DNA of 64,000 nucleotides from the NCBI GenBank assembly GCA_046705145.1, contig JBJKQO010000033.1, forward strand, positions 4,023 through 68,022. Direction: 5' to 3'. A program made the translations under genes and the position numbers. Within the stretch, counting starts at the first letter, position 1, and the number at the start of each line of letters is the position of its first letter. Origin of the DNA: Candidatus Woesearchaeota archaeon (GTDB lineage: Archaea > Nanobdellota > Nanobdellia > Woesearchaeales > JBJKQO01). Shown piece by piece: positions 1 to 64,000 of the stretch. The notes below the pieces were generated by a model. The model was not told the origin of the DNA, made no database searches, and worked only from the letters and a program-made list of their open reading frames with translations.

Positions 1-635
1 AGGCAGACATAGTTTGTCTTCCTCTCAAATTCTGGAACCTTTATCTTTCCGAAAAGATTCACCATCGCCTCGATGTCTTTTTTTGCGTCTTTTAGCTCCT
101 TTAATATGCCGTTGATCTGCTCCTGCGTCGGAACAGAATAGAATCCGCCTACTTTTGTCGTAAGACTGTGTATCTCCCTTCCTCCGATCACTGCACACAT
201 CTTGTTTGCAAGAGCTTTTAGCTTCAATGCTCTTTTGACCTCAGGAAGGTGCTTCTCTGCCATGTCAAGCGCGTTATCAAATCCAAGATAGTCAGGAAGC
301 GCCAGGAAATATAGGTGCAGAACATGGCTTTGGATCACTGAAGAGTTCATGAGTATCTCCCTAAGCATCCTCGTCTGCTTTGAGACCTTTACGCCAAGCG
401 CATTTTCGATAGCCATAAGGGCCACTATGTTATGGGCCTGGCTGCATATCCCGCATATCCTCTGTGTTATGCCAGGGATCTCGTGGTACATCCTTCCCTT
501 GACTATCCCCTCATAATATCTTGCCCCTTCAAATATCTCAAACTTGACGTCTTCAACCTCTCCTTTGTGTACCTTCACGTACAGCTTTCCGTGGCCTTCA
601 ACCTTTGTTATATGATTTAGCTCTATCGTGCTCAT
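1..635 (-). CDS. [NiFe] hydrogenase large (alpha) subunit, N-terminal part (gene continues beyond window start)
   Basis: Reverse-strand translation from ATG at 635-633 reads MSTIELNHITKVEGHGKLYVKVHKGEVEDVKFEIFEGARYYEGIVKGRMYHEIPGITQRICGICSQAHN..., which contains the N-terminal Ni-binding RxCGxC motif (RICGICS). The start codon overlaps the stop of the upstream small-subunit gene in an ATGA arrangement. It is not in the ORF track because it runs off the window edge. Confidence 0.8.
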   Translation of the reverse strand, partial: MSTIELNHITKVEGHGKLYVKVHKGEVEDVKFEIFEGARYYEGIVKGRMYHEIPGITQRICGICSQAHNIVALMAIENALGVKVSKQTRMLREILMNSSVIQSHVLHLYFLALPDYLGFDNALDMAEKHLPEVKRALKLKALANKMCAVIGGREIHSLTTKVGGFYSVPTQEQINGILKELKDAKKDIEAMVNLFGKIKVPEFERKTNYVC

Positions 636-1576
636 TTTATATCAAACCTGTTACCTGCAAACTTGATGAAAAGCCTGACAAGCTCCTCTTTGTTCATGCC
701 TTTCTCCTCAAACACTTTTATTATCGCCTGTGTCGAGGCATCTTTTAACGGGCCCCTGCATGACTCGCAAGGGCTTCCAAACGAAGTGCATATCGCATCG
801 CAGCCGCCAACAGTTATAGGGCCCATGCAAAGCTCTCCTTTCTGAAGCAGGCAAGGATTCTCCTTTAGCCTGCACTCATTGCACACAGGATGGCTGTATG
901 TCTTTGGCTTCTGTCCTGCAAGCAGCTTCTTCAAAAGGTCTATCAGCTCATGCTTGTTTATAGGGCATCCCCTGACATAATAATCCACCTTTATGTACTT
1001 GTCTATCCCAAATGAGTCTAAGGATGAGGTTGGAGGGTTTTTCCCATAGACATACCTCACTGCAGCCTCCTTGTCGATGAAATTCCTTATCGACTGAAGC
1101 CCTCCCTCGCAGGCGCATGCTCCTATCGCTATCACAACCCCTGCGTTCTCCCTTATCCTGCAGACTTCCTTTTCCTGGGCCTTTGTCGTTATCGATCCTT
1201 CGATTATCGCAACATCGACCTTTGAATCAGGATTGTTCGTTTCTCTGACCATATGGAAACTGACAATGTCTATCTTTCCTGCTATGTCAAGCAGAAGGTC
1301 TTCTGAATGCACGAGCTCAAGCTGGCATCCTGAGCAGGCAGTAAATGAGTAGATCCCTACTGTCGGCACGCCTTTTTTTGGCTTTGGCTTGTATATCTTT
1401 GGCATTGCAGGCACGTTGATCTTTTTTGCCTGTGATACGATCTCCTGAGTGGGCTTGGGTGAAGGTCCTGATTTTTTTTCTTTTGAGACTGGCTTTGCTA
1501 CCTTTTTTGCAGGAGCTTTTGCTAGCGCCTTCTTCTTAACAGCTTTCTTTATCGGTTTATTTACTTTTTTTGCCAT
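632..1576 (-). CDS. [NiFe] hydrogenase small (delta) subunit with a Lys/Ala/Pro-rich N-terminal extension
   Basis: The conserved small-subunit core (MPKIYKPKPKKGVPTVGIYSFTACSGCQ ... GCPINKHELIDLL ... CMGPITVGGCDAIC) has Cys clusters typical of the NuoB-like hydrogenase small subunit. I take the start as ATG 1576-1574 (MAKKVNKPIKK...), which overlaps the gamma stop as ATGA; the ORF-track start at 1636 would overlap gamma by 59 nt. About 75 aa of KKAVKKKALAKAPAKKVAKPVSKEKK precede the conserved core. Confidence 0.8.
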   Translation of the reverse strand: MAKKVNKPIKKAVKKKALAKAPAKKVAKPVSKEKKSGPSPKPTQEIVSQAKKINVPAMPKIYKPKPKKGVPTVGIYSFTACSGCQLELVHSEDLLLDIAGKIDIVSFHMVRETNNPDSKVDVAIIEGSITTKAQEKEVCRIRENAGVVIAIGACACEGGLQSIRNFIDKEAAVRYVYGKNPPTSSLDSFGIDKYIKVDYYVRGCPINKHELIDLLKKLLAGQKPKTYSHPVCNECRLKENPCLLQKGELCMGPITVGGCDAICTSFGSPCESCRGPLKDASTQAIIKVFEEKGMNKEELVRLFIKFAGNRFDIK

Positions 1577-1577
1577 A

Positions 1578-2429
1578 TCAATCAACAAGGTATTTGCTCT
1601 TTCCGTAATTAAACACAGGACCGTCTTTGCAGACATATTCTGACTCGATCATGCAGTGCCCGCATTTTCCTATCCCGCACTTCATGTTCCTCTCAAGTGA
1701 GACATATATCTGATGGTCCCCAAAACCCAGCTTCTTAAGCACTTTTATCACGAATTTTATCATTATGGGCGGGCCGCATGTAAGGACTGTCGTGTTAGCG
1801 ATAGAAACTTGGCTTTTCTCAAGAAGGTCTGTTATCAGGCCGACATTTCCGTTCCATTTCCCTTCTGCCTTGTCAACAGTCACCTTAAGGTTGAACTCTT
1901 TTTTCCATCTTTCCATGTCTTTCCTAAACATTATGAACTCCGGAGACCTGTATCCCATGAAGATGTCGACCTTACCATACCTGTCCTTGTTCTTCTCAAT
2001 GTACTGGATAACCGATCTCAGAGGAGCTATTCCTGTTCCTCCGCCTACAAGCACAAGGTTTTGGCCTTCGATGTCTTTCATAGGATAACCGTTGCCATAA
2101 GGGCCCCTTATCAGGAACTCGTCTTTTGCTTTCATCTTGTGCATCGCATTCGTGACGTTCCCGACATTTCTTACGCAAAGCTCTATAAAGCTGTCTGAGT
2201 AGGAGCACACGGATATTGCGCATTCTCCTATGGATGGCACCATGACCTCGACGAACTGGCCTGGAAGGCATTTTTGGTTAAACTTTACCTTATACGTCTT
2301 TATATCAAATGTTTCCTGTACGACTGAGTCGATCTTAAAGGGAACAGGCATGTAAGGGTTAACGTCCTTTTTCTCCTTTTCCGCCTTCACGTCCTGCTTC
2401 TTTGTTTCTTTTTTCTTCTTCATGATCAT
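1578..2429 (-). CDS. hydrogenase gamma subunit, FAD/NAD(P)-binding oxidoreductase with a C-terminal [2Fe-2S] motif (HydG / PyrK-like)
   Basis: Ferredoxin-NADP reductase-like fold (GPYGNGYP, LVGGGTGIAPL) with a C-terminal CGIGKCGHC 2Fe-2S motif. The likely start is MIMKKKK at 2429, giving an ATGA overlap with the beta stop at 2426-2428. The ORF-track start at 2510 would overlap beta by 85 nt. Confidence 0.75.
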   Translation of the reverse strand: MIMKKKKETKKQDVKAEKEKKDVNPYMPVPFKIDSVVQETFDIKTYKVKFNQKCLPGQFVEVMVPSIGECAISVCSYSDSFIELCVRNVGNVTNAMHKMKAKDEFLIRGPYGNGYPMKDIEGQNLVLVGGGTGIAPLRSVIQYIEKNKDRYGKVDIFMGYRSPEFIMFRKDMERWKKEFNLKVTVDKAEGKWNGNVGLITDLLEKSQVSIANTTVLTCGPPIMIKFVIKVLKKLGFGDHQIYVSLERNMKCGIGKCGHCMIESEYVCKDGPVFNYGKSKYLVD

Positions 2430-3424
2430 TCTGTCCTTATCTTGTTTACTATATCGACAAAGTCTATCCCTGCAGGGCAGACTGTTATGCACCTGCCGCA
2501 GCCGACACACATGTTCCTGCCGTGCCTGTCCCTGTAGTATTTCAGCTTGTGGTATATCCTGTGCTTGAACCTGTGCAGCTTCTCATCCCTAAACACAAAC
2601 CCTCCTGCAACCTCTGTAAAATCAGGCCTCTTGCATGAGTCCCACTCCCTTATCCTGGAACCAGATTCTCCTGACAGGTCAGGAACATCCTTGATGTCAA
2701 AACACATGCAGTTAGGACACGCTATCGTGCAGGCATTGCAGTATAAGCACTTATCAGAACCTTCCTTCCAGACAGAATCCGGAAACTTTGAGTCAAGCTT
2801 TGTTGGCTCAAAAAGCTTCTTTTCACAATTTACCTTTATAAAACCCTCCCGGAGGACTGGGCTGAAGAGCTTGCTCTTTGATGTTATCGCTCTTCCCTTA
2901 TCTGAATTGACACTGACTATGTACTTGTCACCAACATCTATAAAATAAAGATCGTAATTTGTCGTCTCAGAAGTGTTCATTGACGTGCAGAAGCAGTTCT
3001 TATCCGGCTTAAGGCACTTAAATACCACCAGAAGCGTGTTTTTCCTTCTTGCCTCATAATAAGGGTCTGGCATCTCGTCAAGGAAAAGCCGGTCTGTTAT
3101 TAGGAGAGAGTTTGCGTCGCAGGGATGCATTATTATAGCTCTCTTCTCTTTGGATATGTTTGAGATTATGCCTTTTTTGTCATAGCCCATAATAGCCTCT
3201 TTTGGAGGGAGAAAGAACTTTTTTGGGGAATAGTCTGTCTGCTTGTCAAGCACGAGATCTTCAGGAACGTTTATCCTGTCAAAAGTCAGAACTCCGTTTT
3301 TTCTTGTAGGGCCTATGAGCTCATATTCTTTTTTTAGGTCATCAAAAAACTTTGCCAAATCACTCTTTTTAAAGATATTTTTCATTTTTTTGCAGACTGC
3401 CCCACAATATCTTGTTTTCACCAA
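2426..3424 (-). CDS. hydrogenase beta subunit, 4Fe-4S cluster protein (HydB-like)
   Basis: Two CxxCxxCxxxCP ferredoxin motifs (CLYCNACTIACPNC, CVGCGRCITVCP) plus additional Cys-rich segments. The order beta-gamma-delta-alpha matches group-3b sulfhydrogenase-type operons. An alternative start is MKNIF at 3385. Confidence 0.7.
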   Translation of the reverse strand: MVKTRYCGAVCKKMKNIFKKSDLAKFFDDLKKEYELIGPTRKNGVLTFDRINVPEDLVLDKQTDYSPKKFFLPPKEAIMGYDKKGIISNISKEKRAIIMHPCDANSLLITDRLFLDEMPDPYYEARRKNTLLVVFKCLKPDKNCFCTSMNTSETTNYDLYFIDVGDKYIVSVNSDKGRAITSKSKLFSPVLREGFIKVNCEKKLFEPTKLDSKFPDSVWKEGSDKCLYCNACTIACPNCMCFDIKDVPDLSGESGSRIREWDSCKRPDFTEVAGGFVFRDEKLHRFKHRIYHKLKYYRDRHGRNMCVGCGRCITVCPAGIDFVDIVNKIRTE

Positions 3425-3686
3425 ATAAAGCCGTATTATATAAACTTTTCTTAGTTTTCAGACGAAAAAAAAGGAAACTTTATAAGCAAAATTACTTTAA
3501 AATAGTAACGCCAACCGAAGGTTTATTTCACAAAAAAATGTGATTTGCCCTCTCGGTTGGCGGACTCAAAAATTCGCAATAAATAACCTGTCTTCGATTT
3601 CGCGAACTTTTGAGTGAAAAAATTATGCAAAAGCTTTTATATACAAATGGCTTATATATTCCCTTATCGGAACAAAAAAAAGGTGA

Positions 3687-4688
3687 ATGACATTGGTTAG
3701 AGTAGCAATAAACGGATTTGGAAGGATAGGAAGGCTAGTCTTTAGGGCAGGCTACAAAGAACTGGATATAGTTGCAATAAACGATCTTGGGGACGTCAAG
3801 ACGATGGCCCATCTTCTTAAGTATGATTCAACACACGGAAAGCTCAACGCAAATATAGAGGTAAGGGATAAAAACATAGTTGTTGACGGAAAAGAGATAG
3901 TGATGTGTGCCGAGCGCGACCCTGAAAAGCTGCCATGGAAAGAACTAGGCATAGATGTGGTGGTAGAATCGACAGGGTTCTTCACGAAAAAGAAGGATGC
4001 TGAAAAACACATAAAGGCAGGAGCAAAAAAAGTCCTGATATCCGCACCATACTCCGGAGATGATCCTGTTAAGACAATAGTCATGGGAGTGAATGAGCAT
4101 GAGTACAACAAGGAAACAGACCATGTCATAAGCAATGCTTCATGCACCACAAACTGTCTTGCCCCTGTCGTCAAGGTGCTCAATGATAATTTTGGGGTCA
4201 AGCGCGGGCTTATGACAACAGTCCACGCAGTCACAAACGACCAGAACGTACTTGACCTTCCGCACAAGGACCTGAGAAGGGCAAGATCAGCCTATGAGAG
4301 CATCATACCAACAACAACTGGTGCTGCAAAAGCAGTCGCTCTCGTGATACCTCAGCTTAAGGGAAAGCTGCACGGCATGGCCATGAGAGTACCAGTAAAA
4401 GACGCTTCGATAGTCGATTTCACTGCAGAACTTAACAAGGAAGCAAGCGTCGACCAGATAAACAGCCTGTTTAAGTCAGTCACAAACAACGAGCTTAAAG
4501 GTATAATCGAGTACTGTGACGAGCCTCTTGTCTCATTTGACATGATAGGCAACAAGCACTCATCAATATTTGACTCGCAGCTCACCCAGGTCATAGAAGG
4601 AAACCTCATAAAGGTAGTTGCCTGGTACGACAACGAATGGGGCTACTCCAACAGGATGGTAGACGTAGTCAAGCTGATGATGAGGTAA
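3687..4688 (+). CDS. gap: glyceraldehyde-3-phosphate dehydrogenase, type I (bacterial/eukaryotic type)
   Basis: VRVAINGFGRIGR NAD-binding motif, the active-site SNASCTTNCLAPV, and a C-terminal WYDNEWGYSNR. The GGTGA Shine-Dalgarno sequence abuts ATG 3687. A TTG at 3696 (giving MVRVAINGF) with 7-nt spacing is a plausible true start. Confidence 0.85.
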   Translation: MTLVRVAINGFGRIGRLVFRAGYKELDIVAINDLGDVKTMAHLLKYDSTHGKLNANIEVRDKNIVVDGKEIVMCAERDPEKLPWKELGIDVVVESTGFFTKKKDAEKHIKAGAKKVLISAPYSGDDPVKTIVMGVNEHEYNKETDHVISNASCTTNCLAPVVKVLNDNFGVKRGLMTTVHAVTNDQNVLDLPHKDLRRARSAYESIIPTTTGAAKAVALVIPQLKGKLHGMAMRVPVKDASIVDFTAELNKEASVDQINSLFKSVTNNELKGIIEYCDEPLVSFDMIGNKHSSIFDSQLTQVIEGNLIKVVAWYDNEWGYSNRMVDVVKLMMR

Positions 4689-4695
4689 TTTTGGA

Positions 4696-4815
4696 CGCTG
4701 GGGACGGGAGTTTCAGTAAAACTAACCCATAGCTAACACATTTGAACCCGCGTGACACGGGAAAAGTGTCAACCTGATCTTCAGCCAGGCGCCATACCAG
4801 ACTATACCACCCCAG
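4696..4815 (-). tRNA. tRNA-like gene, possibly tRNA-Phe(GAA), carrying non-canonical introns including one in the T-loop
   Basis: Acceptor stem GCTGGGG/CCCCAGC, anticodon arm CCTGG-CTGAAGA-TCAGG with the classic Phe loop, and T-arm GCGGG-TTCAAA[31-nt insert]T-CCCGT. There is also a ~16-nt insert in the variable region. I could not fold the D-arm cleanly by eye. Confidence 0.35.
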
Positions 4816-5044
4816 CTTTGTCCAAAGATTTATATATGAGTATTATAATACTAGTTCATACGGGAAAAGTGTCAGCCTGGTTTTCAGCCAGGTTATTTTC
4901 TTTATTTTTTGCAAAAAGAACTCATTAATAAGCCTATGCTGCTTTTTTTCGGAGGGTTTTCGATTACTCGTATAATATTAACAATATGGGTAATAATGAG
5001 TAAGGTGAGAAAACTTTAAATATCTTGCATTTTTATTATTATGT

Positions 5045-5614
5045 ATGGTTAATTTAGAAACTGTAATTAGTTGGTTTCATACTAATTTTGAAGGAATCTT
5101 ATTCATAGCTTCATTGATTATATTAAGCATTTCCTTCAATAGACTATCTAAAAGTGAATCCTATAAAAAGTTCTTAATAGAATCCAAACCTATATTAACG
5201 AAGATAAAGACTACAGCAGGAAAATTTTTAGCTTTTGCTTTTTTTATTACATTAATTGCATCAATTTTTTTACACATATTACAACCGGAAATTTTCCCAA
5301 ATTTTATTTCTAATCTTGCAATTTCAGCTTTAGCCTTAGGTGCATTTACTGTTGCTATGGCGAATTTAGTAAATAATACAAAAATTGAACAGGAAGCAAT
5401 GAGATATAGACACCTAGCTGAAGATTTTATTTCTTCAGGAGTTTATTTCATTTTTAGTTATTTTTTTTGGATAGTTGTCGTTTATAACGAAAAAAACACA
5501 AGTAATATAATTGAAAGTATAGTTTCGGTGTATTCTGTTTTAACAGTCATTGCCCTTATAGGAGCCATAATATTAATGATTTCTGGTATGTGGAAACTTG
5601 TAAATAGAAATTAA
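5045..5614 (+). CDS. hypothetical membrane protein (AT-rich, 4-5 predicted TM helices)
   Basis: Hydrophobic segments (ILFIASLIILSI, FLAFAFFITLIASIF, AISALALGAFTVAMA, YFIFSYFFWIVVVY). Its composition is much more AT-rich than the flanking genes. Confidence 0.4.
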   Translation: MVNLETVISWFHTNFEGILFIASLIILSISFNRLSKSESYKKFLIESKPILTKIKTTAGKFLAFAFFITLIASIFLHILQPEIFPNFISNLAISALALGAFTVAMANLVNNTKIEQEAMRYRHLAEDFISSGVYFIFSYFFWIVVVYNEKNTSNIIESIVSVYSVLTVIALIGAIILMISGMWKLVNRN

Positions 5615-5689
5615 TTTTCTCACATCTACTTTCTCCTAAATAATCTCTCAAACCACAACACTTAATAACCTCATGACCTAAATGAGTCT

Positions 5690-6895
5690 ATGCCGATCAA
5701 AGTTTCTGTAAAAGAATGTAAGGATTATGATCCTGATAAGGTCTATTTTGAGATAAAAGCTGCGCTTTCTGAGATAGGATATGTGTTTAAGCCAGGGCTT
5801 AACGTCCTTATCAAGCCTAATCTTCTTAGTTCTGAGCCTCCTGAAAAGGCTGTTACCACACATCCTGCAGTCCTTGATGCTGTGTGCAGGATACTAAAGG
5901 AGAACAAATGCCATATCTCTGTCGGAGAATCAAGAGGGTTCTATCGCGATTATGGGACACAAGAAGCATTCAAGGTTTCAGGACTATGGGATATAGCAAA
6001 GAAACACAACGCCAAGATAATAATCTTTGAAAAAGAAAAAGTAAGGGAGATAAAAGATGACAGCTCAGCTGTACTTAAGGAGATGCTTCTTTCAGATTAC
6101 GTGCTTACAGCAGACCTTGTGATCAACCTTCCAAAGCTAAAGACCCACAGCTTCCAGAAATATACGGGGGCTGTAAAGAACCTTTATGGCTGCGTGCCAG
6201 GAGCAGTGAAGCAGAAATACCACATGCATGCAAGAAAGATCGATGATTTTGCAGACCTCCTCCTTGACATTTACCTTCAGATAAAACCAGGGCTTAACAT
6301 CATGGACGCTATAGTCGGGCTTGAAGGCCAGGGCCCTGGCTCGACAGGAAAGCCAAAGGCCACAGGCCTGATAATCGCCTCAGAAAACGCGCTGGCACTT
6401 GACATCGTCGCTTCAAAGATAATAGGCTTTGTCCCAAAAGAGATTCCTGTGATATCACAAGCCATTAAGAGAGGGCTTATTGACATTGATGATGTCTGCG
6501 CCACAGGAAAAGATTTCCATGTAAACTACCGCAAGCCTCTCGTAGCATCGATACCTCCAGTTGTTGATAAGATCGTCTTTAACAGCGTCTACGTATTTCC
6601 ACAGTTTGACAAAGAAAAGTGCGTAAGGTGCGGAATATGCAAGAGCGTGTGCCCTGCGAAAGCAATAAATATGAGTCCGTATCCTGGATTAGACAAAAGC
6701 AGATGCATAAGGTGCTACTGCTGCCATGAGATGTGCCCTCACAGCGCGATAGAGCTGAAAAGGTCCATGATCATAAGGGCGCTTAGCGCCATGCGAAGAG
6801 CAGTGCTTGCTGCTACAAAGCCATTCCATAAAAAACAAAAAAAGGTGTGCCTCAAAGAAAATGAGGGGGCGCGTCCTAAGGTCAAAACTCCTTAA
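5690..6895 (+). CDS. DUF362 domain protein fused to a 2x[4Fe-4S] ferredoxin domain
   Basis: The N-terminal region resembles DUF362 (LIKPNL...THP...). The C-terminus carries CVRCGICKSVCP and CIRCYCCHEMCP ferredoxin motifs. Confidence 0.6.
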   Translation: MPIKVSVKECKDYDPDKVYFEIKAALSEIGYVFKPGLNVLIKPNLLSSEPPEKAVTTHPAVLDAVCRILKENKCHISVGESRGFYRDYGTQEAFKVSGLWDIAKKHNAKIIIFEKEKVREIKDDSSAVLKEMLLSDYVLTADLVINLPKLKTHSFQKYTGAVKNLYGCVPGAVKQKYHMHARKIDDFADLLLDIYLQIKPGLNIMDAIVGLEGQGPGSTGKPKATGLIIASENALALDIVASKIIGFVPKEIPVISQAIKRGLIDIDDVCATGKDFHVNYRKPLVASIPPVVDKIVFNSVYVFPQFDKEKCVRCGICKSVCPAKAINMSPYPGLDKSRCIRCYCCHEMCPHSAIELKRSMIIRALSAMRRAVLAATKPFHKKQKKVCLKENEGARPKVKTP

Positions 6896-7022
6896 CGATT
6901 AAACATTAAGTCCGTCGTGGGGGAGGCCCCATCCGGGGAAGACGGACAATTAAGTGATGAAAATAAGAGTTTTGAAGATGCTCCCCTCATTTAAATGAGT
7001 AACTAAAAAAAGGTGTGCAAAA

Positions 7023-8198
7023 ATGAAGTTTCGAAAGATTGATGAATTTGTTTTTGATGACAAGAAAGTGCTTCTGAGAGCTGATTTCAACGTGCCTGTC
7101 GACGACAAAGGTAACGTATTAAATGACAAGAAGATAAGGGCGACGATCCCCACCATAAAAAAGCTTCTTGACAAGAATGCCAGGCAGATAATCATCATGT
7201 CCCATCTTGGAAGGCCAAAAGGACAGGTAGTTGAAAAATGGAAGATGAACAGTGTTGCGAAGAGGCTTTCTGAACTTTTAGGACAAGAAGTAGTCAAGCT
7301 TGATAACTGCATAGACGTTGTCATACCTAAAGACAAGAAGCTTGTGATGCTTGAAAACCTGAGGTTTCATGCAGAGGAAAAGAGCAATGACATGGCATTT
7401 GCAAGGAAGCTTGCAGGACTCGGCCATGTCTATGTAAATGACGCTTTTGGCGTATCCCACAGGGCAGACGCCTCGCTTGACGCTATCGCGCAGCGCCTTC
7501 CAGGATGCGCAGGGCTTCTCATGCAAAAAGAGATAGAGACCCTCGGAAATGCGATGGAATCTCCTCAAAGGCCTTTTGTCGCGATAATCGGAGGGCTTAA
7601 GGTCTCTGACAAGATACTTTTGATCGAGCACCTCCTGCCAAAAGTTGACACCCTCATAATAGGAGGGGCTATGATGTTTACTTTCTGGAAGGCAAAAGGA
7701 TATGAGATCTCAAACTCCATCGTCGAACAGGACAAGATCGAATTTGCAAAAGGCCTTCTTAAGAACCCAAAGATCGTACTTCCTGTCGATACCCTTGCAG
7801 GAAAGGAGATGAAGCCAGGCACAGAGAAGAAAGAGTTTGATGACAACAAGATGGAGCCGGGCTGGATAGGCCTTGACGTGGGCAGGAAAAGCGTCGATCT
7901 TTTCAAGACCCGGCTGCAGCACGCGTCGACTATACTTTGGAACGGCCCGCTAGGATGGTTTGAGGACCCTCAGTTTGAAAGCGGCACAAAAGAGTTAGCA
8001 AAAGCGCTTGCAGCCTCGACTGCCCTTACGATAGTAGGAGGAGGAGAAAGCGCTACAGCGATCGAGAAATACGGACTTCAGGACAAGATCACCCATGTCT
8101 CGACAGGAGGAGGAGCATGCATAGAGTTTATCGAAGGAAAAGAGCTTCCAGGCATCAAGGCTCTTGAGAAGAATATAAGCCTGTTCCCTCAGGAGTGA
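7023..8198 (+). CDS. pgk: phosphoglycerate kinase
   Basis: RADFNVP, IIIMSHLGRPKG and GGGA...STGGGA motifs. An AGGTG Shine-Dalgarno sequence lies 9 nt upstream. Confidence 0.9.
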   Translation: MKFRKIDEFVFDDKKVLLRADFNVPVDDKGNVLNDKKIRATIPTIKKLLDKNARQIIIMSHLGRPKGQVVEKWKMNSVAKRLSELLGQEVVKLDNCIDVVIPKDKKLVMLENLRFHAEEKSNDMAFARKLAGLGHVYVNDAFGVSHRADASLDAIAQRLPGCAGLLMQKEIETLGNAMESPQRPFVAIIGGLKVSDKILLIEHLLPKVDTLIIGGAMMFTFWKAKGYEISNSIVEQDKIEFAKGLLKNPKIVLPVDTLAGKEMKPGTEKKEFDDNKMEPGWIGLDVGRKSVDLFKTRLQHASTILWNGPLGWFEDPQFESGTKELAKALAASTALTIVGGGESATAIEKYGLQDKITHVSTGGGACIEFIEGKELPGIKALEKNISLFPQE

Positions 8199-8261
8199 TT
8201 CATCATCATACAGAGACAAATACCGATATTTTTATAAATTGATCTTTAATCTCCTTTTTTT

Positions 8262-8735
8262 ATGGGTTGTATAAGCAAGTTAGGATTCGCTCTTGGTAGA
8301 ATTTTTCCTGTAAATGTAACTGGAAGAGTCATTCGTCACCAGGATCTTTTTTTGTATAGCGAACCAAGGCTAGATGAAGCACTTCTAAAGTTATTAGAAT
8401 CTGATGGATCAATTGATGATACAGATAGGGCACTTGCAGCTATATTAGCAAAAAATTTACAGATGAATAGGCAACCAAATGCAGCCAGGATAGCATTTCA
8501 AGATGAAAGAAAGAGATGCCATCATGTTTTAGCCCCAGGAGAGATAGGTATGGCCCTTAAAGATAAGTCCTTATCTGGATTAGTACGCCTTGAACTATAT
8601 GGGCTGCCAGGGGATTTTCATGTTCCTCCTGCCCCCTCTCATTTTCCTGAACCTTATAATCATGGAACCTGGGTAGTAAGAAGATATCAACCTATTAGTC
8701 CACAATCTCGATCTCCACGCCAAACATATCGCTGA
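8262..8735 (+). CDS. hypothetical protein
   Basis: 157-aa ORF with atypical codon usage and no recognisable motif. Its 3' end overlaps the convergent coiled-coil gene. Confidence 0.25.
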   Translation: MGCISKLGFALGRIFPVNVTGRVIRHQDLFLYSEPRLDEALLKLLESDGSIDDTDRALAAILAKNLQMNRQPNAARIAFQDERKRCHHVLAPGEIGMALKDKSLSGLVRLELYGLPGDFHVPPAPSHFPEPYNHGTWVVRRYQPISPQSRSPRQTYR

Positions 8736-9945
8736 TGTTTGCTGTTATCGTCTCTTTTGCCTTAGGTATACCAAGGTTTTCTATCTCATCTTTTCCTGCT
8801 GCAATCTTCCTCTTAAGCGACTCTATATCATCACTAACCCTTGCCAGCTCTTCTTCTGCTAGCCTCTTCTGCTTCAGGACATCTGAAGCATCTATATTCT
8901 CATCTATCTCATTTCTTTGTATCATCATCTTGTTGAATCTTGCAAGGATGCCTGTGAGGTAAGCCTGGTCTATCTCATCAATAGTCCTTACTACCTTTTC
9001 TGCCTGCTTGTCTTTTAGTCCAAGATCACCTTTCTCAACGATAGACCTGACCTTGCTAAGAGCACCTATTATCCTCATGTTAAGGTCATCCTTAAGAGCA
9101 TGAAGCGCATCATTAAGATATTCCTCGACAAGCTTCTCATCCTCAAACGAGATCTTCTGATACTTCCTTAGCGGCCTGTCAAGCACAGAGAACTTTTCCC
9201 TAAGCTCATACTCAAGCGCCCTAACCGACTCAGAAATCTCCTTTTTTTGAGAGACAAGCTGTCTTATCTTAGAATAATCCTCTGATGACCTTATGCTTTC
9301 CAATAATGACTCTGTCTCATTTTTCTTTGACTCTTTTTTCTTCAGGGAAAAAGCGGACTCAGACACCTTCTTTTCGGTCTCTTCCCTTGCATTGTGCTTC
9401 TCGACAAATGAGCTTATAAGCCCTGATGTCTCAGCGATCATGTCTATGTTTCCCTCAGACAACGCTTTTTTTATGCTACCAATCTTAGAATCGATAAGCT
9501 TGATGTTTTGGGCGATAGCGCCAGACTCGTGCGCAAGAAACTCCTGCAGTATCATATACTGCCTATAGGTAGCCTTGCTAAACGAATGTATCTCAGAATC
9601 AAACTTCTCAAGGAATTCCGGGACCTTTTCCAGGTCGTCTGGGATATTTATTGATGATTTTAGAAGTTTTACTCTCTTGATGTAAGCCTCCCTGTTGCCT
9701 ATCATGTACTGGATCGCTTTTGGAGGGATGTTCTCGTTTCTCAGCTTCGCATTCTCAAGCATATCCAGGTTTTCGTCCAGCTTGATTAGCTCTTCTTTGA
9801 TCTCTGAACGCAAAACACCTACCCTTTTACTTGCGCTTGCCTCGTGATCCTTCTTCTTCTCATCGAACCACTGCATCAGATCCTCTTTCCTGACTTCTTC
9901 TTTTTGCTTCTGCTTCTCTTTTCTTCCGAACAGTTTCCAGAACAT
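8695..9945 (-). CDS. coiled-coil protein of unknown function
   Basis: 416 aa, highly charged with heptad-like repeats (EELARVSDDIESLKRKIAAGKDEIENL). Confidence 0.5.
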   Translation of the reverse strand: MFWKLFGRKEKQKQKEEVRKEDLMQWFDEKKKDHEASASKRVGVLRSEIKEELIKLDENLDMLENAKLRNENIPPKAIQYMIGNREAYIKRVKLLKSSINIPDDLEKVPEFLEKFDSEIHSFSKATYRQYMILQEFLAHESGAIAQNIKLIDSKIGSIKKALSEGNIDMIAETSGLISSFVEKHNAREETEKKVSESAFSLKKKESKKNETESLLESIRSSEDYSKIRQLVSQKKEISESVRALEYELREKFSVLDRPLRKYQKISFEDEKLVEEYLNDALHALKDDLNMRIIGALSKVRSIVEKGDLGLKDKQAEKVVRTIDEIDQAYLTGILARFNKMMIQRNEIDENIDASDVLKQKRLAEEELARVSDDIESLKRKIAAGKDEIENLGIPKAKETITANISDMFGVEIEIVD

Positions 9946-9997
9946 GATGATAAGAATAACAAAAAGTTATTAAAAGGTTTTCGTTTATTAACAGGTT

Positions 9998-10315
9998 ATG
10001 GCAGTTAACTTCAAGAAACTCAACTACGATGCCAAGGAAGTGGCAAAAGAAAGGATAAGGCTACTCTTTGACAAGGCAGACCTCATGTTCACATCAGATA
10101 AGGCTCTTGCAAACAGATACGTGACGCTTGCAAGAAAACTTGCCATGAAATACAAGGTACGGCTCCCATCTGAGCTCAAAAGGAGATACTGCAAGCACTG
10201 CTACAGGTACCTAAGGTCAGGAGAGAACCTCAGGATAAGGACAAGAGAAGGAAAGCTCGTCTATTACTGCCTCGAATGCAAGAAGTTCTGGAAGAAACCT
10301 ATAGGGAAGAAATAA
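9998..10315 (+). CDS. rnp4: RNase P protein component 4 (Rpp21/RNP4), zinc ribbon
   Basis: ERIRLLF...A.RYV.LARKL..K..VRLP..LKRRYCKHC...L..G.N.RIR...GKLVYYCLECK pattern with a CxxC...CxxC zinc ribbon. Confidence 0.7.
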   Translation: MAVNFKKLNYDAKEVAKERIRLLFDKADLMFTSDKALANRYVTLARKLAMKYKVRLPSELKRRYCKHCYRYLRSGENLRIRTREGKLVYYCLECKKFWKKPIGKK

Positions 10316-10324
10316 AAAAAATAA

Positions 10325-10530
10325 CAAAAATTGGCTAATTACTAATATTAGCTTGCCTATACTCAAAGCAAAGCTTTTCGTAATAGCAAACATAGTTTGC
10401 TATATCTCCGACCTAAAGGTCGGAGTATTACGGCTCGCTAATTTTGTTAGCCAATTTTTGGGATAGTAAAGTCGAGCCTGTATCTACAACCTAAAGGAAA
10501 TAGTATTAGGCTCGACTTTTCTATAAATAA
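10325..10530. repeat. structured intergenic repeat, family A, copy 1 (putative ncRNA or MITE-like element)
   Basis: The variable 5' module is closed by the stem ttggctaa...ttagccaa and contains internal hairpins. The conserved 3' hairpin is aagtcgagcct-N28-aggctcgactt followed by ttctataaat. A second copy is at 50821-51040. Confidence 0.6.
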
Positions 10531-10540
10531 AAAATTCTGG

Positions 10541-11125
10541 TTACTTAAACAATCCAAATCCTGGAACGTCTGCCTTAAGCGCTACTCCATGATCTCCTGT
10601 GCATTGGTCATTGTAGACATCAAGAGTCTCACAGAATTCGCCCCAGATCTTCACTCCGCCATATGCTGCGCAATCATAATCAGCTGTTGGCATTGCAACG
10701 ATCTTTACAAACTCGTTCCATTTGCAGACCTGTCCGTCATCTCCTATATACTCACCTGACATATGGTTTGTTAACCATGCTCCTGAGCCGATATAGCTTG
10801 GAAGCCCATAGTGCCTGTCAAGAAGCCCGTCTCCGTCGCAGTCCATGTTGCTTAGCCATGCGTCGTTCCATTTCATAGAAAGCTTGTCATCCTTGTATGG
10901 CTGGCACCATGCAGCGTCCCTGTAAGCGTCGCAGTAATATCCGTTGAAAAGATGCGCCTGGTAGTTGTATCCCCAGACGTCATATCCTGTGGTTATCACG
11001 CTTCCGTCGCTTGCAAGCAGAGTTCCGCTCTGTATCGTTGTGCAGCTTGTTTTTTTTGCCATAGCCGTAGCGCTTAGCATCAAAAGCAAAGATACAGCCA
11101 AGGCAAGAAATATCGTTTTCTTCAT
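10541..11125 (-). CDS. secreted cysteine-rich protein, unknown function
   Basis: N-terminal signal peptide MKKTIFLALAVSLLLMLSATAMA followed by about 12 Cys. Confidence 0.5.
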   Translation of the reverse strand: MKKTIFLALAVSLLLMLSATAMAKKTSCTTIQSGTLLASDGSVITTGYDVWGYNYQAHLFNGYYCDAYRDAAWCQPYKDDKLSMKWNDAWLSNMDCDGDGLLDRHYGLPSYIGSGAWLTNHMSGEYIGDDGQVCKWNEFVKIVAMPTADYDCAAYGGVKIWGEFCETLDVYNDQCTGDHGVALKADVPGFGLFK

Positions 11126-11207
11126 GTTTTAGCACCCCCTAAGGTTTATACTGGTTTATAACACAGATAAAACTTGAGATATATAAATTTTTGGTGATAT
11201 AATCAAT

Positions 11208-12182
11208 TTACTCATCAAATAGCTGCCTCACGAACTCTGTCGCGTAGCAGCCCTTGTCAAGGTCAAACTCAAGGATAATCTTTTTCTTTCCCTTGTTTAA
11301 CTCATCTTCTTTTGGCTCTGATACTTTCAGGTTCCTGGCAAGAGCAAGGTACTGCCTGCTGTCACCTTCGCTGCTAAGATCAGGCATGTTTCTTATGATT
11401 AAGTCTCTTTGGGAGATCCCCTCTTCTTTGAGCAGATGCATTATTATCTGAGAAATCTCATCATCTCCAAGCTCTGTCCCAAATCCTACAAGAGGGATCG
11501 CCCTGTTTTCCCTCACACCCTCATTCCAGAGCGCCTCAGCAGCCTGGTTCCACAGCATGCTTTGGTAGCTGTGGACGTACATGGTAAGGATCTTGCGAGG
11601 GATGTTTTTTAGCGCCCCAACATAGTCATTTTTATATTTTTCGAGATGAAAAAACATCGCTTTTCCGTACTGCTTGTCAGTCTCAAGTATGAGCTTTGCT
11701 GCCTCACCAGCCTTTCCCTGTATAAGAAGCTTTCCTATCCTGGCGTTGTTTGTAGAAAACCTCTGCTCTCCAAAGAGGTTCATAAAAGTTGTTTTAGCCA
11801 TAATATCCTTTGGGACAAGATCAAGATTTCTGACTGTTATCCTAAAATAGTTCCCTTTTAGGTCTCCAAGTGATATAGGCTCTTTTCCATAACCCAAAAA
11901 AGCCAACTGGACCTCCTCTGTTCCGAAGTGTTCTATGTCTTTTCCGAGCCTGTTAGCCACTGACACGACCTGGGTGGTTATCGCGTTCTTGTCCTTTGTT
12001 CCTGCAAACGAGAACTTCTTAAAATCTATCCTTGATCTTTCAGCGACCCTCTTTATCGCGTTAAGCGTGGTGTAATTGACTTTTTTAAGCTCAAAGTAGG
12101 TATACCTGCCAGTCTCATCAACAGAATAAGAGGGAATCTCCTCTACGATAAAATCCTCAGGAAGGGTTTTTAGCATGTACAT
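11208..12182 (-). CDS. truD: tRNA pseudouridine synthase TruD/Pus7 family
   Basis: FAGTKDKNAITTQ (the GTKD catalytic motif) with a TruD-like N-terminus. Confidence 0.7.
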   Translation of the reverse strand: MYMLKTLPEDFIVEEIPSYSVDETGRYTYFELKKVNYTTLNAIKRVAERSRIDFKKFSFAGTKDKNAITTQVVSVANRLGKDIEHFGTEEVQLAFLGYGKEPISLGDLKGNYFRITVRNLDLVPKDIMAKTTFMNLFGEQRFSTNNARIGKLLIQGKAGEAAKLILETDKQYGKAMFFHLEKYKNDYVGALKNIPRKILTMYVHSYQSMLWNQAAEALWNEGVRENRAIPLVGFGTELGDDEISQIIMHLLKEEGISQRDLIIRNMPDLSSEGDSRQYLALARNLKVSEPKEDELNKGKKKIILEFDLDKGCYATEFVRQLFDE

Positions 12183-12240
12183 ATCCCTAAGAAAGCTCGA
12201 AAACTATTTAAATGCTTGTCTGATTCGCCTTATGATAAAT

Positions 12241-12374
12241 GAGCCTGTAGCCTAGCCTGGATAGGGCGTCTGCCTCCTACTTCATCAGGAGAAGAGAGCA
12301 GAAGACCGGGGGTTCGAACAGCCTGCGCCTGCAAGACCGCATAAAGCGCGGCTTTGAAAGTCCCCCCAGGCTCA
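12241..12374 (+). tRNA. tRNA-Arg(CCU) with two introns (canonical 37/38 and T-loop 59/60)
   Basis: Acceptor GAGCCTG/CAGGCTC plus A discriminator, D-arm GCCT-AGCCTGGATA-GGGC, anticodon stem TCTGC/GCAGA with loop CTCCTA+17-nt intron, and T-arm GGGGG-TTCGAA[42-nt intron]T-CCCCC. It is followed by a TTTTTTT tract; no CCA is encoded. Confidence 0.55.
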
Positions 12375-12386
12375 TTTTTTTCTAAA

Positions 12387-13589
12387 ATGGCACAGATAAG
12401 ATTCAATGACATCAGATTTTTTGATGAGGGAAAAGACATCAAGGCTATATTTCTCAAGAGATACTATTTCATGATATCTGGAGAGGAGATAGAAAAGATA
12501 GGCAGATACGATGTCAAGGAAGGTGAGATATCGATAGACTGCCCCCAGGCAAAGGCTGAAAGGAGATTCATGTTCCTGATAGAGGAAGGATTTAAGTGCC
12601 TGAAAAACATAATGAGCAAAAAAGAGACAGTCTACGTGCATAAGAATTCAGGGATCCCTCTTTTTGGGTCAGGCTCTTTTGGCATAGTTGACCGCGGAAC
12701 AAACCTTATCGAGATCAAGCCATCTACAGGCTGCAACATAAACTGCATATACTGCTCTGTAGATGAAGATAAGAGGCAGGTCGATTTCGTTGTCGAAGCA
12801 GATTACATGATCGAGGAGACAAGGCGCCTTGTCGATTTCAAGGGTTCAGATGACATCGAGATCCATATAGGCTGCCAGGGAGAACCCCTTCTTTACACCC
12901 CTTTAGCTGAACTCGTCAAGGGGATATCTTCCATAAGAGGGGTCAAGCAGATCTCTATGGACACAAACGCGACACTTCTTACAAAAGAGAAGGTTGACGA
13001 GCTTGTTGATGCTGGAATGACAAGGTTTAACGTATCCATAAACGCATTCGAAGACAGCCTTGCAAAAAAGATCTCTAACTCACCTTATGACATCAAAAAA
13101 GTGAAGGAGATATGCCGCTACATAGCAAAAAAGGCTGATATCATAATAACTCCTGTCCTGGTCCCGACTGTAAATGAAGATGAGATGGAAAAGCTTGTCG
13201 ACTTTGCAAAAGAGATAAGCCCTAATTCCAATATGCCAATAGGGATACAGAACTTCCTTGAGTACAAGCAGGGCAGAAATCCAGTCAAGCAATGGGACTT
13301 TGAAAAGTTCATAGGATTTCTCAAAGACCTCGAGAAAAAGAAAGGTGTAAAGCTCCTTCTCGGGCCAGAAGATTTCAGGATAACCAAGACAAAGACCTTC
13401 CCTAAACAATTTCGCAAAGGAGAGATCATAGAAGCGGAAGTCAAGAGCAAAGGAAGGTTCAAAAAAGAGTATATCGCAGCAGCAAAAGACACCGTCATCA
13501 CATTATCAGGCTGCCCAAAAGACAAGAAAAAGGTCAGGCTTAAGATAACAAGGACCAAGCACGGGATATATTATGGGACTTGTGTTTGA
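12387..13589 (+). CDS. radical SAM domain protein with a C-terminal TRAM-like domain
   Basis: CNINCIYC CxxxCxxC motif. I take ATG 12387 as the start; the ORF-track start at 12354 would overlap the tRNA terminator. Confidence 0.65.
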   Translation: MAQIRFNDIRFFDEGKDIKAIFLKRYYFMISGEEIEKIGRYDVKEGEISIDCPQAKAERRFMFLIEEGFKCLKNIMSKKETVYVHKNSGIPLFGSGSFGIVDRGTNLIEIKPSTGCNINCIYCSVDEDKRQVDFVVEADYMIEETRRLVDFKGSDDIEIHIGCQGEPLLYTPLAELVKGISSIRGVKQISMDTNATLLTKEKVDELVDAGMTRFNVSINAFEDSLAKKISNSPYDIKKVKEICRYIAKKADIIITPVLVPTVNEDEMEKLVDFAKEISPNSNMPIGIQNFLEYKQGRNPVKQWDFEKFIGFLKDLEKKKGVKLLLGPEDFRITKTKTFPKQFRKGEIIEAEVKSKGRFKKEYIAAAKDTVITLSGCPKDKKKVRLKITRTKHGIYYGTCV

Positions 13590-14146
13590 GCTATTCTTGA
13601 CCTTATATGCCCTACAATTGAATCGAGAGTTTCTTGTCCATATGTGGTAGCTACCTCAATAATATGCGAAGAAGGCCCAGGTAATATTATATGAGTTCCT
13701 GAACTTATCATATTAGTCGGATACCAATGTTGATTTTGGCCAAAAGAAACAAATCCATTCGCCTCTAAATATCTTTGTATAGCTTTATATGGCCCTTCTC
13801 CAGTCTTGAAATTCAGTTTTTCAGGCCAAGTCAGCATTTGGCAGAACGCATCTTGATCTTCAATTGAACGTGTAACTTGACTGGGCGATCTGCCTAGAGT
13901 TTCAAATGCCTGTTTTAGATATCTCATTAGTTCAGGATCAAAAGTCAATAGATTAAGAACTAATGTCGGCTGTATGTGAAGTACTGCACATGAACCCTCT
14001 CCAAAATACGCAGGAAACAGGTTATGAGATCCAAAACGGTGGTATCTTAAAGATAGATCCTCATGAAGTATATCTCGTATAGACTGGTTTGCTTCATAAC
14101 CTCCCTGAGGCAAGCTCACAGCGCAATAAGATACCTTAACCATAGC
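13571..14146 (-). CDS. hypothetical protein
   Basis: ORF with start trimmed to MVKVSY at 14146. The longer ORF-track N-terminus runs into repeat family B. Confidence 0.35.
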   Translation of the reverse strand, partial: AMVKVSYCAVSLPQGGYEANQSIRDILHEDLSLRYHRFGSHNLFPAYFGEGSCAVLHIQPTLVLNLLTFDPELMRYLKQAFETLGRSPSQVTRSIEDQDAFCQMLTWPEKLNFKTGEGPYKAIQRYLEANGFVSFGQNQHWYPTNMISSGTHIILPGPSSHIIEVATTYGQETLDSIVGHIRSRIAQTQVP

Positions 14147-14195
14147 ACCAAAAGAAAAAAACCTTTGTTTAAAACAATTTGTTTTTTTCCGGCTC

Positions 14196-14333
14196 TGTTG
14201 AAAAAGTGCGTCTGTGGCAGGATTGGCAGGTATTAGCCTTTGGCTAATCCTGCCATGCCCAGACGGAGCTGACCAAGTCCCCATACAGAGTATAGGGGTT
14301 TTGGTCAGCGAAGTAGGACTTTTTCTACTGAGC
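14196..14333. repeat. structured intergenic repeat, family B, copy 1 (inverted relative to copy 2)
   Basis: About 135 nt, reverse-complement of 28416-28552. The copies differ by compensatory substitutions inside predicted stems. Confidence 0.65.
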
Positions 14334-14383
14334 CGTTTTTTCCGAAACTAATTTATAATACCTACACGATTTTTTTTCTTAAA

Positions 14384-15286
14384 ATGGCAAAAAAGGACTT
14401 GGCACCTGGAGGACAGGCAGTTATCGAAGGAGTAATGATGCGCTATGATGAGAAGCTTGCGATAGCAGTAAGGCTTGAGAACGGCAAGATAAAGGTAAAG
14501 AAAGACAAGCTGAAGAAGAACAAGCATAAGTTTTTGAAATGGCCTTTTATCAGGGGTGTTGTGAACCTTGTGCAGATGCTTGTCGTCGGGATGAAAGCGT
14601 TAATATGGTCAGCAAACCAGTTCTCAGACGAAAAAGAGGAGCTTTCCTCAAAGCACGTGTTCTGGCTTGTCTTTTCCGCGATGCTTCTCGCAGCAGGGAT
14701 ATTTGTAGCGCTTCCTTACATACTGACAAGCCTTACAGGAGTAAAAGAGCTGAAGAATCCTTTGCTTTTCAACCTTATAGACGGGATAATCAAGACTATC
14801 TTCTTCGTAGCATACATCTGGGGCATATCGAGGATGAAAGATGTCAGAAGGCTATTTGAGTATCACGGAGCAGAACACATGGCTGTCCATTGTTACGAAT
14901 CAGGAAAAAAGCTTACTCCTGAAAACTGCATGGCGCACAAGACCATGCATCCGAGATGCGGAACAAGCTTCATAATGTTCGTTTTCGTGGTGAGCATAAT
15001 CGTATTTTCGATACTTCCTCCTGCAGTCCTGGCAATATGGCCTGGATTTGCATCTTTTGGCGTGTTCTTGCAGAAGCTGATCATGCTCCCTCTAAGGATA
15101 CTTTTCATACCTGTAATCGCTGCAATAGGATATGAGCTTCTGAAGCTTACAGCAAGGTTCCAGCATAACCTTATCTTCAAACTTTTCATATTTCCAGGGA
15201 TAGCTATGCAGAAGATCACGACAAAAAAGCCTGACAAGAAGCAGCTTGAGGTCGCGATCAAAGCGCTTAAGGAAGTCGTGGATTAA
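14384..15286 (+). CDS. DUF1385 (YqhQ-like) membrane-associated protein
   Basis: GGQAVIEGVMMR N-terminus and the YHGAEH motif characteristic of DUF1385. Confidence 0.65.
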   Translation: MAKKDLAPGGQAVIEGVMMRYDEKLAIAVRLENGKIKVKKDKLKKNKHKFLKWPFIRGVVNLVQMLVVGMKALIWSANQFSDEKEELSSKHVFWLVFSAMLLAAGIFVALPYILTSLTGVKELKNPLLFNLIDGIIKTIFFVAYIWGISRMKDVRRLFEYHGAEHMAVHCYESGKKLTPENCMAHKTMHPRCGTSFIMFVFVVSIIVFSILPPAVLAIWPGFASFGVFLQKLIMLPLRILFIPVIAAIGYELLKLTARFQHNLIFKLFIFPGIAMQKITTKKPDKKQLEVAIKALKEVVD

Positions 15287-15319
15287 ACAAGATAAAAGAG
15301 AAAAATTAACTGATAGAAT

Positions 15320-16108
15320 TTACTCAACAACTGCCAGCTCTTTGTCTATCTGCTTCTGGGTCATCTTCTTGAGAAGCTCGATCTCTATCTCTCCTGCATG
15401 CTGCTCCTGAAATATGTCGACCTTGCGCTGGTTAGTAAGGTGCAGAAGAGGGATGAAAGTAAGCACTTTTCCTTCCTTCGTGTCTGAGGGTATTATATTC
15501 GTGAATGTTATCCTTGCATTCGAGCCGTTTGCTGAGACAACAGAGATTATCTTTGAGTAGACCTGCTTCATGACGTGCGTCAGGTCAACCCCTTTTTTTG
15601 GGACCATGACCTTTGATGGAGGCATGCTTCTTATAACCCGCCTTTTCTTGACTTCAAGCGCCTGCTCAAGCGCCTCCATCAGGTCAAATATGGATACTTT
15701 TCTCTTCCTGGGCTGTGGAGTCCTAGGAATGAGCTTTGGCTTGTTTGATTCATCCCCGTTCATTCTTCTTGAAAAAAGTTCTGCTTCAAGATCATCATAA
15801 AAAGCCTCATCCTCAGCCTGGTTTATAGAGGATATCAGCCTGTCAAGGTTTCCGAGGTCATCATCTATCAACCTTTTGGATTTTATCTTGAGAAGTATCG
15901 CTGCAGCAAGCAGCACTTTTCCGGAGATCCTGCAGTCCATCTCCTTTAGTTTTTTAAGTATCGAGATATATTGCTTTGTAAGCATGGAAATATCGACGTC
16001 CCATGGGTCCATCTGATGGCTTTTGACAAGGTCATAGATGATAGTCTGCCATGTAATCTCATCTTCCTTAAGCAGCATATCAAATATCTGTTCCTGCATG
16101 TTTAGCAC
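15320..16108 (-). CDS. scpA: segregation and condensation protein A (ScpA, kleisin)
   Basis: ScpA-like N-terminus (FDMLLKEDEITWQTIIYDLV) and a C-terminal winged-helix region (LTFIPLLHL). Confidence 0.65.
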   Translation of the reverse strand: MLNMQEQIFDMLLKEDEITWQTIIYDLVKSHQMDPWDVDISMLTKQYISILKKLKEMDCRISGKVLLAAAILLKIKSKRLIDDDLGNLDRLISSINQAEDEAFYDDLEAELFSRRMNGDESNKPKLIPRTPQPRKRKVSIFDLMEALEQALEVKKRRVIRSMPPSKVMVPKKGVDLTHVMKQVYSKIISVVSANGSNARITFTNIIPSDTKEGKVLTFIPLLHLTNQRKVDIFQEQHAGEIEIELLKKMTQKQIDKELAVVE

Positions 16109-16245
16109 CTGTTTTTTGCGCTTGGCATCTGATATATAAAGCTTTACTATGCTTGACCAGTACCATGCACTGATTCAGTATATGAATCTGTATACTAGTA
16201 TTTAAATGTTATGGTTTTGTGTGTTTTTTGGGTTTTTTGTATCCC

Positions 16246-16420
16246 TCTTGATAATGTCAGCATCAGGCTCGGCTGTGCTCCAGATAATGCTTCTCTCGTT
16301 GAAGCCCCGGATGGGGTGTCGCCAAGAATATCTTGGCGGACTTGCGAACAAGTTCGCAAGCGTCCCCCTCAACTCTGAACACATTCATCAGAATAGCCTC
16401 GCAAATTGATGCTGACATTA
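16246..16420. repeat. structured intergenic repeat, family C, copy 1
   Basis: Perfect 17-bp terminal inverted repeat tgataatgtcagcatca...tgatgctgacattatca encloses conserved modules ggctcggctgtgctcc, tcgccaa-N-ttggcggac, gcgaacaagttcgc, gttgaagccccgg and cccctcaactctga. Confidence 0.65.
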
Positions 16421-16477
16421 TCAAAAAAATGTTTTTTAGAAACTTTTATATAAATAATACGCTCAAGAACAGATTAA

Positions 16478-17022
16478 TGGAAACAATAGTCAAAAATGAC
16501 ATACTAAGCATCCTCAAGAAGACCGAAGACGCGCTAAGGATGCATAACTCATTTGTCCTTTATGAGCTTTCCAACCACACTATACACAACTCATCAGTAT
16601 TTCAGGACGAGGATTCTGTCTCCATAGCAGTTCTTGTATACGCGATATCAAAGATAATCCAAAGAAAAGGCTACATAGACCCAAAGCTGACAAGATACAT
16701 AAGCGATGCTTATTCCTATCTCTCAAAAGAAGACATAGAAGCCTACCGCAACATGATAAAGAAGATATTTCGCATAATCTCAGAACATGACAAGAAGATG
16801 AACCTCTACATACAGGAGGTCATAAACCATGCTGAAGTCAACAAAGGATCAAAGATATATGAGCATGGGATATCATTAAGCCGTGCTGCAGAGATAATGG
16901 GCGTCTCTCAATGGGACATCATGAAATACGCTGGAGCATCCATGAAGATCGACGGGCTTTCCATGAGAGTTGACGTAAAAGACAGGCTCAAGTTCGTAAG
17001 ATCGCTTTTCGGGTTGAGATAG
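16478..17022 (+). CDS. hypothetical protein with a C-terminal helix-turn-helix
   Basis: Start trimmed to METIVKND because the ORF-track N-terminus lies in repeat C. HTH-like ISLSRAAEIMGVSQWDIMKYAG. Its stop abuts the start of the next gene (TAGATG). Confidence 0.4.
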
Positions 17023-17721
17023 ATGAAATCATTGATATTTGATACAGGGCCGATAATAAGCCTCACGATGAACAACCTGATGTGGATACTTGTACCCCTA
17101 AAGAAAAAGTTTGGAGGCGAGTTCTACTGTGCTGAATCAGTCAAAAATGAGCTTGTAGACAAGCCACTTACCACAAAAAAGTTCAAGTTCGAGGCGCTAC
17201 ACACCCTAAGATACATGAAAGACAAGACCCTTATCGTAGACTCCTCAGAAGAAACAAAAGACCTTGCCATTAGGCTGCTGTCTATAGCAAACAGCATATT
17301 TTCTGCCCACTCAAACAATATTCAGATCGTCCATTACGCTGACATGGAGACGCTTGCGCTTGCGATGAAAAAGAAAGCTGAATCTATAGTCACGGACGAA
17401 AGGACTCTTAGGGTGCTGATAGAACGGCCTCAGAGGCTGCATTCCCTTCTTGAGAACAAGCTTCACATGAAAGTAAACCTGGACAAGGAAAAGCTTAACG
17501 AGTTTAAGCAAGAGGTTGGAAAGATAAACGTGATAAGGTCCATCGAGCTTGTAACCATCGCATACGAGATGGGCCTGCTTGACCCCTATCTCCCAGACAT
17601 GAAAGAAAGCCATGAAACCTTGCTTTCAGCACTCCTCTGGGGAGTCAAGTGCAATGGCTGCGCTGTTTCTGTAGACGAGATTGATCGGATAATATATCTT
17701 GAGTCAAAGATGAAAAAGTAA
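17023..17721 (+). CDS. PIN-like domain protein (putative nuclease)
   Basis: MKSLIFDTGPIISL N-terminus with a PIN-type acidic quartet (D7, E~40, D~98, TDE~118). Confidence 0.4.
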   Translation: MKSLIFDTGPIISLTMNNLMWILVPLKKKFGGEFYCAESVKNELVDKPLTTKKFKFEALHTLRYMKDKTLIVDSSEETKDLAIRLLSIANSIFSAHSNNIQIVHYADMETLALAMKKKAESIVTDERTLRVLIERPQRLHSLLENKLHMKVNLDKEKLNEFKQEVGKINVIRSIELVTIAYEMGLLDPYLPDMKESHETLLSALLWGVKCNGCAVSVDEIDRIIYLESKMKK

Positions 17722-17841
17722 GCTATCATGGCTTAAGCATCCAAAACCAGTCGACGTCGACGAAAGATTTATAAATAAGAAAGTTTTGGATTAAGGAATT
17801 AGGGGGTTTTTGATAATCCTATAAAAGGAGGTTGATACAAA

Positions 17842-18075
17842 ATGGCTAAAAAAGTAGCAAAATGTGGAGTTAAAAAAGAGAAAGGATGGCTGTATTTTGT
17901 TGACAAACAAGGCGACGTGTCACGAGCAGAGATGGCTCGCGGCGGAAAGAAGAAAGGAAAGAAGAAGAAGGAAAAAGTCGCAAAAGTTGGTGTCAAGAAA
18001 GAATCAGGATACCTTTACTTCATCGACAAGCAAGGAGATATATCCTGCGCTAAGATGGCAAGAGGAAGAAAGTAA
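17842..18075 (+). CDS. small basic protein with two internal ~33-aa repeats
   Basis: VAKCGVKKEKGWLYFVDKQGDVSRAEMARG repeats as VAKVGVKKESGYLYFIDKQGDISCAKMARG. A strong AAGGAGGT Shine-Dalgarno sequence lies 8 nt upstream. Confidence 0.5.
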   Translation: MAKKVAKCGVKKEKGWLYFVDKQGDVSRAEMARGGKKKGKKKKEKVAKVGVKKESGYLYFIDKQGDISCAKMARGRK

Positions 18076-18100
18076 TTTTTCTATTCTATTTTTTTCTTTT

Positions 18101-18775
18101 TTAGATTTTTATTCTTTTTCTGGTTTCATCATATCTTTTGTTCAAGTCCCGAATCTTTTCAAGATCGTCGTCAGATAGGCCCCTTAACCTTTCAAGGATT
18201 GCCTTCTTGTCAAGTTTTCCTGAAAGCTCAACATAAGCTATATCCCTGACTTTTTCGGCAAGCATCTTCTGGCCGTCCCAGGGCAGATCTTTCCTTAACG
18301 CATCCATGTACTCGCGTATGACCTGATTGTTGTGCTGCATCTGCTCCAAGTCGACAAATACAGGCTTATCACCTAACAACATAATCATATCATCATCTTC
18401 ACGACATATTGCCTGGTCCAAAAGCAAGGTCTCCTTTTCAAAAATATCCTCATCCTTACAAGGATATGCCTCAAATGACCTTAATTTACCCTCTAAAAAA
18501 GCCCTTGCAGGAAACGCAAGGCAAGCCAAAGGCTTTATATCATGGATCTCACACTGCCCCTTAAGGAAAGGACAGGGTTGTTTCAGGCAGATCCTTGCCT
18601 GATAAAATAGAGGAGGGACAACAAGCATGGGGATTATGTCACAATATCTTTCAAAGAACTTCTCAGGAGCTATTTCCAGGCGGCTTGCAGCCCTAAATAT
18701 GAAGCCAGCCTCTACTGCAACAGGCATGAGCTTCTCCTTGCAGCAGGGCTTTTCCTTGCAGTTCTTGCAGTCCAT
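18101..18775 (-). CDS. YkgJ/UPF0153 family zinc/iron-chelating domain protein
   Basis: CKNCKEKPCC (CxxCxxxCC) with additional conserved Cys. Confidence 0.55.
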   Translation of the reverse strand: MDCKNCKEKPCCKEKLMPVAVEAGFIFRAASRLEIAPEKFFERYCDIIPMLVVPPLFYQARICLKQPCPFLKGQCEIHDIKPLACLAFPARAFLEGKLRSFEAYPCKDEDIFEKETLLLDQAICREDDDMIMLLGDKPVFVDLEQMQHNNQVIREYMDALRKDLPWDGQKMLAEKVRDIAYVELSGKLDKKAILERLRGLSDDDLEKIRDLNKRYDETRKRIKI

Positions 18776-18904
18776 GATATGGCTTTAAAACAGCAAAGTA
18801 TATATTATTTAGCATGATCCTTTGTTGTTACTACTTTAGAATGCTATAAAAACGAAAAGTTTAAATACTAGTTATACTACTCTATAGTGATATAATCAAA
18901 AAAC

Positions 18905-19045
18905 CAAAGGCGATCATGATCACCTCTTTTTCCCAGCAGAACGCTTTTCCTCGGAAAAGCGTTTTGCCGGGTTTTATAATCCTAATCACCTCTTTTCCCC
19001 AGCAAGAATCTCCTCGTGAGATTCTTGCCAGGGTTTTAACAATAG
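18905..19045. repeat. two tandem ~65-nt hairpin-containing repeat units
   Basis: tcacctctttt(t)cccagca + hairpin + tgccgggttttaWaat occurs twice. The hairpin arms differ but stay complementary (aacgcttttcc/ggaaaagcgtt versus aagaatctcc/ggagattctt). Confidence 0.5.
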
Positions 19046-19129
19046 ACTTCTTTAGAACCATTAAACAAACTGTTATTTCAAGAAAGAAAAAGAAAAGATA
19101 GAAAGATAATATAAAAAAAATTATGAGAC

Positions 19130-20785
19130 CTAATACATGTCTCCGCCCATACCGCCAGGCATTCCAGGAGGCATCCTTGGCTCAGGACCTTTTCCTCCTG
19201 CAATCACATCATCTATCCTAAGTATCATCTCTGCAACTTCTGATGCTGACGAGATTGCCTGGGTCTTGATCTTCAGAGGCTCTATAACGCCTGCTTTCCA
19301 GGCGTCAGTGACCTTTCCTTTAAAGACATCTATCCCTGCCCATTTCTGGCCCTTGTCATGCGCAGCCTTAAGCTCCGTCACTACATCGATAGGGTCAAGA
19401 CCTGAGTTTTCTGCAAGTGTCCTTGGCACGATCTCAACTGCCTCTGCAAAAGCCATAGCAGCAAGCTGCTCCCTTCCAGAAAGCGACTCTGCAAACTTCC
19501 TAAGCCCTCTTGAAAGCTCGATCTCAGGTGCGCCTGCGCCTGCAACAACTCCCTTGCTGTTGAGCGCTGCGACAATATCCCCTATTGCATCTTCCATCGC
19601 CCTCTTGATCTCGTCAATAACATGGGTTGTGGCCCCCTTAAGGAGGATAGTCACAGATTTAGGGTTCTTGCAGTCAGTGACATAAGTAAAAGAATCGTCT
19701 CCAACTCTTTTCTCATAGACCTCTCCTGCTGCTCCAAGGTCATCCTTTGACATGGTCTTTATTGAGTTGACCACTTTTGCGCCAGTAGCCCTTGCAAGAG
19801 CGTCCATATCTGATTTCTTGACCCTTCTAGCGACATATATGCCTTTTTTTGAGAAGAAATGCTGTGCGATGTCATCAACCCCCTTCTGGCAGAAGACGAC
19901 GTTTGCGCCTGTTGCAGTGATCATCTCAACCATGTTTTTAAGGGTCTTCTCCTCCTGGTCTATGAATGCCTGAAGCTGCGAAGGATCTGTTATCTGGATC
20001 TTTGCGTCTGTCTCAGGACCTTTTATCTCGATAGCTGAATCAACCAGCGCAATCTTTGCGCTCTTGACTGATTTGGGCATCCCTGAATGTACCCTTTCCT
20101 TGTCAAGAACGATCCCTGAGACCATCTCTGAATCCTCAACGCTTCCCCCGACGTTCTTCTCAAGCTTGACATTGTCCCTGTCTATCACTATCCTGTCGCC
20201 TTCCTTCTCAAGGACGTTCTTTATAGCCTTGACAGCAAGATCTGCAAGCCTCTCCTTTGATGATTCAGCACCTTTTCCGATCATAGCTGTCATTGCTATC
20301 TTCTTTAAGGTAGCCTCGTCTTTTTCAGAGACAGTCTCAGCTATCTTCATAAGTATCTCATGAGCCTTTTCAGCTGCCCTCCTATAACCTTTTACGATGA
20401 CAGTAGGGTGTATATCCTTGTCTATGAGCGCTTCAGCGTTCTTAAGAAGCTCTCCTGCGATTATGACCGCTGTCGTAGTACCGTCGCCTACCTCGTCTTC
20501 CTGCGTCTTAGCGACCTCAACTATCATCTTAGCAGAAGGATGCTCAATGTTTATCTCCTTTAGTATCGTGACGCCGTCGTTTGTAACTATGACATCTCCG
20601 AGAGCATCAACTATCATCTTATCCATGCCTTTAGGGCCAAGAGTTGTCCTTACTGTCTCGGCTACAGCCTTAGCTGCAAGAATGTTGTTGTGCTGGGCAT
20701 TTCTGCCAGTGGTCCTCTGAGTACCCTCAGGAAGTATAAAAATAGGTTGTATGTTATTTGACATCCGTATCACCCCGTTATTCAT
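19130..20785 (-). CDS. ths: thermosome subunit (group II chaperonin)
   Basis: [27 protein letters not shown] and a GGMGG C-terminal tail. The likely start is MSNNIQ at 20764, preceded by GGGGTGA. Confidence 0.9.
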
Positions 20786-20875
20786 ATTTAGATTTTTTTG
20801 AAAATTGTCGTCTATACTACCATAATCAGCGAATTATAAGAGGTTTATAAAGGTATCTGTTTACTGATGATATTA

Positions 20876-22273
20876 TCATTTTTTTCCAACTTTAAAATAA
20901 ATCTGTACCCTTGTGTATCCCCCTTTTTTGCTTTGGGGATCCTCTTTTTTGCTTTGGAAATGGACTTCCCCCCCGCATGCACGGACTGATTGATATAATA
21001 TAAATCCCCCCAGGCCTAGATGGCCTGTTGAGTTTGATTTTACAATCCTGCTAAATGGGAAAGATAATATTTTTTGTTCTTCAGGATCCAGTCCTTTGCC
21101 ACTATCTTTGATCTCAACAACTAATGTTTCACTATCACACTGCATTGCAGATAGGGTTACTTTTCCAGGAGCACCGCCATATGATTCAACTGCATTGATA
21201 ACTGTTTCATTTAATGCAGTCTGGATTACTTCCTCTACTCCTTTTACAAAAGGCATTTCATTTATGCTTAACCCTGTAGAGGGATCATATTCTATTGTTA
21301 TGTTTTCTGGAATGGGTAATACGGTCCCGTTGTATCTTTTGATCCCTTTATTGCTTGTGAAGCCAGTTATAAGGCTGCCAATATCAGTATTACCCACACT
21401 TTCCATCTGGTGAGGCACATAATTTGAGTATTTTTTATATGTATCAACAGACTCTCTCAGTGACTTGATTATATCATCTATTTTTTGGGTCTTATCTAAA
21501 ATTTGTTCGGTAGTTTTTTGGTATGAGCTTATTTGTTGGTATACCCTTAATTTTGCAGCCTGTATTTTTTGTTGGTGCGATGGCAGAATTTGACGGATAT
21601 TCCTTATTAATGAGAAAATTCCTTTTGTATGGCCTAAAAGCTGGTCTAGTTCTGCTTGGGAATCTGAAAGGCGGGCACTTGTTTTTCTTAATTCTTCAAA
21701 ATAAGAATTAGAAAAGTATAGGTGTCCAAGAATCGCCCCGATTTTATTATTGAATGCTTCACCTATAAACTCTTTTAATATTGTATTTAAGAGACTGTAA
21801 GAGGCTGTGTTTTGAGCTTTTTTTTCTAATTCTTTTTTTTGAGTAATATCTATTCCATAAGCAACAACGCTTACGACTTTTCCCTCTTCTATAATTGGGA
21901 TCATAGAGCATTCTAGAATTAGTTTATCATGTAACTCTAATTCGGAATTTACGCAGGCTTTTGTCTCTATAACCCTTTCAAGTTCTGATCTGCATTGATC
22001 AGTAAGCCTATTTGGCAGTCCCGTTTTTTCAACAGAAAATCCTATTATATCTTCTGGTTTAAACCCAAAATAGGTTGTGACTGCGTCGTTTGCAAATTGG
22101 ACTATGCCGTTTTGATCATATACTATAATGGAAAATGGTAATTTGTTTAATATTTTCCTAAGATTCTCTTCTCTTTTTGTAATACTGGCTAATATAGTTT
22201 CTAAATCCATTATTCCTGCTTCTGGTCCTGATTGGTCCGGTGTTTCAGAATCACTCATATTATCCTCGGCCAT
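20876..22273 (-). CDS. PAS domain sensor histidine kinase-like protein
   Basis: PAS-like N-terminal half (IIVYDQNGIVQFANDA...) and a HATPase_c G-box (GHLGLGGFILYQSVRACGGEVHF). Confidence 0.55.
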   Translation of the reverse strand: MAEDNMSDSETPDQSGPEAGIMDLETILASITKREENLRKILNKLPFSIIVYDQNGIVQFANDAVTTYFGFKPEDIIGFSVEKTGLPNRLTDQCRSELERVIETKACVNSELELHDKLILECSMIPIIEEGKVVSVVAYGIDITQKKELEKKAQNTASYSLLNTILKEFIGEAFNNKIGAILGHLYFSNSYFEELRKTSARLSDSQAELDQLLGHTKGIFSLIRNIRQILPSHQQKIQAAKLRVYQQISSYQKTTEQILDKTQKIDDIIKSLRESVDTYKKYSNYVPHQMESVGNTDIGSLITGFTSNKGIKRYNGTVLPIPENITIEYDPSTGLSINEMPFVKGVEEVIQTALNETVINAVESYGGAPGKVTLSAMQCDSETLVVEIKDSGKGLDPEEQKILSFPFSRIVKSNSTGHLGLGGFILYQSVRACGGEVHFQSKKEDPQSKKGGYTRVQIYFKVGKK

Positions 22274-22512
22274 ATGGTTATCCTCTAAATTATTTAGAGA
22301 TTCTTGGTTAGCTCCCCCCTAATATACAAGAATAAAGGACCCATATTAAACATTTCGGAATCAGTGATGTTTTAAGGAAAGGATGATCAATTTAATATAC
22401 AAAAAAGTATACTAATATCTGTTTTAGGTTAATCAGAAGGTATTAGAAACATTTATATATTCCCGTTTCTAAAGACTTCATATAAACAAATTTCCAAAAA
22501 AGGGGGGTGGAA

Positions 22513-22653
22513 ATGGCAACTGCTAAAAGGAGACGGGTCTACGTAAAAGTCCGCGAGAAGTTCGACCTTGTCTCAGAGATCGAGAACTTGTGCCCGTGCG
22601 GGTCAAACCGCCCGTTTGACAGGTGCTGCGGCAGCGACATTCCGATGTATTAA
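22513..22653 (+). CDS. small SEC-C motif metal-binding protein
   Basis: 46 aa with CPCGSNRPFDRCCGS, which matches the SEC-C motif. A GGGGGGTGG Shine-Dalgarno sequence lies 4 nt upstream. Not in the ORF track because it is under 60 aa. Confidence 0.4.
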   Translation: MATAKRRRVYVKVREKFDLVSEIENLCPCGSNRPFDRCCGSDIPMY

Positions 22654-22711
22654 GGCAACTTAATCAGAAATTGTTATGCTTGTTCTTGTAGGTATAATTA
22701 TATAAGGCCAA

Positions 22712-22975
22712 ATAGGTTTTCGGCTGTGTCTCAAATCTTACTCTGCAAGGTCCGCATCAGCCTTTTAAGAAAAGTCTGGCGAAAACATAACGGGCGTGAA
22801 GCCCGTTGTCGCGGCTTTCTTATAAATCAGATAGCCGCGATGCATGACTTTATGTCATGCTTCTTTTGGTCCAGCTTTTGTAAAAGGTGGGGCTCGGCTG
22901 TGCTCCTGAAGTTACAAGTATCGTTGAAGCCCCGTAGGGGCCAACCCCCTCAACTCTGAGCACATTCATCAGAAG
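22712..22975. repeat. structured intergenic repeat, family C, copy 2
   Basis: Outer inverted repeat cggctgtgtctc...gagacacagcc. The internal ~110 nt is near-identical to copy 1 (ggctcggctgtgctcc...gttgaagccccg...cccctcaactctga...tgatgctgac). Confidence 0.6.
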
Positions 22976-23063
22976 AGCCTCGCAAATTGATGCTGACTAC
23001 ATTCGAGACACAGCCCAAGTTTTCAAAAACCTTTTATACTTATTCTGAATCAGTCATGTCAAC

Positions 23064-23735
23064 ATGAGTGACCAGCCCGACATAAGCAATATGAGCCCTG
23101 AGCAGATAGCTGAGATGCAGAAGCAGCAGTGCATATTCTGCCATATCGCAAGCGGGAGGGTCCCTGCAAAAAAGATTTTTGAGGATGACAAGTGCGTAGC
23201 AATTCTTGACATAAATCCTGCTGTCAAAGGACATGTCATACTCATACCAAAAGAGCATTATCCAGTAATGGCCCTAGCTCCTTCTGAGATCGTCAAGCAC
23301 ATATTCACGATAGCAAAAGCTGTCTCAAACACCCAGCTTAAGGCATTCAAGGAAGACGGAGTGGACGGTACAACTATCTTTGTCGCAAACGGAGCTTCTG
23401 CAGGCCAGAAAGCGCCGCACTTCATGGTCCACATAATACCAAGAAGGGAAGGTGACAAGCTGGAGATAAAGATACCTGAATACAAGGCGAACCAGGAACT
23501 CATGATGCAGGTAAGGACCAAGATGATCGATGCAGTGAGGAAAAAGCTGGGCTCAGCATACGAGATAAAAGAGATTGACAAGCCAAAGAAGGAAAGCAAA
23601 GCTGAAGAAGAAAAAGAGGAAGAACCAGAAGAAGATGAAACAGAGGATGCCATAGAATCCAAAGAAAACGAAGATAACGAAGAAAAAGAGGATGACGAGG
23701 TATCCCTTGATGACATCACAAAGCTGTTGAGATAA
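23064..23735 (+). CDS. HIT-like protein with a degenerate histidine triad (HxMxH) and a polyacidic C-terminal tail
   Basis: HIT fold motifs (CIFCHIASGR, NPAVKGHVILIPKEH); the triad reads GQKAPHFMVHIIPR. C-terminal tail EEKEEEPEEDETEDAIESKENEDNEEKEDDE. Confidence 0.55.
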   Translation: MSDQPDISNMSPEQIAEMQKQQCIFCHIASGRVPAKKIFEDDKCVAILDINPAVKGHVILIPKEHYPVMALAPSEIVKHIFTIAKAVSNTQLKAFKEDGVDGTTIFVANGASAGQKAPHFMVHIIPRREGDKLEIKIPEYKANQELMMQVRTKMIDAVRKKLGSAYEIKEIDKPKKESKAEEEKEEEPEEDETEDAIESKENEDNEEKEDDEVSLDDITKLLR

Positions 23736-23927
23736 ATTTTGCTGACAGCATCATAAGGTTTAGGCTTTTAATGTTTGTCAGCACAGAGGTCAGGGGTTGT
23801 CCCTTAAAAAAGCTGAGGCTTTTTTAAGTCCGCCACACTTATTTGGCGACACTTACGGGGCTTGACCGACACTGTCTGAAAAATACTCACAAGCCTAAAA
23901 GATGCTGACAGCAAAAAAAGAATAAAA

Positions 23928-24464
23928 ATGGCAGAATGCGAAATATGCGAGATCGCGTCTCATGACACCGCACTGAAACTTTATGAGGATGACAAGGCGA
24001 TAGCCATGCTTCATCCCCTGCCTTGCGCCTTAGGGCATATCATAGTCTTCACCAAGAAGCATTACCCTATAATAGAACAGATACCTGATTATGAGATAGG
24101 ACATATTGCAGACATCGCAAACAAGCTCTCAGTCATACTGTTTGAGAACCTTGGAAGTTCCGGAACAAACATAATTATCAACAACGGACTATCAGCAGGC
24201 CAGAAGTTCCCGCATGCAGTGATCGATGTAATACCCAGAAACGAAAATGACAAGCTAAAGCTGGACTGGGTTCCAAAAAAAGCAGAGGAAGCTGAGCTTG
24301 CAGATGTTGAGTTCATCCTCAAGGAGAACGGCAAGAAGATAGGCATAGTCGAAAGAGAGCCTGAAGTCCCTCTTGATATCGACAGCAAGCCGACAAAGCT
24401 AAATGACGAGACTGATGATCCTGAGAAGAACTACCTCATAAGGCAGCTAAGAAGGATTCCTTAA
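23928..24464 (+). CDS. HIT-like protein with a degenerate triad (HxVxD)
   Basis: CEICEIASH...GHIIVFTKKH...GQKFPHAVIDVIPR; only the first His of the triad is retained. Confidence 0.5.
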   Translation: MAECEICEIASHDTALKLYEDDKAIAMLHPLPCALGHIIVFTKKHYPIIEQIPDYEIGHIADIANKLSVILFENLGSSGTNIIINNGLSAGQKFPHAVIDVIPRNENDKLKLDWVPKKAEEAELADVEFILKENGKKIGIVEREPEVPLDIDSKPTKLNDETDDPEKNYLIRQLRRIP

Positions 24465-24488
24465 GCTAACCTACATGATACTCATTTT

Positions 24489-25208
24489 TCACCTTCTCCT
24501 AAACCCTGATATCCTTGAAGAAAGCCTGGAAAATGGGCTGTTTTGCTTTCTTGCCTGCTCCCTCAGCTTGTGATGCATATCTATCTTCTCTGCAAGATCG
24601 TTTAATGAAAGAAAGCCTTCATGGCCCGTCTCTTTTTTGTACAGGGTATTTTCGTTTTTTGAAACTGTAGCAGTATGACCCAGATGGGCTCTTAATCTCT
24701 CTTCTGATATTTTTTTGTTCTCAACTATCATATCTCTTTTCAGCCCATGGGCATCGTAATGATCGTTATGATGCACTATCTTGTCTGCTGCGTGGTGCAG
24801 GACCGAAAAAGAGTGTGGCAGCGGACCGACACTATGCTTCTTAACTATCTGATCCCTGACAATTTTAGGCGTATTGTCTTCATCTTCATTTTTTGCTTTT
24901 CTCCTAAAAACACTAAAACCTGATCTTTTTATCTTCAGAAATAATATCAATACGCCTATGATCGCTAATGGTATCCCTAATACTATCGCAATGAACCCTG
25001 CAAGAGGTCTTGACTCTGGATTATGATACGATGTCCCAAGCATAACCTCAAAATAATCCGGGACAAGGTCGTTATCGTCATCAAGATCCTTATAGTCAGG
25101 AGTGCCATCCTTATCAAAATCAGAGGCAGGACTATATGCGCAAAGCGAGATAGCTGAACATATCAAGAATATGACAGCGATAATCATTACAAGCCTTACT
25201 GATCTCAA
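24489..25208 (-). CDS. membrane protein with an acidic DxD-rich extracellular segment and a His-rich cytoplasmic domain
   Basis: Signal/TM helix, then DKDGTPDYKDLDDDNDLVPDY, a second TM helix, and His-rich HHAADKIVHHNDHYDAH. Confidence 0.45.
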   Translation of the reverse strand: MRSVRLVMIIAVIFLICSAISLCAYSPASDFDKDGTPDYKDLDDDNDLVPDYFEVMLGTSYHNPESRPLAGFIAIVLGIPLAIIGVLILFLKIKRSGFSVFRRKAKNEDEDNTPKIVRDQIVKKHSVGPLPHSFSVLHHAADKIVHHNDHYDAHGLKRDMIVENKKISEERLRAHLGHTATVSKNENTLYKKETGHEGFLSLNDLAEKIDMHHKLREQARKQNSPFSRLSSRISGFRRR

Positions 25209-25229
25209 CTGCTCACCTCCTCTAAACTA

Positions 25230-26120
25230 TCACAAAGTCCCTAAGATATAAAATATTATATTACCGAACCAGTAGCTAAAGATAAAACTGAGAAGTATGG
25301 CCGGGACAAAAGGTATGCCCTCTTTTACTTTCACAAACCTGATCTTGCCCCTAAGTCTCATCCCCTCCAGCAGCTTGATCTGCTCCTTTGTCAGCCCAAG
25401 GTCTTTTGGTCCGCATATCCTTTTCTTCCCATCTTTAACCTCTTCTGCCACCCAGTCCCCTTCAGTAAGCCTGTCTATGCCTACAGGCTTTATCATGCAT
25501 GACTTTTCAACTGCTTTTGCCGCAAGTACAGAATAGAAAAGGAAGATTGCGATAAGAAGCAAAGAAATGACTGAAAACCTCAAAAACCCGTCTATAAGAG
25601 TCCATGAAAGTATGATTACACACAGCGACAATACCGCAAGTGCTGCCCTTGCAATCTTCACATATTTCTTTGAGGCGACAGCGTTAAAGGCCTTTGAAAA
25701 ATCCTTCCAGTGCCTTACGGCAAGCACGATATTCCAGATTATCCCAAATCCGGCACCGATGAAGAGCAGGTTTACCACAAGAAGGGCTATCCCATGATCA
25801 AGAGACAGCCTAAATCCCATAATTGCGCCAAGCCCCATAAGAATCTTTGAGTCCCCTCCGCCCCACTGCCCTGAATAATACATGGCATATCCGAACGCAA
25901 CCATTATGGCAAGGCCTATCAGGCCTTCAAGAATTATGTGATAATCAGACAGGCTTATCGAAAATATAGCCCTTATCCCAAGCCCTGCTGCAATAAGGGC
26001 AAAGCTTAGCCAGTCAGGAACCTCCCTTGCCTTAATGTCATTTATGCTTGCTGCAACAAGTGCTGCAAGGCCTGCCAAAAACAGTATTATCCATTCCATC
26101 AATCGTGTCTTGACGAGCAA
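25230..26120 (-). CDS. A24-family prepilin/preflagellin peptidase (PibD/FlaK-like)
   Basis: Polytopic membrane protein with the first catalytic Asp region (SINDIKAREVPDW) and a GxGD motif (QWGGGDSKILMGLG). Confidence 0.65.
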   Translation of the reverse strand: MLVKTRLMEWIILFLAGLAALVAASINDIKAREVPDWLSFALIAAGLGIRAIFSISLSDYHIILEGLIGLAIMVAFGYAMYYSGQWGGGDSKILMGLGAIMGFRLSLDHGIALLVVNLLFIGAGFGIIWNIVLAVRHWKDFSKAFNAVASKKYVKIARAALAVLSLCVIILSWTLIDGFLRFSVISLLLIAIFLFYSVLAAKAVEKSCMIKPVGIDRLTEGDWVAEEVKDGKKRICGPKDLGLTKEQIKLLEGMRLRGKIRFVKVKEGIPFVPAILLSFIFSYWFGNIIFYILGTL

Positions 26121-26157
26121 ACCTTATAAACTTTGTCATATTTCTTCAGGTGCAAGA

Positions 26158-26895
26158 ATGAACATAAAAGACCTTTTCAAGTCAGTCCCTGAGATAAAGC
26201 TTAGAAAGACCAATATGCCAAACCATGTTGCAATCTTGATGAAAGGGACTCACAGCTACGCTTCTGAGAACAATATGACCTTAAAAGAGGCATTTGAAAA
26301 AGAGGTTTCAGGGCTTAAGAGATTTGTCGCTTCAACAGTAAAGCTTGACATACCCATAGTCACGTTTGGCATACAATCTTACCGTAAGGGCATGGAAAAC
26401 TTCTCAGAAGCGACAGACCTTATGGAATCCTACTTTGAGACCCTGCTGAGATGGGACTTCCTTCATGAGAACAAGATAAAGGTATACGTGATAGGCAAGT
26501 GGTATGACCTTCCCGGAAGGGTGGTTGACAAGATAAAAAAATTGATCTCAGACACAAAGGATTACGACTCTTTTTTCATGAACCTGTGCGTCAACTACAA
26601 CGGCCAGGAGGAGATATTAGACTCATGCAGGCTGATAGCAAGGAGTATCAGGGCAGAAAGGCTCGATCCCGAATCAGTGTCTCTTGAAACCATAAAAGAG
26701 AACATCTACACCTCCTATTTTATCCCACCAGACCTCATGATAATAACAGGGAAAGAACAAAAGCTTGACGGATTCATGCTTTGGGACTGCTCTTCCTCAA
26801 CGATCTACTTTGCTGACTCTCTTTGGCCTGATTTCGGAAAGAACGAGTTTCTTGCAGCAGTAGACTTCTTCCAGAAAAAAAGGGCAGGAATATAG
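26158..26895 (+). CDS. undecaprenyl diphosphate synthase (cis-prenyltransferase) family protein with a divergent catalytic motif
   Basis: UPPS family signatures CVNYNGQEE and ITGKEQKLDGFMLWD, but the N-terminal motif reads HVAILMKGTHSYAS instead of HVAIIMDGNxRWA. Start trimmed to MNIKDLF; the ORF-track start at 26035 would overlap the peptidase. Confidence 0.5.
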   Translation: MNIKDLFKSVPEIKLRKTNMPNHVAILMKGTHSYASENNMTLKEAFEKEVSGLKRFVASTVKLDIPIVTFGIQSYRKGMENFSEATDLMESYFETLLRWDFLHENKIKVYVIGKWYDLPGRVVDKIKKLISDTKDYDSFFMNLCVNYNGQEEILDSCRLIARSIRAERLDPESVSLETIKENIYTSYFIPPDLMIITGKEQKLDGFMLWDCSSSTIYFADSLWPDFGKNEFLAAVDFFQKKRAGI

Positions 26896-26976
26896 CTGAC
26901 TTGAGAATATATATAGTCATTAATTAGTAATAACAATATAGTAAGATTTATAAAAGACTTAAGAGCCACATAAAAC

Positions 26977-27669
26977 ATGTCAAATTCACAAAAAGCGATA
27001 AAAATAATATTAGATCGTTATGATAGTGATGATTACAAAGCGGGTATAGCATCAATAGCTTCAGAACAACAAAGAGTGTACGGTGAAAGCGACAAACCCC
27101 ATGTTCTTGCAGTTTTAAGTTGGATAGAAAGGTTATGGCCCAACCCGCCTGAAGCACTTCAGATTGCGGCTGTAGGCCATGACTGGGAAAGGGCTTTTGA
27201 AAATGAAAGGCATAGGCTAGAAGATTACCTCTCTGGAGATGGGGCCCCTTTGCAAGGAACATACAAACCTCACAAAGCAGCGCACTCCCAAAATTCTGCA
27301 AGAATCCTGGCAAGGGAACTAAAAGGCATACTCCCTCCGACTATGTTGCTTGACGTGTATTTCCTTGTATGCAACCATGAAACAGGGGGGATAGTCGGAA
27401 CTGACGGTCCCTTAACCATGCTCCTTGACTCACATACAAGAAGCTATAACCTCAACCTGGCAGCAGACATCCTACAGCAGGCAGACGCATTATCTTTTTT
27501 TGATATCCTGGACATATTCGCGAAGTGGAACCCTACTGAAAGAACTCTGCATAAGATCAGATATACTTTTGAAAAGATAAGAGACCCGATAATAAAACAA
27601 GAAATCATAGATAGAAAGTATGGGGATAAAGCGTTAGAAGAAATGATCAAGAGAGCTATCCCACTATAA
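26977..27669 (+). CDS. hypothetical protein
   Basis: 230-aa ORF with no confident motif (AAVGHDWER). Confidence 0.4.
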   Translation: MSNSQKAIKIILDRYDSDDYKAGIASIASEQQRVYGESDKPHVLAVLSWIERLWPNPPEALQIAAVGHDWERAFENERHRLEDYLSGDGAPLQGTYKPHKAAHSQNSARILARELKGILPPTMLLDVYFLVCNHETGGIVGTDGPLTMLLDSHTRSYNLNLAADILQQADALSFFDILDIFAKWNPTERTLHKIRYTFEKIRDPIIKQEIIDRKYGDKALEEMIKRAIPL

Positions 27670-27715
27670 CCTTTCTTAAGATATATTTAAATAATCCCTC
27701 CTCATTCTGTATTTT

Positions 27716-28399
27716 ATGGGGGAAAATCAACCTGATGGAAAGTCGGTCAACATAACTTTTGAGACGCTTTTTGAGATCGCAACAAGAGAGAAGACAAGAG
27801 AAGAGCTGCAGGATATTCCTGAATATTTCTATAACGACGTAAAAAAGTATATAGAAGGGAAAAAACAGATAATGGACTCTTCTGACAGCTCAAACCCTTT
27901 TGCAGCATCAGAGATAGAAAAGGCAAGATCACAGCTTATGAGCGTAAGACGCGTGCTTAAGGACATATATGAAAGGAGAGAAAGGAAGATAATCACTCTC
28001 GCACTAAACAAGTCACGTACAGGATCTGACATAATAGACACTTCAAAGCTACTTCCTGAAGAGCAAAAGATGTTTGAAAGCCTGGTAAACGAGTTTGACG
28101 GGTTCAGAAAATGCATCCTGAGCAACCTTGTAGAAGGAAAACAGATAATAGTACCCAAACCGAAACAAAATGAACCTGTAAAGCCTGAGACTCCTGCAAA
28201 AGATGAGGGTGAGGAAGAAGAAGATCAGGCTCCTGAAGCTGACTCAAAGACAAAACTCATCAGGTTCATAAGCCCTGTTCCAAAGTTTGTGGGAAAAGAG
28301 CTTGAGGTGTACGGCCCATTCGAAGAAGAGGACATCGCAAACCTGCCAAAAGAGATAGCTGACGTGCTCATATCAAAAGGAAGGGCTGAAGAGGTCTAA
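27716..28399 (+). CDS. GINS-like replication factor (Gins51/Gins23-type), tentative
   Basis: N-terminal pattern LFEIATREKTREELQDIPEYFYNDVKKYI and ...YERRERKIITLAL resemble the archaeal Gins51 A-domain. An acidic linker is followed by a C-terminal beta-rich domain. Confidence 0.4.
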   Translation: MGENQPDGKSVNITFETLFEIATREKTREELQDIPEYFYNDVKKYIEGKKQIMDSSDSSNPFAASEIEKARSQLMSVRRVLKDIYERRERKIITLALNKSRTGSDIIDTSKLLPEEQKMFESLVNEFDGFRKCILSNLVEGKQIIVPKPKQNEPVKPETPAKDEGEEEEDQAPEADSKTKLIRFISPVPKFVGKELEVYGPFEEEDIANLPKEIADVLISKGRAEEV

Positions 28400-28415
28400 A
28401 ATTCCTAAAATAGTT

Positions 28416-28552
28416 CAGTAGAAAAAGCACTACTTCGCTGACTTCAACCCTATACTAGGGGTATAGGGACAAAGTCAGCTTAGTCTGGGTATGGCAGGAT
28501 TAGCCAAAGCTAATCCGTGCCAATCCTGCCACAGACGCACTTTTTCTACTGA
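28416..28552. repeat. structured intergenic repeat, family B, copy 2
   Basis: cagtagaaaaag...gctgacttcaaccctatactaggggtatagggacaaagtcagc...ggcaggattagccaaagctaatccgtgcc...ctttttctactg. Confidence 0.65.
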
Positions 28553-28622
28553 ACCTTTAAAACAACAAGTTTTAAATATCAAAAACCATCTCGCTTCTCA
28601 GATCAGAAAAAAAGGTTATTTA

Positions 28623-29003
28623 ATGATGAGAGACAGTATCAGGATAGGGTTTGTAGAAAAAGTCACGATATATGGGGCCAGCAAGAAAAAGAAAGCCCTG
28701 GCAAGGATCGATACAGGAGCGCAGAACAGCTCAATCGACATGGCTCTCGTTAAAGAGCTTAATCTTGGTCCTACAGTAAGAGAGGCTCGGATCAAGTCAG
28801 CAAACGGCATAAAGATAAGGCCTGTCATCATGGTGGAGTTTGAGATCGAGGGAAAAAAGATGAAATCCCAGTTCACGATCGCTGACAGGACCCACCTCAA
28901 GTACAACGTCCTCATAGGAAGGAACGTGATAAGAGAAGGCTTCATCATCGACCCTTCACTTAGTCCGGTAGATGATTCAGATGATGAGCCTGAAGAGGAT
29001 TAA
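28623..29003 (+). CDS. retropepsin-like aspartyl protease (RimK-associated, COG4067-type)
   Basis: ARIDTGAQNSSID (the DTG motif). Start trimmed to MMRDS because the ORF-track N-terminus overlaps repeat B. Immediately upstream of the RimK-like ATP-grasp gene. Confidence 0.55.
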   Translation: MMRDSIRIGFVEKVTIYGASKKKKALARIDTGAQNSSIDMALVKELNLGPTVREARIKSANGIKIRPVIMVEFEIEGKKMKSQFTIADRTHLKYNVLIGRNVIREGFIIDPSLSPVDDSDDEPEED

Positions 29004-29006
29004 AAC

Positions 29007-30086
29007 ATGAAAGCAGCACTTATAAGCCTTGGAAGCACAAGCTCAAAATGGATTGCTGAAGCTATGCAGAAATATTTTGACCAGGTGGATAGCATCCAGA
29101 TTAAGTTTATAGAGCTCAACCTAGCATCAAAAGGCACTGAGATCCTGTATAAAGGAGAAAGGCTGCCAAAATATGACTGCGTGTACGTGAGAGGTTCATA
29201 CAGGTATGCTAACCTTCTAGGATCGATCACAAGCGCGCTTAAGAAAGAGACGTTCGTGCCATTTGAAAGCAGCTCATTTCAGCTTGGCCATGACAAGATA
29301 ATGACACATATCAAGCTTCAGGAAGCAAAAGTGCCTATGCCTGCAACCTACCTTTCTTCAAGCATCACTGCAGCAAAAAAGATACTTGAAAGGCTCAATT
29401 ACCCTATAATAATGAAGCTTCCTTCAGGAACACAAGGCAAAGGAGTCTTGTATGCAGACTCATTCGCATCAGCATCATCTATCCTTGACACCCTTGAGAC
29501 ACTAAAACAGCCATTCCTTATACAGGAATATGTTGATACAGGCGGCGTAGACATAAGAGCTATAGTTGTAGGAGACAAGGTTGTCGGGTGCATGAAAAGG
29601 ATAGCGACAAACGGCGAGCAGAGGGCAAACATCCATGCAGGAGGAAAAGGAGAGCCCCACCAGCTGGATTATTACGGGAAGAAGATAGCTGTTGAAGCAG
29701 CAAAAGCAGTAGGTGCTGAGATATGCGCAGTGGATCTTCTTGATAGCCCTAAAGGGCCTTTGGTCATAGAGGTAAACCTCTCACCAGGGATACAAGGCAT
29801 TACCCAATATACCAAGATAGACATCGCGGACTACATCGCAAAATACCTGCACAAGCGCACAAAAGAGATATGTGAGAAAGGTAAAGAAGGCACAGCAACA
29901 AAGATCCTTCAGGAAGTCGGGATCCAAAACGGGAACAAGCAGCAGATAATAACAAATGTTGATTTCAGAGGCAAGAGGATACTACTTCCAGAAGTCGTGA
30001 CAAGAGCTGCTAAGTTCACAGAGACCAACGAGGTTGTCATCAAGTATGAAGATGGAAAGGTCATAATCGAAAAATTCGATATGTGA
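29007..30086 (+). CDS. rimK: RimK-family ATP-grasp ligase (alpha-L-glutamate ligase-like)
   Basis: ATP-grasp motifs (IIMKLPSGTQGKGV, IQEYVDTGGVDIRAIVVGDKVVG, LVIEVNLSPG) with a C-terminal extension. Confidence 0.7.
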   Translation: MKAALISLGSTSSKWIAEAMQKYFDQVDSIQIKFIELNLASKGTEILYKGERLPKYDCVYVRGSYRYANLLGSITSALKKETFVPFESSSFQLGHDKIMTHIKLQEAKVPMPATYLSSSITAAKKILERLNYPIIMKLPSGTQGKGVLYADSFASASSILDTLETLKQPFLIQEYVDTGGVDIRAIVVGDKVVGCMKRIATNGEQRANIHAGGKGEPHQLDYYGKKIAVEAAKAVGAEICAVDLLDSPKGPLVIEVNLSPGIQGITQYTKIDIADYIAKYLHKRTKEICEKGKEGTATKILQEVGIQNGNKQQIITNVDFRGKRILLPEVVTRAAKFTETNEVVIKYEDGKVIIEKFDM

Positions 30087-30090
30087 TCTT

Positions 30091-31614
30091 TTAAAAGCCG
30101 TTTATGTTAAGCATCTTGACTGTCGCTTCTATCGCAGCAACAAGCTGGTCTGAATCTATACCCCTTGTCTTGTATGTCATGTTATTATGGTTTCTCCAGG
30201 TTATCGTCGTCTCAACTATAGCTGATGTTTCTCCGCCAGGAGGGATCCTTGACTGGTAATCCACAAGCAGCGGAAGCGACTTCTTTTGCAGCCCAAATAT
30301 CCTTATCAGTGCATTCATAAAAGCGTCATACTGCCCGCTACCATATCCTTCTTCCAGATATTCGTCCCTTCCTATCTTTAGCCTTACAACCGCCCTTGGC
30401 CTGCTACCTTTCTTAAGCACGAACTCGTAGGACATCATCTCAACCTTCCTTTCAGGAGGCGTGCCTATGATGTCCAGGATTATGTAAGGCAGGTCCTCTT
30501 TTGTTATCTTCTGCTTTTTTTCACCTATCTCCTTTATCTTCTTAAGGACAGCTTTTTTCTGTTCAGGACTCAGGTTAAATGAAAGCTGGAGTGCCTTAAG
30601 ATTCTCTTCAATCGAGGCTATGCCTGAAGTCTTTCCAAGGCTGTATCCTGTTTTAGTCCTTCCAAACCTCTCTGGAGTCAGGCTTGACCTGTATATACCC
30701 CCTTTTCTGTCTCCATCTGCATGCACCCCGCAGTTCTGGGTGAATGCGTTCCTTCCGGTGATAGGCGTGTTAGGTGAAATCCTGATACCGCTAAGCCCTT
30801 CAACTATGTTGCTAATCCTTGCAAGGGTGTTTTCCTTTATGTTAAGCTTAAACCCTGTCATGTCGTTTAGTGCTGCTGCAAAAGGGGCAAGCTTTGTGTT
30901 TCCTGCCCTCTCACCAAGCCCATTCACTGTCGTGTGGACAGTTGTCGCTCCTGCTTTTACTGCAGCGATAGAGTTTGATACTGCCTGCTCATAATCATTA
31001 TGGCCATGAAAGTCAAACCTGCAGCCTGGAAAACCTTCTTTCATCTGCTTCACGAAAACATATGTTTTCTCGTAGTCAAGCACACCTAACGTGTCTGCAA
31101 GCATTATCCTACTGACCCCCATCTCCTGAAGCTGTCTTGTGATGTAAAAGACGTATTCTTTTGAGTCTTTCATGCCGTTTGACCAGTCCTCAAGATAGCA
31201 GTTAACCCTCATGCCCTTGTGCTTTGCAAGAGCTATCACCTCCCCTATGTCTCTTGCGTGCTCTTTAGGGGATTTCTTCAGCTGGACTTTCAGGTGATTT
31301 AGCGATCCCTTCACAAGAAGGTTCATGGTCCTTGCGCCAGACTCGTATATCCATTCTACAGACTTGCCACCATCAACAAACCCCAGAACCTCTATCCGGC
31401 CAAGATACCCTCTTGTCTTTGCCCACTGCGTGATCTTCCTGACAGTCTCAAGGTCTGAGTCTGATATCCTTGCTGATGTAAGCTCCACATAATCAACATT
31501 CACCTTCTCAAGAAGGTATCTTGCTATCGTGAACTTCTCCTGCCACCTAAACGAGACACCTTCTGTCTGCTCCCCATCACGAAGAGTCGTGTCAAGTATT
31601 TCTATTTTGCTCAT
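30091..31614 (-). CDS. leuA: 2-isopropylmalate synthase / (R)-citramalate synthase family (LeuA/CimA)
   Basis: ILDTTLRDGEQ and HGHNDYEQAVSNSIAAVKAGA motifs with a C-terminal LeuA-dimer regulatory domain. Confidence 0.8.
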   Translation of the reverse strand: MSKIEILDTTLRDGEQTEGVSFRWQEKFTIARYLLEKVNVDYVELTSARISDSDLETVRKITQWAKTRGYLGRIEVLGFVDGGKSVEWIYESGARTMNLLVKGSLNHLKVQLKKSPKEHARDIGEVIALAKHKGMRVNCYLEDWSNGMKDSKEYVFYITRQLQEMGVSRIMLADTLGVLDYEKTYVFVKQMKEGFPGCRFDFHGHNDYEQAVSNSIAAVKAGATTVHTTVNGLGERAGNTKLAPFAAALNDMTGFKLNIKENTLARISNIVEGLSGIRISPNTPITGRNAFTQNCGVHADGDRKGGIYRSSLTPERFGRTKTGYSLGKTSGIASIEENLKALQLSFNLSPEQKKAVLKKIKEIGEKKQKITKEDLPYIILDIIGTPPERKVEMMSYEFVLKKGSRPRAVVRLKIGRDEYLEEGYGSGQYDAFMNALIRIFGLQKKSLPLLVDYQSRIPPGGETSAIVETTITWRNHNNMTYKTRGIDSDQLVAAIEATVKMLNINGF

Positions 31615-31837
31615 GTTTGGATCCCTTTAAATTTTTTAGATACAGCCCTGACTATAATCTTCCTGCGCAGCTTTTAGAAAATAACAAAAGCTGCGATTAC
31701 ATAATGATGATTATCAGAATCAGAGCTAGCAAAATCGCGTTTCTTAAAGTATCAAATCCTGATTTTGCTTCCATTGCACAAAAGGTAATGAACCAGGGTT
31801 TTAATAGTTTTCGGTGAGATCATCTAAATCATTGGTT

Positions 31838-32401
31838 CTAATGGTACAAATCGAATTGGAGTTCTAACTGAGCTGTTCTGGCTGCACCCTCTGCGGCTCT
31901 TCTTGCATATATTTCTTCTTGCCATCTTCTTACAGTCGCTGGAGATAATGTTGAATGGGGCTCACCTGTTAAAGAGAACGGAATTCCTGGGCTATGAGCT
32001 AAAACTCTTTTCTCAAAGGCTTCCATTCCATAGACCTCTTCTACTCTTGCTTCTATATTTTTATCCCTTCTGACTTGTTCTGCAGTTACCATATAAGGGA
32101 CAAACGGAGGGAAAGCCATCTGACTACTATCTGGGTCATATACTCCTACCCTCATCTCCCCTTGATAAACAGGTTTGTCTTTCTTGTCACCTTTGTATTT
32201 CTTGTCACCCCGTTCAGTCCTTTCAGCACCATATAGATAAGTTCTGCCAAAAAAGGGATCTACTATTTTTAACTTCACTCCTGAAGGATTAACTGGCTCA
32301 TCCCCCCTTCTAGAAGGGGCGGGACTAAAAGTTCTTCCTTGGGGTTCTGTTGGCCTCACATAAGTTCTATCATCTCCAACATCCCATACCATTATTATCA
32401 C
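31838..32401 (-). CDS. hypothetical protein
   Basis: 187 aa, no recognisable motif. Confidence 0.35.
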   Translation of the reverse strand: MIIMVWDVGDDRTYVRPTEPQGRTFSPAPSRRGDEPVNPSGVKLKIVDPFFGRTYLYGAERTERGDKKYKGDKKDKPVYQGEMRVGVYDPDSSQMAFPPFVPYMVTAEQVRRDKNIEARVEEVYGMEAFEKRVLAHSPGIPFSLTGEPHSTLSPATVRRWQEEIYARRAAEGAARTAQLELQFDLYH

Positions 32402-32408
32402 CCCAACA

Positions 32409-33407
32409 TTAATATTTTGATTTTATCATTTCCATAAGCCTGATTGCACTTGATAAGTAAGACTGCATCGCCTTGAAGTCTGTTTTAGGATCTATTGTAA
32501 GGTTAAAATCAAAAGGTTGAGGATTTGAGCCTCCCCTTATTGAGATCCCCCTTAGCCCATATTTTTGACATAATTCAAAAAAAGGCCCATCCTCCATCTG
32601 AACGAGGAAAGGTAACTGTTGCCCGGGTTTAGGGCTTTGATCAGCTAAGTAAGTGAACCTTTTTGCGCAATCAAGCATCCTTCCATCTGAAATCTTAGCT
32701 AATTTAACTGCTTTTTCTACACCTTCAGGAATTTTTCCATTAACCAAAGGCCTTGCCGCATATATTATACTTCCTGTGTTAGGGTTCACAGTTTGAGCAA
32801 CCGGCTTTTGGTCTTCTGATGATCTTAAACATCCGAACTCATAAAAAACATCACTTGTTATTGAAACCGCAGAAGGAAGGCCTAATTGCTGTGCTAAAAT
32901 TATTAATTCAGGAGACGCATGCCATATGTCTCCTTCTTTCCTTCCGATTATTTGTGCTATCTCAGAAGCGATAGGAGTCGGAGTACCGGAGCTTATTATA
33001 TCTTGCCCAACATTAGATGAAATCGCTGCACCGTTTATTATTGATTCGGCAACCAAGTATGACTCTCCAAGCTTGAAATGATCAGATGCTCCACAGCTGC
33101 CAGCCAAAACAAGATTTTTTGCCCCCCATACTCCAAGCTCATAAACCACCATGCTAACTGATGATGAGCCTATGCCTCCTGTAACAAGCTTAAAAGAAGT
33201 ACCCTTGCCAGAAACGCTATAAGTGATAAACTCCCTGTTATAAGCTTCTTCTTTTGGGTGAAAACCTAAAGACTTCAAAGCTTCGCATAAGGCTGGCCTG
33301 TGCTCTCCAAATATGACCATCATTGTCGGCTCAACAAAATCAGGGGTCAACTGCAATAAAAGTGATCTATCCCTCATATTCTCATCCATCCTCTCCTCCA
33401 GACTCAT
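32409..33407 (-). CDS. nucleoside phosphorylase family-1 (PNP/UDP-like) protein with a C-terminal extension
   Basis: GGIGSSSVSMVVYEL...NLVLAGSCGA aligns with the DeoD HGMGIPS...IIRVGSCGA core. Confidence 0.45.
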   Translation of the reverse strand: MSLEERMDENMRDRSLLLQLTPDFVEPTMMVIFGEHRPALCEALKSLGFHPKEEAYNREFITYSVSGKGTSFKLVTGGIGSSSVSMVVYELGVWGAKNLVLAGSCGASDHFKLGESYLVAESIINGAAISSNVGQDIISSGTPTPIASEIAQIIGRKEGDIWHASPELIILAQQLGLPSAVSITSDVFYEFGCLRSSEDQKPVAQTVNPNTGSIIYAARPLVNGKIPEGVEKAVKLAKISDGRMLDCAKRFTYLADQSPKPGQQLPFLVQMEDGPFFELCQKYGLRGISIRGGSNPQPFDFNLTIDPKTDFKAMQSYLSSAIRLMEMIKSKY

Positions 33408-33896
33408 TTACATCACCGGGATAAACTCCTGCTGTGTCATAAATGCTTCTCTTTTCATATCCTCGATGATATAGTAGGATTGTTTCCTTACTATTTTAAA
33501 CTTTTCCTCTATCTTCTCTATGAACTCCTCTAAGGATATGATGTCTTTGAAAAGCACTTCAACCATGAAGTCATAATCCTGGTTTACCCTGAAACAAGAA
33601 TTGACGTTTTGGTGGGCCATAAGATATTTTCTTAATTCATCCTTATCATTCTTGTTCACCTTAAGAAAAACTGTCGACCTTATTGAGTACCCCAGCTTTG
33701 CAAAGTCAAAAAGAGAAGTATGTTTTATAATTATATTTTTTTCATGCATCTTTAGCCTGTCAAAAAGTGTTGAGACTGGCATGTTTATCTTTTTGCTCAG
33801 TTTTGTCAACTGGACCCTGGCATTCTGCCTTAGGCATGATAAAAACATCAAATCCTCTTCTTTTGCTAGCATCATCATCACCTCCATTGATGCCAT
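33408..33896 (-). CDS. Lrp/AsnC family transcriptional regulator (single HTH + RAM)
   Basis: HTH_AsnC-like N-terminus and a RAM-like C-terminus. Confidence 0.7.
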   Translation of the reverse strand: MASMEVMMMLAKEEDLMFLSCLRQNARVQLTKLSKKINMPVSTLFDRLKMHEKNIIIKHTSLFDFAKLGYSIRSTVFLKVNKNDKDELRKYLMAHQNVNSCFRVNQDYDFMVEVLFKDIISLEEFIEKIEEKFKIVRKQSYYIIEDMKREAFMTQQEFIPVM

Positions 33897-33983
33897 TTCG
33901 GATAATCCGGAATGTTTCCTTCTTATTCCAATTTATTACAATATTATCGGAATTTATATATTTAAAATTATCTGCATATAATT

Positions 33984-35000
33984 TTGTATATTAGTAAAAT
34001 ATATAAAGCAAAAATATTTAATGTACAAAAAAATAACTCAAATGATAAAATGGACAATACTGACAGAAAGATCATGGCAGTGCTCGATAAGAATCCGAGA
34101 GCAACACAATCTGAGATATCAAAACAGCTTAAGATATCCCAACAGGTAGCAAATTACAGGATAAAAAAGCTTTTTAGCTCAGGCACGATCAACAAAGCAA
34201 GCGCATTGATAGACTTCATGGGCCTGGGATACTCAAAATATATCCTTTTTTTCAGGCTAAACCAATATGTAAAAGTAGAAAAAGACCTCTTTGATTTTTT
34301 CTCAAAGAACCCAAATATATGGTGGGCTGCAAAAGTGGGCTCATTCTATGATGTGATGGTGATGACCTTACAGAAGGACTTTGTCAAGTTCGAATCGTTT
34401 GTAGAGAGCATAAGCGACAAGTTCCCAAACTGCCTGGGAGAACATGTATTCCTCCACGTGATACATCACGAGCTCTATGACCACCTTATATTTGACAGGG
34501 AAGGTGAACTGAAAAGGAGGATGGGTTACTGTATAAGGTCTGACCCTGTAAAGATCAAAAAAGAGGATTATGCTCTTCTTGACATTCTCGCAAATGACTG
34601 CAGAAGATCGTCTCTAGCCATAGGAAATGAGCTAGGACTATCCTATAAGACTGTGCAAAACAAGATCAAGTCTCTTGAAAAGGATAATATTATTGTGGGC
34701 TACAGGCTGTTTCATAACGTAAAACCCCACAAAGCCTATCTAATCCTGATATCCTACTCCCAATTTTCAAAAGAAAAAGAACAGAAGCTCCTTAGCGAAG
34801 CATATCAGGTCTCACAGATAACCATGTGGTGGAAAGTATTCGGAAGGTATAACCTTATACTTCATGCAAGATGCCATTCATATGAAGAACTTCAAGACAT
34901 GTTCACTAAGATAAGAGAAAAACACGGTATAATCAAGACCTACAGGCTTATTCCTGTATTCAAAGATATCCTCATAAACGCATTCCCCCATGCAGACTAA
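33984..35000 (+). CDS. double-domain ('tandem') Lrp/AsnC-like regulator
   Basis: Two HTH_AsnC-like segments (RKIMAVLDKNPRATQSEISKQLKISQQVANYRIKKL and ALLDILANDCRRSSLAIGNELGLSYKTVQNKIKSL), each followed by a RAM-like domain. The likely start is MDNTDRK at 34050. Confidence 0.6.
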   Translation: MYISKIYKAKIFNVQKNNSNDKMDNTDRKIMAVLDKNPRATQSEISKQLKISQQVANYRIKKLFSSGTINKASALIDFMGLGYSKYILFFRLNQYVKVEKDLFDFFSKNPNIWWAAKVGSFYDVMVMTLQKDFVKFESFVESISDKFPNCLGEHVFLHVIHHELYDHLIFDREGELKRRMGYCIRSDPVKIKKEDYALLDILANDCRRSSLAIGNELGLSYKTVQNKIKSLEKDNIIVGYRLFHNVKPHKAYLILISYSQFSKEKEQKLLSEAYQVSQITMWWKVFGRYNLILHARCHSYEELQDMFTKIREKHGIIKTYRLIPVFKDILINAFPHAD

Positions 35001-35467
35001 CCAAAAAAGGGATGTTCCTGACCCATCATAAACGCTTCTCTTTTAAGCTCTTCCACTATGAAAAAGGTCTTGATCTTCTTTACCTTAAACCTTGACTCCA
35101 GCTCTTCAATAAAATTATCCACCTCCCCCACATTATCAAATATCCCCTCTACCATGAAATCAAACCCGTTATTGATCTTAAAGACCGAGTTTAAGGAGGT
35201 GCTCCTAATTAGAAACTCTCTTAGATTCTCCTTGTGAGCTAAATCTGATTTGAGGAGTATCTTAACAAGAGTGTTATACCCTGCTTTCGCAAAGTCAATA
35301 AGACAGGTATGCCTTTTTATTATCTGACCCTCATTCCTTTGTAGCTTCTCAAAGATTGTTGATATAGGTATCCCTGTCTCATGGCTTAGCCTTGTCAATG
35401 ATAATCTTGAATTTGACCTAAGATGGGTTATTATCTGTTGATCTCTTGTCTGCATCGTTCTCCCCAA
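34997..35467 (-). CDS. Lrp/AsnC family transcriptional regulator
   Basis: IITHLRSNSRLSLTRLSHETGIPISTIFEKL HTH plus a RAM domain. Confidence 0.7.
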   Translation of the reverse strand: MGRTMQTRDQQIITHLRSNSRLSLTRLSHETGIPISTIFEKLQRNEGQIIKRHTCLIDFAKAGYNTLVKILLKSDLAHKENLREFLIRSTSLNSVFKINNGFDFMVEGIFDNVGEVDNFIEELESRFKVKKIKTFFIVEELKREAFMMGQEHPFFG

Positions 35468-35543
35468 AACATTGTATTGACTCTAAAGTAGTGTCTTGAT
35501 TTTTCAAAATATTTAAATATATATCTGTATTTATTAGTAAAAA

Positions 35544-36500
35544 ATGAATAAAAAAATATATGAAACCAAAATAAATTACCAAAATATAGATATAATCAGT
35601 AAAAATATTATTTTTCTCCTCTCATTAGATTCCAGGATATCTGTTTCAGAGCTTGCAAAAAAGCTGAAGATAACGAGAAAGATGGCAGAGACAAGGATGA
35701 ACAATCTTTACAAGAACAGGATAATCAACCCCCTGCTCATATACAATTACAGGGGGCTTGTAAAATCCACAATACTCATAAAGCTTCTCAAGTTCAACAA
35801 AAAGGTCATAAACTCATTGCTCAAAGTGGATAACCTGGTAAAGCTAAAAGAGACTCTCGGACAATACGACCTTGCTTTGCTGTTTATAACAGAAAACAGG
35901 GAGGAACTAAACCTTGCGCTGACCAAGATAAGCTCCGCTCTCCACGGACAGATACAGAACATGGATGTGATGATCCACGAATATGAGGACACACTAGGCT
36001 ACAAGTCTTTCTGTGATAACCCTGAACTGCTAAAAGAGTACAACCTCCTTGAACCAGATCAGGATTATATCCTATCAAAAGATGATATGGTCCTAATAAA
36101 AAATCTCATATCAGATCCGGTGCAGCCATACAAAAACATTGTCAGCAGCACTGGATGGACATACACCAAAATTAGATCTATGATGTCCGACCTTTCCAAG
36201 AAAAACATAATCCGATTTTCTGTAGACCCAGATTATAAGCTTATGGGCCTTGAATACCACAACATACTTGTCAAGATCGACCTTGGGATGTACAAGCAAT
36301 TTGAAGCGAACATACAAAAAGAGGCAAGGATACACTGGATGAAAAAAGGCATCGGCACATGGGACTATATCCTTTCTGTATGCGCAGAGAGCATAAGCGA
36401 GTTCATACAGGTAACAAGAGAGATTCGCGAACAAAATGAGGATATAATCCTAGATCTTTCAACTCTTATATCCAATGTGCATATGACAAGAAAAAACTGA
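35544..36500 (+). CDS. double-domain Lrp/AsnC-like regulator (divergent paralog)
   Basis: Two HTH-like segments (FLLSLDSRISVSELAKKLKITRKMAETRMNNL and VLIKNLISDPVQPYKNIVSSTGWTYTKIRSMMSDL) with RAM-like regions. Confidence 0.5.
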   Translation: MNKKIYETKINYQNIDIISKNIIFLLSLDSRISVSELAKKLKITRKMAETRMNNLYKNRIINPLLIYNYRGLVKSTILIKLLKFNKKVINSLLKVDNLVKLKETLGQYDLALLFITENREELNLALTKISSALHGQIQNMDVMIHEYEDTLGYKSFCDNPELLKEYNLLEPDQDYILSKDDMVLIKNLISDPVQPYKNIVSSTGWTYTKIRSMMSDLSKKNIIRFSVDPDYKLMGLEYHNILVKIDLGMYKQFEANIQKEARIHWMKKGIGTWDYILSVCAESISEFIQVTREIREQNEDIILDLSTLISNVHMTRKN

Positions 36501-37097
36501 TCATTTCTCGATATAGCCTATGAAACTCAGGTCCCTGTCCTTACCGTTATAATCCAGCCCATAGCCTACAACAAACATGTTAGGTATGTCAAACCCTATA
36601 TAATCCAGGTCTACAGGCGACTTTCTCCTCTCTTTCTTGTCCAAAAGCACGCATATCCTGACTTCAGAAGCTCCTTTTTTTAGCAGGTGAGCCTTAAGGA
36701 AGTTCAGTGTGTTTCCAGAATCTATTATGTCATCGACAATCAACACATGCTTCCCCTTAAGATCCTCCTTAACGTCAAGATCGACTCTTATCACGCCAGT
36801 GCTTTCTGTGCCCTTGTAGCTTGTCACTTTCACAGGAGCATACTCAACATTCATCCCGGCAGAATTAAGCCCCCTCATTAGGTCCGCAAAAAATACGAAT
36901 GCGCCTGTAAGGACGACAACACAGAATATGTTGTTATCATCCCCGCAAAAATCCTTTTTTATCTCAGCAGATAACGTCTTTATCCTTTCCCTGATCTTTT
37001 CTTCGCTGATAAGCTCTTTTATTTCCAATATATCACCCTGAAAAAAGCTGACTCCAAATGGTATATAAATGTTTACTTTATCTGAGGTTTGTCTCAA
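36501..37097 (-). CDS. hpt: hypoxanthine/guanine phosphoribosyltransferase
   Basis: Type I PRTase PRPP-binding motif VLIVDDIIDSGNTL. Confidence 0.7.
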   Translation of the reverse strand: MRQTSDKVNIYIPFGVSFFQGDILEIKELISEEKIRERIKTLSAEIKKDFCGDDNNIFCVVVLTGAFVFFADLMRGLNSAGMNVEYAPVKVTSYKGTESTGVIRVDLDVKEDLKGKHVLIVDDIIDSGNTLNFLKAHLLKKGASEVRICVLLDKKERRKSPVDLDYIGFDIPNMFVVGYGLDYNGKDRDLSFIGYIEK

Positions 37098-37380
37098 GAC
37101 TCGCTTACGCTTCGGTTAGCATCAAACTCGGCTTTACTTCTTATTTTAATTCTATCGCCAAGCAAGTTTGGCGGACTTAAAATTGGAGATTTTAAGCTTG
37201 ACGGACTCACGAACAAGTTCGTGAGAATCGTTGAAGCCCCGGAAGTGTCGCCAATTATGATTGGCGGACTTTGAAAAGTTGCACTTTTCAAAGGGACAAC
37301 CCCCTCAACTCAGGAATACTAATCAGAGCAGAGCCTCGTATTACTGATGCTAACACACTTGAGACACACCCCCCAACTAT
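37085..37380. repeat. structured intergenic repeat, family C, copy 3
   Basis: Closing inverted repeat gttagcatca...tgatgctaac. Contains two tcgccaa-N-ttggcggac hairpins, cacgaacaagttcgtg, gttgaagccccgg and cccctcaactc modules. Confidence 0.55.
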
Positions 37381-37431
37381 GCCTGCCAATACAAAAGATT
37401 TAAATACTTAAAATAATAAGTTAAATCTTCA

Positions 37432-37584
37432 TGGCTTTTGATCCTATGCACTCGTTTTTGACACGGCCCAAGTGCCCGACATGCGGCACACCTATACACT
37501 GGGGCATAACGACCAGGTTTGACAAAGGCAACGAATGCGAGATCTGTAACATCTGTGAGACTATCCTTGGCAACAAGGAATGAA
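37432..37584 (+). CDS. small zinc-ribbon protein (tentative)
   Basis: 50-aa ORF with CPTCGT...CEICNICE. No clear Shine-Dalgarno sequence. Confidence 0.3.
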
Positions 37585-37595
37585 CTGATAAGATC

Positions 37596-38021
37596 TTAAT
37601 TCTTAGAACGCTTAATCGCTTTTACTATGTTTTCCTTGACTTTCTCCATCTCCCCTTCCGCATACTTTGAGCCTGGCCAAAGCCTTAGCCCATCTCCCTC
37701 AAACCTTGTCATTATGTGAAGGTGCGCGTGAGGGACAACCTGCCCTGCCTTAGGCCCGTTGTTAAGGCCGAGGTTATACGCATCAGCACCTACAGCTTCT
37801 ATCACTTCTGGAACGATCTTCTTAGCGACAATGATAAGATCTGAAAGAACATTGTCAGGGATGTCTTCAAAGTTCTCGTAATGCTCTTTTGGGACAATAA
37901 GCGTATGACCCTTGTTTATGGGATTTATGTCAAGAAAGGCTATGCAGCTTTCTGACTCATAAACCTTTGCTGAAGGTATCTCTCCCTTTATTATCTTGCA
38001 AAATATGCAATTACCAGTCAT
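37596..38021 (-). CDS. HIT family protein with a canonical histidine triad
   Basis: GQVVPHAHLHIM (HxHxHxx). Confidence 0.75.
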   Translation of the reverse strand: MTGNCIFCKIIKGEIPSAKVYESESCIAFLDINPINKGHTLIVPKEHYENFEDIPDNVLSDLIIVAKKIVPEVIEAVGADAYNLGLNNGPKAGQVVPHAHLHIMTRFEGDGLRLWPGSKYAEGEMEKVKENIVKAIKRSKN

Positions 38022-38665
38022 TTTTCATCTATGTGCTTCTCGATCTCAGAAAGGCTCATTATCTTAGGCTCATACTCTCTCTTGTCCCTCCTGTCGATAA
38101 GAATCCCCTTGATACCAGCTTTTGCTGCACCCTCAATGTCTGATTCCATGGAATCCCCGACCATTATAACATCCTCAGGCTTTGCCTTTATCTTCTTAAG
38201 GGCTATCTTGAAAAGCTCAGGGTCTGTCTTAAGCGATTTTTCCTTATAAGAGAATATCATCTCATCAAAATAATCAGCAAGCTTGTACTTCTCGATCACT
38301 GGCTCTACAGAGAACTGGTCTGTATTGGATATAAGTACCAGCTTATAGTCCTTCTTAAGCTTCTTTAAGGTTGCAACAGTGTCAGGAAAAGGCTTTGCAA
38401 GAAGCATGTTCTTGTTCCACATGCCTACAAGCTTTTCAACGACAAATCCTGGAGGGTTAAGGTCAAATTCCTTTATCACGTTATTAAAAGCATCTGTAAG
38501 GTTGCCGTACTCATCAAGCATGAAAGATTCCTCAAATTTCTTGATGAACTCGCCAAAAGGCATCCTTTGAAGCCTTAGTATGTATTTGACCTGCCTTACT
38601 GGAGAGGGAACAACCCCATTTTCAACTATGGTCCCCCAAAAATCAAAAAATATCGCTTTCACCAT
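38018..38665 (-). CDS. HAD superfamily hydrolase
   Basis: Motif I FFDFWGTIV, plus LISNT and GDSMESDIEGAAKAGI. Confidence 0.65.
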   Translation of the reverse strand: MVKAIFFDFWGTIVENGVVPSPVRQVKYILRLQRMPFGEFIKKFEESFMLDEYGNLTDAFNNVIKEFDLNPPGFVVEKLVGMWNKNMLLAKPFPDTVATLKKLKKDYKLVLISNTDQFSVEPVIEKYKLADYFDEMIFSYKEKSLKTDPELFKIALKKIKAKPEDVIMVGDSMESDIEGAAKAGIKGILIDRRDKREYEPKIMSLSEIEKHIDEK

Positions 38666-38667
38666 TT

Positions 38668-39159
38668 TCAGTTTACCTTCACAAAATCAACTTTTTTGTC
38701 TCTCATATCAAGAAAGGCTACAGTGCCTTCAGTATGATAATAATGCGCGCCAGGATTGATCACCCTGGTACCCCCTACATCGTCATCCCTCTTCTGGTGG
38801 GTATGACCTGTCAATACGTAATCATATTTCCCAGAATTTATTAATCTTTCTAAAATCTCCCTGTCTACCCCATGATAAGCTGCAAATCTTGCGCCCTCAT
38901 GCTCAAATTCACCTATCTCACCTAAAAACTCAGAACCTGCTTCCTCAGCAAACTTCTTTATGAGGCCTATGTCACCGTCACAGTTTCCCTTGACAAACTT
39001 CACCTTGATTCCTGCAAAGAACTTGACTGTCGAAGGCGCCACAATGTCTCCGCAATGGACAACAAGATCCACCTTTCTCTCCTTAAAGAGCTTAACTGCC
39101 CTTATGACATTCTCAACATTGTCATGCGTGTCAGATATTATACCTATCATAAGCATCAC
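38668..39159 (-). CDS. metallophosphoesterase, MJ0936/YfcE family
   Basis: ISDTHDN...VHCGDIV...GHTH motifs. Confidence 0.7.
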   Translation of the reverse strand: MMLMIGIISDTHDNVENVIRAVKLFKERKVDLVVHCGDIVAPSTVKFFAGIKVKFVKGNCDGDIGLIKKFAEEAGSEFLGEIGEFEHEGARFAAYHGVDREILERLINSGKYDYVLTGHTHQKRDDDVGGTRVINPGAHYYHTEGTVAFLDMRDKKVDFVKVN

Positions 39160-39174
39160 CCCTTACAAAAAAAG

Positions 39175-39280
39175 TGGACCCGGCGGGATTTTCACAATCC
39201 AAAGTATTGAACCCGCTGCCTTCCGCGTTCCGGTCTCAAGAAAAGCCAGGCGGACACTCTACCGATGAGCTACGGGCCCA
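39175..39280 (-). tRNA. tRNA-Ala(GGC) with two introns (anticodon loop and T-loop)
   Basis: Acceptor GGGCCCG/CGGGTCC with the G3:U70 Ala identity pair, D-arm GCTC-ATCGGTA-GAGT, anticodon stem TCCGC/GCGGA with loop CTGGC[16-nt intron]AC, and T-arm GCGGG-TTCAA[17-nt intron]AT-CCCGC. The A discriminator is followed by CTTTTTTT. Confidence 0.6.
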
Positions 39281-39316
39281 CTATCTAAAAGCGTGAAACA
39301 GTAGTCATATAAGAAA

Positions 39317-39544
39317 TTATTGCTTTGCAGCAAACTTGATATCAGAAGAATTGACAGTCTTCCTGCCTGAGTGCCTCGCAACCTTGATCGCTTTTGTGCA
39401 TATGCCTTCTGCTACCTCTTCAAGGACTTCAGTAAAAGCATCCATAGCGCCAGCACTTACCCTTTTAGCGCCAGCATTCATGAGAATCCTTGCAACAGGA
39501 GCTTTAGGAATCAGCGTATCTCTCTTAGGCATTTCCACCACCAT
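39317..39544 (-). CDS. archaeal histone (HMf family)
   Basis: IPKAPVARILMNAGAKRVS...LEEVAEGI...AIKVARHSGRKTVNSSDIKFAAK matches the HMfB histone fold. Confidence 0.8.
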   Translation of the reverse strand: MVVEMPKRDTLIPKAPVARILMNAGAKRVSAGAMDAFTEVLEEVAEGICTKAIKVARHSGRKTVNSSDIKFAAKQ

Positions 39545-39662
39545 TCTAAAAACAAAAGAAAGGGGTTTAAAGAACCCCTTTAAAGTCTTTGTGTATGATA
39601 TAAATTTTCGTGTAATACTTATATTTAAATGTTACGATTTTGGTTATCTAACCGACACCTTC

Positions 39663-40129
39663 TTAAACATAAGAAGGTGGGACTCTGTCAGGTCTTGTTG
39701 GGACCCTCCTAACCCAATACTCCCTATACTTATGCACCGGTCTTCCACCATTCCCTGTTTGCACTAATCCTGATTTAAACAACCTATATGCCTTTTTATT
39801 TCCTGTGATAGGGTCATATATAACTAATTCCTGATTTGCTACCATCTCCAAAAATATTCTATGCCCACATCACAAGCACGTTGAGAGCAAGCATTGCTCT
39901 GTGATTGCTCCCCCATATACCCATACCAGTCTATATGAGGGATCTTACGAAATAATCTTTCTGCGATTCTTGATTTAGGTATAGCTGGACCATGTAGGAA
40001 CATCATCCTTTCAAGAGCTGAAGCGCCTAAAATCCATAATATCTGCCTATCCGTAAGACTGCCTATTGCCCGATTTATTTCTTCACGTCTGCTCATAAAT
40101 CCTCCCTTGTTTAGTCCTGCAAGATCCAT
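39663..40129 (-). pseudogene. two overlapping out-of-frame ORFs, possibly a frameshifted gene remnant
   Basis: ORFs 39839-40129 and 39663-39851 overlap by 13 nt in different frames. No recognisable domain. Local composition differs from the flanks. Confidence 0.25.
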
Positions 40130-40170
40130 TAATGATATTTAAGAATTCCTATCCATAGGTTTTGTTATCT

Positions 40171-40911
40171 CTAACCAAACACTCTCTGGTAATTCATGAA
40201 CATGGCTTTCTTTGCCTCTTCAGCTGTTATCCCTTTTATCTTCGCTATCATGTTCAGGGATTCCACGACAAATGCAGGCTCATTTGGCTTTTCCTTGAAT
40301 GGGCTTAGGAAAGGGGAATCTGTCTCGCAAAAGAGCCTTGATAAAGGGATGTCTTTTGCAAGATCCTGAAACTGCTCGCTCCTCACTATGCTTGTCGGAA
40401 TAGTGAAATAGCAGCCGAGCTCATAAGCTCTTGCTGCCTGCTTCTTCTTCCCTGAAAAGCAATGCATGACCTTTTTTATGCCAGGATAGCTTTCAATGAC
40501 ATCGATAACCTCAGCTTCTGCTTTTCTCGTATGAAGGATCACCGGCTTTTTCAGCCTGCAGGCAAGCTCAAGCATGCTATGAAATGTCTTATACTGGTTG
40601 TCCTTGCTTTCAACATTCTTAAAATCAAGGCCTATCTCCCCTACTGCAACAATCTTATCCTTGTTCTTCTCGATAAAACCTATCTCCTTCTCTACATTAG
40701 CCTTTCTTCCAGTATCAAGGTGAACGTCAGGATAAACCCCAAGAGAAGCCTCTACCATAGCATAGGTTTCAGAAAGCTCAATGACCTTCCTGTTAGACGC
40801 TTCATCAATCCCTGAAGCGACTATCTTAGTAACTCCTGCCTGCTCTGCACGTTTTATAGCTCCATCTATATCCTTTAGTATGTCAAGGTGGCAGTGAAGG
40901 TCTATTATCAT
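40171..40911 (-). CDS. tatD: TatD family metal-dependent DNase/hydrolase
   Basis: MIIDLHCHLD...VGEIGLD...ILHTR...HCFSG motifs. Start trimmed to 40911; the ORF-track N-terminal 108 aa looks spurious. Confidence 0.7.
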   Translation of the reverse strand: MIIDLHCHLDILKDIDGAIKRAEQAGVTKIVASGIDEASNRKVIELSETYAMVEASLGVYPDVHLDTGRKANVEKEIGFIEKNKDKIVAVGEIGLDFKNVESKDNQYKTFHSMLELACRLKKPVILHTRKAEAEVIDVIESYPGIKKVMHCFSGKKKQAARAYELGCYFTIPTSIVRSEQFQDLAKDIPLSRLFCETDSPFLSPFKEKPNEPAFVVESLNMIAKIKGITAEEAKKAMFMNYQRVFG

Positions 40912-40966
40912 TTTCCATATGGAAAAACCAAAATTAATATAAATCTTTAGTGTTAGAGCCGTAGTA

Positions 40967-42076
40967 ATGCTAAAACCAATACATCTTTCGGCAAGCACAA
41001 GGATGTTTAGAAGGGCCCGCATCGTAAAGAAAAAAGGCCTAAACAGGTACCCTGGAAGCCCTGAGCAGATATTAAGGCTAATCGTAACGGACTGCTGGAA
41101 CGGTAAGTATTTCATGACAAGTGCAGGCCATTTCTGCGAGTTCTGGATGAGGGATTTTGCATGGTGTATCGAGCCACTGATAAGGATGGGATACAAGAAG
41201 GAATGCGACCAGACCATAAGGTACGCGCTTAACATATACTCAAAGAAAAAGGCTATAACAACAACTATATCCCCAAGAGGGATCCCTTCTGACTTCCCAT
41301 ACTACTCTCCGGATTCCCTGGCATACATGATAAGATGCTTAAGGATACTTAATGATAAGTCTCTTGTGACACACTATAAGGATTTCCTGAACAAAGAGAT
41401 AAAAAAGTTTTCTGACATTGTCATGGATAAGGATAAGGGCATAGTGAAGGAAGGGTTAAAGCTGTCCTCAATAAAAGACTATGCCCTAAGGAGCAGCAGC
41501 TGCTACAATAACACCATGGCTGCCATGCTTGCAAAAGAGATCGAGTACTATCCCGAACTGGAAAACCCCTTATCAAGCTACGACATCAAGAAAAACATAA
41601 AAAAACACTTCTGGAAGGAAGATCACTTCGTGGATGATCTTTCAGGACTTGGCCTGATAAGCGGGGATGCAAACATTTTCCCTTTCTGGACAGGAGTGTT
41701 CAAAGAAAAAGCTATGATAAAGCAATCCTTAAGCAGGATACAAAAGGAAGGCCTTGACAAGCCATTCCCTCTTAAGTACAACAATAAGAGGTCAAAAGAT
41801 GACAAGATGTTTTGGATGGAAATATTTGTCAAAGGATACGAACGCGATTCTATATGGGCGCACACAGGCATGATATACCTCCAGCTGCTTAAAGACGCAG
41901 ACAACAAGAAAGCTGTTCTACAGATCGAGGAATACAAGAAGAAGGTGGCAGAACACGGCACTTTTCTTGAGGTCTACACAAGCGACGGAAGGCCTTTTGA
42001 GACATTCTTCTATTACTCTGACGAAGCAATGCTCTGGTCAGCTATGCTTCTTGACATGATCAGGGAGACCAAGTGA
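40967..42076 (+). CDS. six-hairpin glycosidase-like protein (tentative)
   Basis: FWMRDFAW and an overall (alpha/alpha)6-like pattern. Low-confidence call. Confidence 0.3.
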   Translation: MLKPIHLSASTRMFRRARIVKKKGLNRYPGSPEQILRLIVTDCWNGKYFMTSAGHFCEFWMRDFAWCIEPLIRMGYKKECDQTIRYALNIYSKKKAITTTISPRGIPSDFPYYSPDSLAYMIRCLRILNDKSLVTHYKDFLNKEIKKFSDIVMDKDKGIVKEGLKLSSIKDYALRSSSCYNNTMAAMLAKEIEYYPELENPLSSYDIKKNIKKHFWKEDHFVDDLSGLGLISGDANIFPFWTGVFKEKAMIKQSLSRIQKEGLDKPFPLKYNNKRSKDDKMFWMEIFVKGYERDSIWAHTGMIYLQLLKDADNKKAVLQIEEYKKKVAEHGTFLEVYTSDGRPFETFFYYSDEAMLWSAMLLDMIRETK

Positions 42077-43087
42077 TCACTCAAATATTCCTGCTATCTT
42101 CTCGCCACAAGACTTACACTTTCCTTTCCTGATGTTGTTTTCAGAGACAAAGAAACCCTCTCTTGATATCAGCTCCTTGCCGCATCTAGGGCACAGTGTA
42201 GATCTCTTAAGATCAGTTGGAACATTTCCAGGATAGACATATCTTAATCCTGCTTCTTTTCCTAGCTTTTGCGCAAGCCTGATCTTTTCAATAGGGGTGG
42301 GGGGGACATCGCCATATTTGTAGTGCGGATAGAACCTTGATATGTGCCAGGGGATATTTTTGTCATTTCCTGCTATAAACTCAGCGATCTTCCTAAGCTC
42401 ATCTTCTGAATCGTTCTTTTCAGGTATGATAAGGGTAGTTATCTCAACCCATATGCCCATGTCATGCATCCTTTTGATATTCTCAAGGACCGGCTTAAGC
42501 CTTCCGCCTATCACTTTTTTGTAGAACCCATCATCAAACGATTTAAGATCGACATTTGCAGCATCAACAAGGCCTTCTGCAAGACCTAAAGCCTGTTCTG
42601 ACATGAAACCGTTTGTCACTATCACATTTCTTATGCCCTCTTTTTTTGCTATCCTAGCAATATCAAGCATATACTCCCAAAAGACTGTAGGCTCAGTATA
42701 AGTGTAAGATATGCTTTCACAGCCATTTTCAACTGCCTCTTTCACTGCTGCCTCGGGAGGTATATTATCCCCCCTTATGATTCTCCCTGAAGCCTGAGAG
42801 ATATCGCTGTTCTGGCAGAATTCACATGAAAAATTGCATCCTACTGTAGCGATTGAATAAGACCTTGATCCAGGAAGGAAATGATAGAGGGGTTTCTTCT
42901 CGATAGGGTCTATTGCTCTTGAGACTGGCTTGCCATAAACGAGGCTGTAGAGCCTTCCCCCTTTGTTTTCCCTGACTGAACACCTGCCTATTTTCCCTTC
43001 TGGGATAAGACAAAAATGGCTGCAAAGCTCGCATTGTACAGAACTATCATTCAATTTCTTATATAGTATTGCTTCTTTCATAAGCAT
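42077..43087 (-). CDS. AmmeMemoRadiSam system radical SAM enzyme
   Basis: CELCSHFCLIPEGKIGRCSVREN...YG...DPIEKKPLYHF...GCNFSCEFCQN fits the PflA-like family. Confidence 0.7.
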   Translation of the reverse strand: MLMKEAILYKKLNDSSVQCELCSHFCLIPEGKIGRCSVRENKGGRLYSLVYGKPVSRAIDPIEKKPLYHFLPGSRSYSIATVGCNFSCEFCQNSDISQASGRIIRGDNIPPEAAVKEAVENGCESISYTYTEPTVFWEYMLDIARIAKKEGIRNVIVTNGFMSEQALGLAEGLVDAANVDLKSFDDGFYKKVIGGRLKPVLENIKRMHDMGIWVEITTLIIPEKNDSEDELRKIAEFIAGNDKNIPWHISRFYPHYKYGDVPPTPIEKIRLAQKLGKEAGLRYVYPGNVPTDLKRSTLCPRCGKELISREGFFVSENNIRKGKCKSCGEKIAGIFE

Positions 43088-43090
43088 GGA

Positions 43091-43339
43091 TCAGAGTATA
43101 TGCCTCATCGTGCCCTTATCAAGGATGTGTATTACCTTCATGCCGCAGGCATTTGCTGCTTTCTTATGTGATTCAAGGTCTGAATCACTTATGTCAACCT
43201 TAAATATGCTGCCTGACTTCTGCGAGCCTTTAAGGATAGCCTTACCTCCAGGTTCCATCTCCCAGAGTGTTGGGGCTGCTTCAGCGCATTTCTTGCAGCA
43301 GATGCAAAGCGTAGGATCATACTCGATAGTATAAGTCAT
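43091..43339 (-). CDS. small Cys-containing ferredoxin-like protein
   Basis: DPTLCICCKKCAEAAP...ANACG. Confidence 0.35.
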   Translation of the reverse strand: MTYTIEYDPTLCICCKKCAEAAPTLWEMEPGGKAILKGSQKSGSIFKVDISDSDLESHKKAANACGMKVIHILDKGTMRHIL

Positions 43340-43390
43340 AGCAGAAAGAGTTCTTAATATTAATATTTAAAATATTCGGTTTTAATAAGG

Positions 43391-43529
43391 CGCCGGGGCT
43401 GGGACTTTCATAAGCCAGCTTTTTGCTGCGCTCCTTTTGAACCCAGATATCCTTTCGGAAACGAGATATCTACACTTTCATAAAGAAAGTGTTCCAGTCT
43501 CGCGCGGTACCGAGTTGCGCCACCCCGGC
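43391..43529 (-). tRNA. tRNA-Ser(GGA), type II, with two introns (37/38 and T-loop 59/60)
   Basis: Acceptor GCCGGGG/CCCCGGC plus G, D-arm GCG-loop11-CGC, anticodon stem CGAGA/TCTCG with loop CTGGAA[24-nt intron]A, long variable arm TTTCCGAAAGGATAT, and T-arm CTGGG-TTCAAA[31-nt intron]T-CCCAG. Confidence 0.55.
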
Positions 43530-43651
43530 AGATAAAATCAAAGAAACTTGTGGAGTATTTAAAAGTTTTTGGGTTATGCAAAAATTTGTTTCAAAAGGTT
43601 TAAATATGAAACAATAATCAGCATAACCTAAAAGGTGATTAGGGGAAATAA

Positions 43652-46117
43652 ATGTTAGCGACTTTAAGGGCAGCAAGTATTAATTCTTTAGGTAGAAGGT
43701 CTGATGACCATCTCAGCCTTATTTTCAGCCTTACAAGAGGGCAGGAATCTGGAGGATCACTTGCTTCAGGAACACCAGGGATGAGGCGGCCGCAAGAGCA
43801 GACAATGCCTAAATTTGAAGAACCTTTAGATAACAAGGGTGTTTCGCACACAGTTGATGCAACTGAGATATCAGACCTTGTGATCCCTGAATTTTCAGGT
43901 ATTGCGGCAAAGGCCTATGACCTTAGCACAACAGCTATAAGCAAAAGCAAGACAAATGCTGTATCCTCAGACTACACATCAAATATCGTAAGGCAAGCTG
44001 TTTCTGACACTTTTGCCCCCTATGCCGGATTTGTTTCACTCGCTAGGCAGATGAACCTAGTTTTAGCATACACAAGCCTGCATGGTTACTCAGCTGTATT
44101 AGCAAACCCTTTAGAACTTAGCTATTCATCAAGCACAGCATATGCTCAAGCCTATGTGTATAATAAAATCTCCTATGAAACCGGATATCATACTCAATAT
44201 GAAGCAAGAACTGATATTCTTGCGCTTGCAATGGCAGAATATAGGCCTTATGTTATGGTTACAGGGCTAAATGAAGGGCTAGTTTCTGAAATGGCTTTTG
44301 AAAGCACATTCCAAAATGCATACGCAAGACCAATAGCCCAGAATTTTGAAGAGCTGGTTTCTGAGACAATTGATATAATAAGAGAAGGATTTCAGCCTGA
44401 ACAAGAGTACATCCCAGAATATGCCAGATCATATGCTGCTGAACTGGAACTGATGGTCGATGCTTTCGCAAGGCCAGAAGCCTTGGTCAGGGCAAGAGAA
44501 GCAGAACTCCTTTTGACTATCGAGTATGCTATGGGCAGGGTATTTGACAAAGCAATTGAGACTTTCACCCATGATGAATACACTCTTATCGAATCACTTG
44601 CGTACGAAAGCACAAAAGAGAACATCCAGGTTAATATTTTCCCAATAACTGAATTAAGTATTTTGGATAGGGTCATTCTTACGAACTTAGCTGCAACTGA
44701 TGATTACAGCCAGAATGATACTGAAACTGAATTAAGCCCTGATGTTCAGGAATTATCAAAAATATCATCTGATGCTGGTACTGCTTCAATAAACCTTACA
44801 TATTCAAATCCCTTATCTGAAGCAGCTGTAAAATTTAGGCACGCTGACTTTAAGCACAATGTTAGGAACGTCCCTATTAAGCTTGCTGAAAGGAAATACG
44901 ATAAACCACCAGAAAGGCTTGATGTGCCTTACTTCAAAAGAGAAGACTGCGACTGCGGCGTAAACGCCATATTGTTAAGCATGACTCAGATCAAAGAAAG
45001 GGAAGACTGCGACTGTGGAGTTACCCCTCAGCTAATAAGCTATTCCAAACTAAGGAATAAAGAAAATACTATTCCACTGTTCAACCGTAACCAACGAGAG
45101 GACTGCGACTGCGGCGTAACTGCACATTTTGAAAGGGGGCTTTTGCAGATCGATTATTCTGTCAACAAGCAGATGAAACATGCTATCAAGGCAAAGGATA
45201 AAAATGGGAATATCATAGATATAACTGGGCGAGCTAAAGGCACAGTTCTTGAAGAGATCGAACGGGTTCTTAGCGGGATGGGGTTAAGACCTGATTATCA
45301 TGAGTCCCAAGATGGAAATGGATTTTATATCAAAAGGATAAAGGGAGTCAATAACGTCGGTTACAGGGTCATCATCAGAAACAAGAATACCGGCGAACTC
45401 AGATATATCAAGCAGGGCATAGATTCTGAAAGATTCAATAAGGGACTTGAAGAAGTTATGATAGAATATGTTGGAAAGGGGGATATCAGGAAAGTTGACG
45501 ATTCTGTTTTAGACGGAAAGTATTTCAGGAAAGTAAGAGGGTGGCAGGGGAGCTATGCCCATGGCATCCGAGAGTTCGGATCATTTAAGGTGACGGCGGA
45601 GCAGGCTGCCGATAGTTCAGTGTATATCCTAGATATCCAGACAAAAGAAGGTGTAAAGAAACATTCTTTTATTGGAAACACCGCCGAAGCTTTAGTGCAC
45701 AAATACCTCGTAGAAAACGGATTTACTCCTGAATATAAAATACACCTAATTGAAGGCAAGCTTAAGCTCGAACTAAAAGACATCAAGGATGCAGCAGGAA
45801 ACAGCATAGCAAGAGATCATGATGATGCAGGATACATAATAGGCAAGATTGACGCATCAGGCCAAAGGTCTGAATTGCTTGATAATAATGGTATTAAGTC
45901 TTTAAGCGCCTGTGAATACCAAACAAAACAAGGGGATATCATATCATTGACTAGGATACTCCAGGGATTATTTGATATGGTGGATGTCAATGAAACATGT
46001 TACAAGCAAAGATATGGGGCTCCTATTCAGCAAAATAAGACTAATATTGTCAGGATGCCTTCCAGGACACAATCAAAACCTGTAGAAACAAGATATGATA
46101 TGGCTGTCGGATATTAA
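43652..46117 (+). CDS. large hypothetical protein with three REDCDCGV repeats
   Basis: 821 aa. KREDCDCGVNA, REDCDCGVTPQ and REDCDCGVTAH recur at intervals of about 22-35 aa. The N-terminal half is alpha-helical and Ala/Tyr/Glu-rich. Start uncertain. Confidence 0.5.
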   Translation: MLATLRAASINSLGRRSDDHLSLIFSLTRGQESGGSLASGTPGMRRPQEQTMPKFEEPLDNKGVSHTVDATEISDLVIPEFSGIAAKAYDLSTTAISKSKTNAVSSDYTSNIVRQAVSDTFAPYAGFVSLARQMNLVLAYTSLHGYSAVLANPLELSYSSSTAYAQAYVYNKISYETGYHTQYEARTDILALAMAEYRPYVMVTGLNEGLVSEMAFESTFQNAYARPIAQNFEELVSETIDIIREGFQPEQEYIPEYARSYAAELELMVDAFARPEALVRAREAELLLTIEYAMGRVFDKAIETFTHDEYTLIESLAYESTKENIQVNIFPITELSILDRVILTNLAATDDYSQNDTETELSPDVQELSKISSDAGTASINLTYSNPLSEAAVKFRHADFKHNVRNVPIKLAERKYDKPPERLDVPYFKREDCDCGVNAILLSMTQIKEREDCDCGVTPQLISYSKLRNKENTIPLFNRNQREDCDCGVTAHFERGLLQIDYSVNKQMKHAIKAKDKNGNIIDITGRAKGTVLEEIERVLSGMGLRPDYHESQDGNGFYIKRIKGVNNVGYRVIIRNKNTGELRYIKQGIDSERFNKGLEEVMIEYVGKGDIRKVDDSVLDGKYFRKVRGWQGSYAHGIREFGSFKVTAEQAADSSVYILDIQTKEGVKKHSFIGNTAEALVHKYLVENGFTPEYKIHLIEGKLKLELKDIKDAAGNSIARDHDDAGYIIGKIDASGQRSELLDNNGIKSLSACEYQTKQGDIISLTRILQGLFDMVDVNETCYKQRYGAPIQQNKTNIVRMPSRTQSKPVETRYDMAVGY

Positions 46118-46140
46118 AAGTAAAAAAAGTAAAAAAAAAC

Positions 46141-47046
46141 TTATTCTTCCTTCTTCTGGATGTCTACGACTTCTAAGTCAAACACTAGGGTCTTTCCTGC
46201 CATAGGATGATTAGTGTCTATGTAGAAGTTCTCATCATCGACAGAAGTCACCTTGACCACTTTTCCGTTTATGTTTACAGAGTCTCCAGGCCTTACTAAG
46301 AGTGTCAGCTTAACATCGTCTCCCTCTATACTCACATTAGAAGGCCCCATGTCAGTGCTTATGACTCCTCCAACAATCGGCATGTATCTTATCGTGAAAT
46401 GGGTGTCGTTTATGGCAGTTACCTCAGAAGGCCATGGCATCCCTGGCATTACAAATGTATCCCCTAGTTCAACTCTTGCTTTTACGACCACCCTTCCAGA
46501 TTCTACTTTCTCAACATCGTAAGACCATGGTGCTATCCCGCTTTTGACGATGCTCCCCTGTTTAGGCGTGGTATTAAACCCCTGCTCGAATGTAGCCTCA
46601 TCAAGATCTACTACAAAAGGTATGTACTTGTCCATCTTCGCGTATCTCACAAGAGGGAAGCTTCCTACCTTGTTCAGATCATATTCACCATAAGCTTCCT
46701 CAGGCGGTATCTCAACAGTCTTTTTCTGGCCTTTTTTCATGCCTAAGACCGCATCTGAAACCCCTTTGATTATGCCTGTGGACCCTGCAGTGAACTCAAG
46801 AGGTTCTGTCTTGAAGTTATGAAGCCCTGCATTTTGCCCGACATCAAGGTAATTGGTATCAAAGATTGTCCCGTTCTGGTACTTTCCGACATATTTTATG
46901 CTTACCTTATCCCCTTCTTCCACCTTTACGAAAGCAGAAGTGTTTGCCTTGACTATAAAAAAAGCGATGGCAATTATTATGACAACTGCTAAGAGTATGC
47001 CCAAGCCCACAAAAAGGCTTTTTTGCTTATTGTTTTCCTTGATCAT
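46141..47046 (-). CDS. membrane-anchored FKBP-type peptidyl-prolyl isomerase
   Basis: N-terminal TM helix, an FKBP domain (GDKVSIKYVGKYQNGTIFD...) and a SlyD-like C-terminal module (HPMAGKTLVFDLEVVDI). Confidence 0.7.
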   Translation of the reverse strand: MIKENNKQKSLFVGLGILLAVVIIIAIAFFIVKANTSAFVKVEEGDKVSIKYVGKYQNGTIFDTNYLDVGQNAGLHNFKTEPLEFTAGSTGIIKGVSDAVLGMKKGQKKTVEIPPEEAYGEYDLNKVGSFPLVRYAKMDKYIPFVVDLDEATFEQGFNTTPKQGSIVKSGIAPWSYDVEKVESGRVVVKARVELGDTFVMPGMPWPSEVTAINDTHFTIRYMPIVGGVISTDMGPSNVSIEGDDVKLTLLVRPGDSVNINGKVVKVTSVDDENFYIDTNHPMAGKTLVFDLEVVDIQKKEE

Positions 47047-47080
47047 ATTTACACCCCTTATTTTTTTATGAAGAACAAGC

Positions 47081-47353
47081 CTAAAGACCGAAGGTCTCCT
47101 GGAATTGCTTCATCTTCCGAAACTCACTGATAAAATTAAGCCCTTTCTCCTTTATTATCAGGTACTTGCTGTGCTTGCCTTCAACTTCAGCGACAAGCTC
47201 ATTTTTCATCAGGTCTTCAAGATATGTGTTCATAAGCTTATGAGAGAGATTGGCCTTGTACATCAGGTGGGTCGGCTTGATCTTCCCTCCTTTTTCCTGA
47301 ATGGAAGTAAGCATGTCCATTACTATCTCCATCCTCCCGCGTCTCTGGCTCAT
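47081..47353 (-). CDS. winged-helix DNA-binding protein
   Basis: 90 aa with a wHTH-like pattern. Overlaps the upstream membrane-protein gene by 4 nt. Confidence 0.45.
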   Translation of the reverse strand: MSQRRGRMEIVMDMLTSIQEKGGKIKPTHLMYKANLSHKLMNTYLEDLMKNELVAEVEGKHSKYLIIKEKGLNFISEFRKMKQFQETFGL

Positions 47354-48066
47354 GTTTTTGCCACCATCTTATAATAGACCACAGCAAGCGTGCTAAAACC
47401 TACAAGCTGGACTATCTCTGAGACCACATAAAGCATCTCAGGGTCGAAAACAGTGAAAATGAAAAGCACTTGGCTTAGGGTAAGGGCTGCAAATGAGAAC
47501 GCTACAAAAAGCGTGTTTGCATTCTTAAGCTTGGTGTAATTGTTTATCGAATGCCATGTGATAAGCAAGAGGAAAAGCGCTGAAGTCATGTAAAACAGGA
47601 AGTACATCTGGAAGGCAAGGAAGTACTGTGCTGTAGAAGCTGCCGCTATAAGCCCGCAAAAGTATGCGAAAAAGATTATCTTGTCCTTGTCTTTCGATTG
47701 GCTGACTATGTAGTATATGCCTGCAAGGCCCATCAGCATGACAAACCTGTAAAGGATAAGCCCTATAAGAGAGAATATGGGGTAAGGATAAAACGTCCTT
47801 ATCGCGTGCGATACAGTCCCCATGTCTACCTTCTCAAACACATGATAATACAGGTTTATGTTCATGGCTATCCTGATAAGGAAAGAGAATGACAGTGCTG
47901 CAAATGATATCCCGAAATACTTGTATTTTGCCTGTTTTGAGAACTTGTAGACCCTAAAGCTCAGGAAAGCCAAAAGAAGGGTCACTATAACTGAAACTGT
48001 CTCAAATCCGATCTCCAAACTAGAGAACCACCCCGGGCTAAAAGCTAGCTTAAGCATAATTGTCAA
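47350..48066 (-). CDS. polytopic membrane protein
   Basis: About 7 hydrophobic helices. Confidence 0.5.
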   Translation of the reverse strand: MTIMLKLAFSPGWFSSLEIGFETVSVIVTLLLAFLSFRVYKFSKQAKYKYFGISFAALSFSFLIRIAMNINLYYHVFEKVDMGTVSHAIRTFYPYPIFSLIGLILYRFVMLMGLAGIYYIVSQSKDKDKIIFFAYFCGLIAAASTAQYFLAFQMYFLFYMTSALFLLLITWHSINNYTKLKNANTLFVAFSFAALTLSQVLFIFTVFDPEMLYVVSEIVQLVGFSTLAVVYYKMVAKT

Positions 48067-48384
48067 CTACTGTTTTGTCCTTTATAAGCTTTGTGGAAAA
48101 TTAATCAGATTCGGCTTCTTTAACCTCTGTTCATAATGTATTTATAAAGGTTTTATCATAATAATGTGTATCAAGATCAAACACCTCAAACCTAACCTTG
48201 CTTTCCCGGAGCCTTCCGGGAGGCAATTATAATCAATCAAACACCTCAAACCCAAAAAAATGCATACTTGGCCTTCACCAAGCCAAGATGCAGTTTTTTA
48301 TTATACTCACCAAAACACCTCTTTGAACACACACCTTGCGTTTTTCCGCAATCCTTTAGGGGTTGCGGAAGGTTTTTCTTATCC

Positions 48385-48993
48385 TTATATATCCAAAAGG
48401 TTTGTACTATCATGAGTAACATATAGATCAAGTTTTTTTCCACTCTCTGAATTTTCTAGATTGACCCTTGTCCCGCCTAAACCTGCTGAGACACTTGCAA
48501 CAGAAACTTCCCTCCCGATATCACTCATATAAAGACCTGAATGCCTATCAAAAGTAAGGGTTACCTTTCCTTTTTCTCTTTCTGGAATCTTAGGTTTGAC
48601 CCTAAATCCCTGCTTGTACCCATCATATCCCTGACTGGCACCACACAACACTGTCCTATTCTGTAAGACTACACCCCAATTATCAAATAAGTACCCAAGA
48701 ATATCTTGTGCCACAACAGCACATCTTCTTACTTCATCAAACCCATGTTTTATCTGTCCAAGCGATGCTGAAAGATTTGTTATTGCATCTGGGTAAGCTC
48801 TCCATAGCAGATTATTTTTTGTTGTTACAACAGCAGATTCAGATTCCTTGGTATGTTTTAATAACTCTTCTAAGGGGTAAAGGCTACCATCAATCCTCAC
48901 CCTTATAGAGATATCAGTTATAGTATCATAACCTTCTCCATCCCCCCTATAAGGAAATGACAAACATTGTTCTATTATCATTTTTTCCCCCAT
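48385..48993 (-). CDS. hypothetical protein (third gene of a three-gene cluster)
   Basis: 202 aa, no known motif. Confidence 0.4.
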   Translation of the reverse strand: MGEKMIIEQCLSFPYRGDGEGYDTITDISIRVRIDGSLYPLEELLKHTKESESAVVTTKNNLLWRAYPDAITNLSASLGQIKHGFDEVRRCAVVAQDILGYLFDNWGVVLQNRTVLCGASQGYDGYKQGFRVKPKIPEREKGKVTLTFDRHSGLYMSDIGREVSVASVSAGLGGTRVNLENSESGKKLDLYVTHDSTNLLDI

Positions 48994-49041
48994 TTAAGCA
49001 TTTCATTATGCTGTGGAATCATTTTTTTATCAAAAATAAAC

Positions 49042-50088
49042 TTATTGGATCATTATTTCAATCCCATCCTGATGACGCTGAGGGTGATCATGTTTCACTC
49101 CCTTTTCATCTAATACTTTATAAGCCGGTTTAAGCAGGCCATCTAGAACAGATCCGATCTGGGCGGCAATACATTTCATATTTGCAAGAATTGTGGCTTT
49201 GTTTTTAGGTGATGAGTCCCTTAATGTATTTGCAGTTGAAAGATAGGTGGCATATAACCCCCACAGTTTTTCAAAACATGATGTATCAAGCTTAACTTCA
49301 ATTCTGGTTGGATCGGTATATATCTCATCAAGGTCATATCCTTGTTCAGGTCTTGCAAAACAGATTACTCTTCTGTTAGGCTCAACCCCATAAATATCCA
49401 TAACCCTCCTTTCTGAATCTGGATCAAATACCCTCAAGATGAATCTAGGTTGAGATCCTTCTTCAGCAGAATAAGACATTAGATATGTTGAGTTTAAGTT
49501 TCTTCTTATCATTTTTCCTCTTGTTACAAAGGGGTATGATATATGATGATCCTCTTTAGCCATTTTGTTTATTGCTCCTATCAAAGAGTCTAACATCTCT
49601 GAACCTGAATTCGCAATCACTATAGTGCCATCTAGTCTATGATATCCTATTAGATCTGGAGAAAGAAATTGACCTGTACTGATATCCACATTACAGGGAA
49701 CATCTTTAAAAGCTTCGGTGAGTTCATCGATTGTAGTTTCAGGACGCAGAAAAGACGCAGTAACAATGCCTGCATGAGAAGGATGTGTTCTTTGTTGCAC
49801 AATATAGGAACTTAGTTTTTCTGCGAGTCCGCCTTTAATATGAGATTTAGGCATCATATTTAGGAGGGAAGGATTTTTAAAATCAACATGCCAAACATCA
49901 ACAATTTCAGGATTGGGAGTGTCAACTAAAGGCAAACCATCTACCACCCTTACCTCCTGAATAATGTCTCCAAATTGATCCCAAAAGGTTCTAAAAACCC
50001 CATCTTCACACTTTAACAGTTTTCTCCTTAGTGTTGAATCATCAAAAAAAAATCCCGGCATGTATATTCTTGCTTGTCCTTCACTCAT
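49042..50088 (-). CDS. hypothetical protein (second gene of the cluster)
   Basis: 348 aa, no known motif. Confidence 0.4.
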   Translation of the reverse strand: MSEGQARIYMPGFFFDDSTLRRKLLKCEDGVFRTFWDQFGDIIQEVRVVDGLPLVDTPNPEIVDVWHVDFKNPSLLNMMPKSHIKGGLAEKLSSYIVQQRTHPSHAGIVTASFLRPETTIDELTEAFKDVPCNVDISTGQFLSPDLIGYHRLDGTIVIANSGSEMLDSLIGAINKMAKEDHHISYPFVTRGKMIRRNLNSTYLMSYSAEEGSQPRFILRVFDPDSERRVMDIYGVEPNRRVICFARPEQGYDLDEIYTDPTRIEVKLDTSCFEKLWGLYATYLSTANTLRDSSPKNKATILANMKCIAAQIGSVLDGLLKPAYKVLDEKGVKHDHPQRHQDGIEIMIQ

Positions 50089-50139
50089 GCTTATCCCCTC
50101 TCATAAGATATTTCTCTGAATGTGTCTCTTCTAACTAAT

Positions 50140-50706
50140 TTATCTGCCACATTTTGCTTCATCTAAAGTTATGGTTATAAGATTGGACTTTTGATTGTAG
50201 GGTAGATCAAGCGCTAGTACCGTAGGATGTATTCTTGAGTCAAATGCTTCAGCAATAAGCTGAGCTCCAGTATAAGGATCTAATTCTCCCTCTAGACCAA
50301 ACTCTCTTAATGCTTGATTTACTATAGCTGGGGAAGCAATGTAAATTTGTGCTTTTCTTGGTACAAACAAACTTCCGGGTTTTCTGACAATGGATTCTAT
50401 TTCAGAAGTCGCTAAATCGTTGGGTTTAGGCTTTGCAGTCACCAGCCCATTATAAACCGCCAATAAACACGCAAGATATTCCACAACTGCACCTTGACGA
50501 ACATTTAGTTCAGATCCTTCTTTTTCATAGGTAGTAGAGCATGTTTCGCAGTTGAACTCCAGAAGAGACAGACCCTGTATCAACCTTGTGCAACGTGCTA
50601 TCTCTAAAAATGTTTCACGCAATTCATCTTTAGGGATAGTAGTATCGGGTACTGCTATCATCCCAACATAAGCATTGATATTTGGCATTTCTGGTTCGCT
50701 CATTTT
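50140..50706 (-). CDS. hypothetical protein (first gene of the cluster)
   Basis: The likely start is MKMSEPEM at 50706. Confidence 0.4.
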   Translation of the reverse strand, partial: KMSEPEMPNINAYVGMIAVPDTTIPKDELRETFLEIARCTRLIQGLSLLEFNCETCSTTYEKEGSELNVRQGAVVEYLACLLAVYNGLVTAKPKPNDLATSEIESIVRKPGSLFVPRKAQIYIASPAIVNQALREFGLEGELDPYTGAQLIAEAFDSRIHPTVLALDLPYNQKSNLITITLDEAKCGR

Positions 50707-50820
50707 CATATCCCCCCAAAACCATTTCAAGATTATTATTTTAAAGTAGAAACACTTTTTCATATTTAAAGCCGCATTTGAAGATTTTTTGTAAAAAAGA
50801 ACTATTTAGGGGAGAAATAG

Positions 50821-51040
50821 GAATAACGCAAAGTCGCTAATTACCAATATGCTCGCCCTATCCCTTGCCTGAAGGTAGGGGTATTAGGGCTCGCACTAGT
50901 GTTAGCGACTTTGCGGAACAACAAAAATCGAAGATTTTTGTGTTCAATTAAAGCTTCGCTTTAATTTGAATAGGAAAGTCGAGCCTGTATCTACAACCTA
51001 AAGGAACTAGTATTAGGCTCGACTTTTCTATAAATCAAGA
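50821..51040. repeat. structured intergenic repeat, family A, copy 2
   Basis: The 5' module is closed by gtcgctaa...ttagcgac (compensatory relative to copy 1). The 3' hairpin aagtcgagcctgtatctacaacctaaaggaactagtattaggctcgactt is about 97% identical to copy 1. Confidence 0.6.
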
Positions 51041-51064
51041 AGATTTAAGTAAATTTAAATAGGA

Positions 51065-51718
51065 TCAGAGTCGATAACTCAATTCACACCAGTATGCAAT
51101 ATCTGCTAATGGCTTGATAACGGCGTTTATTCCGAATGTTTTAGCTATATTCTCCAGTTTGGTTATATTAAACTTTTCTGATTTCAGTCCAGCACTTAGT
51201 ACCCTGAAATTTTTATCACTACTGACAACTTCCATCCCATTAGCCTTGATGAAATCAACATATTCTCGCTCGCAAGAATCTGATAATACGCTTAAAATAA
51301 TCTTTCCAGAGGGATTAATCACCCTTAATGCTTCTGCCAAGATAGGATCCCTGTCGTCACCAAGGTTTGCAAAAAAGTTCCATAACATGACTACATAATC
51401 AAATGAACCATTGTCAAAAGGAAGGCTTAATGCGTTTCCACAAACATAATGGACAGATGGAATTTCATCTAAATTTTCTCTTGCCACAACCATCTTTTCA
51501 AGTAGGTAATCAACTCCTACTATCATATCTGGTGGATACGGGCATCCTAAGATGATGCCACCACTTCTTCCTGGCCCGCATCCCATGTCCAATACTTTCT
51601 TTCCTCTTAAATCATATGATTGTACGCGCTCTGCCTCAGCCCCTAAATACCTCTCAAATGGATGTGTCAAGATAAACTTCTCTTGGTCAGTACCCTGAAA
51701 AAATGATTTAATTGCCAT
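51065..51718 (-). CDS. class I SAM-dependent methyltransferase
   Basis: VLDMGCGPGRSGGII motif I. Confidence 0.7.
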   Translation of the reverse strand: MAIKSFFQGTDQEKFILTHPFERYLGAEAERVQSYDLRGKKVLDMGCGPGRSGGIILGCPYPPDMIVGVDYLLEKMVVARENLDEIPSVHYVCGNALSLPFDNGSFDYVVMLWNFFANLGDDRDPILAEALRVINPSGKIILSVLSDSCEREYVDFIKANGMEVVSSDKNFRVLSAGLKSEKFNITKLENIAKTFGINAVIKPLADIAYWCELSYRL

Positions 51719-52020
51719 TTAAAAGTGGTAAAATATGAAAAAATATTTAAAATATCCCCTTAATAAATTTGTAAAAAATCAAAAATTCAAGCTATTTTAG
51801 GAAAAATTGACACCATCATAGCAAGATCCTTAATGCAAAAACTCCAGAAAATAATTTAACCATTTCAAGCTTGTTTGATTTACTATTCCCCAAAATATAA
51901 GAAATCCCAATTTAATGTGATAGATCATACAAAACGCCTGAATAAATAAGGGGGACCAGCATATAATCTTCTTGGTCATATGTGTGCCCCACACTTGCCC
52001 CTTTGAAATCCCTGTTGACA

Positions 52021-52098
52021 CTATTCACAACGACATTCGCAATCTGCAGGGACCAACTCTTTTAGATCATATTGTTCCCTTGTTTTTTTCTTTTCCAT
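52021..52098 (-). CDS. micro-ORF P8 of the CECRxE family (MEKKKTREQYDLKELVPADCECRCE)
   Basis: 25 aa. GGAGGG Shine-Dalgarno sequence 6 nt upstream of ATG. The C-terminus DCECRCE-stop matches the family consensus. Confidence 0.4.
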   Translation of the reverse strand: MEKKKTREQYDLKELVPADCECRCE

Positions 52099-52647
52099 GA
52101 TTATCCCTCCTTGATTTTTATTAAAATCAGGATATTCCTATAATTATCCTATTTAGATAATAGTTTATTGAAATATTTAAAATAATATTATTAAAATTTT
52201 TGTACTTCCTAAAATATTTAACTAAATATTAAAAAAATTGAAATGAATCTAAAAAAAATATGGAAAAACTCAAAATATTGGTTATAAATTATAATATATA
52301 AAATATATTTCTCTCAATTTTTTTATAAAATCACTTATTAATAAATTTATAGGAAAAATACAAAATATATCTCAGTTTACACCCGTATATTTCACTAGTA
52401 ACTTTCAGCCTAAACATTAATCCATCCGAAAAAGAGAAAAGAAAAACCGAACCAAGCCCTGAGGGCAAGCATACTCGTTAACTTATTAGAAGGTTAAATA
52501 CATAAAATTATGTGTTTAATAAGTGTATTTTACTTTGCGAAAAGTAATGCTTTTATTATAAACAAGCAAACCCCTGGTTTGTACTATCTCTAGTTTAGTA
52601 ATTATGAGATTGAATTTTATTAAAATCCCACTATAACTTTGAAGGAT

Positions 52648-53514
52648 TTATTGTGCTGTAATCCTAGTTAATAAAACTGCTGAAACTAAGATTAAAATTA
52701 TTCCCCCTATCTGTAAAATATTAAATTTTTCATCTAAAACAAAGAATTCAAATAATGCGGTTATTGCAGGAACAGCAGATATCATTAAAGCAGCAATAGA
52801 CGGGCCCTCTAATTCAATTCCTTTGTAAAAAGTTATTACCCTCAATCCACTAAATATGCCTGAAAGTAATACCCATATAAAACCATATTTTATAGTAGAT
52901 AAACCCTCCATCCCTAAAAATGGGATTAAAAGCAGAAGAAATAATGCTCCAAATATATATCTTCCAACTACCATTGTCAAAGAATCCATCTTTTCCATGC
53001 CTTTTTTTGCATAAGAATTGCAGAACCCGCTTATAGGCACAGTCAGGAAAATAAGCCAATCTCCATTATTAGGCATCTGCATGAATCCTTTAGTTGTTAA
53101 CATAATCAAACCAAGTATCATCGTTACCATAACAGGATAAAAAATTTTAGGCATCTTTTCTCCCATAATTGAATATGCAAAAATAAGTGTAAACACAGGA
53201 TATAAACTCATAATAGCCCCTTTATTTGTTGCAGTAGTGTATTTTAATGCAGATATCATCAACACAACTCCTAATCCTGAAGCAAGTACACCTATAACTG
53301 CTATATACTTCACATGTTTCATATCAAATCTCAATGATGATTTTTTCCCTAAAGCTAGCCATACTGCCACAACAAAACATAAACTGAAAAATACTCTTAA
53401 GAACGAAAAGAGTGAAGGATCCACCCCTTTGCCTATACCAATTTTATCAAAGAGGTTAACAGAAGCAAAAGCAAAAATAGATATTAATAGATAGACTATT
53501 CCTTTTGTTTTCAT
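52648..53514 (-). CDS. EamA/DMT superfamily transporter
   Basis: Ten predicted TM helices arranged as two EamA-like repeats. Confidence 0.65.
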   Translation of the reverse strand: MKTKGIVYLLISIFAFASVNLFDKIGIGKGVDPSLFSFLRVFFSLCFVVAVWLALGKKSSLRFDMKHVKYIAVIGVLASGLGVVLMISALKYTTATNKGAIMSLYPVFTLIFAYSIMGEKMPKIFYPVMVTMILGLIMLTTKGFMQMPNNGDWLIFLTVPISGFCNSYAKKGMEKMDSLTMVVGRYIFGALFLLLLIPFLGMEGLSTIKYGFIWVLLSGIFSGLRVITFYKGIELEGPSIAALMISAVPAITALFEFFVLDEKFNILQIGGIILILVSAVLLTRITAQ

Positions 53515-53592
53515 TTTATTCAGGTTAAGGTTTATTACTTTTAGCTTAGTGAAGAGATAAGCTAGCCAAACAAAATTTATTAAGACAATAAC

Positions 53593-55641
53593 TCAACTGC
53601 ACAACCCATATTTCTTGCATGCAGTGTAGATACTTCCGACGGTGGACTCTGCCTCTGTTAAGGTTGAAAAATTTTTATCTCCTTTGAACAAAGAATATAA
53701 TTTTTCTGATATCTGCCCGAGAGAATAATACCCTTTAAAGAAGATAAGAAACTCAAAAAACTCTTTTGGAAGGTCTCTGAAAAAACAGGTATTTACCTTT
53801 ATAGCTTCACTTTTGTTTGGGGCATAAACATATCGATTTTCTTTTCCATTATAAAAAAGCATGATCTCCTTTTTTCTACTTGGATGGGCAGTTTTTTCTT
53901 TGTATTTCTCTTCTTTAGCATAAGAGATTGACGGACTCCCAAAAGAATCCACTAACCCCTCATCTTTTAGCTTCTGGATACAACGATCAACTTCAAGGTC
54001 AACAATCTCTTTATTACCATATAATCTTAGCAGTTTTTCTTTTATTTCACTTAATTCATAAGCCCCATCAAGATAATGTGCTATATCCGCCCTTAATGAC
54101 CTTATTAAAACCTTATCATCAACATCCGACGGCAGACTACCTAAAATTTCAATTGCATTGAGAATACTTTTTGGGTCGTTAAAAAAAGGGCTGTCACTAA
54201 CTGCTTGTTCCTGAAGCCCTACATCTCTCTGCCCCCTACCAAACTCTGTGCTTGGATATGCCAGGATCAGATAGCACATCGCTCTTAGCGCCCTTTCATT
54301 ATCCCACCCATACTTCCTGCAATCCTGCCTGAAATCAAGCTGGTTTAAAGTCCCTCTCATTATGATGCCTGTTTCTTCCCTCTCCTTAAACCTTTCTTGA
54401 GTGGGTATGATGTCTCTGCTAAGCGCTGGCTGGATGATAAAATCATGATTTTTTGATCCGATATCATTTAGCAGACAAAAGGTCTTCCTGCTTGATCTTG
54501 CCGATGATCCCGGATAACCCTCAATAAGGAAAAGCCTGCATGATATCCCTTCATTACCGATTATGTTCAGCGCATTGGCAGCCTTGTTTTCCGTACCTAT
54601 CTTATTCATGTTTTCAAGCACTACATCGTCGCTGCACTCAACTCCTATCCCTACCTCCTGACATCCTGCCTTTGCAAGGTACTCTGCAAACCTTTTTGTT
54701 ACCCTGTCAGACCGGGTATAGCACCTGAACCCGAATTCAGGATAGTCTTTTTTAAAAATTGAGACTTCAGAAAGAAAATCTTCTGTTTTCCCCATATTTA
54801 TCCCAAACGTTAGGTCTATTATATAGAATTTAGGAATACCCATGCTAAACATGTAACGGATCTCATTTAGAGTATTGCCAAAATCCCTTTCAACGTATGT
54901 TTTCTTTGCTGCACAAAACTCACACTGAAACGGGCATCCTTTAGCCAGCTCAACAAGTCCTAAAACGAACATATTTTTAGTTGAGCAATGTTCAATAATA
55001 TCCTTTATCAGGCCTGTCCTCTTGCCATATATCTGCTCAGGAGCCAAGTTGATTACTTCCTGTTTTTTTACTATTTCATTAACCTTAACTCCCTGTTTAT
55101 CCCTTAATAGTAAGCCTGGCATGGCTAGATCCTTTTTTCCTGCCTTTAAAGCATTTATAAAACCTGCCAGGTGATGATTTGATTCCCCTATCCAGGCATA
55201 GTCTATATTAGGGCAAAACTTGAAAATTCTATCCCTTAAATGAGTTATTGCCTGACCCCCAACGATTATCCTGCAATTTGGAAGCTTTTCCTTTATCTTA
55301 GTTGTCAAAAAATCTATGCTGTCTGTGTTTGCCTGCGCGATCAGGGTAGTCATCACAATATCAGGGCGCTCTTTCGCAATAAGGTCTATCAGTTCCATAT
55401 TTGACATTGAAGGATCTTTAAACCATTCATAATCAAGCAGTAGTAGATCAGATTGGATACCATAATGGTCAAGTATTGCTGTCACCTCAAATGGTATCCT
55501 TGGGAGAATGAAGTATCTATTTCCGATATTCTCTTTGACGTACCTGCCCTTTTCAGTGTGTTCAAGGGAGGTAGTGTTTGGCGGGTTTACAAAGATGACC
55601 TTCATTTTATCCTCTTGTATCATGATACCTACACATATCAC
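53593..55641 (-). CDS. B12-binding domain radical SAM protein (class B) with a ~250-aa C-terminal extension
   Basis: The N-terminal Rossmann-like region (MKVIFVNPP...IIVGGQAITH) resembles a cobalamin-binding domain. Radical SAM motif GCPFQCEFC. The likely start is 55605. Confidence 0.7.
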   Translation of the reverse strand: MICVGIMIQEDKMKVIFVNPPNTTSLEHTEKGRYVKENIGNRYFILPRIPFEVTAILDHYGIQSDLLLLDYEWFKDPSMSNMELIDLIAKERPDIVMTTLIAQANTDSIDFLTTKIKEKLPNCRIIVGGQAITHLRDRIFKFCPNIDYAWIGESNHHLAGFINALKAGKKDLAMPGLLLRDKQGVKVNEIVKKQEVINLAPEQIYGKRTGLIKDIIEHCSTKNMFVLGLVELAKGCPFQCEFCAAKKTYVERDFGNTLNEIRYMFSMGIPKFYIIDLTFGINMGKTEDFLSEVSIFKKDYPEFGFRCYTRSDRVTKRFAEYLAKAGCQEVGIGVECSDDVVLENMNKIGTENKAANALNIIGNEGISCRLFLIEGYPGSSARSSRKTFCLLNDIGSKNHDFIIQPALSRDIIPTQERFKEREETGIIMRGTLNQLDFRQDCRKYGWDNERALRAMCYLILAYPSTEFGRGQRDVGLQEQAVSDSPFFNDPKSILNAIEILGSLPSDVDDKVLIRSLRADIAHYLDGAYELSEIKEKLLRLYGNKEIVDLEVDRCIQKLKDEGLVDSFGSPSISYAKEEKYKEKTAHPSRKKEIMLFYNGKENRYVYAPNKSEAIKVNTCFFRDLPKEFFEFLIFFKGYYSLGQISEKLYSLFKGDKNFSTLTEAESTVGSIYTACKKYGLCS

Positions 55642-55726
55642 ACGAAATATTCATCCTACAGAAATCACCCCTTCTGAATCAAAAAAAATCCAAATTCAAT
55701 CAAACAATTTCGTTCATCATCTGATC

Positions 55727-55792
55727 CTACTCACATTTAGTCTCAAAATCAAACGATGCAATCTTCAAAATGCACCATTCATTATTACCCAT
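55727..55792 (-). CDS. micro-ORF P1 (MGNNEWCILKIASFDFETKCE), a truncated family member
   Basis: Shares NEWCIL-IAS with P2. A TAG replaces the Cys codon of the CEC motif. Its ATG lies 1 nt after the P2 stop. Confidence 0.3.
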   Translation of the reverse strand: MGNNEWCILKIASFDFETKCE

Positions 55793-55793
55793 A

Positions 55794-55862
55794 TTATTCC
55801 ATCCTGCACTCACAATTAAGCGATGCTATCCCTAAAATACACCATTCATTAATATTAACCAT
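55794..55862 (-). CDS. micro-ORF P2 (MVNINEWCILGIASLNCECRME)
   Basis: 22 aa with the conserved C-terminus NCECRME-stop. Tightly packed with P3 and P1 through GAATAAtATGG junctions. Confidence 0.4.
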   Translation of the reverse strand: MVNINEWCILGIASLNCECRME

Positions 55863-55863
55863 A

Positions 55864-55923
55864 TTATTCAATCCTGCACTCGCAATTGATTGTTTCAAGT
55901 TTTAACAGTTTTATTTCATCCAT
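55864..55923 (-). CDS. micro-ORF P3 (MDEIKLLKLETINCECRIE)
   Basis: 19 aa. GAGGTGG Shine-Dalgarno sequence 5 nt upstream. Conserved NCECRIE-stop. Confidence 0.4.
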   Translation of the reverse strand: MDEIKLLKLETINCECRIE

Positions 55924-55973
55924 TATTCCACCTCGGATATATTGGATTGTCAAAGACTCTATAGTCTTGTTTC

Positions 55974-56027
55974 TCATTCGAGCCTGCATTCACAGATGAC
56001 ATCTATTTTAGTTAGAGTTTGTTCCAT
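55974..56027 (-). CDS. micro-ORF P4 (MEQTLTKIDVICECRLE)
   Basis: 17 aa. AGGAG Shine-Dalgarno sequence 4 nt upstream. Conserved ICECRLE-stop. A hairpin aagactctatagtctt follows downstream. Confidence 0.4.
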   Translation of the reverse strand: MEQTLTKIDVICECRLE

Positions 56028-56156
56028 AGTCTCCTACCTCAACAGTATAGTTGCATTTAGATAGTCCTATAAGTGAATGATATATAATAAACTTGTTCCA
56101 TAAATTTTTGTAAAAACGCAAAATTTATATATCGAATAGGAATATCTTATATAATA

Positions 56157-57164
56157 ATGGCAGATCTAGATAAGATTGATATTAAACTACTGGCAATCCT
56201 GGAAGAAGATGGCAGACAATCCTTATCGCAGATAGCAAAAAAGCTCAATACTTCTCAACAGGTTGTCAGCTACAGGATCAAATCTCTTGAAAAAAGGAAT
56301 ATCATAGGAGGATATTATACATTCATAAATTTTCTAAGGCTAGGCTATACCAGTTTCAGGACGATGATATCATTCAGCAACATAAATAAAACCAAACATA
56401 AGGAGATCATCTCTTTTCTTATGGATCATCCGAACGTCCTTTGGCTTGTTGACTGCAGCGGAAGGTGGGACCTGATAATTAACTTTCTGGCAAAAAACAT
56501 CATCCAGTACGAATCGATGTTCAATGAGTTCAGAAAAATGTTTCCAGACCAGATCCAAAACTATGACATACTCCCAACAGTTGAAGTGTCTTATTTCGGA
56601 AGAGATTACATAATGAAAAAACATAGGGACCTCAGAAAGAGTTCACTTCTCGGAAAAGAGTACGGGACAGACAGCCTGGACTTACTAAACTATAACATCC
56701 TTAAGATGATCTCAAAAAATGCAAGAATCCCTGCAGTTGAGATAGCAAATAAGCTTAAAGTTAGCCCTAACACTGTAATCCTTCGGCTTAATGAGCTAAA
56801 AAGAACCGGCATGATACAAGGTTATACCACGCTACTTCATCTGGATTATACAGGTTATAGCAGTTACAAGGCATTAATAAAGATATTTAATACGACCGAA
56901 GAAAAGGAAAATGCAATAATCAATAACCTGAGGTCTAACGTGAATGTAGTTGGATTCGTGAAACTTGTAGGATCCTGGAACTTTGAGATAGAATTTGAAG
57001 TAGAAACAAATGAGCAGATGATTGAACTCACAAGAGATATTAGAGACCGGTTCAGGGACAATATCAAGGAATTTGAGATAATCCAACTGCTTCACGAGTA
57101 TAAGTATGACTTCTTTCCTGGAGACCTGCTGGAAGACAACCCTAAAAAAAGCAATAAAAAATAA
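56157..57164 (+). CDS. double-domain Lrp/AsnC-like regulator, array paralog 1
   Basis: DIKLLAILEEDGRQSLSQIAKKLNTSQQVVSYRIKSL and NILKMISKNARIPAVEIANKLKVSPNTVILRLNEL HTHs, each followed by a RAM-like domain. C-terminus LHEYKYDFFPGDLLE. Confidence 0.65.
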   Translation: MADLDKIDIKLLAILEEDGRQSLSQIAKKLNTSQQVVSYRIKSLEKRNIIGGYYTFINFLRLGYTSFRTMISFSNINKTKHKEIISFLMDHPNVLWLVDCSGRWDLIINFLAKNIIQYESMFNEFRKMFPDQIQNYDILPTVEVSYFGRDYIMKKHRDLRKSSLLGKEYGTDSLDLLNYNILKMISKNARIPAVEIANKLKVSPNTVILRLNELKRTGMIQGYTTLLHLDYTGYSSYKALIKIFNTTEEKENAIINNLRSNVNVVGFVKLVGSWNFEIEFEVETNEQMIELTRDIRDRFRDNIKEFEIIQLLHEYKYDFFPGDLLEDNPKKSNKK

Positions 57165-57174
57165 CAAGGATCAA

Positions 57175-57243
57175 TCATTCAACCCTGCATTCACAATTAT
57201 CAGTTTCGACAGGTTTTAACTCATAATAGTGTTCTTCGACCAT
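57175..57243 (-). CDS. micro-ORF P5 (MVEEHYYELKPVETDNCECRVE)
   Basis: 22 aa. GGAGGG Shine-Dalgarno sequence 8 nt upstream. Divergent from Lrp paralog 2; its stop lies 10 nt past the stop of paralog 1. Confidence 0.45.
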   Translation of the reverse strand: MVEEHYYELKPVETDNCECRVE

Positions 57244-57357
57244 TTTAGTTCCCTCCTAAGTTATAATAATGTATAACTTCGAGATTAATTAAAGTATACG
57301 CCATATTTTTTTGTTAAATCGAAATATTTATATATAATTATTATATACCACAAAAAT

Positions 57358-58365
57358 ATGGTAATACTTGATAAAACCGATTTAAAGTTATTGTCGGAAT
57401 TAGATGATGATGCAAGACAGACCGTTTCAAAGATAGCAAAAACCCTAAACACCTCACAACAGGTCATCAGTTTCCGAATTAACTCCCTAAAGAGGAAAGA
57501 GATCATAAGCGAATACTACTCAATAATTAATTTTACAAAGCTGGGTTACACAAGTTACAGGACAATGATACGCTTCAGCAACATAAACAAGCAAAAACAC
57601 CAAGAGATCATAAAATATTTAACAGATCATCCAAACGTGCTATGGCTCGTCGACTGTGGTGGAAGATGGGATCTCCTCGTTAACTTTTTGGCAAAAGATA
57701 TAAAACAATACAGCATCATGTTCAATTCTTTTAAGAGCAGATTCCCGCAGCAGATAAGAAATTATGATGTCTTGACCACAATCGATTTTGTCTATCCTGG
57801 AAGAGCCTATTTATTTGGGCGAAAACCTGATAAGCCTAACAGGCCTTATGTAGGGATAGAAAGAGAGAAAGTAACCCTAGACAACACAGACTTAAACATC
57901 CTAAAAATGATATCTGAGGATGCGAGGCTAAGTAGTGTGATAATAGGCAATCACTTGGGGATAAGCTCTAATACTGTTATGACCCGGATAAAAGAGATGG
58001 GGAAAAAAGGGGTTCTTCTTGGAGCAAAGCCCCTAATCCATCTCGAAAACACCCCTTACAGGGGATATAAGGCACTTATTAAGTTTCAGGACATAACAGA
58101 AGAAAAAGAAAAAAGCATCATAAGCTTCCTGATGGAATTCGAGAATATAGTCGGCATAATAAGGATGGTGGGGATGTGGGATTTTGAGTTAGAGATCGAG
58201 TCAGAAAAACAGGAGGATGTGGTCGATATGATGAGATCCCTTCGGGACAGGTTCCATGATGTGATAAAAGAGTTTGAGATGTTCCCTTTGTTTCACGAAT
58301 ATAAGTACAACTTCTTTCCCAGAGATCTGCTGGAAGAGCATTCTGGCGAAAATATAACAAAGTAA
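57358..58365 (+). CDS. double-domain Lrp/AsnC-like regulator, array paralog 2
   Basis: Same architecture as paralog 1, about 50% identical. C-terminus FHEYKYNFFPRDLLE. Confidence 0.65.
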   Translation: MVILDKTDLKLLSELDDDARQTVSKIAKTLNTSQQVISFRINSLKRKEIISEYYSIINFTKLGYTSYRTMIRFSNINKQKHQEIIKYLTDHPNVLWLVDCGGRWDLLVNFLAKDIKQYSIMFNSFKSRFPQQIRNYDVLTTIDFVYPGRAYLFGRKPDKPNRPYVGIEREKVTLDNTDLNILKMISEDARLSSVIIGNHLGISSNTVMTRIKEMGKKGVLLGAKPLIHLENTPYRGYKALIKFQDITEEKEKSIISFLMEFENIVGIIRMVGMWDFELEIESEKQEDVVDMMRSLRDRFHDVIKEFEMFPLFHEYKYNFFPRDLLEEHSGENITK

Positions 58366-58443
58366 CAAAAATAATAAGCCCTGATGTTTCTATCCGGGTT
58401 ATTGCGCAAAATATAATTCGTGTTCAAGCTGATTTAGGCAATA

Positions 58444-58512
58444 TCACTCCATCCTAGCTTCGCAATCATCAGGGTCTAATTCTTCCAATTTGAATTTTGT
58501 TTCTTCCTCCAT
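58444..58512 (-). CDS. micro-ORF P6 (MEEETKFKLEELDPDDCEARME)
   Basis: 22 aa. GGAGGT Shine-Dalgarno sequence 6 nt upstream. Variant C-terminus DCEARME-stop. Confidence 0.4.
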   Translation of the reverse strand: MEEETKFKLEELDPDDCEARME

Positions 58513-58637
58513 TTTATACCTCCAAGCAGGTTATACTGCTCATAGTATATAGTGACATGAAAAATAATAAAACCTGTATGTTATAATATTTGTAAAATAG
58601 GAAAATTTATATAATAAAAGAAAATATAACAAAAATT

Positions 58638-59636
58638 ATGAAAAAAATTGATAAGATAGATCTCAAGATCATGTCTGCTTTAGACGATGATGCACATTGT
58701 TCGCTGTCTAGGTTAGCTAAAAAATTACAAACCTCCCAACAGGTCATAAGCTTTAGGCTGCAGTCCCTTAAAAAAAGGGGCATAATCAGCTCATTCTTTA
58801 CAGTTATTGATTTTACAAAGTTGGGATATACCAATTACAGGACAATGATCCGCTTTAGTAATATTGATGAAAAACGACATAAAGAAATAATTTATTTCCT
58901 AAGGGATCATCCCAGTGTGCTTTGGATCGTTGACTGCAGCGGAAGGTGGGACATTATAGTAAACTTTATGGCAAAGGACATAAGAAGGTATAACCTAATC
59001 ATAAGGGAATTTATCAATAGGTTTCCTGACCAGATCCAAAACTATGATGTTCTCACGACAGTTGAGCTATTGTATTTCAAAAGGGATTACTTTGACAAGA
59101 ATCATAGAAAAATAGATATCCTGCCCTATTTTGCTGATAACACTGAAATAATGAGTTTGGATGATATGAATATCAAAATCCTTGACCTTATATCAGAAGA
59201 TGCTAGACTTAGCTCAGTCGTAATAGCAAATAAGCTAAAACTAACTCCAAAGACCGTCCTTGCCAGGATAAAAGAGATGAAAAAAGAAGGTATCATCTGG
59301 GGATTTAAGCCGCTTATACATCTCGAAAACACCCCTTACCGCAGCTTTAAGGCTTTTGTGAAATTCCAAAACATAACTGAACAAAAAGAAAAACAGATCA
59401 TAGCCTTTTTTTCAGATAAGGCTAATGTGGTAGGTGTGATCCGTATGATAGGTCTTTGGGATTTTGAGGTGGAAATCGAGTCAGAAAGCCAGGAATATGT
59501 GATAAAACTCACAAGGGATTTCAGGGATAGATTTAAAGACATAATCAAAGAATTTGAGATAGTCCCCCTATTTCATGAGTACAAGTATAACTTCTTCCCA
59601 AGAGAACTAGTTAAAAAGAATGATACAAATACATAG
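58638..59636 (+). CDS. double-domain Lrp/AsnC-like regulator, array paralog 3
   Basis: Same architecture. C-terminus FHEYKYNFFPRELVK. Confidence 0.65.
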   Translation: MKKIDKIDLKIMSALDDDAHCSLSRLAKKLQTSQQVISFRLQSLKKRGIISSFFTVIDFTKLGYTNYRTMIRFSNIDEKRHKEIIYFLRDHPSVLWIVDCSGRWDIIVNFMAKDIRRYNLIIREFINRFPDQIQNYDVLTTVELLYFKRDYFDKNHRKIDILPYFADNTEIMSLDDMNIKILDLISEDARLSSVVIANKLKLTPKTVLARIKEMKKEGIIWGFKPLIHLENTPYRSFKAFVKFQNITEQKEKQIIAFFSDKANVVGVIRMIGLWDFEVEIESESQEYVIKLTRDFRDRFKDIIKEFEIVPLFHEYKYNFFPRELVKKNDTNT

Positions 59637-59642
59637 TCTCAT

Positions 59643-59705
59643 TTTATTCTGCCCTAGTCTCACAGGCATCAGGTTCTATTTTTTCGAATTCTTTGTTTTT
59701 TATCA
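59643..59705 (-). CDS. micro-ORF P7 (MIKNKEFEKIEPDACETRAE)
   Basis: 20 aa. GGAGGT Shine-Dalgarno sequence 7 nt upstream. Variant C-terminus ACETRAE-stop. Confidence 0.4.
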
Positions 59706-59826
59706 TTTTATAACCTCCTTATACATCTTCATCATAGTAAGTACTTTCAAAATTTATATAATTAATCACCATAATATTTTGTAAAATAACAAAATTTATA
59801 TAATATATCATCATAACACAATAAAT

Positions 59827-60822
59827 ATGACTAAAATGGATAAGTTTGATATGAAACTGCTTGCAGTGCTTGAGGAGGATGCAAGGCAAACCTCATCAAA
59901 AATAGCCAAAAGATTAAACACGTCACAACAGGTAGTCAGTTACAGGATCAAATCTCTGGAAAAAAGGAAGGTCATCATAGGATATTATCCTATCATTAAC
60001 ATCACAAAATTGGGTTACACAAGTTACAGGACAATGTTTCGGTTGAATGACACTGACAAGAAGACCCATTCAGAGATTGTCAAATACCTGAAAGAGAATT
60101 CCAATGTTTTGTGGTTTGTTGACTGCGGCGGAAGATGGGACCTAATAGTCAATTTTATAGCAAGGAATATCCTCCATTATAGCGCCCTATTAAGAGATTT
60201 CAGAAATTCCTTTAAGGGCCTGGTACAAAACCCTGATGTTCTTACGACTATTGAAATGATCCATCTGGGAAGAGAATACCTTACCAAAAAAAAGAGAGAA
60301 ATCATGGAACCCCCTCATTTCGGAAGAGAAGAAGAAAAAATTCTGCCTGACTTGACTAACCTGAAAATACTCAAAATCCTCTCAAAAGACGCCAGAACTA
60401 ATTCGGTACAGATTTCACAGGAACTAGGGATAAGGCCGAGTACAGTTATGCTAAGGATAAAAGACATGAAAAAGTCTGGAATTATCCAAGGGTTTAGGGC
60501 GCAGCTCAACTTAGAAAATACACCTTACAAAGGGTATAAGGCAGTCGTGAAATTCCAGAACATAACTGAAGAAGTAGAGCATGATATCATAGGTTACCTA
60601 AATCAGGACGTAAGGGTTTACGCAATAATAAGGATTATAGGCCTCTGGGACTTTGAGATAGAATTTGAGGTCGAGAATAATGAGCAGATGCTTGAGCTGA
60701 CAAGGTCTTTTAGGGACAAGTTCAAGGAACATATCAAAGAATTTGAGGTAATACCCCTATTCCATGAGTACCGCTACAACTTCTTTCCTGGAGACCTGCT
60801 GGAAAACAACGCAAAACTATAA
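59827..60822 (+). CDS. double-domain Lrp/AsnC-like regulator, array paralog 4
   Basis: Same architecture. C-terminus FHEYRYNFFPGDLLE. Confidence 0.65.
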   Translation: MTKMDKFDMKLLAVLEEDARQTSSKIAKRLNTSQQVVSYRIKSLEKRKVIIGYYPIINITKLGYTSYRTMFRLNDTDKKTHSEIVKYLKENSNVLWFVDCGGRWDLIVNFIARNILHYSALLRDFRNSFKGLVQNPDVLTTIEMIHLGREYLTKKKREIMEPPHFGREEEKILPDLTNLKILKILSKDARTNSVQISQELGIRPSTVMLRIKDMKKSGIIQGFRAQLNLENTPYKGYKAVVKFQNITEEVEHDIIGYLNQDVRVYAIIRIIGLWDFEIEFEVENNEQMLELTRSFRDKFKEHIKEFEVIPLFHEYRYNFFPGDLLENNAKL

Positions 60823-60848
60823 AAATCGAATCAACTTCTCTTTTTTGG

Positions 60849-60959
60849 ATGGACAACAAACCTGACGAATGGATCGATATGACAAAAGACCTTGAAAAGG
60901 GTTATTCTGAAGATCTTGACGAAGAAGAGGAATCAGAGACCTTTGAAGAAGAGGAATGA
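60849..60959 (+). CDS. small acidic ORF (MDNKPDEWIDMTKDLEKGYSEDLDEEEESETFEEEE), tentative
   Basis: 36 aa directly after the last Lrp paralog. No Shine-Dalgarno sequence. Could be spurious. Confidence 0.2.
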   Translation: MDNKPDEWIDMTKDLEKGYSEDLDEEEESETFEEEE

Positions 60960-60962
60960 ATC

Positions 60963-61220
60963 CTATTTCTCCTTTATCATCCTACCTATCCTGCGCTTGT
61001 GGGCATCAGCAGATTCTATCCTGGATATCTCGTGGATAACCTTTATAACAGCGACAAGGGAAAGCGCCATCAAAAACAGCGCCTGAGCTTTCGCAGGAAA
61101 ACCGATGTCAAAAAGCGCCTTACCTGTACTATAGCCATACAAAGAGCTAATAAAAACTGCAGAGAATACGACCAAAAGAGCCATAAGGGCATATAGTGCT
61201 TTCTTCCTGTACCGGTCCAT
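60963..61220 (-). CDS. small membrane protein (2 TM helices)
   Basis: LYALMALLVVFSAVFISSLY and AQALFLMALSLVAVIKVI hydrophobic helices. Confidence 0.4.
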   Translation of the reverse strand: MDRYRKKALYALMALLVVFSAVFISSLYGYSTGKALFDIGFPAKAQALFLMALSLVAVIKVIHEISRIESADAHKRRIGRMIKEK

Positions 61221-61275
61221 GCCATGCAGGATATTTTTGATGTTTATAAGGTTTGTTCTTAAAGAGAAGATTCAA

Positions 61276-61482
61276 TTATCCCTGCTTAGATTTTTCCATA
61301 GGTTTATTGGGATAATCAAGTATAGTCTTAAACTTTGATGTGTCTATCCCCCCCTTAGAAAGAAGCGCTAAAAGCCCTTCTTTTTCTGAATCTAAGCATG
61401 TTTCTGCATAATTCTTGTTCCTAAATGAAGCAATCTCCCTACCCCCACATGCTTGAGCAACTGGTACCCCTTTTATCAACAC
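61276..61482 (-). CDS. small hypothetical protein (possibly longer with a non-ATG start)
   Basis: The reading frame stays open upstream to about 61596 with no in-frame ATG, so a GTG/TTG start is possible. Confidence 0.3.
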   Translation of the reverse strand: MLIKGVPVAQACGGREIASFRNKNYAETCLDSEKEGLLALLSKGGIDTSKFKTILDYPNKPMEKSKQG

Positions 61483-61812
61483 AGATTTTCCACCTTCAAA
61501 AGTGATCCTTGCTTCAACAAAAGCTTCATTTACACGTCCATGACATTCAAAATGATAATCTAACTCTATTGATATAATTGAACTTTCAACTAAATAGCCA
61601 TTTAATTCACGTACCCCCTATCAAAATCGTTATTTGCTTTAATCCTTTCTGATATAGTGTTTGAGTATGATGGAGATGATACGAAATATTCTATCGAAGG
61701 CATATATCCAGGATATTTTCAATCTTTATAAGGTTTTTGTGACGAAGATAGTTGGATAAAGTATATAAATGAAAATCCAGCTAGTTCTGAATAGAAGGTG
61801 AATTAGCCCAAA

Positions 61813-62832
61813 GTGAATGATCCTGAATCAATCAGCAAGATAGTGCAATCAGTAAATAACCTTAGAACGACATTTCATCTTCTTAATCCTGGTCAGGAAG
61901 TCGTTCTCCCTGTCGGATTGTGCGAGTTAGGCACAAATACAATTGTTCTGATTGATATCCTTAAAAGACTCGACCTCGACCCGCCTTTACGCATAACCCC
62001 TTTTGTAGTACATCAAAACCCTGATGGAGATCCTAGTTTTCAGGATGTCAGAAACTACCTCTCGCAATTAGTAGGCACATCTCATGCGAGAGGGTTTGAT
62101 ATCAGCTCAAGATGCCCTCCACTTAATCCAGCCTATTGGGGAAATGCAAGAGAAGATATTTCTAAGATGATTGATCTTGAAGGCAACCCTGGATCACAGG
62201 ATGAAGTAGGGATATGCAGATTATGTACCCAAGCAAGAGAAAATGTTTTGAGTACTGTGCTCCCAAGAGAACAAAAGCCCATTTTGGTTTCTGGAGACAC
62301 GATGACTCATATAATATCATCTCTTCTCGAGCATTACTGGGCAAAACTGTACCATAAGGAATATGGGGATAACTCTTATGACACAAACCAAATAAGAGGA
62401 TTTATATCAAGCCAGAATCTTGACCTAAATGATGTCGTAAGAGAACTCAAAGAAGGGGCTATAAGGACTGATCTTGAAGTTTTTGAGATGATCCCAGCAA
62501 GATTTAGAGGAAAATTAAGTGTCATCAGGCCTTTTGGCTTTGCCACTCAAAATAAAATTGATGAGGCCTATCCTACAATCATGCCTATATACCAAAACTG
62601 CCCATATGGTGGGCCTAAACAGACGTATAGGCTTATCGTGCTAGAAGACTTGTTGGATCGTCTAAAAACTGACCCTCAGATCGAGAAGATGCTTATGAAT
62701 GAGCTTGTAACTCTATTTTCTGCTCCTTCTCTAGCTGACAGGCCCGGAGGTTACCTCCCTATAATGAAGTTTCGTAAAGCTAATTATCCTTGTAGGATAG
62801 GGGTTAATAGCATATTAAATACTACCATATAG
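61813..62832 (+). CDS. hypothetical protein
   Basis: 339 aa with no known motif. Immediately upstream of the HDAC-family gene. Confidence 0.4.
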   Translation: MNDPESISKIVQSVNNLRTTFHLLNPGQEVVLPVGLCELGTNTIVLIDILKRLDLDPPLRITPFVVHQNPDGDPSFQDVRNYLSQLVGTSHARGFDISSRCPPLNPAYWGNAREDISKMIDLEGNPGSQDEVGICRLCTQARENVLSTVLPREQKPILVSGDTMTHIISSLLEHYWAKLYHKEYGDNSYDTNQIRGFISSQNLDLNDVVRELKEGAIRTDLEVFEMIPARFRGKLSVIRPFGFATQNKIDEAYPTIMPIYQNCPYGGPKQTYRLIVLEDLLDRLKTDPQIEKMLMNELVTLFSAPSLADRPGGYLPIMKFRKANYPCRIGVNSILNTTI

Positions 62833-62876
62833 TAGTCAATAATACAAACATTTATAAATCTCAAAAGATACCTTTT

Positions 62877-63878
62877 TTGTGTGATAATATGCGAATAATT
62901 GATAATATGCTAATAATATATGCCCCATATCATAGACTCCATAAACCTACAAAAGAGATTCATAATGGAACCCCTCAGGATCATGGAGACCAGCCTGGCA
63001 GGATAGAAGCTATAGTTTCTGCTCTTAAACTCGAAGGCCATGAGATAATAGAGGAAACCTTGGATAAGACCGGACAAATAAAAGCTGTCCATTCTCCTGA
63101 ATATGTTGATTTCCTCTTAAGGCTAAAAAAGGAACCCTGGTCTGGAAGGGGATTTAACCATGATGATCTAAAAAACAGGATGACTCCTTTTTCATCAGGT
63201 GCTGCTATCGCTGCCATCGCCTCTGCATCAGCAGCGATAAAAGGTGCAGAAGAAGCTTTCTTAGGTAGAGATTGCTTTGTCCTGACAAGACCTCCAGGAC
63301 ACCATGCAGGATATGATTATGCCCAGGGCATATGCTACCTTAACAATGCAGCGATCGCTGCATATTTCATTGCAGGGTTAGGGGAGTTAGGGTTTAGCGT
63401 CGCAATACTTGATTTTGATATACATCACGGAAACGGGACCCAGGAACTTGTGGCTAGGGCAATGCTAAATAAGAATATAAGATATGTGTCTGTCCATGGG
63501 GATCCTGACAACCCCAGATTATACGTGCCAAACAGAGAGATAGTAAAAGATTATGTTCCAGAAAGGATACTAAATCTGCCAGTACCCGGCTTATCTAGTA
63601 ATGATGAGTACCTAAGAATATTTCAAAGAGCTATCGATTTTTGTTCTGACGCACAATACCTTGTTATTTCAGCAGGATTTGATATCTCCTCTCAAGACCG
63701 CCACTCCGTATTCAGTCTTGAACAAAGCATATTTGCTGAGATGGGAAGGATGCTTGGGGGACTATCTCAAAGAAAGCTCATATTGCTGGAAGGAGGATAT
63801 TATGGCAGAGAAGAAAAGTATGCTCCTCTCGCAAAAGATGTTAATAGTTTTATTATAGGTCTTGAGAACAAAGTGTAA
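62877..63878 (+). CDS. histone deacetylase / acetoin-utilization AcuC / acetylpolyamine amidohydrolase family protein
   Basis: Arginase/deacetylase-fold motifs TRPPGHHA, DFDIHHGNGTQ and ISAGFD. Confidence 0.75.
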   Translation: MCDNMRIIDNMLIIYAPYHRLHKPTKEIHNGTPQDHGDQPGRIEAIVSALKLEGHEIIEETLDKTGQIKAVHSPEYVDFLLRLKKEPWSGRGFNHDDLKNRMTPFSSGAAIAAIASASAAIKGAEEAFLGRDCFVLTRPPGHHAGYDYAQGICYLNNAAIAAYFIAGLGELGFSVAILDFDIHHGNGTQELVARAMLNKNIRYVSVHGDPDNPRLYVPNREIVKDYVPERILNLPVPGLSSNDEYLRIFQRAIDFCSDAQYLVISAGFDISSQDRHSVFSLEQSIFAEMGRMLGGLSQRKLILLEGGYYGREEKYAPLAKDVNSFIIGLENKV

Positions 63879-63901
63879 TATAAAACCAAAAAACTAATGA
63901 T

Positions 63902-64000
63902 CTATTCCTCAGGCCCATCATCGCCTGGATCATCAGAATCTTCTTCCGGATCATCACCAAAAAGTCCGTCCTGATCCATCTTCTGAAGCACTAACAGGTC
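63902..64000 (-). CDS. C-terminal end of a gene with a polyacidic tail (continues beyond window end)
   Basis: Minus-strand frame reads ...QKMDQDGLFGDDPEEDSDDPGDDGPEE-stop, with the stop at 63902-63904. Confidence 0.3.
   Translation of the reverse strand, partial: DLLVLQKMDQDGLFGDDPEEDSDDPGDDGPEE

Follow-up and report, generated by a model that had tools for sequence, protein, structure and literature searches.

The 64-kb stretch of DNA analyzed here (the window) contains six open reading frames (ORFs) of 318 to 338 amino acids (aa), each with the domain order HTH-RAM-HTH-RAM, in addition to two divergent single Lrp-like genes. The six genes are best read as encoding single-chain "pseudo-dimeric" Lrp/AsnC-type regulators that carry two different HTHs and two different RAMs per chain, and in which the normally symmetric homodimer unit has become one asymmetric polypeptide. 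Four of them form an array at 56 to 61 kb next to several very short peptide genes and the gene of a B12-binding radical SAM (rSAM) enzyme, and we consider it reasonably probable that these asymmetric regulators control both their own expression and a RiPP-like peptide/rSAM operon. The Lrp-like ORFs, of which the family HMM recognized exactly eight in the window, are the following:

33408-33896, minus strand: S1, single-domain Lrp-like protein of ~160 aa, divergent from B1
33984-35000, plus strand: B1, fused Lrp-type protein of 338 aa from TTG (316 aa from the ATG at 34050), member of a rare subfamily
34997-35467, minus strand: S2, single-domain Lrp-like protein of ~160 aa, convergent with B1 (4-nt overlap) and divergent from B2
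35544-36500, plus strand: B2, the most divergent fused Lrp-type protein, 318 aa, assigned by AlphaFold2 (AF2), Foldseek, and HMM positions 3-307
56157-57164, plus strand: A1, fused HTH-RAM-HTH-RAM Lrp-type protein of 335 aa, array member 1, assigned by Pfam and the family HMM (531 bits, collinear)
57358-58365, plus strand: A2, fused Lrp-type protein of 335 aa, array member 2, modelled by AF2
58638-59636, plus strand: A3, fused Lrp-type protein of 332 aa, array member 3, sister of A2
59827-60822, plus strand: A4, fused Lrp-type protein of 331 aa, array member 4, assigned by Pfam and the family HMM

An earlier note on this DNA had listed the same six double-domain ORFs and two single Lrp genes of ~160 aa, all of which are present, and had ascribed an AsnC-type HTH and a RAM to each half of the fused chains. 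By domain search, this held for the HTHs of five of the six fused proteins, in which the HTH_24/HTH_AsnC type (PF13404/PF13412) was found twice above the Pfam cut-offs at 26 to 51 bits per half (35 to 50 bits when the HTH halves were scored against HTH_24/HTH_AsnC); it did not hold for B2, where Pfam found a single HTH only, or for the second RAM half, which had no Pfam match in any of the six. AsnC_trans_reg (PF01037) was matched once per fused protein, at 24 to 33.5 bits against a Pfam cut-off of 25. Since Pfam sees one weak RAM per protein, a domain search alone is insufficient to establish two RAM halves, and the gaps were filled by structure prediction and profile alignment, which bore out the fused two-HTH/two-RAM architecture. 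AF2 modelling of the fused pseudo-dimer, which the earlier note had suggested, yielded confident HTH-RAM-HTH-RAM models of A2 (pLDDT 90.6, pTM 0.87) and of B2 (pLDDT 92.8, pTM 0.88, from an alignment consisting mostly of distant fused-family members, with a possible bias toward the family fold). In both models, a three-helix HTH and a beta-alpha-beta-beta-alpha-beta domain occur twice per chain. The A2 model comprises an HTH at residues 6-46, a RAM at 50-145, a linker at 146-175, a second HTH at 176-216, a second RAM at 220-317, and a tail helix at 323-328; the second HTH of B2 (179-219) is seen in the model only.

Foldseek matches between each half and solved Lrp transcription factors (TM 0.6-0.84, 17-30% identity) spanned the whole half of ~140-150 residues with both its HTH and its RAM, and the best full-length match of the whole chain was the fused NirDL (4ch7/4czc; TM 0.59-0.63). 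Together with the whole-chain pTM of 0.87-0.88, this match at TM ~0.6 predicts that the two HTH-RAM modules pack as a dimer via their RAM sheets. Profile and sequence matches in the PDB were exclusively to Lrp/AsnC and other wHTH (MarR-type) transcription factors, and both B1 (HMM positions 2-322, 166 bits, E value of 3.6e-50) and B2 (HMM positions 3-307, E value of 1.7e-18) aligned collinearly with the array-family profile along their whole length. Recognition-helix residues are invariant or conserved in at least 90% of sequences in both halves (S33, Q34, Q35, S38, Y39, and R40; S203, N205, T206, R210, and K212), and the fused Lrps presumably bind DNA. The G-x-W-D turn, which lines the effector pocket, is present in both RAM halves of the family alignment, and the RAM domains may sense effectors such as the amino acids or small molecules bound by Lrp/AsnC regulators, which also form higher-order oligomers. 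The array proteins carry the C-terminal motifs LHEYKYDFFPGDLLE, FHEYKYNFFPRDLLE, FHEYKYNFFPRELVK, and FHEYRYNFFPGDLLE. The shared C terminus FHEYKYNFFPxDLLE that had been described for them is real and is also conserved family-wide (59 sequences), with L311, E314, Y317, and P321 invariant and H313, Y315, N318, F320, and D323 conserved in at least 90%.

When the halves were compared, as the earlier note had proposed, all N halves fell into one group and all C halves into another, a pattern that suggests one old fusion with later duplications. The earlier description of fused Lrps as uncommon overstated their rarity: a profile search (E≤1e-30) returned 2,024 clusters at 50% identity, and the best 150 of these were nearly all collinear matches of ~320-340 aa. 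The clusters seen here come mostly from DPANN metagenome-assembled genomes (MAGs), in which they are annotated merely as "Lrp/AsnC family," and between Woese-, Pace-, Aenigmat-, and other Nanoarchaeota MAGs, core-family members are still 50-62% identical. Their accumulation in one window was rightly called unusual, as is the run of four fused-Lrp genes: ~45 related loci elsewhere hold at most one core-family member, a few of them with a more distant fused paralog nearby. The six genes do not represent a single large expansion, however, but split into two families, the four array genes on the one hand and B1 and B2, which are 21-23% identical to the array proteins, on the other. An independent assembly from another read set (L001) carries three consecutive array genes, and the synonymous sites of the array paralogs are saturated (pS of 0.72-0.85 versus pN of 0.26-0.30), so the array is not an artefact of assembly and did not arise by recent duplication; all 40 bootstrap replicates grouped A2 with A3. 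The four array genes are best read as old paralogs kept by selection, members of a family widespread in DPANN archaea, and their amplification to four copies appears to be confined to this genome.

By sequence, B1 and B2 make up a second fused subfamily, which is rarer and whose members are paired with single Lrps. Only six homologs of B1 were found, and B1 and B2 are each divergently paired with a single-domain Lrp. S2 is 38% identical to S1; S1 is contiguous with a PNP_UDP_1-like gene (32409-33407) and 47% identical to the single Lrp of a syntenic locus (L039). Nucleoside/nucleotide-salvage genes adjoin the genes at 33-36 kb, and B1 and B2 may regulate these neighbors.

The array itself consists of a ~1.2-kb repeated unit in which a minus-strand ORF of 17-25 aa is followed by a promoter block and then by a fused Lrp gene. 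There are four such units, in which regulator and peptide were duplicated jointly and the copies diverged, and further peptide copies adjoin the rSAM gene. The small peptide genes, the rSAM enzyme, and the conserved promoter box are all absent from the earlier note. The features of this region are as follows:

51065-51718, minus strand: class I SAM methyltransferase, downstream of p0
52021-52098, minus strand: peptide p0, MEKKKTREQYDLKELVPADCECRCE, with a strong Shine-Dalgarno-like AAGGAGGG
52648-53514, minus strand: EamA-family transporter, between the rSAM gene and p0, clustered in this genome only
53593-55605, minus strand: B12-binding rSAM, 670 aa, CxxxCxxC motif at C224/C228/C231, assigned by Pfam, NCBIfam, orthologs, linkage, and PDB
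55727-56027, minus strand: peptides p4, p3, p2, and p1, four tandem ORFs, MEQTLTKIDVICECRLE, MDEIKLLKLETINCECRIE, MVNINEWCILGIASLNCECRME, and MGNNEWCILKIASFDFETKCE (p1 degenerate)
56098-56132, plus strand: promoter/operator block upstream of A1, CCATAAATTTTTGTAAAAACGCAAAATTTATATAT, a TTTGTAAAA box and then BRE/TATA (repeat family D6 and alignment)
57175-57243, minus strand: peptide p5, MVEEHYYELKPVETDNCECRVE, divergent from A2
57301-57335, plus strand: promoter/operator block upstream of A2 (repeat family D6, box hits)
58444-58512, minus strand: peptide p6, MEEETKFKLEELDPDDCEARME, divergent from A3, preceded by GGAGGT
58580-58614, plus strand: promoter/operator block upstream of A3 (repeat family D6, box hits)
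59644-59706, minus strand: peptide p7, MIKNKEFEKIEPDACETRAE, divergent from A4
59769-59803, plus strand: promoter/operator block upstream of A4 (repeat family D6, box hits)

The promoter of the fused-Lrp genes has a fixed bidirectional layout, in which a divergent TATA box is followed ~20 nt on by the asymmetric box TTTTTGTAAAAnnGnAA; this box adjoins the Lrp gene's own BRE/TATA, and the start is leaderless with ACAAA at about -8. The block is 71-83% identical between array units despite the saturation of synonymous sites, and the promoter is kept whatever the neighboring gene is. In 24 loci from several DPANN lineages, the distance from the box TTTTTGTAAAAnnGnAAtATTTATA to the Lrp ATG downstream is fixed at 46-51 nt. 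Among 42 loci, 17 contain the exact pattern of the box, each of them once (twice in L001), and all occurrences but one are located upstream of an Lrp gene at 46-51 nt. Within the window, six hits to the box were observed versus 0.7 expected, and box-like sites cluster at 50.7-60 kb; one with a single mismatch (51768-51782) lies just upstream of the start of the class I SAM methyltransferase gene. Lrp/AsnC regulators recognize AT-rich boxes of 13-15 bp, and archaeal Lrps commonly bind their own promoters. From the conservation and position of the box, we infer that the fused Lrp binds it and would hence control its own gene and the divergent transcript; alternatively, the box could be the site of another factor or an unusual core-promoter element. 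The binding site of archaeal Lrps is commonly located just upstream of BRE/TATA (PMC2995911).

The peptides share the consensus YFxL[EK]x[IV]xTx[ND]CExxxE-stop. Among 28 distinct peptides from nine loci, E(-1) was present in 28/28, a count inflated by the selection of peptides partly for their Glu ending, E(-5) in 27/28, and C(-6) in 24/28, and the amino-acid conservation persists across loci with differing DNA. While p1 to p4 are divergent from A1 and lie directly upstream of the rSAM gene, p5, p6, p7, and p0 stand alone, with no same-strand downstream gene in the window. A Shine-Dalgarno-like sequence precedes several of the peptide ORFs in the window, the ATGs at other loci mostly follow A-rich stretches, and Rfam revealed no RNA family at the peptide ORFs.

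The rSAM protein contains the Pfam domains Radical_SAM and B12-binding, with no Pfam domain in its ~280-aa C-terminal region, and none of 24 orthologs deviates at C224, C228, or C231. It is a class B enzyme, with only weak similarity to TokK, OxsB, CysS, TsrM, and AprD4 in a PDB search. Every rSAM ortholog locus examined that has upstream sequence carries a divergent core-family fused Lrp in the same geometry, and the gap of 250-500 bp between the two genes holds the peptide ORFs. Where this gap was readable, it contained, directly upstream of the co-oriented rSAM gene, one to four tandem ORFs of 17-67 aa whose C-terminal core is conserved. The outer flanks differ among these loci, and the EamA transporter is not conserved next to the rSAM orthologs in the loci examined; among distant B12-rSAM loci, 0/73 had a divergent core-family fused Lrp. 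The three-part module of fused Lrp, peptide, and B12 rSAM is found across DPANN archaea, and no description of it was found in the literature searched. At ~20 fused-Lrp loci, there is no rSAM within 6 kb and the divergent neighbor varies, and therefore the regulator is not dedicated to the peptide/rSAM operon. Furthermore, because neither Pfam nor the comparison of loci revealed a RiPP recognition element, a protease, or a conserved exporter, the label "RiPP" is tentative for these peptides.

In the mechanism that we propose, the fused Lrp would bind the box in its own promoter and control its own gene as well as the divergent transcript, which, where an rSAM exists, is an operon of one to four tandem tiny peptide genes and then the rSAM gene. 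The peptides would probably be rSAM substrates in a RiPP or peptide-derived-cofactor pathway, and in this genome the regulator-plus-peptide unit was duplicated to four diverged copies. A quite different interpretation is that the fused proteins are enzymes or rSAM partner proteins, either a siroheme decarboxylase like NirDL/AhbAB, whose Lrp fold serves in a pathway alongside radical SAM enzymes, or a chaperone that delivers the small peptides to the rSAM. NirDL is indeed the top full-length structural match, PF22451 (NirdL-like_HTH) scores 21-33 bits on the whole array proteins, AhbA and AhbB are fused in most archaea that possess them (PMC4145669), the fused Lrp is tightly linked to the rSAM gene, and every extra array Lrp copy has its own peptide gene. 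We nevertheless regard this interpretation as quite improbable. In siroheme decarboxylases, a conserved HxYxR motif faces the central cavity (PMC4145669), and this catalytic motif, searched as H-x-[YF]-x-R, is absent from all eight proteins; the closest approach, HEYKY/HEYRY at residue 313, occurs in the array proteins and in just one of their halves. The NCBIfam models AhbA and AhbB reached 30 bits (cut-off, 140) and 22 bits (cut-off, 125), compared with 55-76 bits for Lrp/LysM/AsnC models, the family profile retrieved no chain of NirDL or AhbAB with E≤1, and PF17805 (AsnC_trans_reg2) was matched by no fused protein. For the halves, structural agreement was also closer with Lrp transcription factors (TMt 0.6-0.84) than with AhbA/B (0.44-0.46). 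As for the genomic context, the fused Lrp is divergent from the rSAM operon rather than inside it, many family loci lack an rSAM within 6 kb, and the adjacent rSAM is a class B B12 enzyme that matches no AhbC/AhbD/NirJ model; the flanks of the loci inspected hold no tetrapyrrole (heme/heme d1) genes.

The high identity of the core family across Nanoarchaeota MAGs, the conservation of its own promoter regardless of the neighbor, and the absence of a nearby rSAM from most representative-genome loci would all fit a general, global, or architectural DPANN regulator, with the peptide/rSAM adjacency incidental or one of many targets and the array a simple diversification of paralogs. This is unlikely given that each rSAM ortholog with upstream sequence adjoins a fused Lrp in the same divergent geometry amid differing outer flanks, that regulator and peptide gene were duplicated together four times in this genome, and that the box-like sites of the window are clustered. 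Conserved C-terminal residues beside the stop codon are also seen in ribosome-arrest leader peptides. The small ORFs could accordingly be regulatory upstream ORFs (arrest or leader peptides), or else untranslated conserved DNA, to which the fused Lrps are unrelated; the tandem peptides with such residues directly upstream of the rSAM gene, and the lack of a detected protease, RRE, or conserved exporter, point that way. We give little credence to this possibility, since four of the ORFs (p5, p6, p7, and p0) have no same-strand gene downstream in the window, several are preceded by a Shine-Dalgarno-like sequence in the window (elsewhere mostly by A-rich stretches), their conservation is at the amino-acid level across differing DNA, and no Rfam family covers them. 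An extension of the regulatory model that we propose only as speculation is that each array unit is a cognate pair, in which a ~20-aa peptide is matured by the B12 rSAM and sensed by the RAM pockets of the adjacent single-chain Lrp. If true, several parallel peptide-responsive (autoinducer-like or product-feedback) transcription circuits would exist in DPANN archaea, and the YFxLxxIxTxxCExxxE peptide and class B rSAM would constitute a new peptide-derived natural product or cofactor pathway operating in reduced, largely symbiotic archaea.

Under our preferred model of asymmetric single-chain regulators, the arrangement recalls several known systems. As in the Rgg-SHP and PlcR-PapR systems of Firmicutes, a short peptide gene is divergent from its regulator and several diverged cassettes occur per genome. 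However, the regulator folds are unrelated (Lrp here, TPR/RRNPP there), and the peptides described here have no secretion signal and belong to archaeal hosts. The rSAM clusters for RiPPs and peptide-derived cofactors (PqqA/PqqE and mycofactocin MftA/MftC) likewise have very short multi-copy peptide genes immediately upstream of the rSAM gene and a few conserved residues near the peptide C terminus. They differ in that the rSAM here is a class B (B12-binding) enzyme, the third conserved component is a fused Lrp regulator, and an RRE/PqqD-like domain, a protease, and a conserved exporter were not detected.

The NirDL/AhbA-AhbB siroheme decarboxylase (PDB 4ch7, 4czc, and 4czd) has a similar overall pseudo-dimer arrangement (TM ~0.6). 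NirDL, an enzyme, is the only solved single-chain double-Lrp fold, and both it and the fused Lrps are genomically associated with radical SAM enzymes; identity is only 10-12%, however, and the rSAM partner is of a different class. The literature searched contains no experimental study of any member of the fused family. The closest likeness in fold is to the archaeal Lrp/AsnC (feast/famine) proteins, such as Pyrococcus PH0061, FL11 (PH1519), and LrpA and Sulfolobus ST1022/Ss-LrpB, whose wHTH plus RAM fold is found in each fused half, with the same recognition-helix pattern and a G-x-aromatic-D RAM turn in both halves. Archaeal Lrps likewise have an AT-rich box beside the BRE/TATA of their own promoter (PMC2995911). 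In contrast to them, the fused proteins join two non-identical modules in one chain, which makes the DNA-binding unit obligatorily asymmetric, and, in keeping with this, their candidate box is not a palindrome but asymmetric (TTGTA...GCAA); they also carry the extra conserved C-terminal segment HEYKYNFFPxDLLE.

The window is AT-rich (GC 30 to 46%). All its close relatives are metagenome-assembled genomes that carry the label Nanoarchaeota, Woesearchaeota, Pacearchaeota or Aenigmatarchaeota, which places the window in a DPANN archaeon. When the 64 kb were searched with an HMM of the array family, eight Lrp-like ORFs and no others were detected; the six double-domain ORFs and the two single Lrp genes of ~160 aa described in the earlier note were all present. 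Here, "fused" denotes a single chain with two HTH-RAM modules, and loci from other genomes or assemblies carry L-numbers.

33408-33896, minus strand: single Lrp (S1)
33984-35000, plus strand: fused Lrp (B1)
34997-35467, minus strand: single Lrp (S2)
35544-36500, plus strand: fused Lrp (B2)
56157-57164, plus strand: fused Lrp of the array (A1)
57358-58365, plus strand: fused Lrp of the array (A2)
58638-59636, plus strand: fused Lrp of the array (A3)
59827-60822, plus strand: fused Lrp of the array (A4)

Elsewhere in the window, three neighbouring Cys-motif-rich minus-strand ORFs at 632-3424 resemble, judged from sequence alone, hydrogenase/oxidoreductase subunits, and beyond them lie glycolytic genes (GAPDH-like, 3687-4688; PGK-like, 7023-8198).

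The earlier note had assigned two HTH_AsnC and two RAM-like halves to each fused chain, and a Pfam search of both halves bore this out in part. Two HTH_24/HTH_AsnC-type matches were found in five of the six proteins and one in B2, while AsnC_trans_reg (RAM) matched each protein only once, at 24 to 33.5 bits (cut-off 25); a second RAM in any fused protein and the second HTH of B2 escaped detection even when the halves were scanned separately. Since Pfam missed these domains, we relied on AlphaFold2 and on profile collinearity. Structure prediction, suggested in the earlier note, placed two HTH-RAM modules in each chain modelled. The A2 model, computed from an alignment of 59 family sequences (pLDDT 90.6, pTM 0.87), runs in the order HTH, beta-alpha-beta-beta-alpha-beta, a linker of ~30 residues with lower confidence, HTH, beta-alpha-beta-beta-alpha-beta and a short C-terminal helix. 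The same layout was predicted for B2, the most divergent fused protein (pLDDT 92.8, pTM 0.88), including a second three-helix HTH at residues 179-219. In PDB sequence searches, residues 4-138 and 171-278 of A2 matched full-length Lrp regulators, and both B1 and B2 aligned end to end and collinearly with the array-family profile. Collectively, the models, the Foldseek comparisons described below and the collinear alignments support the interpretation of these proteins as fused double-domain Lrp/AsnC proteins.

The fold comparison also brought up a different identity. Taken separately, the halves matched Lrp transcription factors (TM 0.6-0.84, 14-30% identity; Foldseek) and fitted them better than AhbA/B, whereas the top match of the whole chain was the siroheme decarboxylase NirDL (TM about 0.6, 10-12% identity), the sole solved single-chain double-Lrp fold. 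Siroheme decarboxylase is frequently fused in archaea and works with radical SAM enzymes (PMC4145669), and PF22451 matches of 21-33 bits point in the same direction. However, the HxYxR motif is absent, the AhbA and AhbB models scored far under threshold and below the Lrp, LysM and AsnC models, no fused protein matched AsnC_trans_reg2, the family profile matched no NirDL or AhbAB chain, and there are no nearby tetrapyrrole genes. On motif, model scores and gene context we therefore rejected a siroheme decarboxylase identity, and we treat the fused proteins as probable Lrp-type regulators.

When 1.84 billion cluster representatives were searched with the profile, 2,024 proteins matched at an E value of ≤1e-30, of which the best 150 were nearly all collinear and 310-350 aa long. 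Single-chain double Lrps therefore form a large family and are no curiosity, which contradicts the earlier description of fused Lrps as uncommon. Approximately 190 close relatives (50-62% identity) are annotated in generic terms only, for example as "Lrp/AsnC family transcriptional regulator". We found no paper on this family in the literature searched, nor anything specific on fused or tandem Lrps, DPANN regulators or DPANN RiPPs. A few members lie on bacteria-binned contigs (L022, L025, L026, L033 and L035; Aminicenantes, Eubacteriales, Bdellovibrionota and Nomurabacteria), which are likely mis-binned DPANN contigs. In a neighbour-joining tree of the twelve halves together with S1, S2 and E. 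coli Lrp, a phylogeny likewise suggested in the earlier note, the N halves formed one group and the C halves another, with weak deep nodes; the simplest history of the fused proteins would be a single ancient fusion with later gene duplications.

The density of six fused genes in one window, remarked upon earlier as unusual, held against ~45 related loci elsewhere: none of these contained an array, and each had at most one core-family member; some (L004, L041 and L123) also have another fused paralog, more distantly related, a few kb away. The six do not, however, form a single group, as B1 and B2 are only 21-23% identical to the array proteins and about 20% identical to each other. A1 to A4 share 53-58% pairwise protein identity. 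Saturation at synonymous sites (pS 0.72-0.85), at a pN of 0.26-0.30, identifies them as old duplicates under purifying selection and rules out a recent duplication. An assembly artefact is ruled out as well, the arrangement being reproduced in the independent assembly L001. The neighbour-joining family tree is star-like with A2 plus A3 as the sole supported pairing, and it does not reveal when or in which order the duplications took place.

Alignment of the four array upstream regions revealed two conserved blocks. One is a 35-nt promoter block, CCATAAATTTTTGTAAAAnnGnAAAATTTATATAT, whose TATA box starts about 32-34 nt ahead of the ATG, a distance that suggests leaderless transcripts. The other is a small ORF on the minus strand. 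The small ORFs of the window are 17-25 aa long and terminate in C-E-(C/A/T)-R-x-E-stop, and several are preceded by a Shine-Dalgarno-like GGAGG. The genes around the array are the following:

52021-52098, minus strand: additional small ORF (p0)
53593-55605, minus strand: B12-binding radical SAM protein (rSAM), 670 aa
Downstream of the rSAM gene: EamA transporter and SAM methyltransferase
Upstream of A1, directly 5' of the rSAM gene, minus strand: four tandem small ORFs
Upstream of A2, A3 and A4, divergent, minus strand: single small ORFs, one each

The regulator-peptide unit is thus amplified to four copies in this genome. No Rfam RNA family was found within 51-61.5 kb. A stretch of ~540 bp without convincing ORFs (52100-52640), very AT-rich, separates the EamA gene from p0; the lowest-GC bin of the window is 52-54 kb (0.30).

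The same gene neighbourhood recurs in other genomes. The rSAM orthologs are 38-51% identical and about 645-685 aa long, and wherever an ortholog locus includes upstream sequence, a divergent fused Lrp of the core family is found 250-500 bp upstream of the rSAM gene (L009, L012, L013/L042/L047, L017, L027, L040/L043, L041, L044, L045, L046 and L049), while the outer flanks vary between loci. Wherever the Lrp-rSAM gap is readable (that of L012 is N-masked), it holds one to four tandem small ORFs oriented as the rSAM gene. No core-family fused Lrp was present at any of 73 loci whose B12-rSAM is distantly related. The converse linkage fails: some 20 fused-Lrp loci lack an rSAM within 6 kb, and the neighbours divergent from the Lrp at these loci are mutually unrelated. 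A different fused Lrp is divergent from a B12-rSAM plus rSAM pair in L041 (15186-18004) and from an 88-aa ORF plus a 537-aa rSAM in L123 (5814-9026), so the Lrp-rSAM pairing may be more general.

The peptides became visible as a family only with a relaxed motif and anchoring on rSAM orthologs; the strict motif C[ED]xRx[ED]-stop had no match in the Lrp-homolog loci. Family ORFs of 17-67 aa lie on the minus strand of the window (51065-56027 and 57175-59706) and, in tandem upstream of rSAM, in L009, L040-L047 and L049; MEKLYFELEKVQLNCEANVE and p5, the latter one of the window's small minus-strand ORFs, are examples. From 28 distinct peptides of nine loci we derived the consensus Y-F-x-L-[EK]-x-[IV]-x-T-x-[ND]-C-E-x-x-x-E-stop, with Glu(-5) in 27, Cys(-6) in 24, Leu(-14) in 20 and Glu(-1) in all 28, the last count following partly from the selection criteria. 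In L045 (6787-6949), the ORF MENRYFVLENIPIDECIWNKGGNTMKELIKNEKNESYFELETVTINGCECKIE resembles two peptide units merged through loss of the first stop codon. No description of YFxLxxIxTxxCExxxE-stop peptides was found in the literature searched. The peptides look like RiPP or cofactor precursors, and the fused Lrp, the multi-copy ~20-aa peptides and the B12 rSAM would together constitute a DPANN-wide module. A further reading, in which the regulators respond to their partner peptides and a new peptide-derived product results, has in our estimate a low probability.

Upstream of the fused-Lrp genes we identified a candidate operator. The sequence TtTTTGTAAAAnnGnAAtATTTAtA is common to 24 loci of different lineages, where it starts 46-51 nt ahead of the fused-Lrp ATG. 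These loci also have ACAAA near -8 and, some 20 nt beyond the box on its upstream side, a TATA in reverse orientation. The 15-nt box pattern occurred in 17 of 42 loci, once in each except L001 (two), and in all but one at the standard spot upstream of the fused-Lrp gene. Allowing up to one mismatch, six boxes were found in the window against 0.7 expected: four lie at the array promoters, and the others, at 50788 and 51768, lie near the methyltransferase at the left cluster edge. Between the array units, the box is more conserved than synonymous sites. TTTGTAAAA was not found close upstream of the window's other genes, which indicates that the box is more than a generic BRE/TATA element. The two off-array copies (50788-50802 and 51768-51782) carry one mismatch each, and one of them lies in inverted orientation 50-64 nt upstream of the methyltransferase start (51065-51718); they may be extra targets.

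With its unequal half-sites (TTGTA...GCAA), the box looks like an asymmetric Lrp site. Archaeal Lrps typically bind their own promoters. Their usual site of action is just upstream of BRE/TATA (PMC2995911). Given the box position, its Lrp-like half-sites and this precedent, we infer that the fused Lrp would autoregulate and control the divergent transcript, and an asymmetric site would suit an asymmetric protein. That canonical recognition-helix residues are strongly conserved in both HTHs likewise argues for DNA binding.

At 33.4-36.5 kb, B1 is divergently paired with S1 and B2 with S2, the single Lrps being 38% identical. The B1 subfamily is rare (six homologs found). The order PNP_UDP_1-like gene, single Lrp, divergent fused Lrp at 32409-37097 recurs in the Woesearchaeota MAG L039 (4365-6957), whose counterparts are 47% (S1), 41% (S2) and 46% (B1) identical, and on a JGI contig a single Lrp with its divergent fused Lrp is accompanied by a RAM-only gene in convergent orientation. 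Directly adjoining B2 is a phosphoribosyltransferase gene (36501-37097), which, with the PNP_UDP_1 synteny, hints at a link to nucleoside salvage. Our guess from synteny is that the S1/B1 and S2/B2 pairs may assemble into mixed oligomers or cross-regulate, with nucleoside salvage genes as possible targets. By eye, no motif common to the S1-B1, S2-B2 and L039 intergenic regions was obvious. A 17-nt palindrome, TTTCGGATAATCCGGAA (33897-33913), adjoins the S1 start codon, and the S1-B1 intergenic region (33897-33970) contains extra CGGAAT/ATTCC half-sites, ATTCCAAT...ATCGGAAT; together they could be the operator of this pair. B1 and B2 also share similar DNA just upstream, TGTAT(A/T)TTAGTAAAA, and an N-terminal extension with a KIYxxKI motif before the first HTH (33984-34049 and 35544-35590), that of B1 presuming a TTG start at 33984, as its true start is uncertain.

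The genomes of DPANN archaea are small and contain few recognisable regulators, and to our knowledge almost nothing is known of their gene control or modified-peptide production. Beyond the earlier note, our analysis adds the putative DPANN-wide module, the conserved candidate operator and the four-copy amplification in this genome. The single-chain Lrps offer a natural experiment in which the symmetry of a classic homodimeric regulator is broken: one protein has two distinct reading heads and two distinct effector pockets, and a conserved candidate operator goes with it. The linkage points to a three-part module, so far undescribed, in many DPANN lineages. Should its peptides be modified, the module would represent a new RiPP-like or cofactor-like pathway in organisms regarded as biosynthetically poor, and if the proteins are instead ordinary autoregulated Lrps, the result still provides a useful annotation for ~2,000 clusters labelled only "Lrp/AsnC family". 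Compared with known systems, the rSAM has weak similarity to the solved class B enzymes AprD4, TokK, OxsB, CysS and TsrM, and siroheme decarboxylase provides the one precedent of the double-Lrp fold as an enzyme.

Follow-up and report, generated by a model that had tools for sequence, protein, structure and literature searches.

Three adjacent minus-strand genes of an archaeal chromosome, here named A, B and C, make up what we regard with moderate confidence as an accessory operon restricted to its lineage. Its most likely origin is lateral transfer from a donor of lower GC content. The genes lie in a 64,000-nucleotide stretch (the window) of contig JBJKQO010000033.1 from a Candidatus Woesearchaeota archaeon, and the cluster is ordinary genomic 'dark matter', not a recognizable defence system or mobile element. 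The genes and the two parts of B are as follows.

50140..50703, minus strand: gene A, 187 aa (P0003), an ORF and a database protein
49042-50088, minus strand: gene B, 348 aa, an ORF
49609..50088, minus strand: gene B N-terminal domain (residues 1-160), the one segment of the cluster for which a relative was found
49042..49608, minus strand: gene B C-terminal half (residues 161-348), with no relative found
48385..48981, minus strand: gene C, 198 aa (P0002), an ORF and a database protein

The genes are co-directional, as an earlier note on this DNA had stated, and are separated by 51 and 60 nt. The coordinates proposed there for B were exact, whereas the starts of A (50706) and C (48993) had to be corrected to 50703 and 48981. 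Position 50706 is a Lys codon, with ATGs at 50709 and 50703 instead; the start at 50703 gives the 187-aa P0003 and has a GGGGGG run 8 nt upstream. In C, an internal ATG (end 48981), preceded by GGGGG at 6 nt, fits the 198-aa database protein and 48993 does not. A G-rich ribosome-binding site thus stands 5-8 nt before each of the three starts. At 187-348 codons the ORFs are long for DNA of 38% GC, they show GC1 > GC2 > GC3 periodicity, and their codon scores are +0.09 to +0.16 in frame against -0.20 to -0.28 in the best other frames (A, +0.09, next-best frame -0.28; C, +0.16, next-best frame -0.20). Because of these properties, and because the N-terminal domain of B is conserved in a protein of another archaeon (P0009, below), we conclude that A, B and C are real genes. 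Each was predicted by gene callers on two assemblies, and pieces of an independent assembly of run SRR31309759 match the region at 100% identity, interrupted only by gaps of 1 nt and 20 nt. That the ORFs are non-genic, or pieces of one decayed gene, is highly improbable. Their lack of homologues, codon scores 1-1.6 SD under the window mean and low structure-prediction confidence would agree with such a view, but it does not account for ORFs of this length in AT-rich DNA, for in-frame scores that clearly beat all five other frames, for an ATG with its own G-rich site in each ORF, for their being called in both assemblies, or for a B N-terminal domain conserved from the N-terminus on, at 34-36% identity, in an independent genome.

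Scans of Pfam, NCBIfam, PADLOC and PHROGs assigned A, B and C to no family, and phmmer and profile searches against PDB sequences gave no match below E = 0.2, in agreement with the earlier statement that the three proteins show no recognizable motif. In a word-indexed homologue search of 5.8 billion clusters each protein matched only itself. No match was obtained by tblastn of the cluster proteins against phage and plasmid records, and none came from viral contigs, for which A, C, the B alignment, P0009 and the MutS-like protein described below served as patterns, or from metagenome contigs scanned with the B alignment. No paralogues were found within the window. To make remote relatives easier to find, the search space was kept small: 71 loci of related archaea, 572 kb in total, that surround double-AsnC homologues; no relatives were found there either. 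Orphan genes are common in the window: about a third of the ORFs checked had no family match, so the cluster is no outlier against this background.

An exhaustive HMMER search of 1.84 billion representative proteins with B as query returned one partial relative, the 175-aa P0009. It aligns with residues 37-160 of B at 36% identity (E = 2.6e-5, exhaustive phmmer) and with residues 5-159 at 34% identity (E = 3e-15, pairwise BLASTP), and the alignment reveals the N-terminal motifs RIY.PG.F and VWHV.F in both. P0009 is a stand-alone protein that lacks the C-terminal 190 residues of B. We propose that B is a two-domain protein; in a low-confidence model of residues 161-348, two long helices come after a beta-rich region. 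A PD-(D/E)xK reading of DVWHVDFK in B was dropped, the Lys being Glu in P0009. The P0009 gene is located on Logan contig SRR14803103_24814 (locus L004) from another archaeon and is followed, 12 nt on, by a gene for a 552-aa MutS-domain-V (MutS_V, ABC-type) ATPase, whereas the partners of B are A and C. The other proteins of L004 include no counterpart of A, B or C, and no MutS-like gene was found within the window. The association of P0009 with the ATPase is known from this single contig. L004 also carries a double-AsnC gene 59% identical to that of the window, which indicates that the two organisms are related.

The proteins contain no hydrophobic 19-mer above 1.63 and are therefore taken to be soluble. 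That of gene A is acidic (pI 4.8) with a CxxC at residues 52-55; the gene C protein has a pI of 5.8. Single-sequence AlphaFold models were unusable, with pLDDT values of 38-39 (38.2 for the AF2 model of C).

The earlier note had seen the cluster as bounded by repeats on both sides. The flanks contain the following features, the promoter elements being read from sequence.

50810..51064, minus strand: four-hairpin array that separates the operon promoter from the methyltransferase stop codon (51065)
50826-50916: long hairpin in the array
50970-51031: repeated hairpin in the array
50704..50809, minus strand: putative promoter and 5' leader of the operon
50770-50763 (TTTAAATA) and 50745-50737 (TTTAAAATA), minus strand: TATA-like boxes
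50717-50712, minus strand: GGGGGG ribosome-binding site of gene A
48254..48372, minus strand: gene C 3' region, with terminator-like sites
48342-48372, minus strand: hairpin just past the gene C stop codon
48267-48287, minus strand: hairpin followed by T7 at 48260-48254, the likely transcript end
48140..48252, minus strand: putative promoter region of the next operon
48176-48192 and 48236-48252: 17-nt exact direct repeats, either side of a GC hairpin
48148-48140, minus strand: TATA-like TTTATAAAT
47350-48057 and 47081-47353: next operon, a membrane protein and an HTH_45 regulator

Both elements described on the downstream side are present. There are exactly two copies of the 17-mer ATCAAACACCTCAAACC (48176 and 48236), where 0.03 are expected by chance, and the hairpins reported for 48060-48380 are seen in 48058-48384 (fold z = -2.6) together with terminator-like sites. 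The direct repeats may have an operator role for the membrane-protein/HTH_45 operon. We could not confirm that the cluster is a unit enclosed by its repeats: 48058-48384 and 50704-51064 have no sequence in common, as direct or inverted repeat, and the upstream hairpins recur at other gene 3' ends, which argues that the flanks are not element ends. The upstream array, which contains exact 14-nt inverted arms, has a fold energy of -91.7 kcal/mol (z = -10.1). One of its hairpins has a 97% copy at 10463-10528, a similar array also follows the stop of gene 10541-11125, and the core GTATTA[C/G]GGCTCG is common to 10425 and 50881. The hairpin family is a general feature of gene 3' ends and not a module border. 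It resembles REP-like and MITE-like palindromic repeats in consisting of near-perfect hairpins of 60-90 nt, with several copies per genome, that cluster directly after stop codons (51065 and 10541) and are very stable (z = -8 to -10). It differs from them in that we saw neither target-site duplications nor transposase-related ends at the window hairpins and in that the family is seen here as four hairpins at two sites in this window alone. Rfam gave no match for 47900-51200 at a relaxed threshold. The flanking repeats gave the cluster the look of a bounded module; they are actually ordinary hairpin and promoter-region features.

The GC3 of A, B and C is 0.27 each against a window median of 0.46 (ranks 4-6 from the lowest among 59 genes), which suggests lateral acquisition, although low GC3 could instead reflect low expression or fast evolution. 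The adjoining methyltransferase (0.33) and EamA (0.25) genes are low as well, as are other family-less ORFs of the window. The accessory status proposed earlier is supported by this atypical GC3 and by the lack of orthologues, in the databases and in the 572 kb of related loci, bar the one distant partial relative of B. Syntenic orthologues, the sign of a conserved housekeeping operon that had been named beforehand as evidence against an accessory cluster, were not found, with the caveat that the lineage is poorly sampled. The only syntenic unit in relatives is the neighbouring B12-radical-SAM/double-AsnC pair, beyond which the genes differ at every locus, and the metagenome loci of relatives have diverged too far to compare the cluster interval by synteny. 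At the 90% identity level, each of the ten neighbouring proteins checked was either missing or a singleton, and a GTDB-wide scan for the flanking FKBP gene yielded at best 32% identity (in an unrelated MAG). With a lineage sampled this poorly, the 'orphan' status of A, B and C is partly a sampling effect. Breaks of Logan contigs at the cluster edges were considered as a presence/absence polymorphism and rejected, since breaks also fall inside genes (43676, 54085); the pieces at the edges abut within 1 nt and 20 nt and give no sign of polymorphism.

We weighed several other explanations against an accessory operon. The cluster might be the remnant of an integrated virus or plasmid bordered by the flanking repeats; its orphan gene content and low GC3 would suit this, and a major class of archaeal dark matter consists of integrated elements (PMC4158269). 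We nevertheless consider it unlikely. The ORFs scanned from 37.6 to 64 kb encode FKBP, HTH_45, methyltransferase, EamA, radical SAM, TatD, HAD, HIT and AsnC-type regulator proteins or have no match; no integrase, transposase or replication gene was found among them, nor a capsid-like gene among the scanned neighbours. No PHROG, phage, plasmid or viral-contig match was obtained, the borders have no common direct or inverted repeat, and the only tRNA gene (39175-39279) is 9 kb from the cluster. The chances of a new anti-virus system in a defence island appear similarly small. Such a system would be in keeping with the narrow distribution, atypical composition and operon layout of the cluster, with the pairing of the B relative with an ABC-type (MutS_V) ATPase and with the enrichment of defence systems in archaeal dark-matter islands (PMC4158269). 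PADLOC (PADLOC-DB v2) also gave a weak Cas6a match to residues 26-85 of B (60 residues, 15 bits, E = 0.0037), but this match is absent in P0009, which has a 13-residue gap in that stretch, and A and C matched no model. Cas6/RAMP endoribonuclease was rejected as the identity of B, the match being partial at 15 bits with no cas gene among the scanned neighbours; a repeat scan of the whole window showed no CRISPR-like array. Neither the three cluster proteins nor P0009 and the MutS-like protein of L004 have a credible match to a defence model, and nothing resembling a nuclease, ATPase, TIR or SIR2 motif was detected. Neighbouring genes match defence models through generic domains only and without partner genes (the methyltransferase to mad2, TatD to QatD, the AmmeMemoRadiSam radical SAM to pVip), and none is a known defence gene. 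The suggestion of a defence-island-like module, for which a PADLOC run had been recommended as a check, is therefore not upheld.

A little less probable still, in our judgement, is that the cluster forms the tail of a small-molecule or RiPP-like locus ordered B12-radical SAM, EamA exporter, 25-aa Cys-rich peptide, SAM methyltransferase and A-B-C, in which A, B and C would be novel tailoring or scaffold proteins. The whole block is minus-strand and fits into 7.3 kb, its GC3 is 0.25-0.38 throughout, and the EamA-family transporter and SAM methyltransferase adjoin. The radical SAM belongs to a class-B methyltransferase type with relatives among the RiPP and phosphinate methylases, and the candidate 25-aa ORF (52021-52098) ends in DCECRCE and has a GGAGGG ribosome-binding site. 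However, the small ORF is a candidate only, the radical SAM scores far under every curated cut-off, and A is set apart from the methyltransferase gene by 255 nt of hairpin array as well as a separate promoter region. The co-occurrence of peptide and enzyme is not kept in relatives, where the radical SAM is retained with an AsnC-type regulator and not with the block genes or a similar peptide.

Under the accessory-operon reading, the donor of A-B-C could have been, for example, a mobile element or virus of lower GC content. Transcription would probably begin at a TATA-type promoter a short way ahead of A and end at the hairpin and T7 about 125 nt past C, and each cistron would use a G-rich Shine-Dalgarno site of its own for translation. 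This would yield three cytosolic proteins, all acidic, of 21, 39 and 22 kDa, which probably act together. Both flanks would lie outside the module: upstream, a member of a presumed genome-wide 3'-end hairpin family; downstream, the putative terminator of C and the promoter/operator region of the membrane-protein/HTH_45 operon. The B-C gap holds a T5 run and a TATA-like stretch, so gene C could have its own promoter. From the position of P0009 beside a MutS-domain-V ATPase we would guess, tentatively and with more doubt than belief, at a nucleic-acid-associated role for the module or one in host/mobile-element conflict. Gene context also permits a bolder proposal, which we think rather improbable: A, B and C would found three new families, either in a hitherto unknown host/mobile-element conflict module with the N-terminal domain of B as an adaptor that, in other archaea, recruits a MutS-type ABC ATPase, or as Cys-rich-peptide tailoring proteins acting with the B12-radical SAM, methyltransferase and EamA exporter.

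Archaeal 'dark matter islands' bring together ORFans that evolve fast and have a narrow distribution (Makarova et al., 2014, PMC4158269; reviewed in PMC6393860). The A-B-C cluster resembles them in that its genes are contiguous, co-directional, family-less, atypical in composition and located in an archaeal chromosome, with no or very narrow distribution, and in that it adjoins other family-less genes (for an 821-aa protein and a 235-aa membrane protein). It differs in being very small (three genes, 2.3 kb) and in lacking the hallmarks by which islands could be classified in that study, for instance integrases, defence domains, and membrane or secretory proteins; its three products are soluble. 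At present the cluster mainly shows how poorly its archaeal lineage is sampled. If real and functional, it would add three unrelated protein families to archaeal dark matter, and one of these, the N-terminal domain of B, offers a concrete lead in that it recurs beside a MutS-like ATPase.

Open reading frame calls confirmed the three minus-strand genes that the earlier note had described.

50140-50703, minus strand: gene A
49042-50088, minus strand: gene B (348 aa)
48385-48981, minus strand: gene C

The proposed limits of B were exact, whereas the starts of A and C had to be corrected. Position 50706, the former start of A, is a Lys codon with ATGs at 50709 and 50703; the latter matches a 187-aa database protein and has GGGGGG 8 nt before it. 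The database protein for C (198 aa) fits an internal ATG (end coordinate 48981) with GGGGG 6 nt before, and GAGGGG is found 5 nt ahead of the B ATG. Codon log-odds, with the remaining genes of the window as training set, were +0.09, +0.09 and +0.16 in frame, whereas the other five frames all scored below zero (best −0.20 to −0.28 for A, B and C); the in-frame scores lie 1–1.6 SD under the window mean (0.29). The three also show the GC1 > GC2 > GC3 periodicity expected of coding DNA. On codon score, GC periodicity and further lines of evidence, A, B and C are real genes; their products are all acidic and have no transmembrane segments. In an independent assembly of run SRR31309759 from Logan, the region was recovered at 100% identity as three pieces abutting in the expected order (43676-48305, 48307-50956 and 50977-54085). 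Its breaks are uninformative as element borders, because the same assembly also breaks inside genes. Since the intergenic gaps are 51 and 60 nt and the first has no long T-run, the simplest reading is an operon. Given a T5 run 3′ of the B stop codon, some transcripts could end before C, or C could have its own promoter.

The window comes from an archaeal chromosome. It carries genes for a thermosome subunit, TruD, ScpA, hydrogenase and ferredoxin subunits, GAPDH, PGK and an HTH_45 regulator, together with a 105-nt tRNA gene (39175-39279, minus strand) that matched Rfam (45.5 bits) without detection by ARAGORN and is thus consistent with an archaeal intron-containing tRNA. In a look-up among about 15 billion proteins, eight of ten neighbouring proteins were singletons at 90% identity and the exact queried form of the other two was absent; all ten are encoded on one NCBI contig of 70.6 kb. 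The best match of the flanking FKBP protein among GTDB species representatives was 32% identical. The singletons and this distant match therefore indicate that the lineage is poorly sampled. Among the ORFs scanned, those without any family match include an 821-aa protein, a 235-aa membrane protein and ORFs at 5045, 8262, 8695, 10541, 13571, 61813 and 62877. The family-less share, in which some ORFs may be spurious, makes up about one third of the ORFs checked, in agreement with published archaeal figures (PMC6393860; PMC4158269). A window of this size would at that rate be expected to contain about one run of three such genes.

The 821-aa protein (43652-46117, plus strand; unmatched in Pfam, NCBIfam, PHROGs and PADLOC) has the motif REDCDCGV three times in about 70 residues. 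Across the six reading frames of the window, DC[DE]C is found just four times, three of them in this protein and one in a 25-aa ORF (52021-52098, minus strand; MEKKKTREQYDLKELVPADCECRCE), which a GGAGGG ribosome-binding site precedes by 7 nt. This ORF lies in an AT-rich, non-coding spacer (51719-52647; 930 bp, roughly 27% GC) between SAM methyltransferase and EamA transporter genes. A class-B B12 radical SAM gene is 1.5 kb away, and the ORF could encode a RiPP-like precursor peptide.

Searches of A, B and C against Pfam, NCBIfam, PADLOC and PHROGs at permissive thresholds gave a single match, of B to Cas6a in PADLOC (15 bits, 60 residues). Each protein matched only itself among 5.8 billion clusters; PDB sequence searches, tblastn against phages and plasmids, and scans of viral and metagenome contigs gave no match. 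Exhaustive HMMER with B (1.84 billion representatives) found one further protein, P0009 (175 aa; E = 2.6e-5), which from its N-terminus onward aligns to B residues 5–159 at 34% identity. We rejected the Cas6a identity because P0009, the sole homologue, gives no Cas6a match and has a gap there. Because the stand-alone P0009 matches only residues 5–159, B is a two-domain protein whose N-domain occurs alone elsewhere. The P0009 contig (SRR14803103_24814; 4.4 kb, 28% GC) is archaeal, and its P0009 gene is divergent from a double-AsnC gene 59% identical to the paralogues of the window; the two organisms are therefore related. On this contig, P0009 is followed after 12 nt by a gene for a 552-aa ATPase (2077-4275 for the pair). 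MutS domain V (ABC ATPase) is its sole domain, the N-terminal region of ~350 residues being family-less. It matched no PADLOC model, and neither the window nor the other loci showed a counterpart.

The earlier note had the cluster bracketed by repeats, which was not borne out: the two flanks have no sequence in common, and for that reason att sites and terminal inverted repeats are excluded. Read in the direction of transcription, the downstream flank (48058-48384) has:

a hairpin just past the C stop codon
a terminator-like hairpin, then T7 in the coding strand
an exact 17-nt direct repeat in two copies (60 nt apart), one on either side of a GC hairpin
a TATA-like box about 85 nt ahead of the start of a membrane-protein/HTH_45 operon

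The 17-nt repeat (2 found, 0.03 expected) plausibly provides operator sites for that operon. The upstream flank is one of two arrays, each right after the stop codon of a minus-strand gene:

50810-51064: four consecutive hairpins directly 3′ of the methyltransferase stop codon (fold z = −10.1)
10380-10540: a similar array directly 3′ of the stop of gene 10541-11125 (z = −8.4)

The second array includes, at 10463-10528, a 97% copy of hairpin 50970-51031, and a second hairpin pair has a common core, GTATTA[C/G]GGCTCG. The hairpins, which are very stable, are a dispersed family at the 3′ ends of genes, without an Rfam match, and could be genome-specific REP-like elements that act as 3′ stabilisers or terminators.

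Other repeats occur in the window. Inverted copies of about 165 nt (14173-14339 and 28407-28573; 79–86% identity, 14 kb apart) span the 5′ ends of ORFs 13571-14284 (minus) and 28491-29003 (plus) together with the sequence upstream of them, and look like paralogous gene starts with common leaders. Close to where ORFs 16333-17022 and 23064-23735 begin, there is a direct repeat with copies 6.6 kb apart (16266-16416 and 22891-22997; identity up to 96% in a stretch of 53 nt).

The suggestion that the cluster is accessory stands. GC3 is 0.27 in each of A, B and C, ranks 4–6 from the lowest of 59 genes (median 0.46); left-hand neighbours have 0.46–0.62, and right-hand ones are low as well (methyltransferase 0.33, EamA 0.25). 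The values for A, B and C are consistent with lateral transfer from a donor of lower GC. Rapid evolution or weak expression is a possible alternative cause, and other family-less ORFs of the window also have low GC3. Through the conserved double-AsnC family we reached 71 related metagenome loci (572 kb), too distant to serve as a true empty-site test, and no relative of A, B or C turned up in them even at E = 1 in this small search space. The only syntenic part was the B12-radical-SAM/double-AsnC pair (7 loci). Because gene content beyond the radical SAM gene differs in all six loci compared, the cluster sits in a variable neighbourhood.

In the window the pair (53593-60822) comprises a 682-aa B12-binding radical SAM gene and, divergent to it, a double Lrp/AsnC-domain gene of ~330 aa, and is conserved in related contigs (L008, L010, L016, L017, L021 and L022) at 38–50% and ~53–61% identity respectively. 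The double-AsnC gene is amplified to four paralogues in tandem (56157-60822), and two paralogues that are more distant lie at 33984-36500. Between the radical SAM gene and the first paralogue, two overlapping tandem direct repeats (55742-55887; about 67–70 nt, 80–91% identity) may be regulator binding sites.

A defence island, as proposed earlier, was not supported: no integrase, transposase, cas gene or known defence gene turned up among the neighbours scanned, and their PADLOC matches are to generic domains only. One neighbour (42077-43087) is an AmmeMemoRadiSam-type radical SAM enzyme, above the curated cut-off. With no accepted PADLOC match for A, B or C either, a defence system proper is improbable. 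We consider a virus or plasmid remnant similarly improbable, given the negative phage, plasmid and viral searches. That A-B-C works in a neighbouring peptide or small-molecule pathway also seems improbable. The most probable of these readings, though still unlikely, is a conflict or nucleic-acid role; the sole functional lead is the link of the B N-domain to a MutS-type ATPase on one other contig. A, B and C are genuine and most simply read as an orphan operon of an ordinary kind, probably acquired laterally.

Follow-up and report, generated by a model that had tools for sequence, protein, structure and literature searches.

Tandem micro-ORF peptides, a cobalamin-type radical SAM enzyme and a divergent tandem Lrp/AsnC regulator recur together in uncultured DPANN-like archaea

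Described systems closest to the locus

Several RiPP pathways use class-B radical SAM C-methyltransferases, including PoyB/PoyC (proteusin/polytheonamide), the bottromycin methylases, the TIGR03975 family and ApyD (aminopyruvatide). Their precursors are encoded beside the enzyme, which has a CX3CX2C radical SAM core and a B12-binding domain, with docking of the RRE type. Not all class-B radical SAM enzymes are methylases: OxsB, BchE and AprD4 are not. Very short precursors with reactive residues at or near the C-terminus are known from the PQQ (PqqA/PqqD/PqqE) and mycofactocin (MftA/MftB/MftC) pathways, which have no dedicated exporter; PqqA is about 23 residues long, and its reactive residues include a Glu. 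In archaea, the class-B radical SAM methylases MgmA (2-methylglutamine) and Mmp10 (5-methylarginine) of methyl-coenzyme M reductase carry out C-methylation on a polypeptide, at C-alpha or in Gln/Arg side chains. Finally, archaeal Lrp/AsnC (FFRP) regulators such as FL11 (PH1519), LrpA, LysM and Ss-LrpB are encoded divergently to their presumed targets.

The locus described here lies in a window of 64,000 nucleotides, the whole stretch of DNA analysed, which holds eight precursor genes (17-25 aa), a single enzyme gene and four tandem Lrp/AsnC regulators. Four precursor genes lie 5' of the enzyme gene, three are lone genes facing their own regulator paralogue, and one lies 3' of an EamA transporter gene. 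The order, coordinates and strands of the micro-ORFs P4 to P1, the radical SAM gene, the EamA gene and P8 were re-derived and agree with the original prediction, all being on the minus strand; three more family members (P5, P6 and P7), as well as the three regulators that they face, lie outside the region considered then.

The locus shares with the class-B RiPP pathways its gene-encoded precursors and, in the neighbouring enzyme, the B12-binding domain, the CX3CX2C core and, by prediction, the RRE. It differs from them in its precursors of only about 17-25 residues with a putative leader of about ten and an invariant terminal Glu, in its tandem, translationally packed arrays, and in having no conserved protease or exporter; methylation, moreover, would here be a guess by analogy. 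The very short precursors, a conserved Glu and the missing exporter recall PQQ and mycofactocin, but the enzymes of those pathways, PqqE and MftC, carry a SPASM domain and auxiliary clusters and are not of the cobalamin type, the PqqA E-x3-Y and MftA C-terminal Val-Tyr motifs are absent from the peptides, and the pqqB/C/F and mftD/E/F genes are absent. Conserved Glu residues and an Arg restricted to the window would be targets comparable to those of MgmA and Mmp10, although the substrate of these two is a large enzyme subunit, folded or nascent, and neither an RRE nor dedicated precursor genes are involved. No family and no paper covering the peptide/radical SAM/Lrp system was found among curated families and in the literature.

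The micro-ORFs and their relatives

The array opens with P4 (55974-56027, minus strand; MEQTLTKIDVICECRLE, 17 aa), preceded by GGAG 5 nt upstream of its ATG, and continues on the same strand with P3 (55864-55923; MDEIKLLKLETINCECRIE, 19 aa), P2 (55794-55862; MVNINEWCILGIASLNCECRME, 22 aa), which starts 1 nt past the P3 stop codon, and P1 (55727-55792; MGNNEWCILKIASFDFETKCE, 21 aa), a degenerate tandem duplicate of P2. As originally described, three peptides are packed through an identical stop/1 nt/start junction, GAATAATATGG, found at P3/P2 and again at P2/P1; the two copies are tandem duplicates of 67-70 nt. The conserved C-terminal heptad attributed to the whole array was found in P4, P3 and P2; P1 ends in F-E-T-K-C-E, having lost Cys -6 and kept Glu -5 and -1 (positions counted from the C-terminus). 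Similarly, of the Shine-Dalgarno sequences reported before all four genes, that of P4 was recovered, while P2 and P1 have none of their own, only an AGGA made by the preceding Arg codon.

The remaining genes, also on the minus strand, stand alone. P5 (57175-57243; MVEEHYYELKPVETDNCECRVE), P6 (58444-58512; MEEETKFKLEELDPDDCEARME, ending in DDCEARME) and P7 (59644-59706; MIKNKEFEKIEPDACETRAE, ending in DACETRAE) are divergent from regulators 2, 3 and 4, respectively, whereas P8 (52021-52098; MEKKKTREQYDLKELVPADCECRCE) follows a 550-bp AT-rich spacer without the Lrp operator block. Shine-Dalgarno-like AGGAGG, GGAGGT or GGAG sequences precede P4 to P8 (AGGAGG for P5 and P8). Seven matches to the motif C-E-x-R-x-E-stop were counted in the window, where chance would give 0.04 (mean of 100 shuffles); all seven lie between 52021 and 59718 on the minus strand.

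Ten further metagenomic loci contain the enzyme family together with upstream DNA, and in each of them one to four tandem micro-ORFs precede the enzyme gene; counting the window, they lie on the enzyme strand in 11 of 11 distinct loci. Successive ORFs are spaced 1-4 nt or overlap in most arrays, and precursors in the relatives are 19-67 aa long. Every one of 35 peptides ends in Glu-stop, and the family has in common a 17-residue module, [YF]-F-x-L-x-x-[IVL]-x-T-x-N-C-E-x-x-x-E, with Cys -6 in 23, Glu -5 in 27 and Leu -14 in 21 of the 30 tabulated peptides. Cys -6 or Glu -5 is missing from some peptides, so that no core residue besides the terminal Glu is obligatory. The codon table of the 35 peptides contains both TGT (17) and TGC (11) for Cys -6, five different codons for Leu -14, GAA as well as GAG for Glu, and TAA (17), TGA (9) and TAG (9) as stop codons. 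That conserved residues are written in synonymous codons, and that each of the three stop codons is used, indicates a conserved peptide and not a DNA motif; judged by their recurrence, the shared terminal Glu and these codon patterns, the micro-ORFs are real conserved coding elements, as first proposed. Loss of synteny, or micro-ORFs absent or out of frame in relatives, had been named as evidence that would speak against a RiPP reading; synteny is in fact conserved and the ORFs remain in frame, so that this reading is not refuted.

Two features ascribed to the peptides have to be revised. Positions -2 to -4 vary freely across the family (outside the window, Ala or Phe predominates at -4, and Asn, Lys or Asp at -3), and the second Cys and the Arg of CECR are window-specific, so that CECR is no family signature. 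Nor are the N-termini simply variable: the window peptides have in common an aromatic/aliphatic pattern at -16, -14 and -11, and, the entire 17-residue module being conserved, their supposed misfit to a leader/core arrangement was overstated. The N-terminal [YF]-F-x-L-x-x-[IVL] would fit a short leader and the C-terminal C-E-x-x-x-E a core.

That the micro-ORFs are instead regulatory uORFs, chance ORFs or a repeated DNA-binding motif is suggested by their very small size and by the few that are called by the gene callers of related contigs. We nevertheless regard this as extremely improbable, given the codon variation and the excess of motif matches over chance; P5, P6, P7 and P8 lack a cistron downstream that they could regulate, and the modelled RRE of the enzyme would have no role if the peptides were unbound. 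The same holds for the variant, already offered as an alternative in the original prediction, that these are CxC metal-binding peptides, as CECR in this window could suggest; as a family function it is ruled out by relatives whose peptides mostly have one Cys and in some cases (L081, L094_4, L089_3) none.

The radical SAM enzyme and its predicted docking domain

The radical SAM gene (53593-55605, minus strand; ATG start, 670 aa) matches the Pfam families B12-binding and Radical_SAM, and every homologue starts with MK[VI]xFVNPP. From N- to C-terminus it comprises a B12-binding Rossmann domain, the radical SAM core, a helical linker that is conserved, and the predicted RRE; the three Cys of the core motif C224-x3-C228-x2-C231 are invariant in 24 family members. 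The structure model (pLDDT 87.7) has TsrM (E 2.5e-20), OxsB, MgmA (9ccb), CysS, TokK and AprD4, solved class-B enzymes, as its best Foldseek matches in the PDB, and together with the Pfam matches it upholds the predicted class-B (cobalamin) identity. A SPASM/twitch domain as in PqqE and MftC was not found by Pfam. The NCBIfam profile search reached no curated cut-off, and the enzyme scores far below the class-B RiPP families (TIGR03975, RiPP C-methyltransferase, 44 bits against 282; ApyD, 53 against 750) and MgmA (25.6 against 360); the latter is among its top structural matches.

The C-terminal domain (53596-53883, minus strand; approximately residues 575-670) is predicted to be a built-in RiPP recognition element (RRE), PqqD-like with three strands followed by three helices; its model has a pLDDT of 90.3 and PqqD among the closest folds. 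Matches to Pfam PqqD are weak (best E 0.0012, in 4 of 20 members), and the call thus rests on predicted structure. An RRE is a hallmark of a peptide-modifying maturase, and we infer that the enzyme is the maturase of the adjoining peptides, which would be its substrates.

The EamA/DMT transporter gene (52648-53514, minus strand; 288 aa; Pfam EamA E 3.6e-39) had been considered the exporter of a canonical RiPP layout. A search of 15 related loci, 10 of them containing the enzyme family and 5 the regulator only, yielded no homologue of it or of the downstream methyltransferase; the transporter is an accessory gene here and may export the product. Unlike many RiPP clusters, the system has no exporter, protease or leader peptidase that is conserved across the related loci, and our guess is that the short peptide may be active without being cut. 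The RiPP reading accordingly retains the coding peptides, the class-B radical SAM enzyme, the RRE and the synteny, without the exporter, the leader/core misfit and the CECR signature.

The peptides could, alternatively, be consumable scaffolds for a small molecule and not the final product. The enzyme would modify the C-terminal Glu, alone or with Glu -5 or Cys -6, on the peptide, and a general peptidase would free an amino-acid-derived metabolite or cofactor, in parallel with PQQ, mycofactocin and pearlins, its supply being sensed by the Lrp regulators. The terminal Glu as the only invariant residue next to freely varying positions, several tandem gene copies per locus (as would fit stoichiometric consumption), the absence of a conserved exporter, and the presence of PqqD and of MgmA, a glutamine C-methylase, among the closest folds of the docking and catalytic parts all agree with this, as do the LivK-type amino-acid binding proteins and permeases adjoining regulator orthologues. 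However, no nearby peptidase or other tailoring enzyme is conserved for release or finishing, the enzyme is without the SPASM/twitch domain of the PqqE/MftC type, and everything on the product is inference; we consider scaffolds unlikely.

Tandem Lrp/AsnC regulators and the proposed pathway

A conserved third component, missed by the original prediction, is a tandem Lrp/AsnC regulator, the divergent partner of the enzyme in 11 of 11 loci. Regulator 1 (56157-57164, plus strand; 335 aa, two complete HTH+RAM units) is divergent from the micro-ORF array/radical SAM operon; regulators 2 (57358-58365; 335 aa), 3 (58638-59636; 332 aa) and 4 (59827-60822; 331 aa) lie on the same strand. Taken singly, the two halves each match an entire archaeal Lrp/AsnC structure (HTH_AsnC + RAM; PH0061, PH1519, LrpA), but, unlike in FL11, LrpA, LysM and Ss-LrpB, two units are fused in one chain of 331-335 aa, which stays under every NCBIfam equivalog cut-off.

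The stretch that separates P4 from regulator 1 (56028-56156), a divergent control region, contains, from the regulator ATG, a degenerate half-site at the TTTTGTA position, the TATA box TATATAAAT, TTGCG, the half-site TTTTACAAAA and, past it, a second TATA-like box facing the peptides; in control regions 2-4 the first half-site is clearer (TTTTGT or ATTGT). Alignment over 18 loci identifies the inverted repeat around the regulator TATA box as a conserved non-coding block, and the TATA-plus-half-site pattern occurs exactly four times in the window, against 0.07 expected. The putative operator, palindromic with TTGTA/TACAA half-sites, resembles the Ss-LrpB-type consensus; the predicted half-sites differ from those of the described regulators in lying about 38 bp apart and flanking the TATA box. 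Note also that this regulator family occurs, with this operator, beside unrelated genes, such as those of LivK-like binding proteins, and is therefore not specific to the peptide system.

Might the peptides, modified or not, be signals or ligands of the regulators, in a loosely RRNPP-like manner, each of the four paralogues sensing the peptide encoded opposite? Three of the four tandem regulator-peptide units consist of a regulator and one peptide gene and nothing else, the paralogues are 50-58% identical to one another, as divergent as from orthologues in other genomes, which suggests diversification and not recent copying, and the ligands of Lrp RAM domains are amino-acid-like and have a free carboxylate. 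Yet orthologous regulators with the same operator exist without a peptide or radical SAM gene (L168, L169, L172-L174), the four operators are nearly identical, so that specificity at the DNA level has not diversified, the peptides are without a signal sequence or conserved exporter, and the pairing is accounted for by segmental duplication of a gene along with its divergent promoter, with no need for protein-peptide interaction. We find such signalling very improbable.

We thus favour, as the probable explanation, a minimal RiPP-type system of short precursors, an RRE-bearing cobalamin radical SAM maturase and a divergent Lrp regulator. The [YF]-F-x-L-x-x-[IVL] stretch would serve as a leader of about ten residues docked by the RRE, which would present the core, the C-terminal hexapeptide C-E-x-x-x-E with its free carboxylate end, to the [4Fe-4S]/SAM/cobalamin active site. 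The regulator probably binds the TTTTGTA...TACAAAA inverted repeat, which flanks its own TATA box and adjoins the peptide promoter. As to the chemistry, cobalamin-dependent C-methylation of an unactivated core carbon is a tentative guess, for which Glu -5 and the invariant C-terminal Glu would be the prime candidate sites by analogy with MgmA, Mmp10 and PoyC. The system was met only in metagenomic contigs, either DPANN-labelled or unlabelled. Micro-ORF peptides, a class-B radical SAM enzyme and a divergent tandem Lrp/AsnC regulator form a conserved trio that recurs in a few DPANN-like archaea, all uncultured, and appears to represent a family of enzymatically modified peptides not described before.

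Micro-ORFs of the window and their relatives

Direct reading of the minus strand confirms the layout originally proposed for this locus, in which four micro-ORFs arranged head-to-tail (P4-P3-P2-P1, 56027-55727; MEQTLTKIDVICECRLE, MDEIKLLKLETINCECRIE, MVNINEWCILGIASLNCECRME and MGNNEWCILKIASFDFETKCE, respectively) are followed by the gene of a 670-aa class-B (cobalamin-type) radical SAM enzyme (55605-53593), an EamA gene (53514-52648) and, after a 550-bp AT-rich spacer, a further micro-ORF, P8 (52098-52021; MEKKKTREQYDLKELVPADCECRCE). A six-frame scan added three family members on the same strand, outside the region first described: P5 (57243-57175; MVEEHYYELKPVETDNCECRVE), P6 (58512-58444; MEEETKFKLEELDPDDCEARME) and P7 (59706-59644; MIKNKEFEKIEPDACETRAE). 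Each of these three stands divergent from a tandem Lrp/AsnC regulator gene on the plus strand, and the resulting three modules lie in tandem at 57175-60822, just upstream of the predicted locus, and contain the regulator and the peptide gene only. The peptides are 17-25 aa long and charged, and a hydrophobic signal segment is absent from their sequences. GGAG/AGGAGG-type sequences are found upstream of each of P4, P5, P6, P7, P8 and the enzyme gene, and the starts of P2 and P1 are placed 1 nt past the preceding stop codon. The motif C-E-x-R-x-E-stop is matched seven times in the window, versus a mean of 0.04 by chance in 100 mononucleotide shuffles. Contrary to what had been proposed, P1, a tandem copy of P2 that has decayed (repeat period 67-70 nt), does not carry this motif. 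P6 has Ala and P7 has Thr in place of the second Cys. The spacer preceding P8 (52099-52647) has no convincing ORF; a hairpin resembling a terminator occurs within it at 52567-52581, and an inverted repeat, AGGATA-N10-TATCCT, is found just upstream of P8.

Comparison of the contigs encoding homologues of the enzyme, identical contigs being counted once, gave 11 distinct loci (window included) with DNA upstream of the enzyme gene. All 11 have one to four micro-ORFs on the strand of the enzyme, in the stretch of 300-450 bp that separates the enzyme gene from a tandem Lrp gene transcribed divergently (for example MEKLYFELEKVQLNCEANVE, MEENYFSLKKITTENCEADME and MEKEYFTLEKVSTQNCEFMGE, or the C-terminal parts ..EPYFALKSIDTKKREANVE and ..AGLEKVCLDDVSCRYE). 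Right alignment of 30 peptides, with positions counted back from the last residue (-1), gives Tyr at -17, Phe/Tyr at -16, Leu at -14 (21/30), Ile/Val/Leu at -11, Thr at -9, Asn/Asp at -7, Cys at -6 (23/30), Glu at -5 (27/30), Ala/Cys/Phe at -4 and Glu at -1, the latter in all 30 peptides and in 35 of 35 in a wider set. In this wider set Cys -6 is encoded by TGT (17) or TGC (11), Leu -14 by five codons and Glu by both GAA and GAG, and all three stop codons are in use (17/9/9). This synonymous variation at conserved positions indicates that conservation acts at the level of the peptide and not of the DNA. The micro-ORFs adjoining the enzyme gene are thus kept as coding sequence in relatives, as the original prediction required: synteny is retained, and more than a nucleotide motif is conserved.

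The exact motif C[ED]x[RK]x[ED]-stop has no match in the homologous loci, and the CECR ending, first taken as the signature of the family, is therefore a local peculiarity of the window. As judged from the aligned sequences, what characterizes the family is a module of 17 residues with the ending C-E-x-x-x-E, of which the C-terminal Glu is the only invariant residue. Scans of ten peptides against Pfam and NCBIfam with E-values up to 10 matched no family. The micro-ORFs might have been upstream ORFs (uORFs) or chance ORFs, readings that we reject because P5-P8 have no downstream cistron and because conservation is found at the peptide level; a role in metal binding is likewise rejected, since most of the relatives have one Cys or none. 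Two related loci deserve separate mention. In L090, the sole micro-ORF (5788-5949, 53 aa) resembles a fusion of two modules (MENRYFVLENIPIDEC... then ...ESYFELETVTINGCECKIE), the C-E-x-x-x-E-stop ending being gone from the first. In L170, the enzyme gene (5814-7726) is split into ORFs of 88 and 537 aa with approximately 18 residues missing, owing to a frameshift, decay to a pseudogene or faulty assembly; all three micro-ORFs of this locus are intact.

A class-B radical SAM enzyme with a predicted docking domain

The enzyme gene starts at the ATG at 55605, as all homologues begin MK[VI]xFVNPP. The protein has both hallmarks of class-B radical SAM enzymes, the CX3CX2C motif and an N-terminal Rossmann-type B12-binding domain; the Pfam score of the latter is marginal (32.6 bits versus a cut-off of 32.1), and that of Radical_SAM is 51 bits versus 29.5. 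An alignment of 24 members shows that the motif cysteines (C224, C228 and C231) are invariant and that a C-terminal extension of approximately 270 residues is likewise conserved. The best solved matches of an AlphaFold model (pLDDT 87.7) are all cobalamin radical SAM enzymes, namely TsrM (E 2.5e-20), OxsB, MgmA, CysS, TokK and AprD4. In the predicted structure, the last ~100 residues adopt a three-strand, three-helix topology corresponding to the PqqD-like winged helix with a three-stranded sheet of RiPP recognition elements (RREs), domains carried by the modifying enzyme or by a partner. Further fold matches of this C-terminal domain include MibB, TglI, LynD, TbtB, MccB, NisB and PbtF. Pfam PqqD is weakly matched in 4 of 20 members (best E 0.0012), and a profile of the C-terminal module found chance-level matches only among PDB sequences, so that the RRE is visible by fold comparison alone. 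The class-B fold matches together with this topology indicate, at the level of the model, that the enzyme is a class-B radical SAM protein fused to a peptide-docking domain; both the RRE and the cobalamin assignments are structural predictions.

None of the curated NCBIfam cut-offs is approached by the enzyme: the best match is PhpK (89.5 bits versus a cut-off of 600), the scores being 53 versus 750 for ApyD, 44 versus 282 for the RiPP C-methyltransferase family TIGR03975 and 25.6 versus 360 for MgmA (TIGR04014), and BchE and the other curated class-B families are missed in the same way. Approximately 30 full-length homologues (38-50% identity) were found, all of them metagenomic, and the few named sources are Nanoarchaeota, Nanoarchaeia, Aenigmatarchaeota or Woesearchaeota. 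The family is rare, as the profile of the C-terminal module found 23 clusters among 1.84 billion representative proteins. Genome contigs scanned with the enzyme gave no true relatives, but only generic class-B radical SAM genes with at most 27% identity, mostly bacterial (cyanobacteria and others). Proteins of 484-518 aa (P0157 and P0162-P0166) share the RRE-containing C-terminal module (E 1e-18 to 1e-28) and have a similar N-terminus, and both the CX3CX2C motif and a Pfam Radical_SAM match are absent from them; they may be paralogues that have lost catalytic activity, or else partners in docking.

These features suggest how the peptides may be handled. The RRE would dock the peptide by its [YF]-F-x-L-x-x-[IVL] stretch, which would form one more strand, as occurs in TbiB1, PqqD and NisB; the C-terminal hexapeptide would reach the active site, and all eight window peptides would be substrates of the single enzyme. 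As for the reaction, our guess is a cobalamin-dependent C-methylation within C-E-x-x-x-E, by analogy with the class-B peptide methylases PoyC, Mmp10 and MgmA, the last of which is among the top structural matches of the enzyme. A crosslink or other radical chemistry would be a possible alternative, as OxsB, AprD4 and BchE share the class-B fold and are not methylases.

Tandem Lrp/AsnC regulators and the limits of the conserved unit

The four regulators of the window, all on the plus strand, are divergent from P4 (regulator 1, 56157-57164), P5 (regulator 2, 57358-58365), P6 (regulator 3, 58638-59636) and P7 (regulator 4, 59827-60822). Each of these 331-335-aa proteins contains two complete Lrp/AsnC units (HTH_AsnC plus RAM): Pfam recognizes two HTH_AsnC/HTH_24 stretches and AsnC_trans_reg, and each half aligns with a full-length solved Lrp protein. 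The regulators are mutually 50-58% identical, which is as distant as orthologues of other genomes, and the four modules are therefore not recent copies.

Alignment from the regulator start codon revealed a non-coding block common to 18 loci. It consists successively of CAT (the start codon in reverse), A-TTTTGTA-x-TAT, then, after ~12 nt, T-x-TATAAAT, x-TTGCG-x, TTTTACAAAAAA and, after ~14 nt, TTTTAT. On either side of a TATA box, TTTTGTA and TACAAAA make up the two arms of an inverted repeat, approximately 38 bp from each other; the box lies ~27 nt from the regulator ATG, a distance that would fit a leaderless regulator mRNA. A second TATA-like box of the block is oriented towards the peptide genes. 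The pattern TATAAATNTTNNNNTTTWACAAA has four matches in the window (0.07 expected), one per regulator-peptide gap, and the TATA box with its TTTTACAAA half-site occupies 56107-56129, 57310-57332, 58589-58611 and 59778-59800; the pattern was not found upstream of P8. The block also precedes orthologous regulators in 14 other loci, some of which have no peptides. The tandem Lrp protein would bind the inverted repeat, autoregulate and control the divergent promoter.

The regulator family is larger than that of the enzyme, with at least 191 clusters versus ~30. Among seven loci reached through the regulator (L168-L174), peptides and enzyme are present in only two (L170 and L171), and a regulator specific to the peptide system is accordingly rejected; in L168, L169 and L174 unrelated genes lie opposite the regulator. 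The enzyme always occurs with the regulator, whereas the reverse is not the case. This also weakens a model in which each peptide would act as ligand of the regulator with which it is paired, since orthologous regulators work without peptides. Secreted-peptide signalling pairs of the RRNPP type combine a pro-peptide carrying a secretion signal with a cytoplasmic TPR-type receptor, whereas here no hydrophobic signal segment is present and the partner is an Lrp/AsnC protein. In L172 (374-4887) and L173 (772-4882), the divergent neighbours of the tandem Lrp orthologues are repeated genes for LivK-type substrate-binding proteins, accompanied by permeases; in the former locus, an ORF of 49-83 aa with the common motif ..ITKKIAKHGNQA.. 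precedes each binding-protein gene. The contig of L084, itself a family locus, has, at 17186-20676, a second, more distant tandem Lrp gene (31% identity) together with two other radical SAM genes from which it is divergent, encoding a 458-aa B12-type protein and a 352-aa protein.

An exporter had been thought part of the cluster. Searches by tblastn with the EamA protein, a methyltransferase and the two proteins at 49042-50763 found no homologue in 15 related loci, and none of them is retained as a conserved part; the exporter is hence accessory, and the window's methyltransferase is unrelated to those found near L081 and L170. The gene tables of the related loci contain no recurrent protease or transporter, so that leader removal and export have no conserved gene linked to the system. 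Linkage to a leader-removal protease and a transporter is common in RiPP clusters, but not obligatory. The unit that is conserved comprises the regulator, the peptide array and the enzyme. Elsewhere on the minus strand of the window, 49042-50763 encodes adjacent proteins of 348 and 207 aa without Pfam or NCBIfam match, 42077-43087 a separate 336-aa radical SAM protein, 10 kb away, and 39175-39279 an Rfam tRNA (45.5 bits), which, given its length of 105 nt, is probably an archaeal tRNA with an intron; when run in bacterial mode, ARAGORN reported no tRNA in the window. This tRNA and the TATA-type promoters are the grounds for regarding the window as archaeal. A phage or viral origin is rejected, as no match was found in a phage or viral collection.

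Relation to known pathways and significance

The invariance of the C-terminal Glu alone, together with the lack of a conserved exporter and protease, makes a serious rival of another route, where the peptide would be a scaffold from which a small Glu-derived product is formed, resembling PQQ, mycofactocin or pearlins. The PQQ and mycofactocin pathways differ from the present system in using a SPASM/twitch radical SAM enzyme (no Pfam SPASM match here), in the E-x3-Y of PqqA or the C-terminal Val-Tyr of MftA (C-E-x-x-x-E endings here) and in their accessory genes pqqB/C/F or mftD/E/F (none conserved here). One speculative form of the scaffold route, to which we give a low probability, is a private three-gene pathway that DPANN-type archaea would keep in spite of their reduced genomes, in which the invariant C-terminal Glu of the micro-peptides (with Glu -5 / Cys -6) would be transformed by the cobalamin radical SAM-RRE fusion into a new amino-acid-derived metabolite, cofactor or signal, under the control of a tandem Lrp protein perhaps sensing the product. 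If true, this would represent a new class of RiPPs or peptide-derived metabolites with a chemistry unseen for class-B enzymes, and the four regulator-peptide modules of the window would be a diversified sensing and production array.

In our main reading, the system probably operates as do RiPP pathways with a class-B radical SAM maturase, where precursor genes similarly adjoin an RRE-bearing maturase, and the structural features of such a pair are present here, for the RRE in the predicted structure. Based on the 11 distinct enzyme loci, the system differs from these known pathways in its ultra-short, tandem precursors, their invariant C-terminal Glu, the obligatory tandem Lrp partner and an apparent restriction to DPANN-type archaea, as indicated by the source labels of the homologues. 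Literature searches on DPANN RiPPs, AsnC-linked precursor peptides and cobalamin radical SAM enzymes with an RRE gave no description of such a system; a survey of archaeal RiPPs (PMC12144867) is silent on both B12 radical SAM enzymes and Lrp, and its mentions of DPANN and Nanoarchaeota are confined to tallies of BGCs.

The anatomy of the system is clear. It is compact, with one enzyme having a built-in docking domain, and directly testable, as its proposed substrates, with 17-25 residues, can be made synthetically at low cost. Only uncultured archaea with reduced genomes appear to have the system; such organisms, to our knowledge, would not be expected to synthesize their own cobalamin. Archaeal RiPPs are, as far as we know, barely explored. 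If the peptides are modified, they would constitute a new precursor family, defined by its invariant C-terminal glutamate, with possibly a new class-B radical SAM chemistry, and would provide the first lead on peptide products of these archaea, which are thought to be symbiotic. The predicted operator, conserved with the tandem Lrp gene, would then offer a usable operator/promoter model for a widespread family of DPANN regulators.
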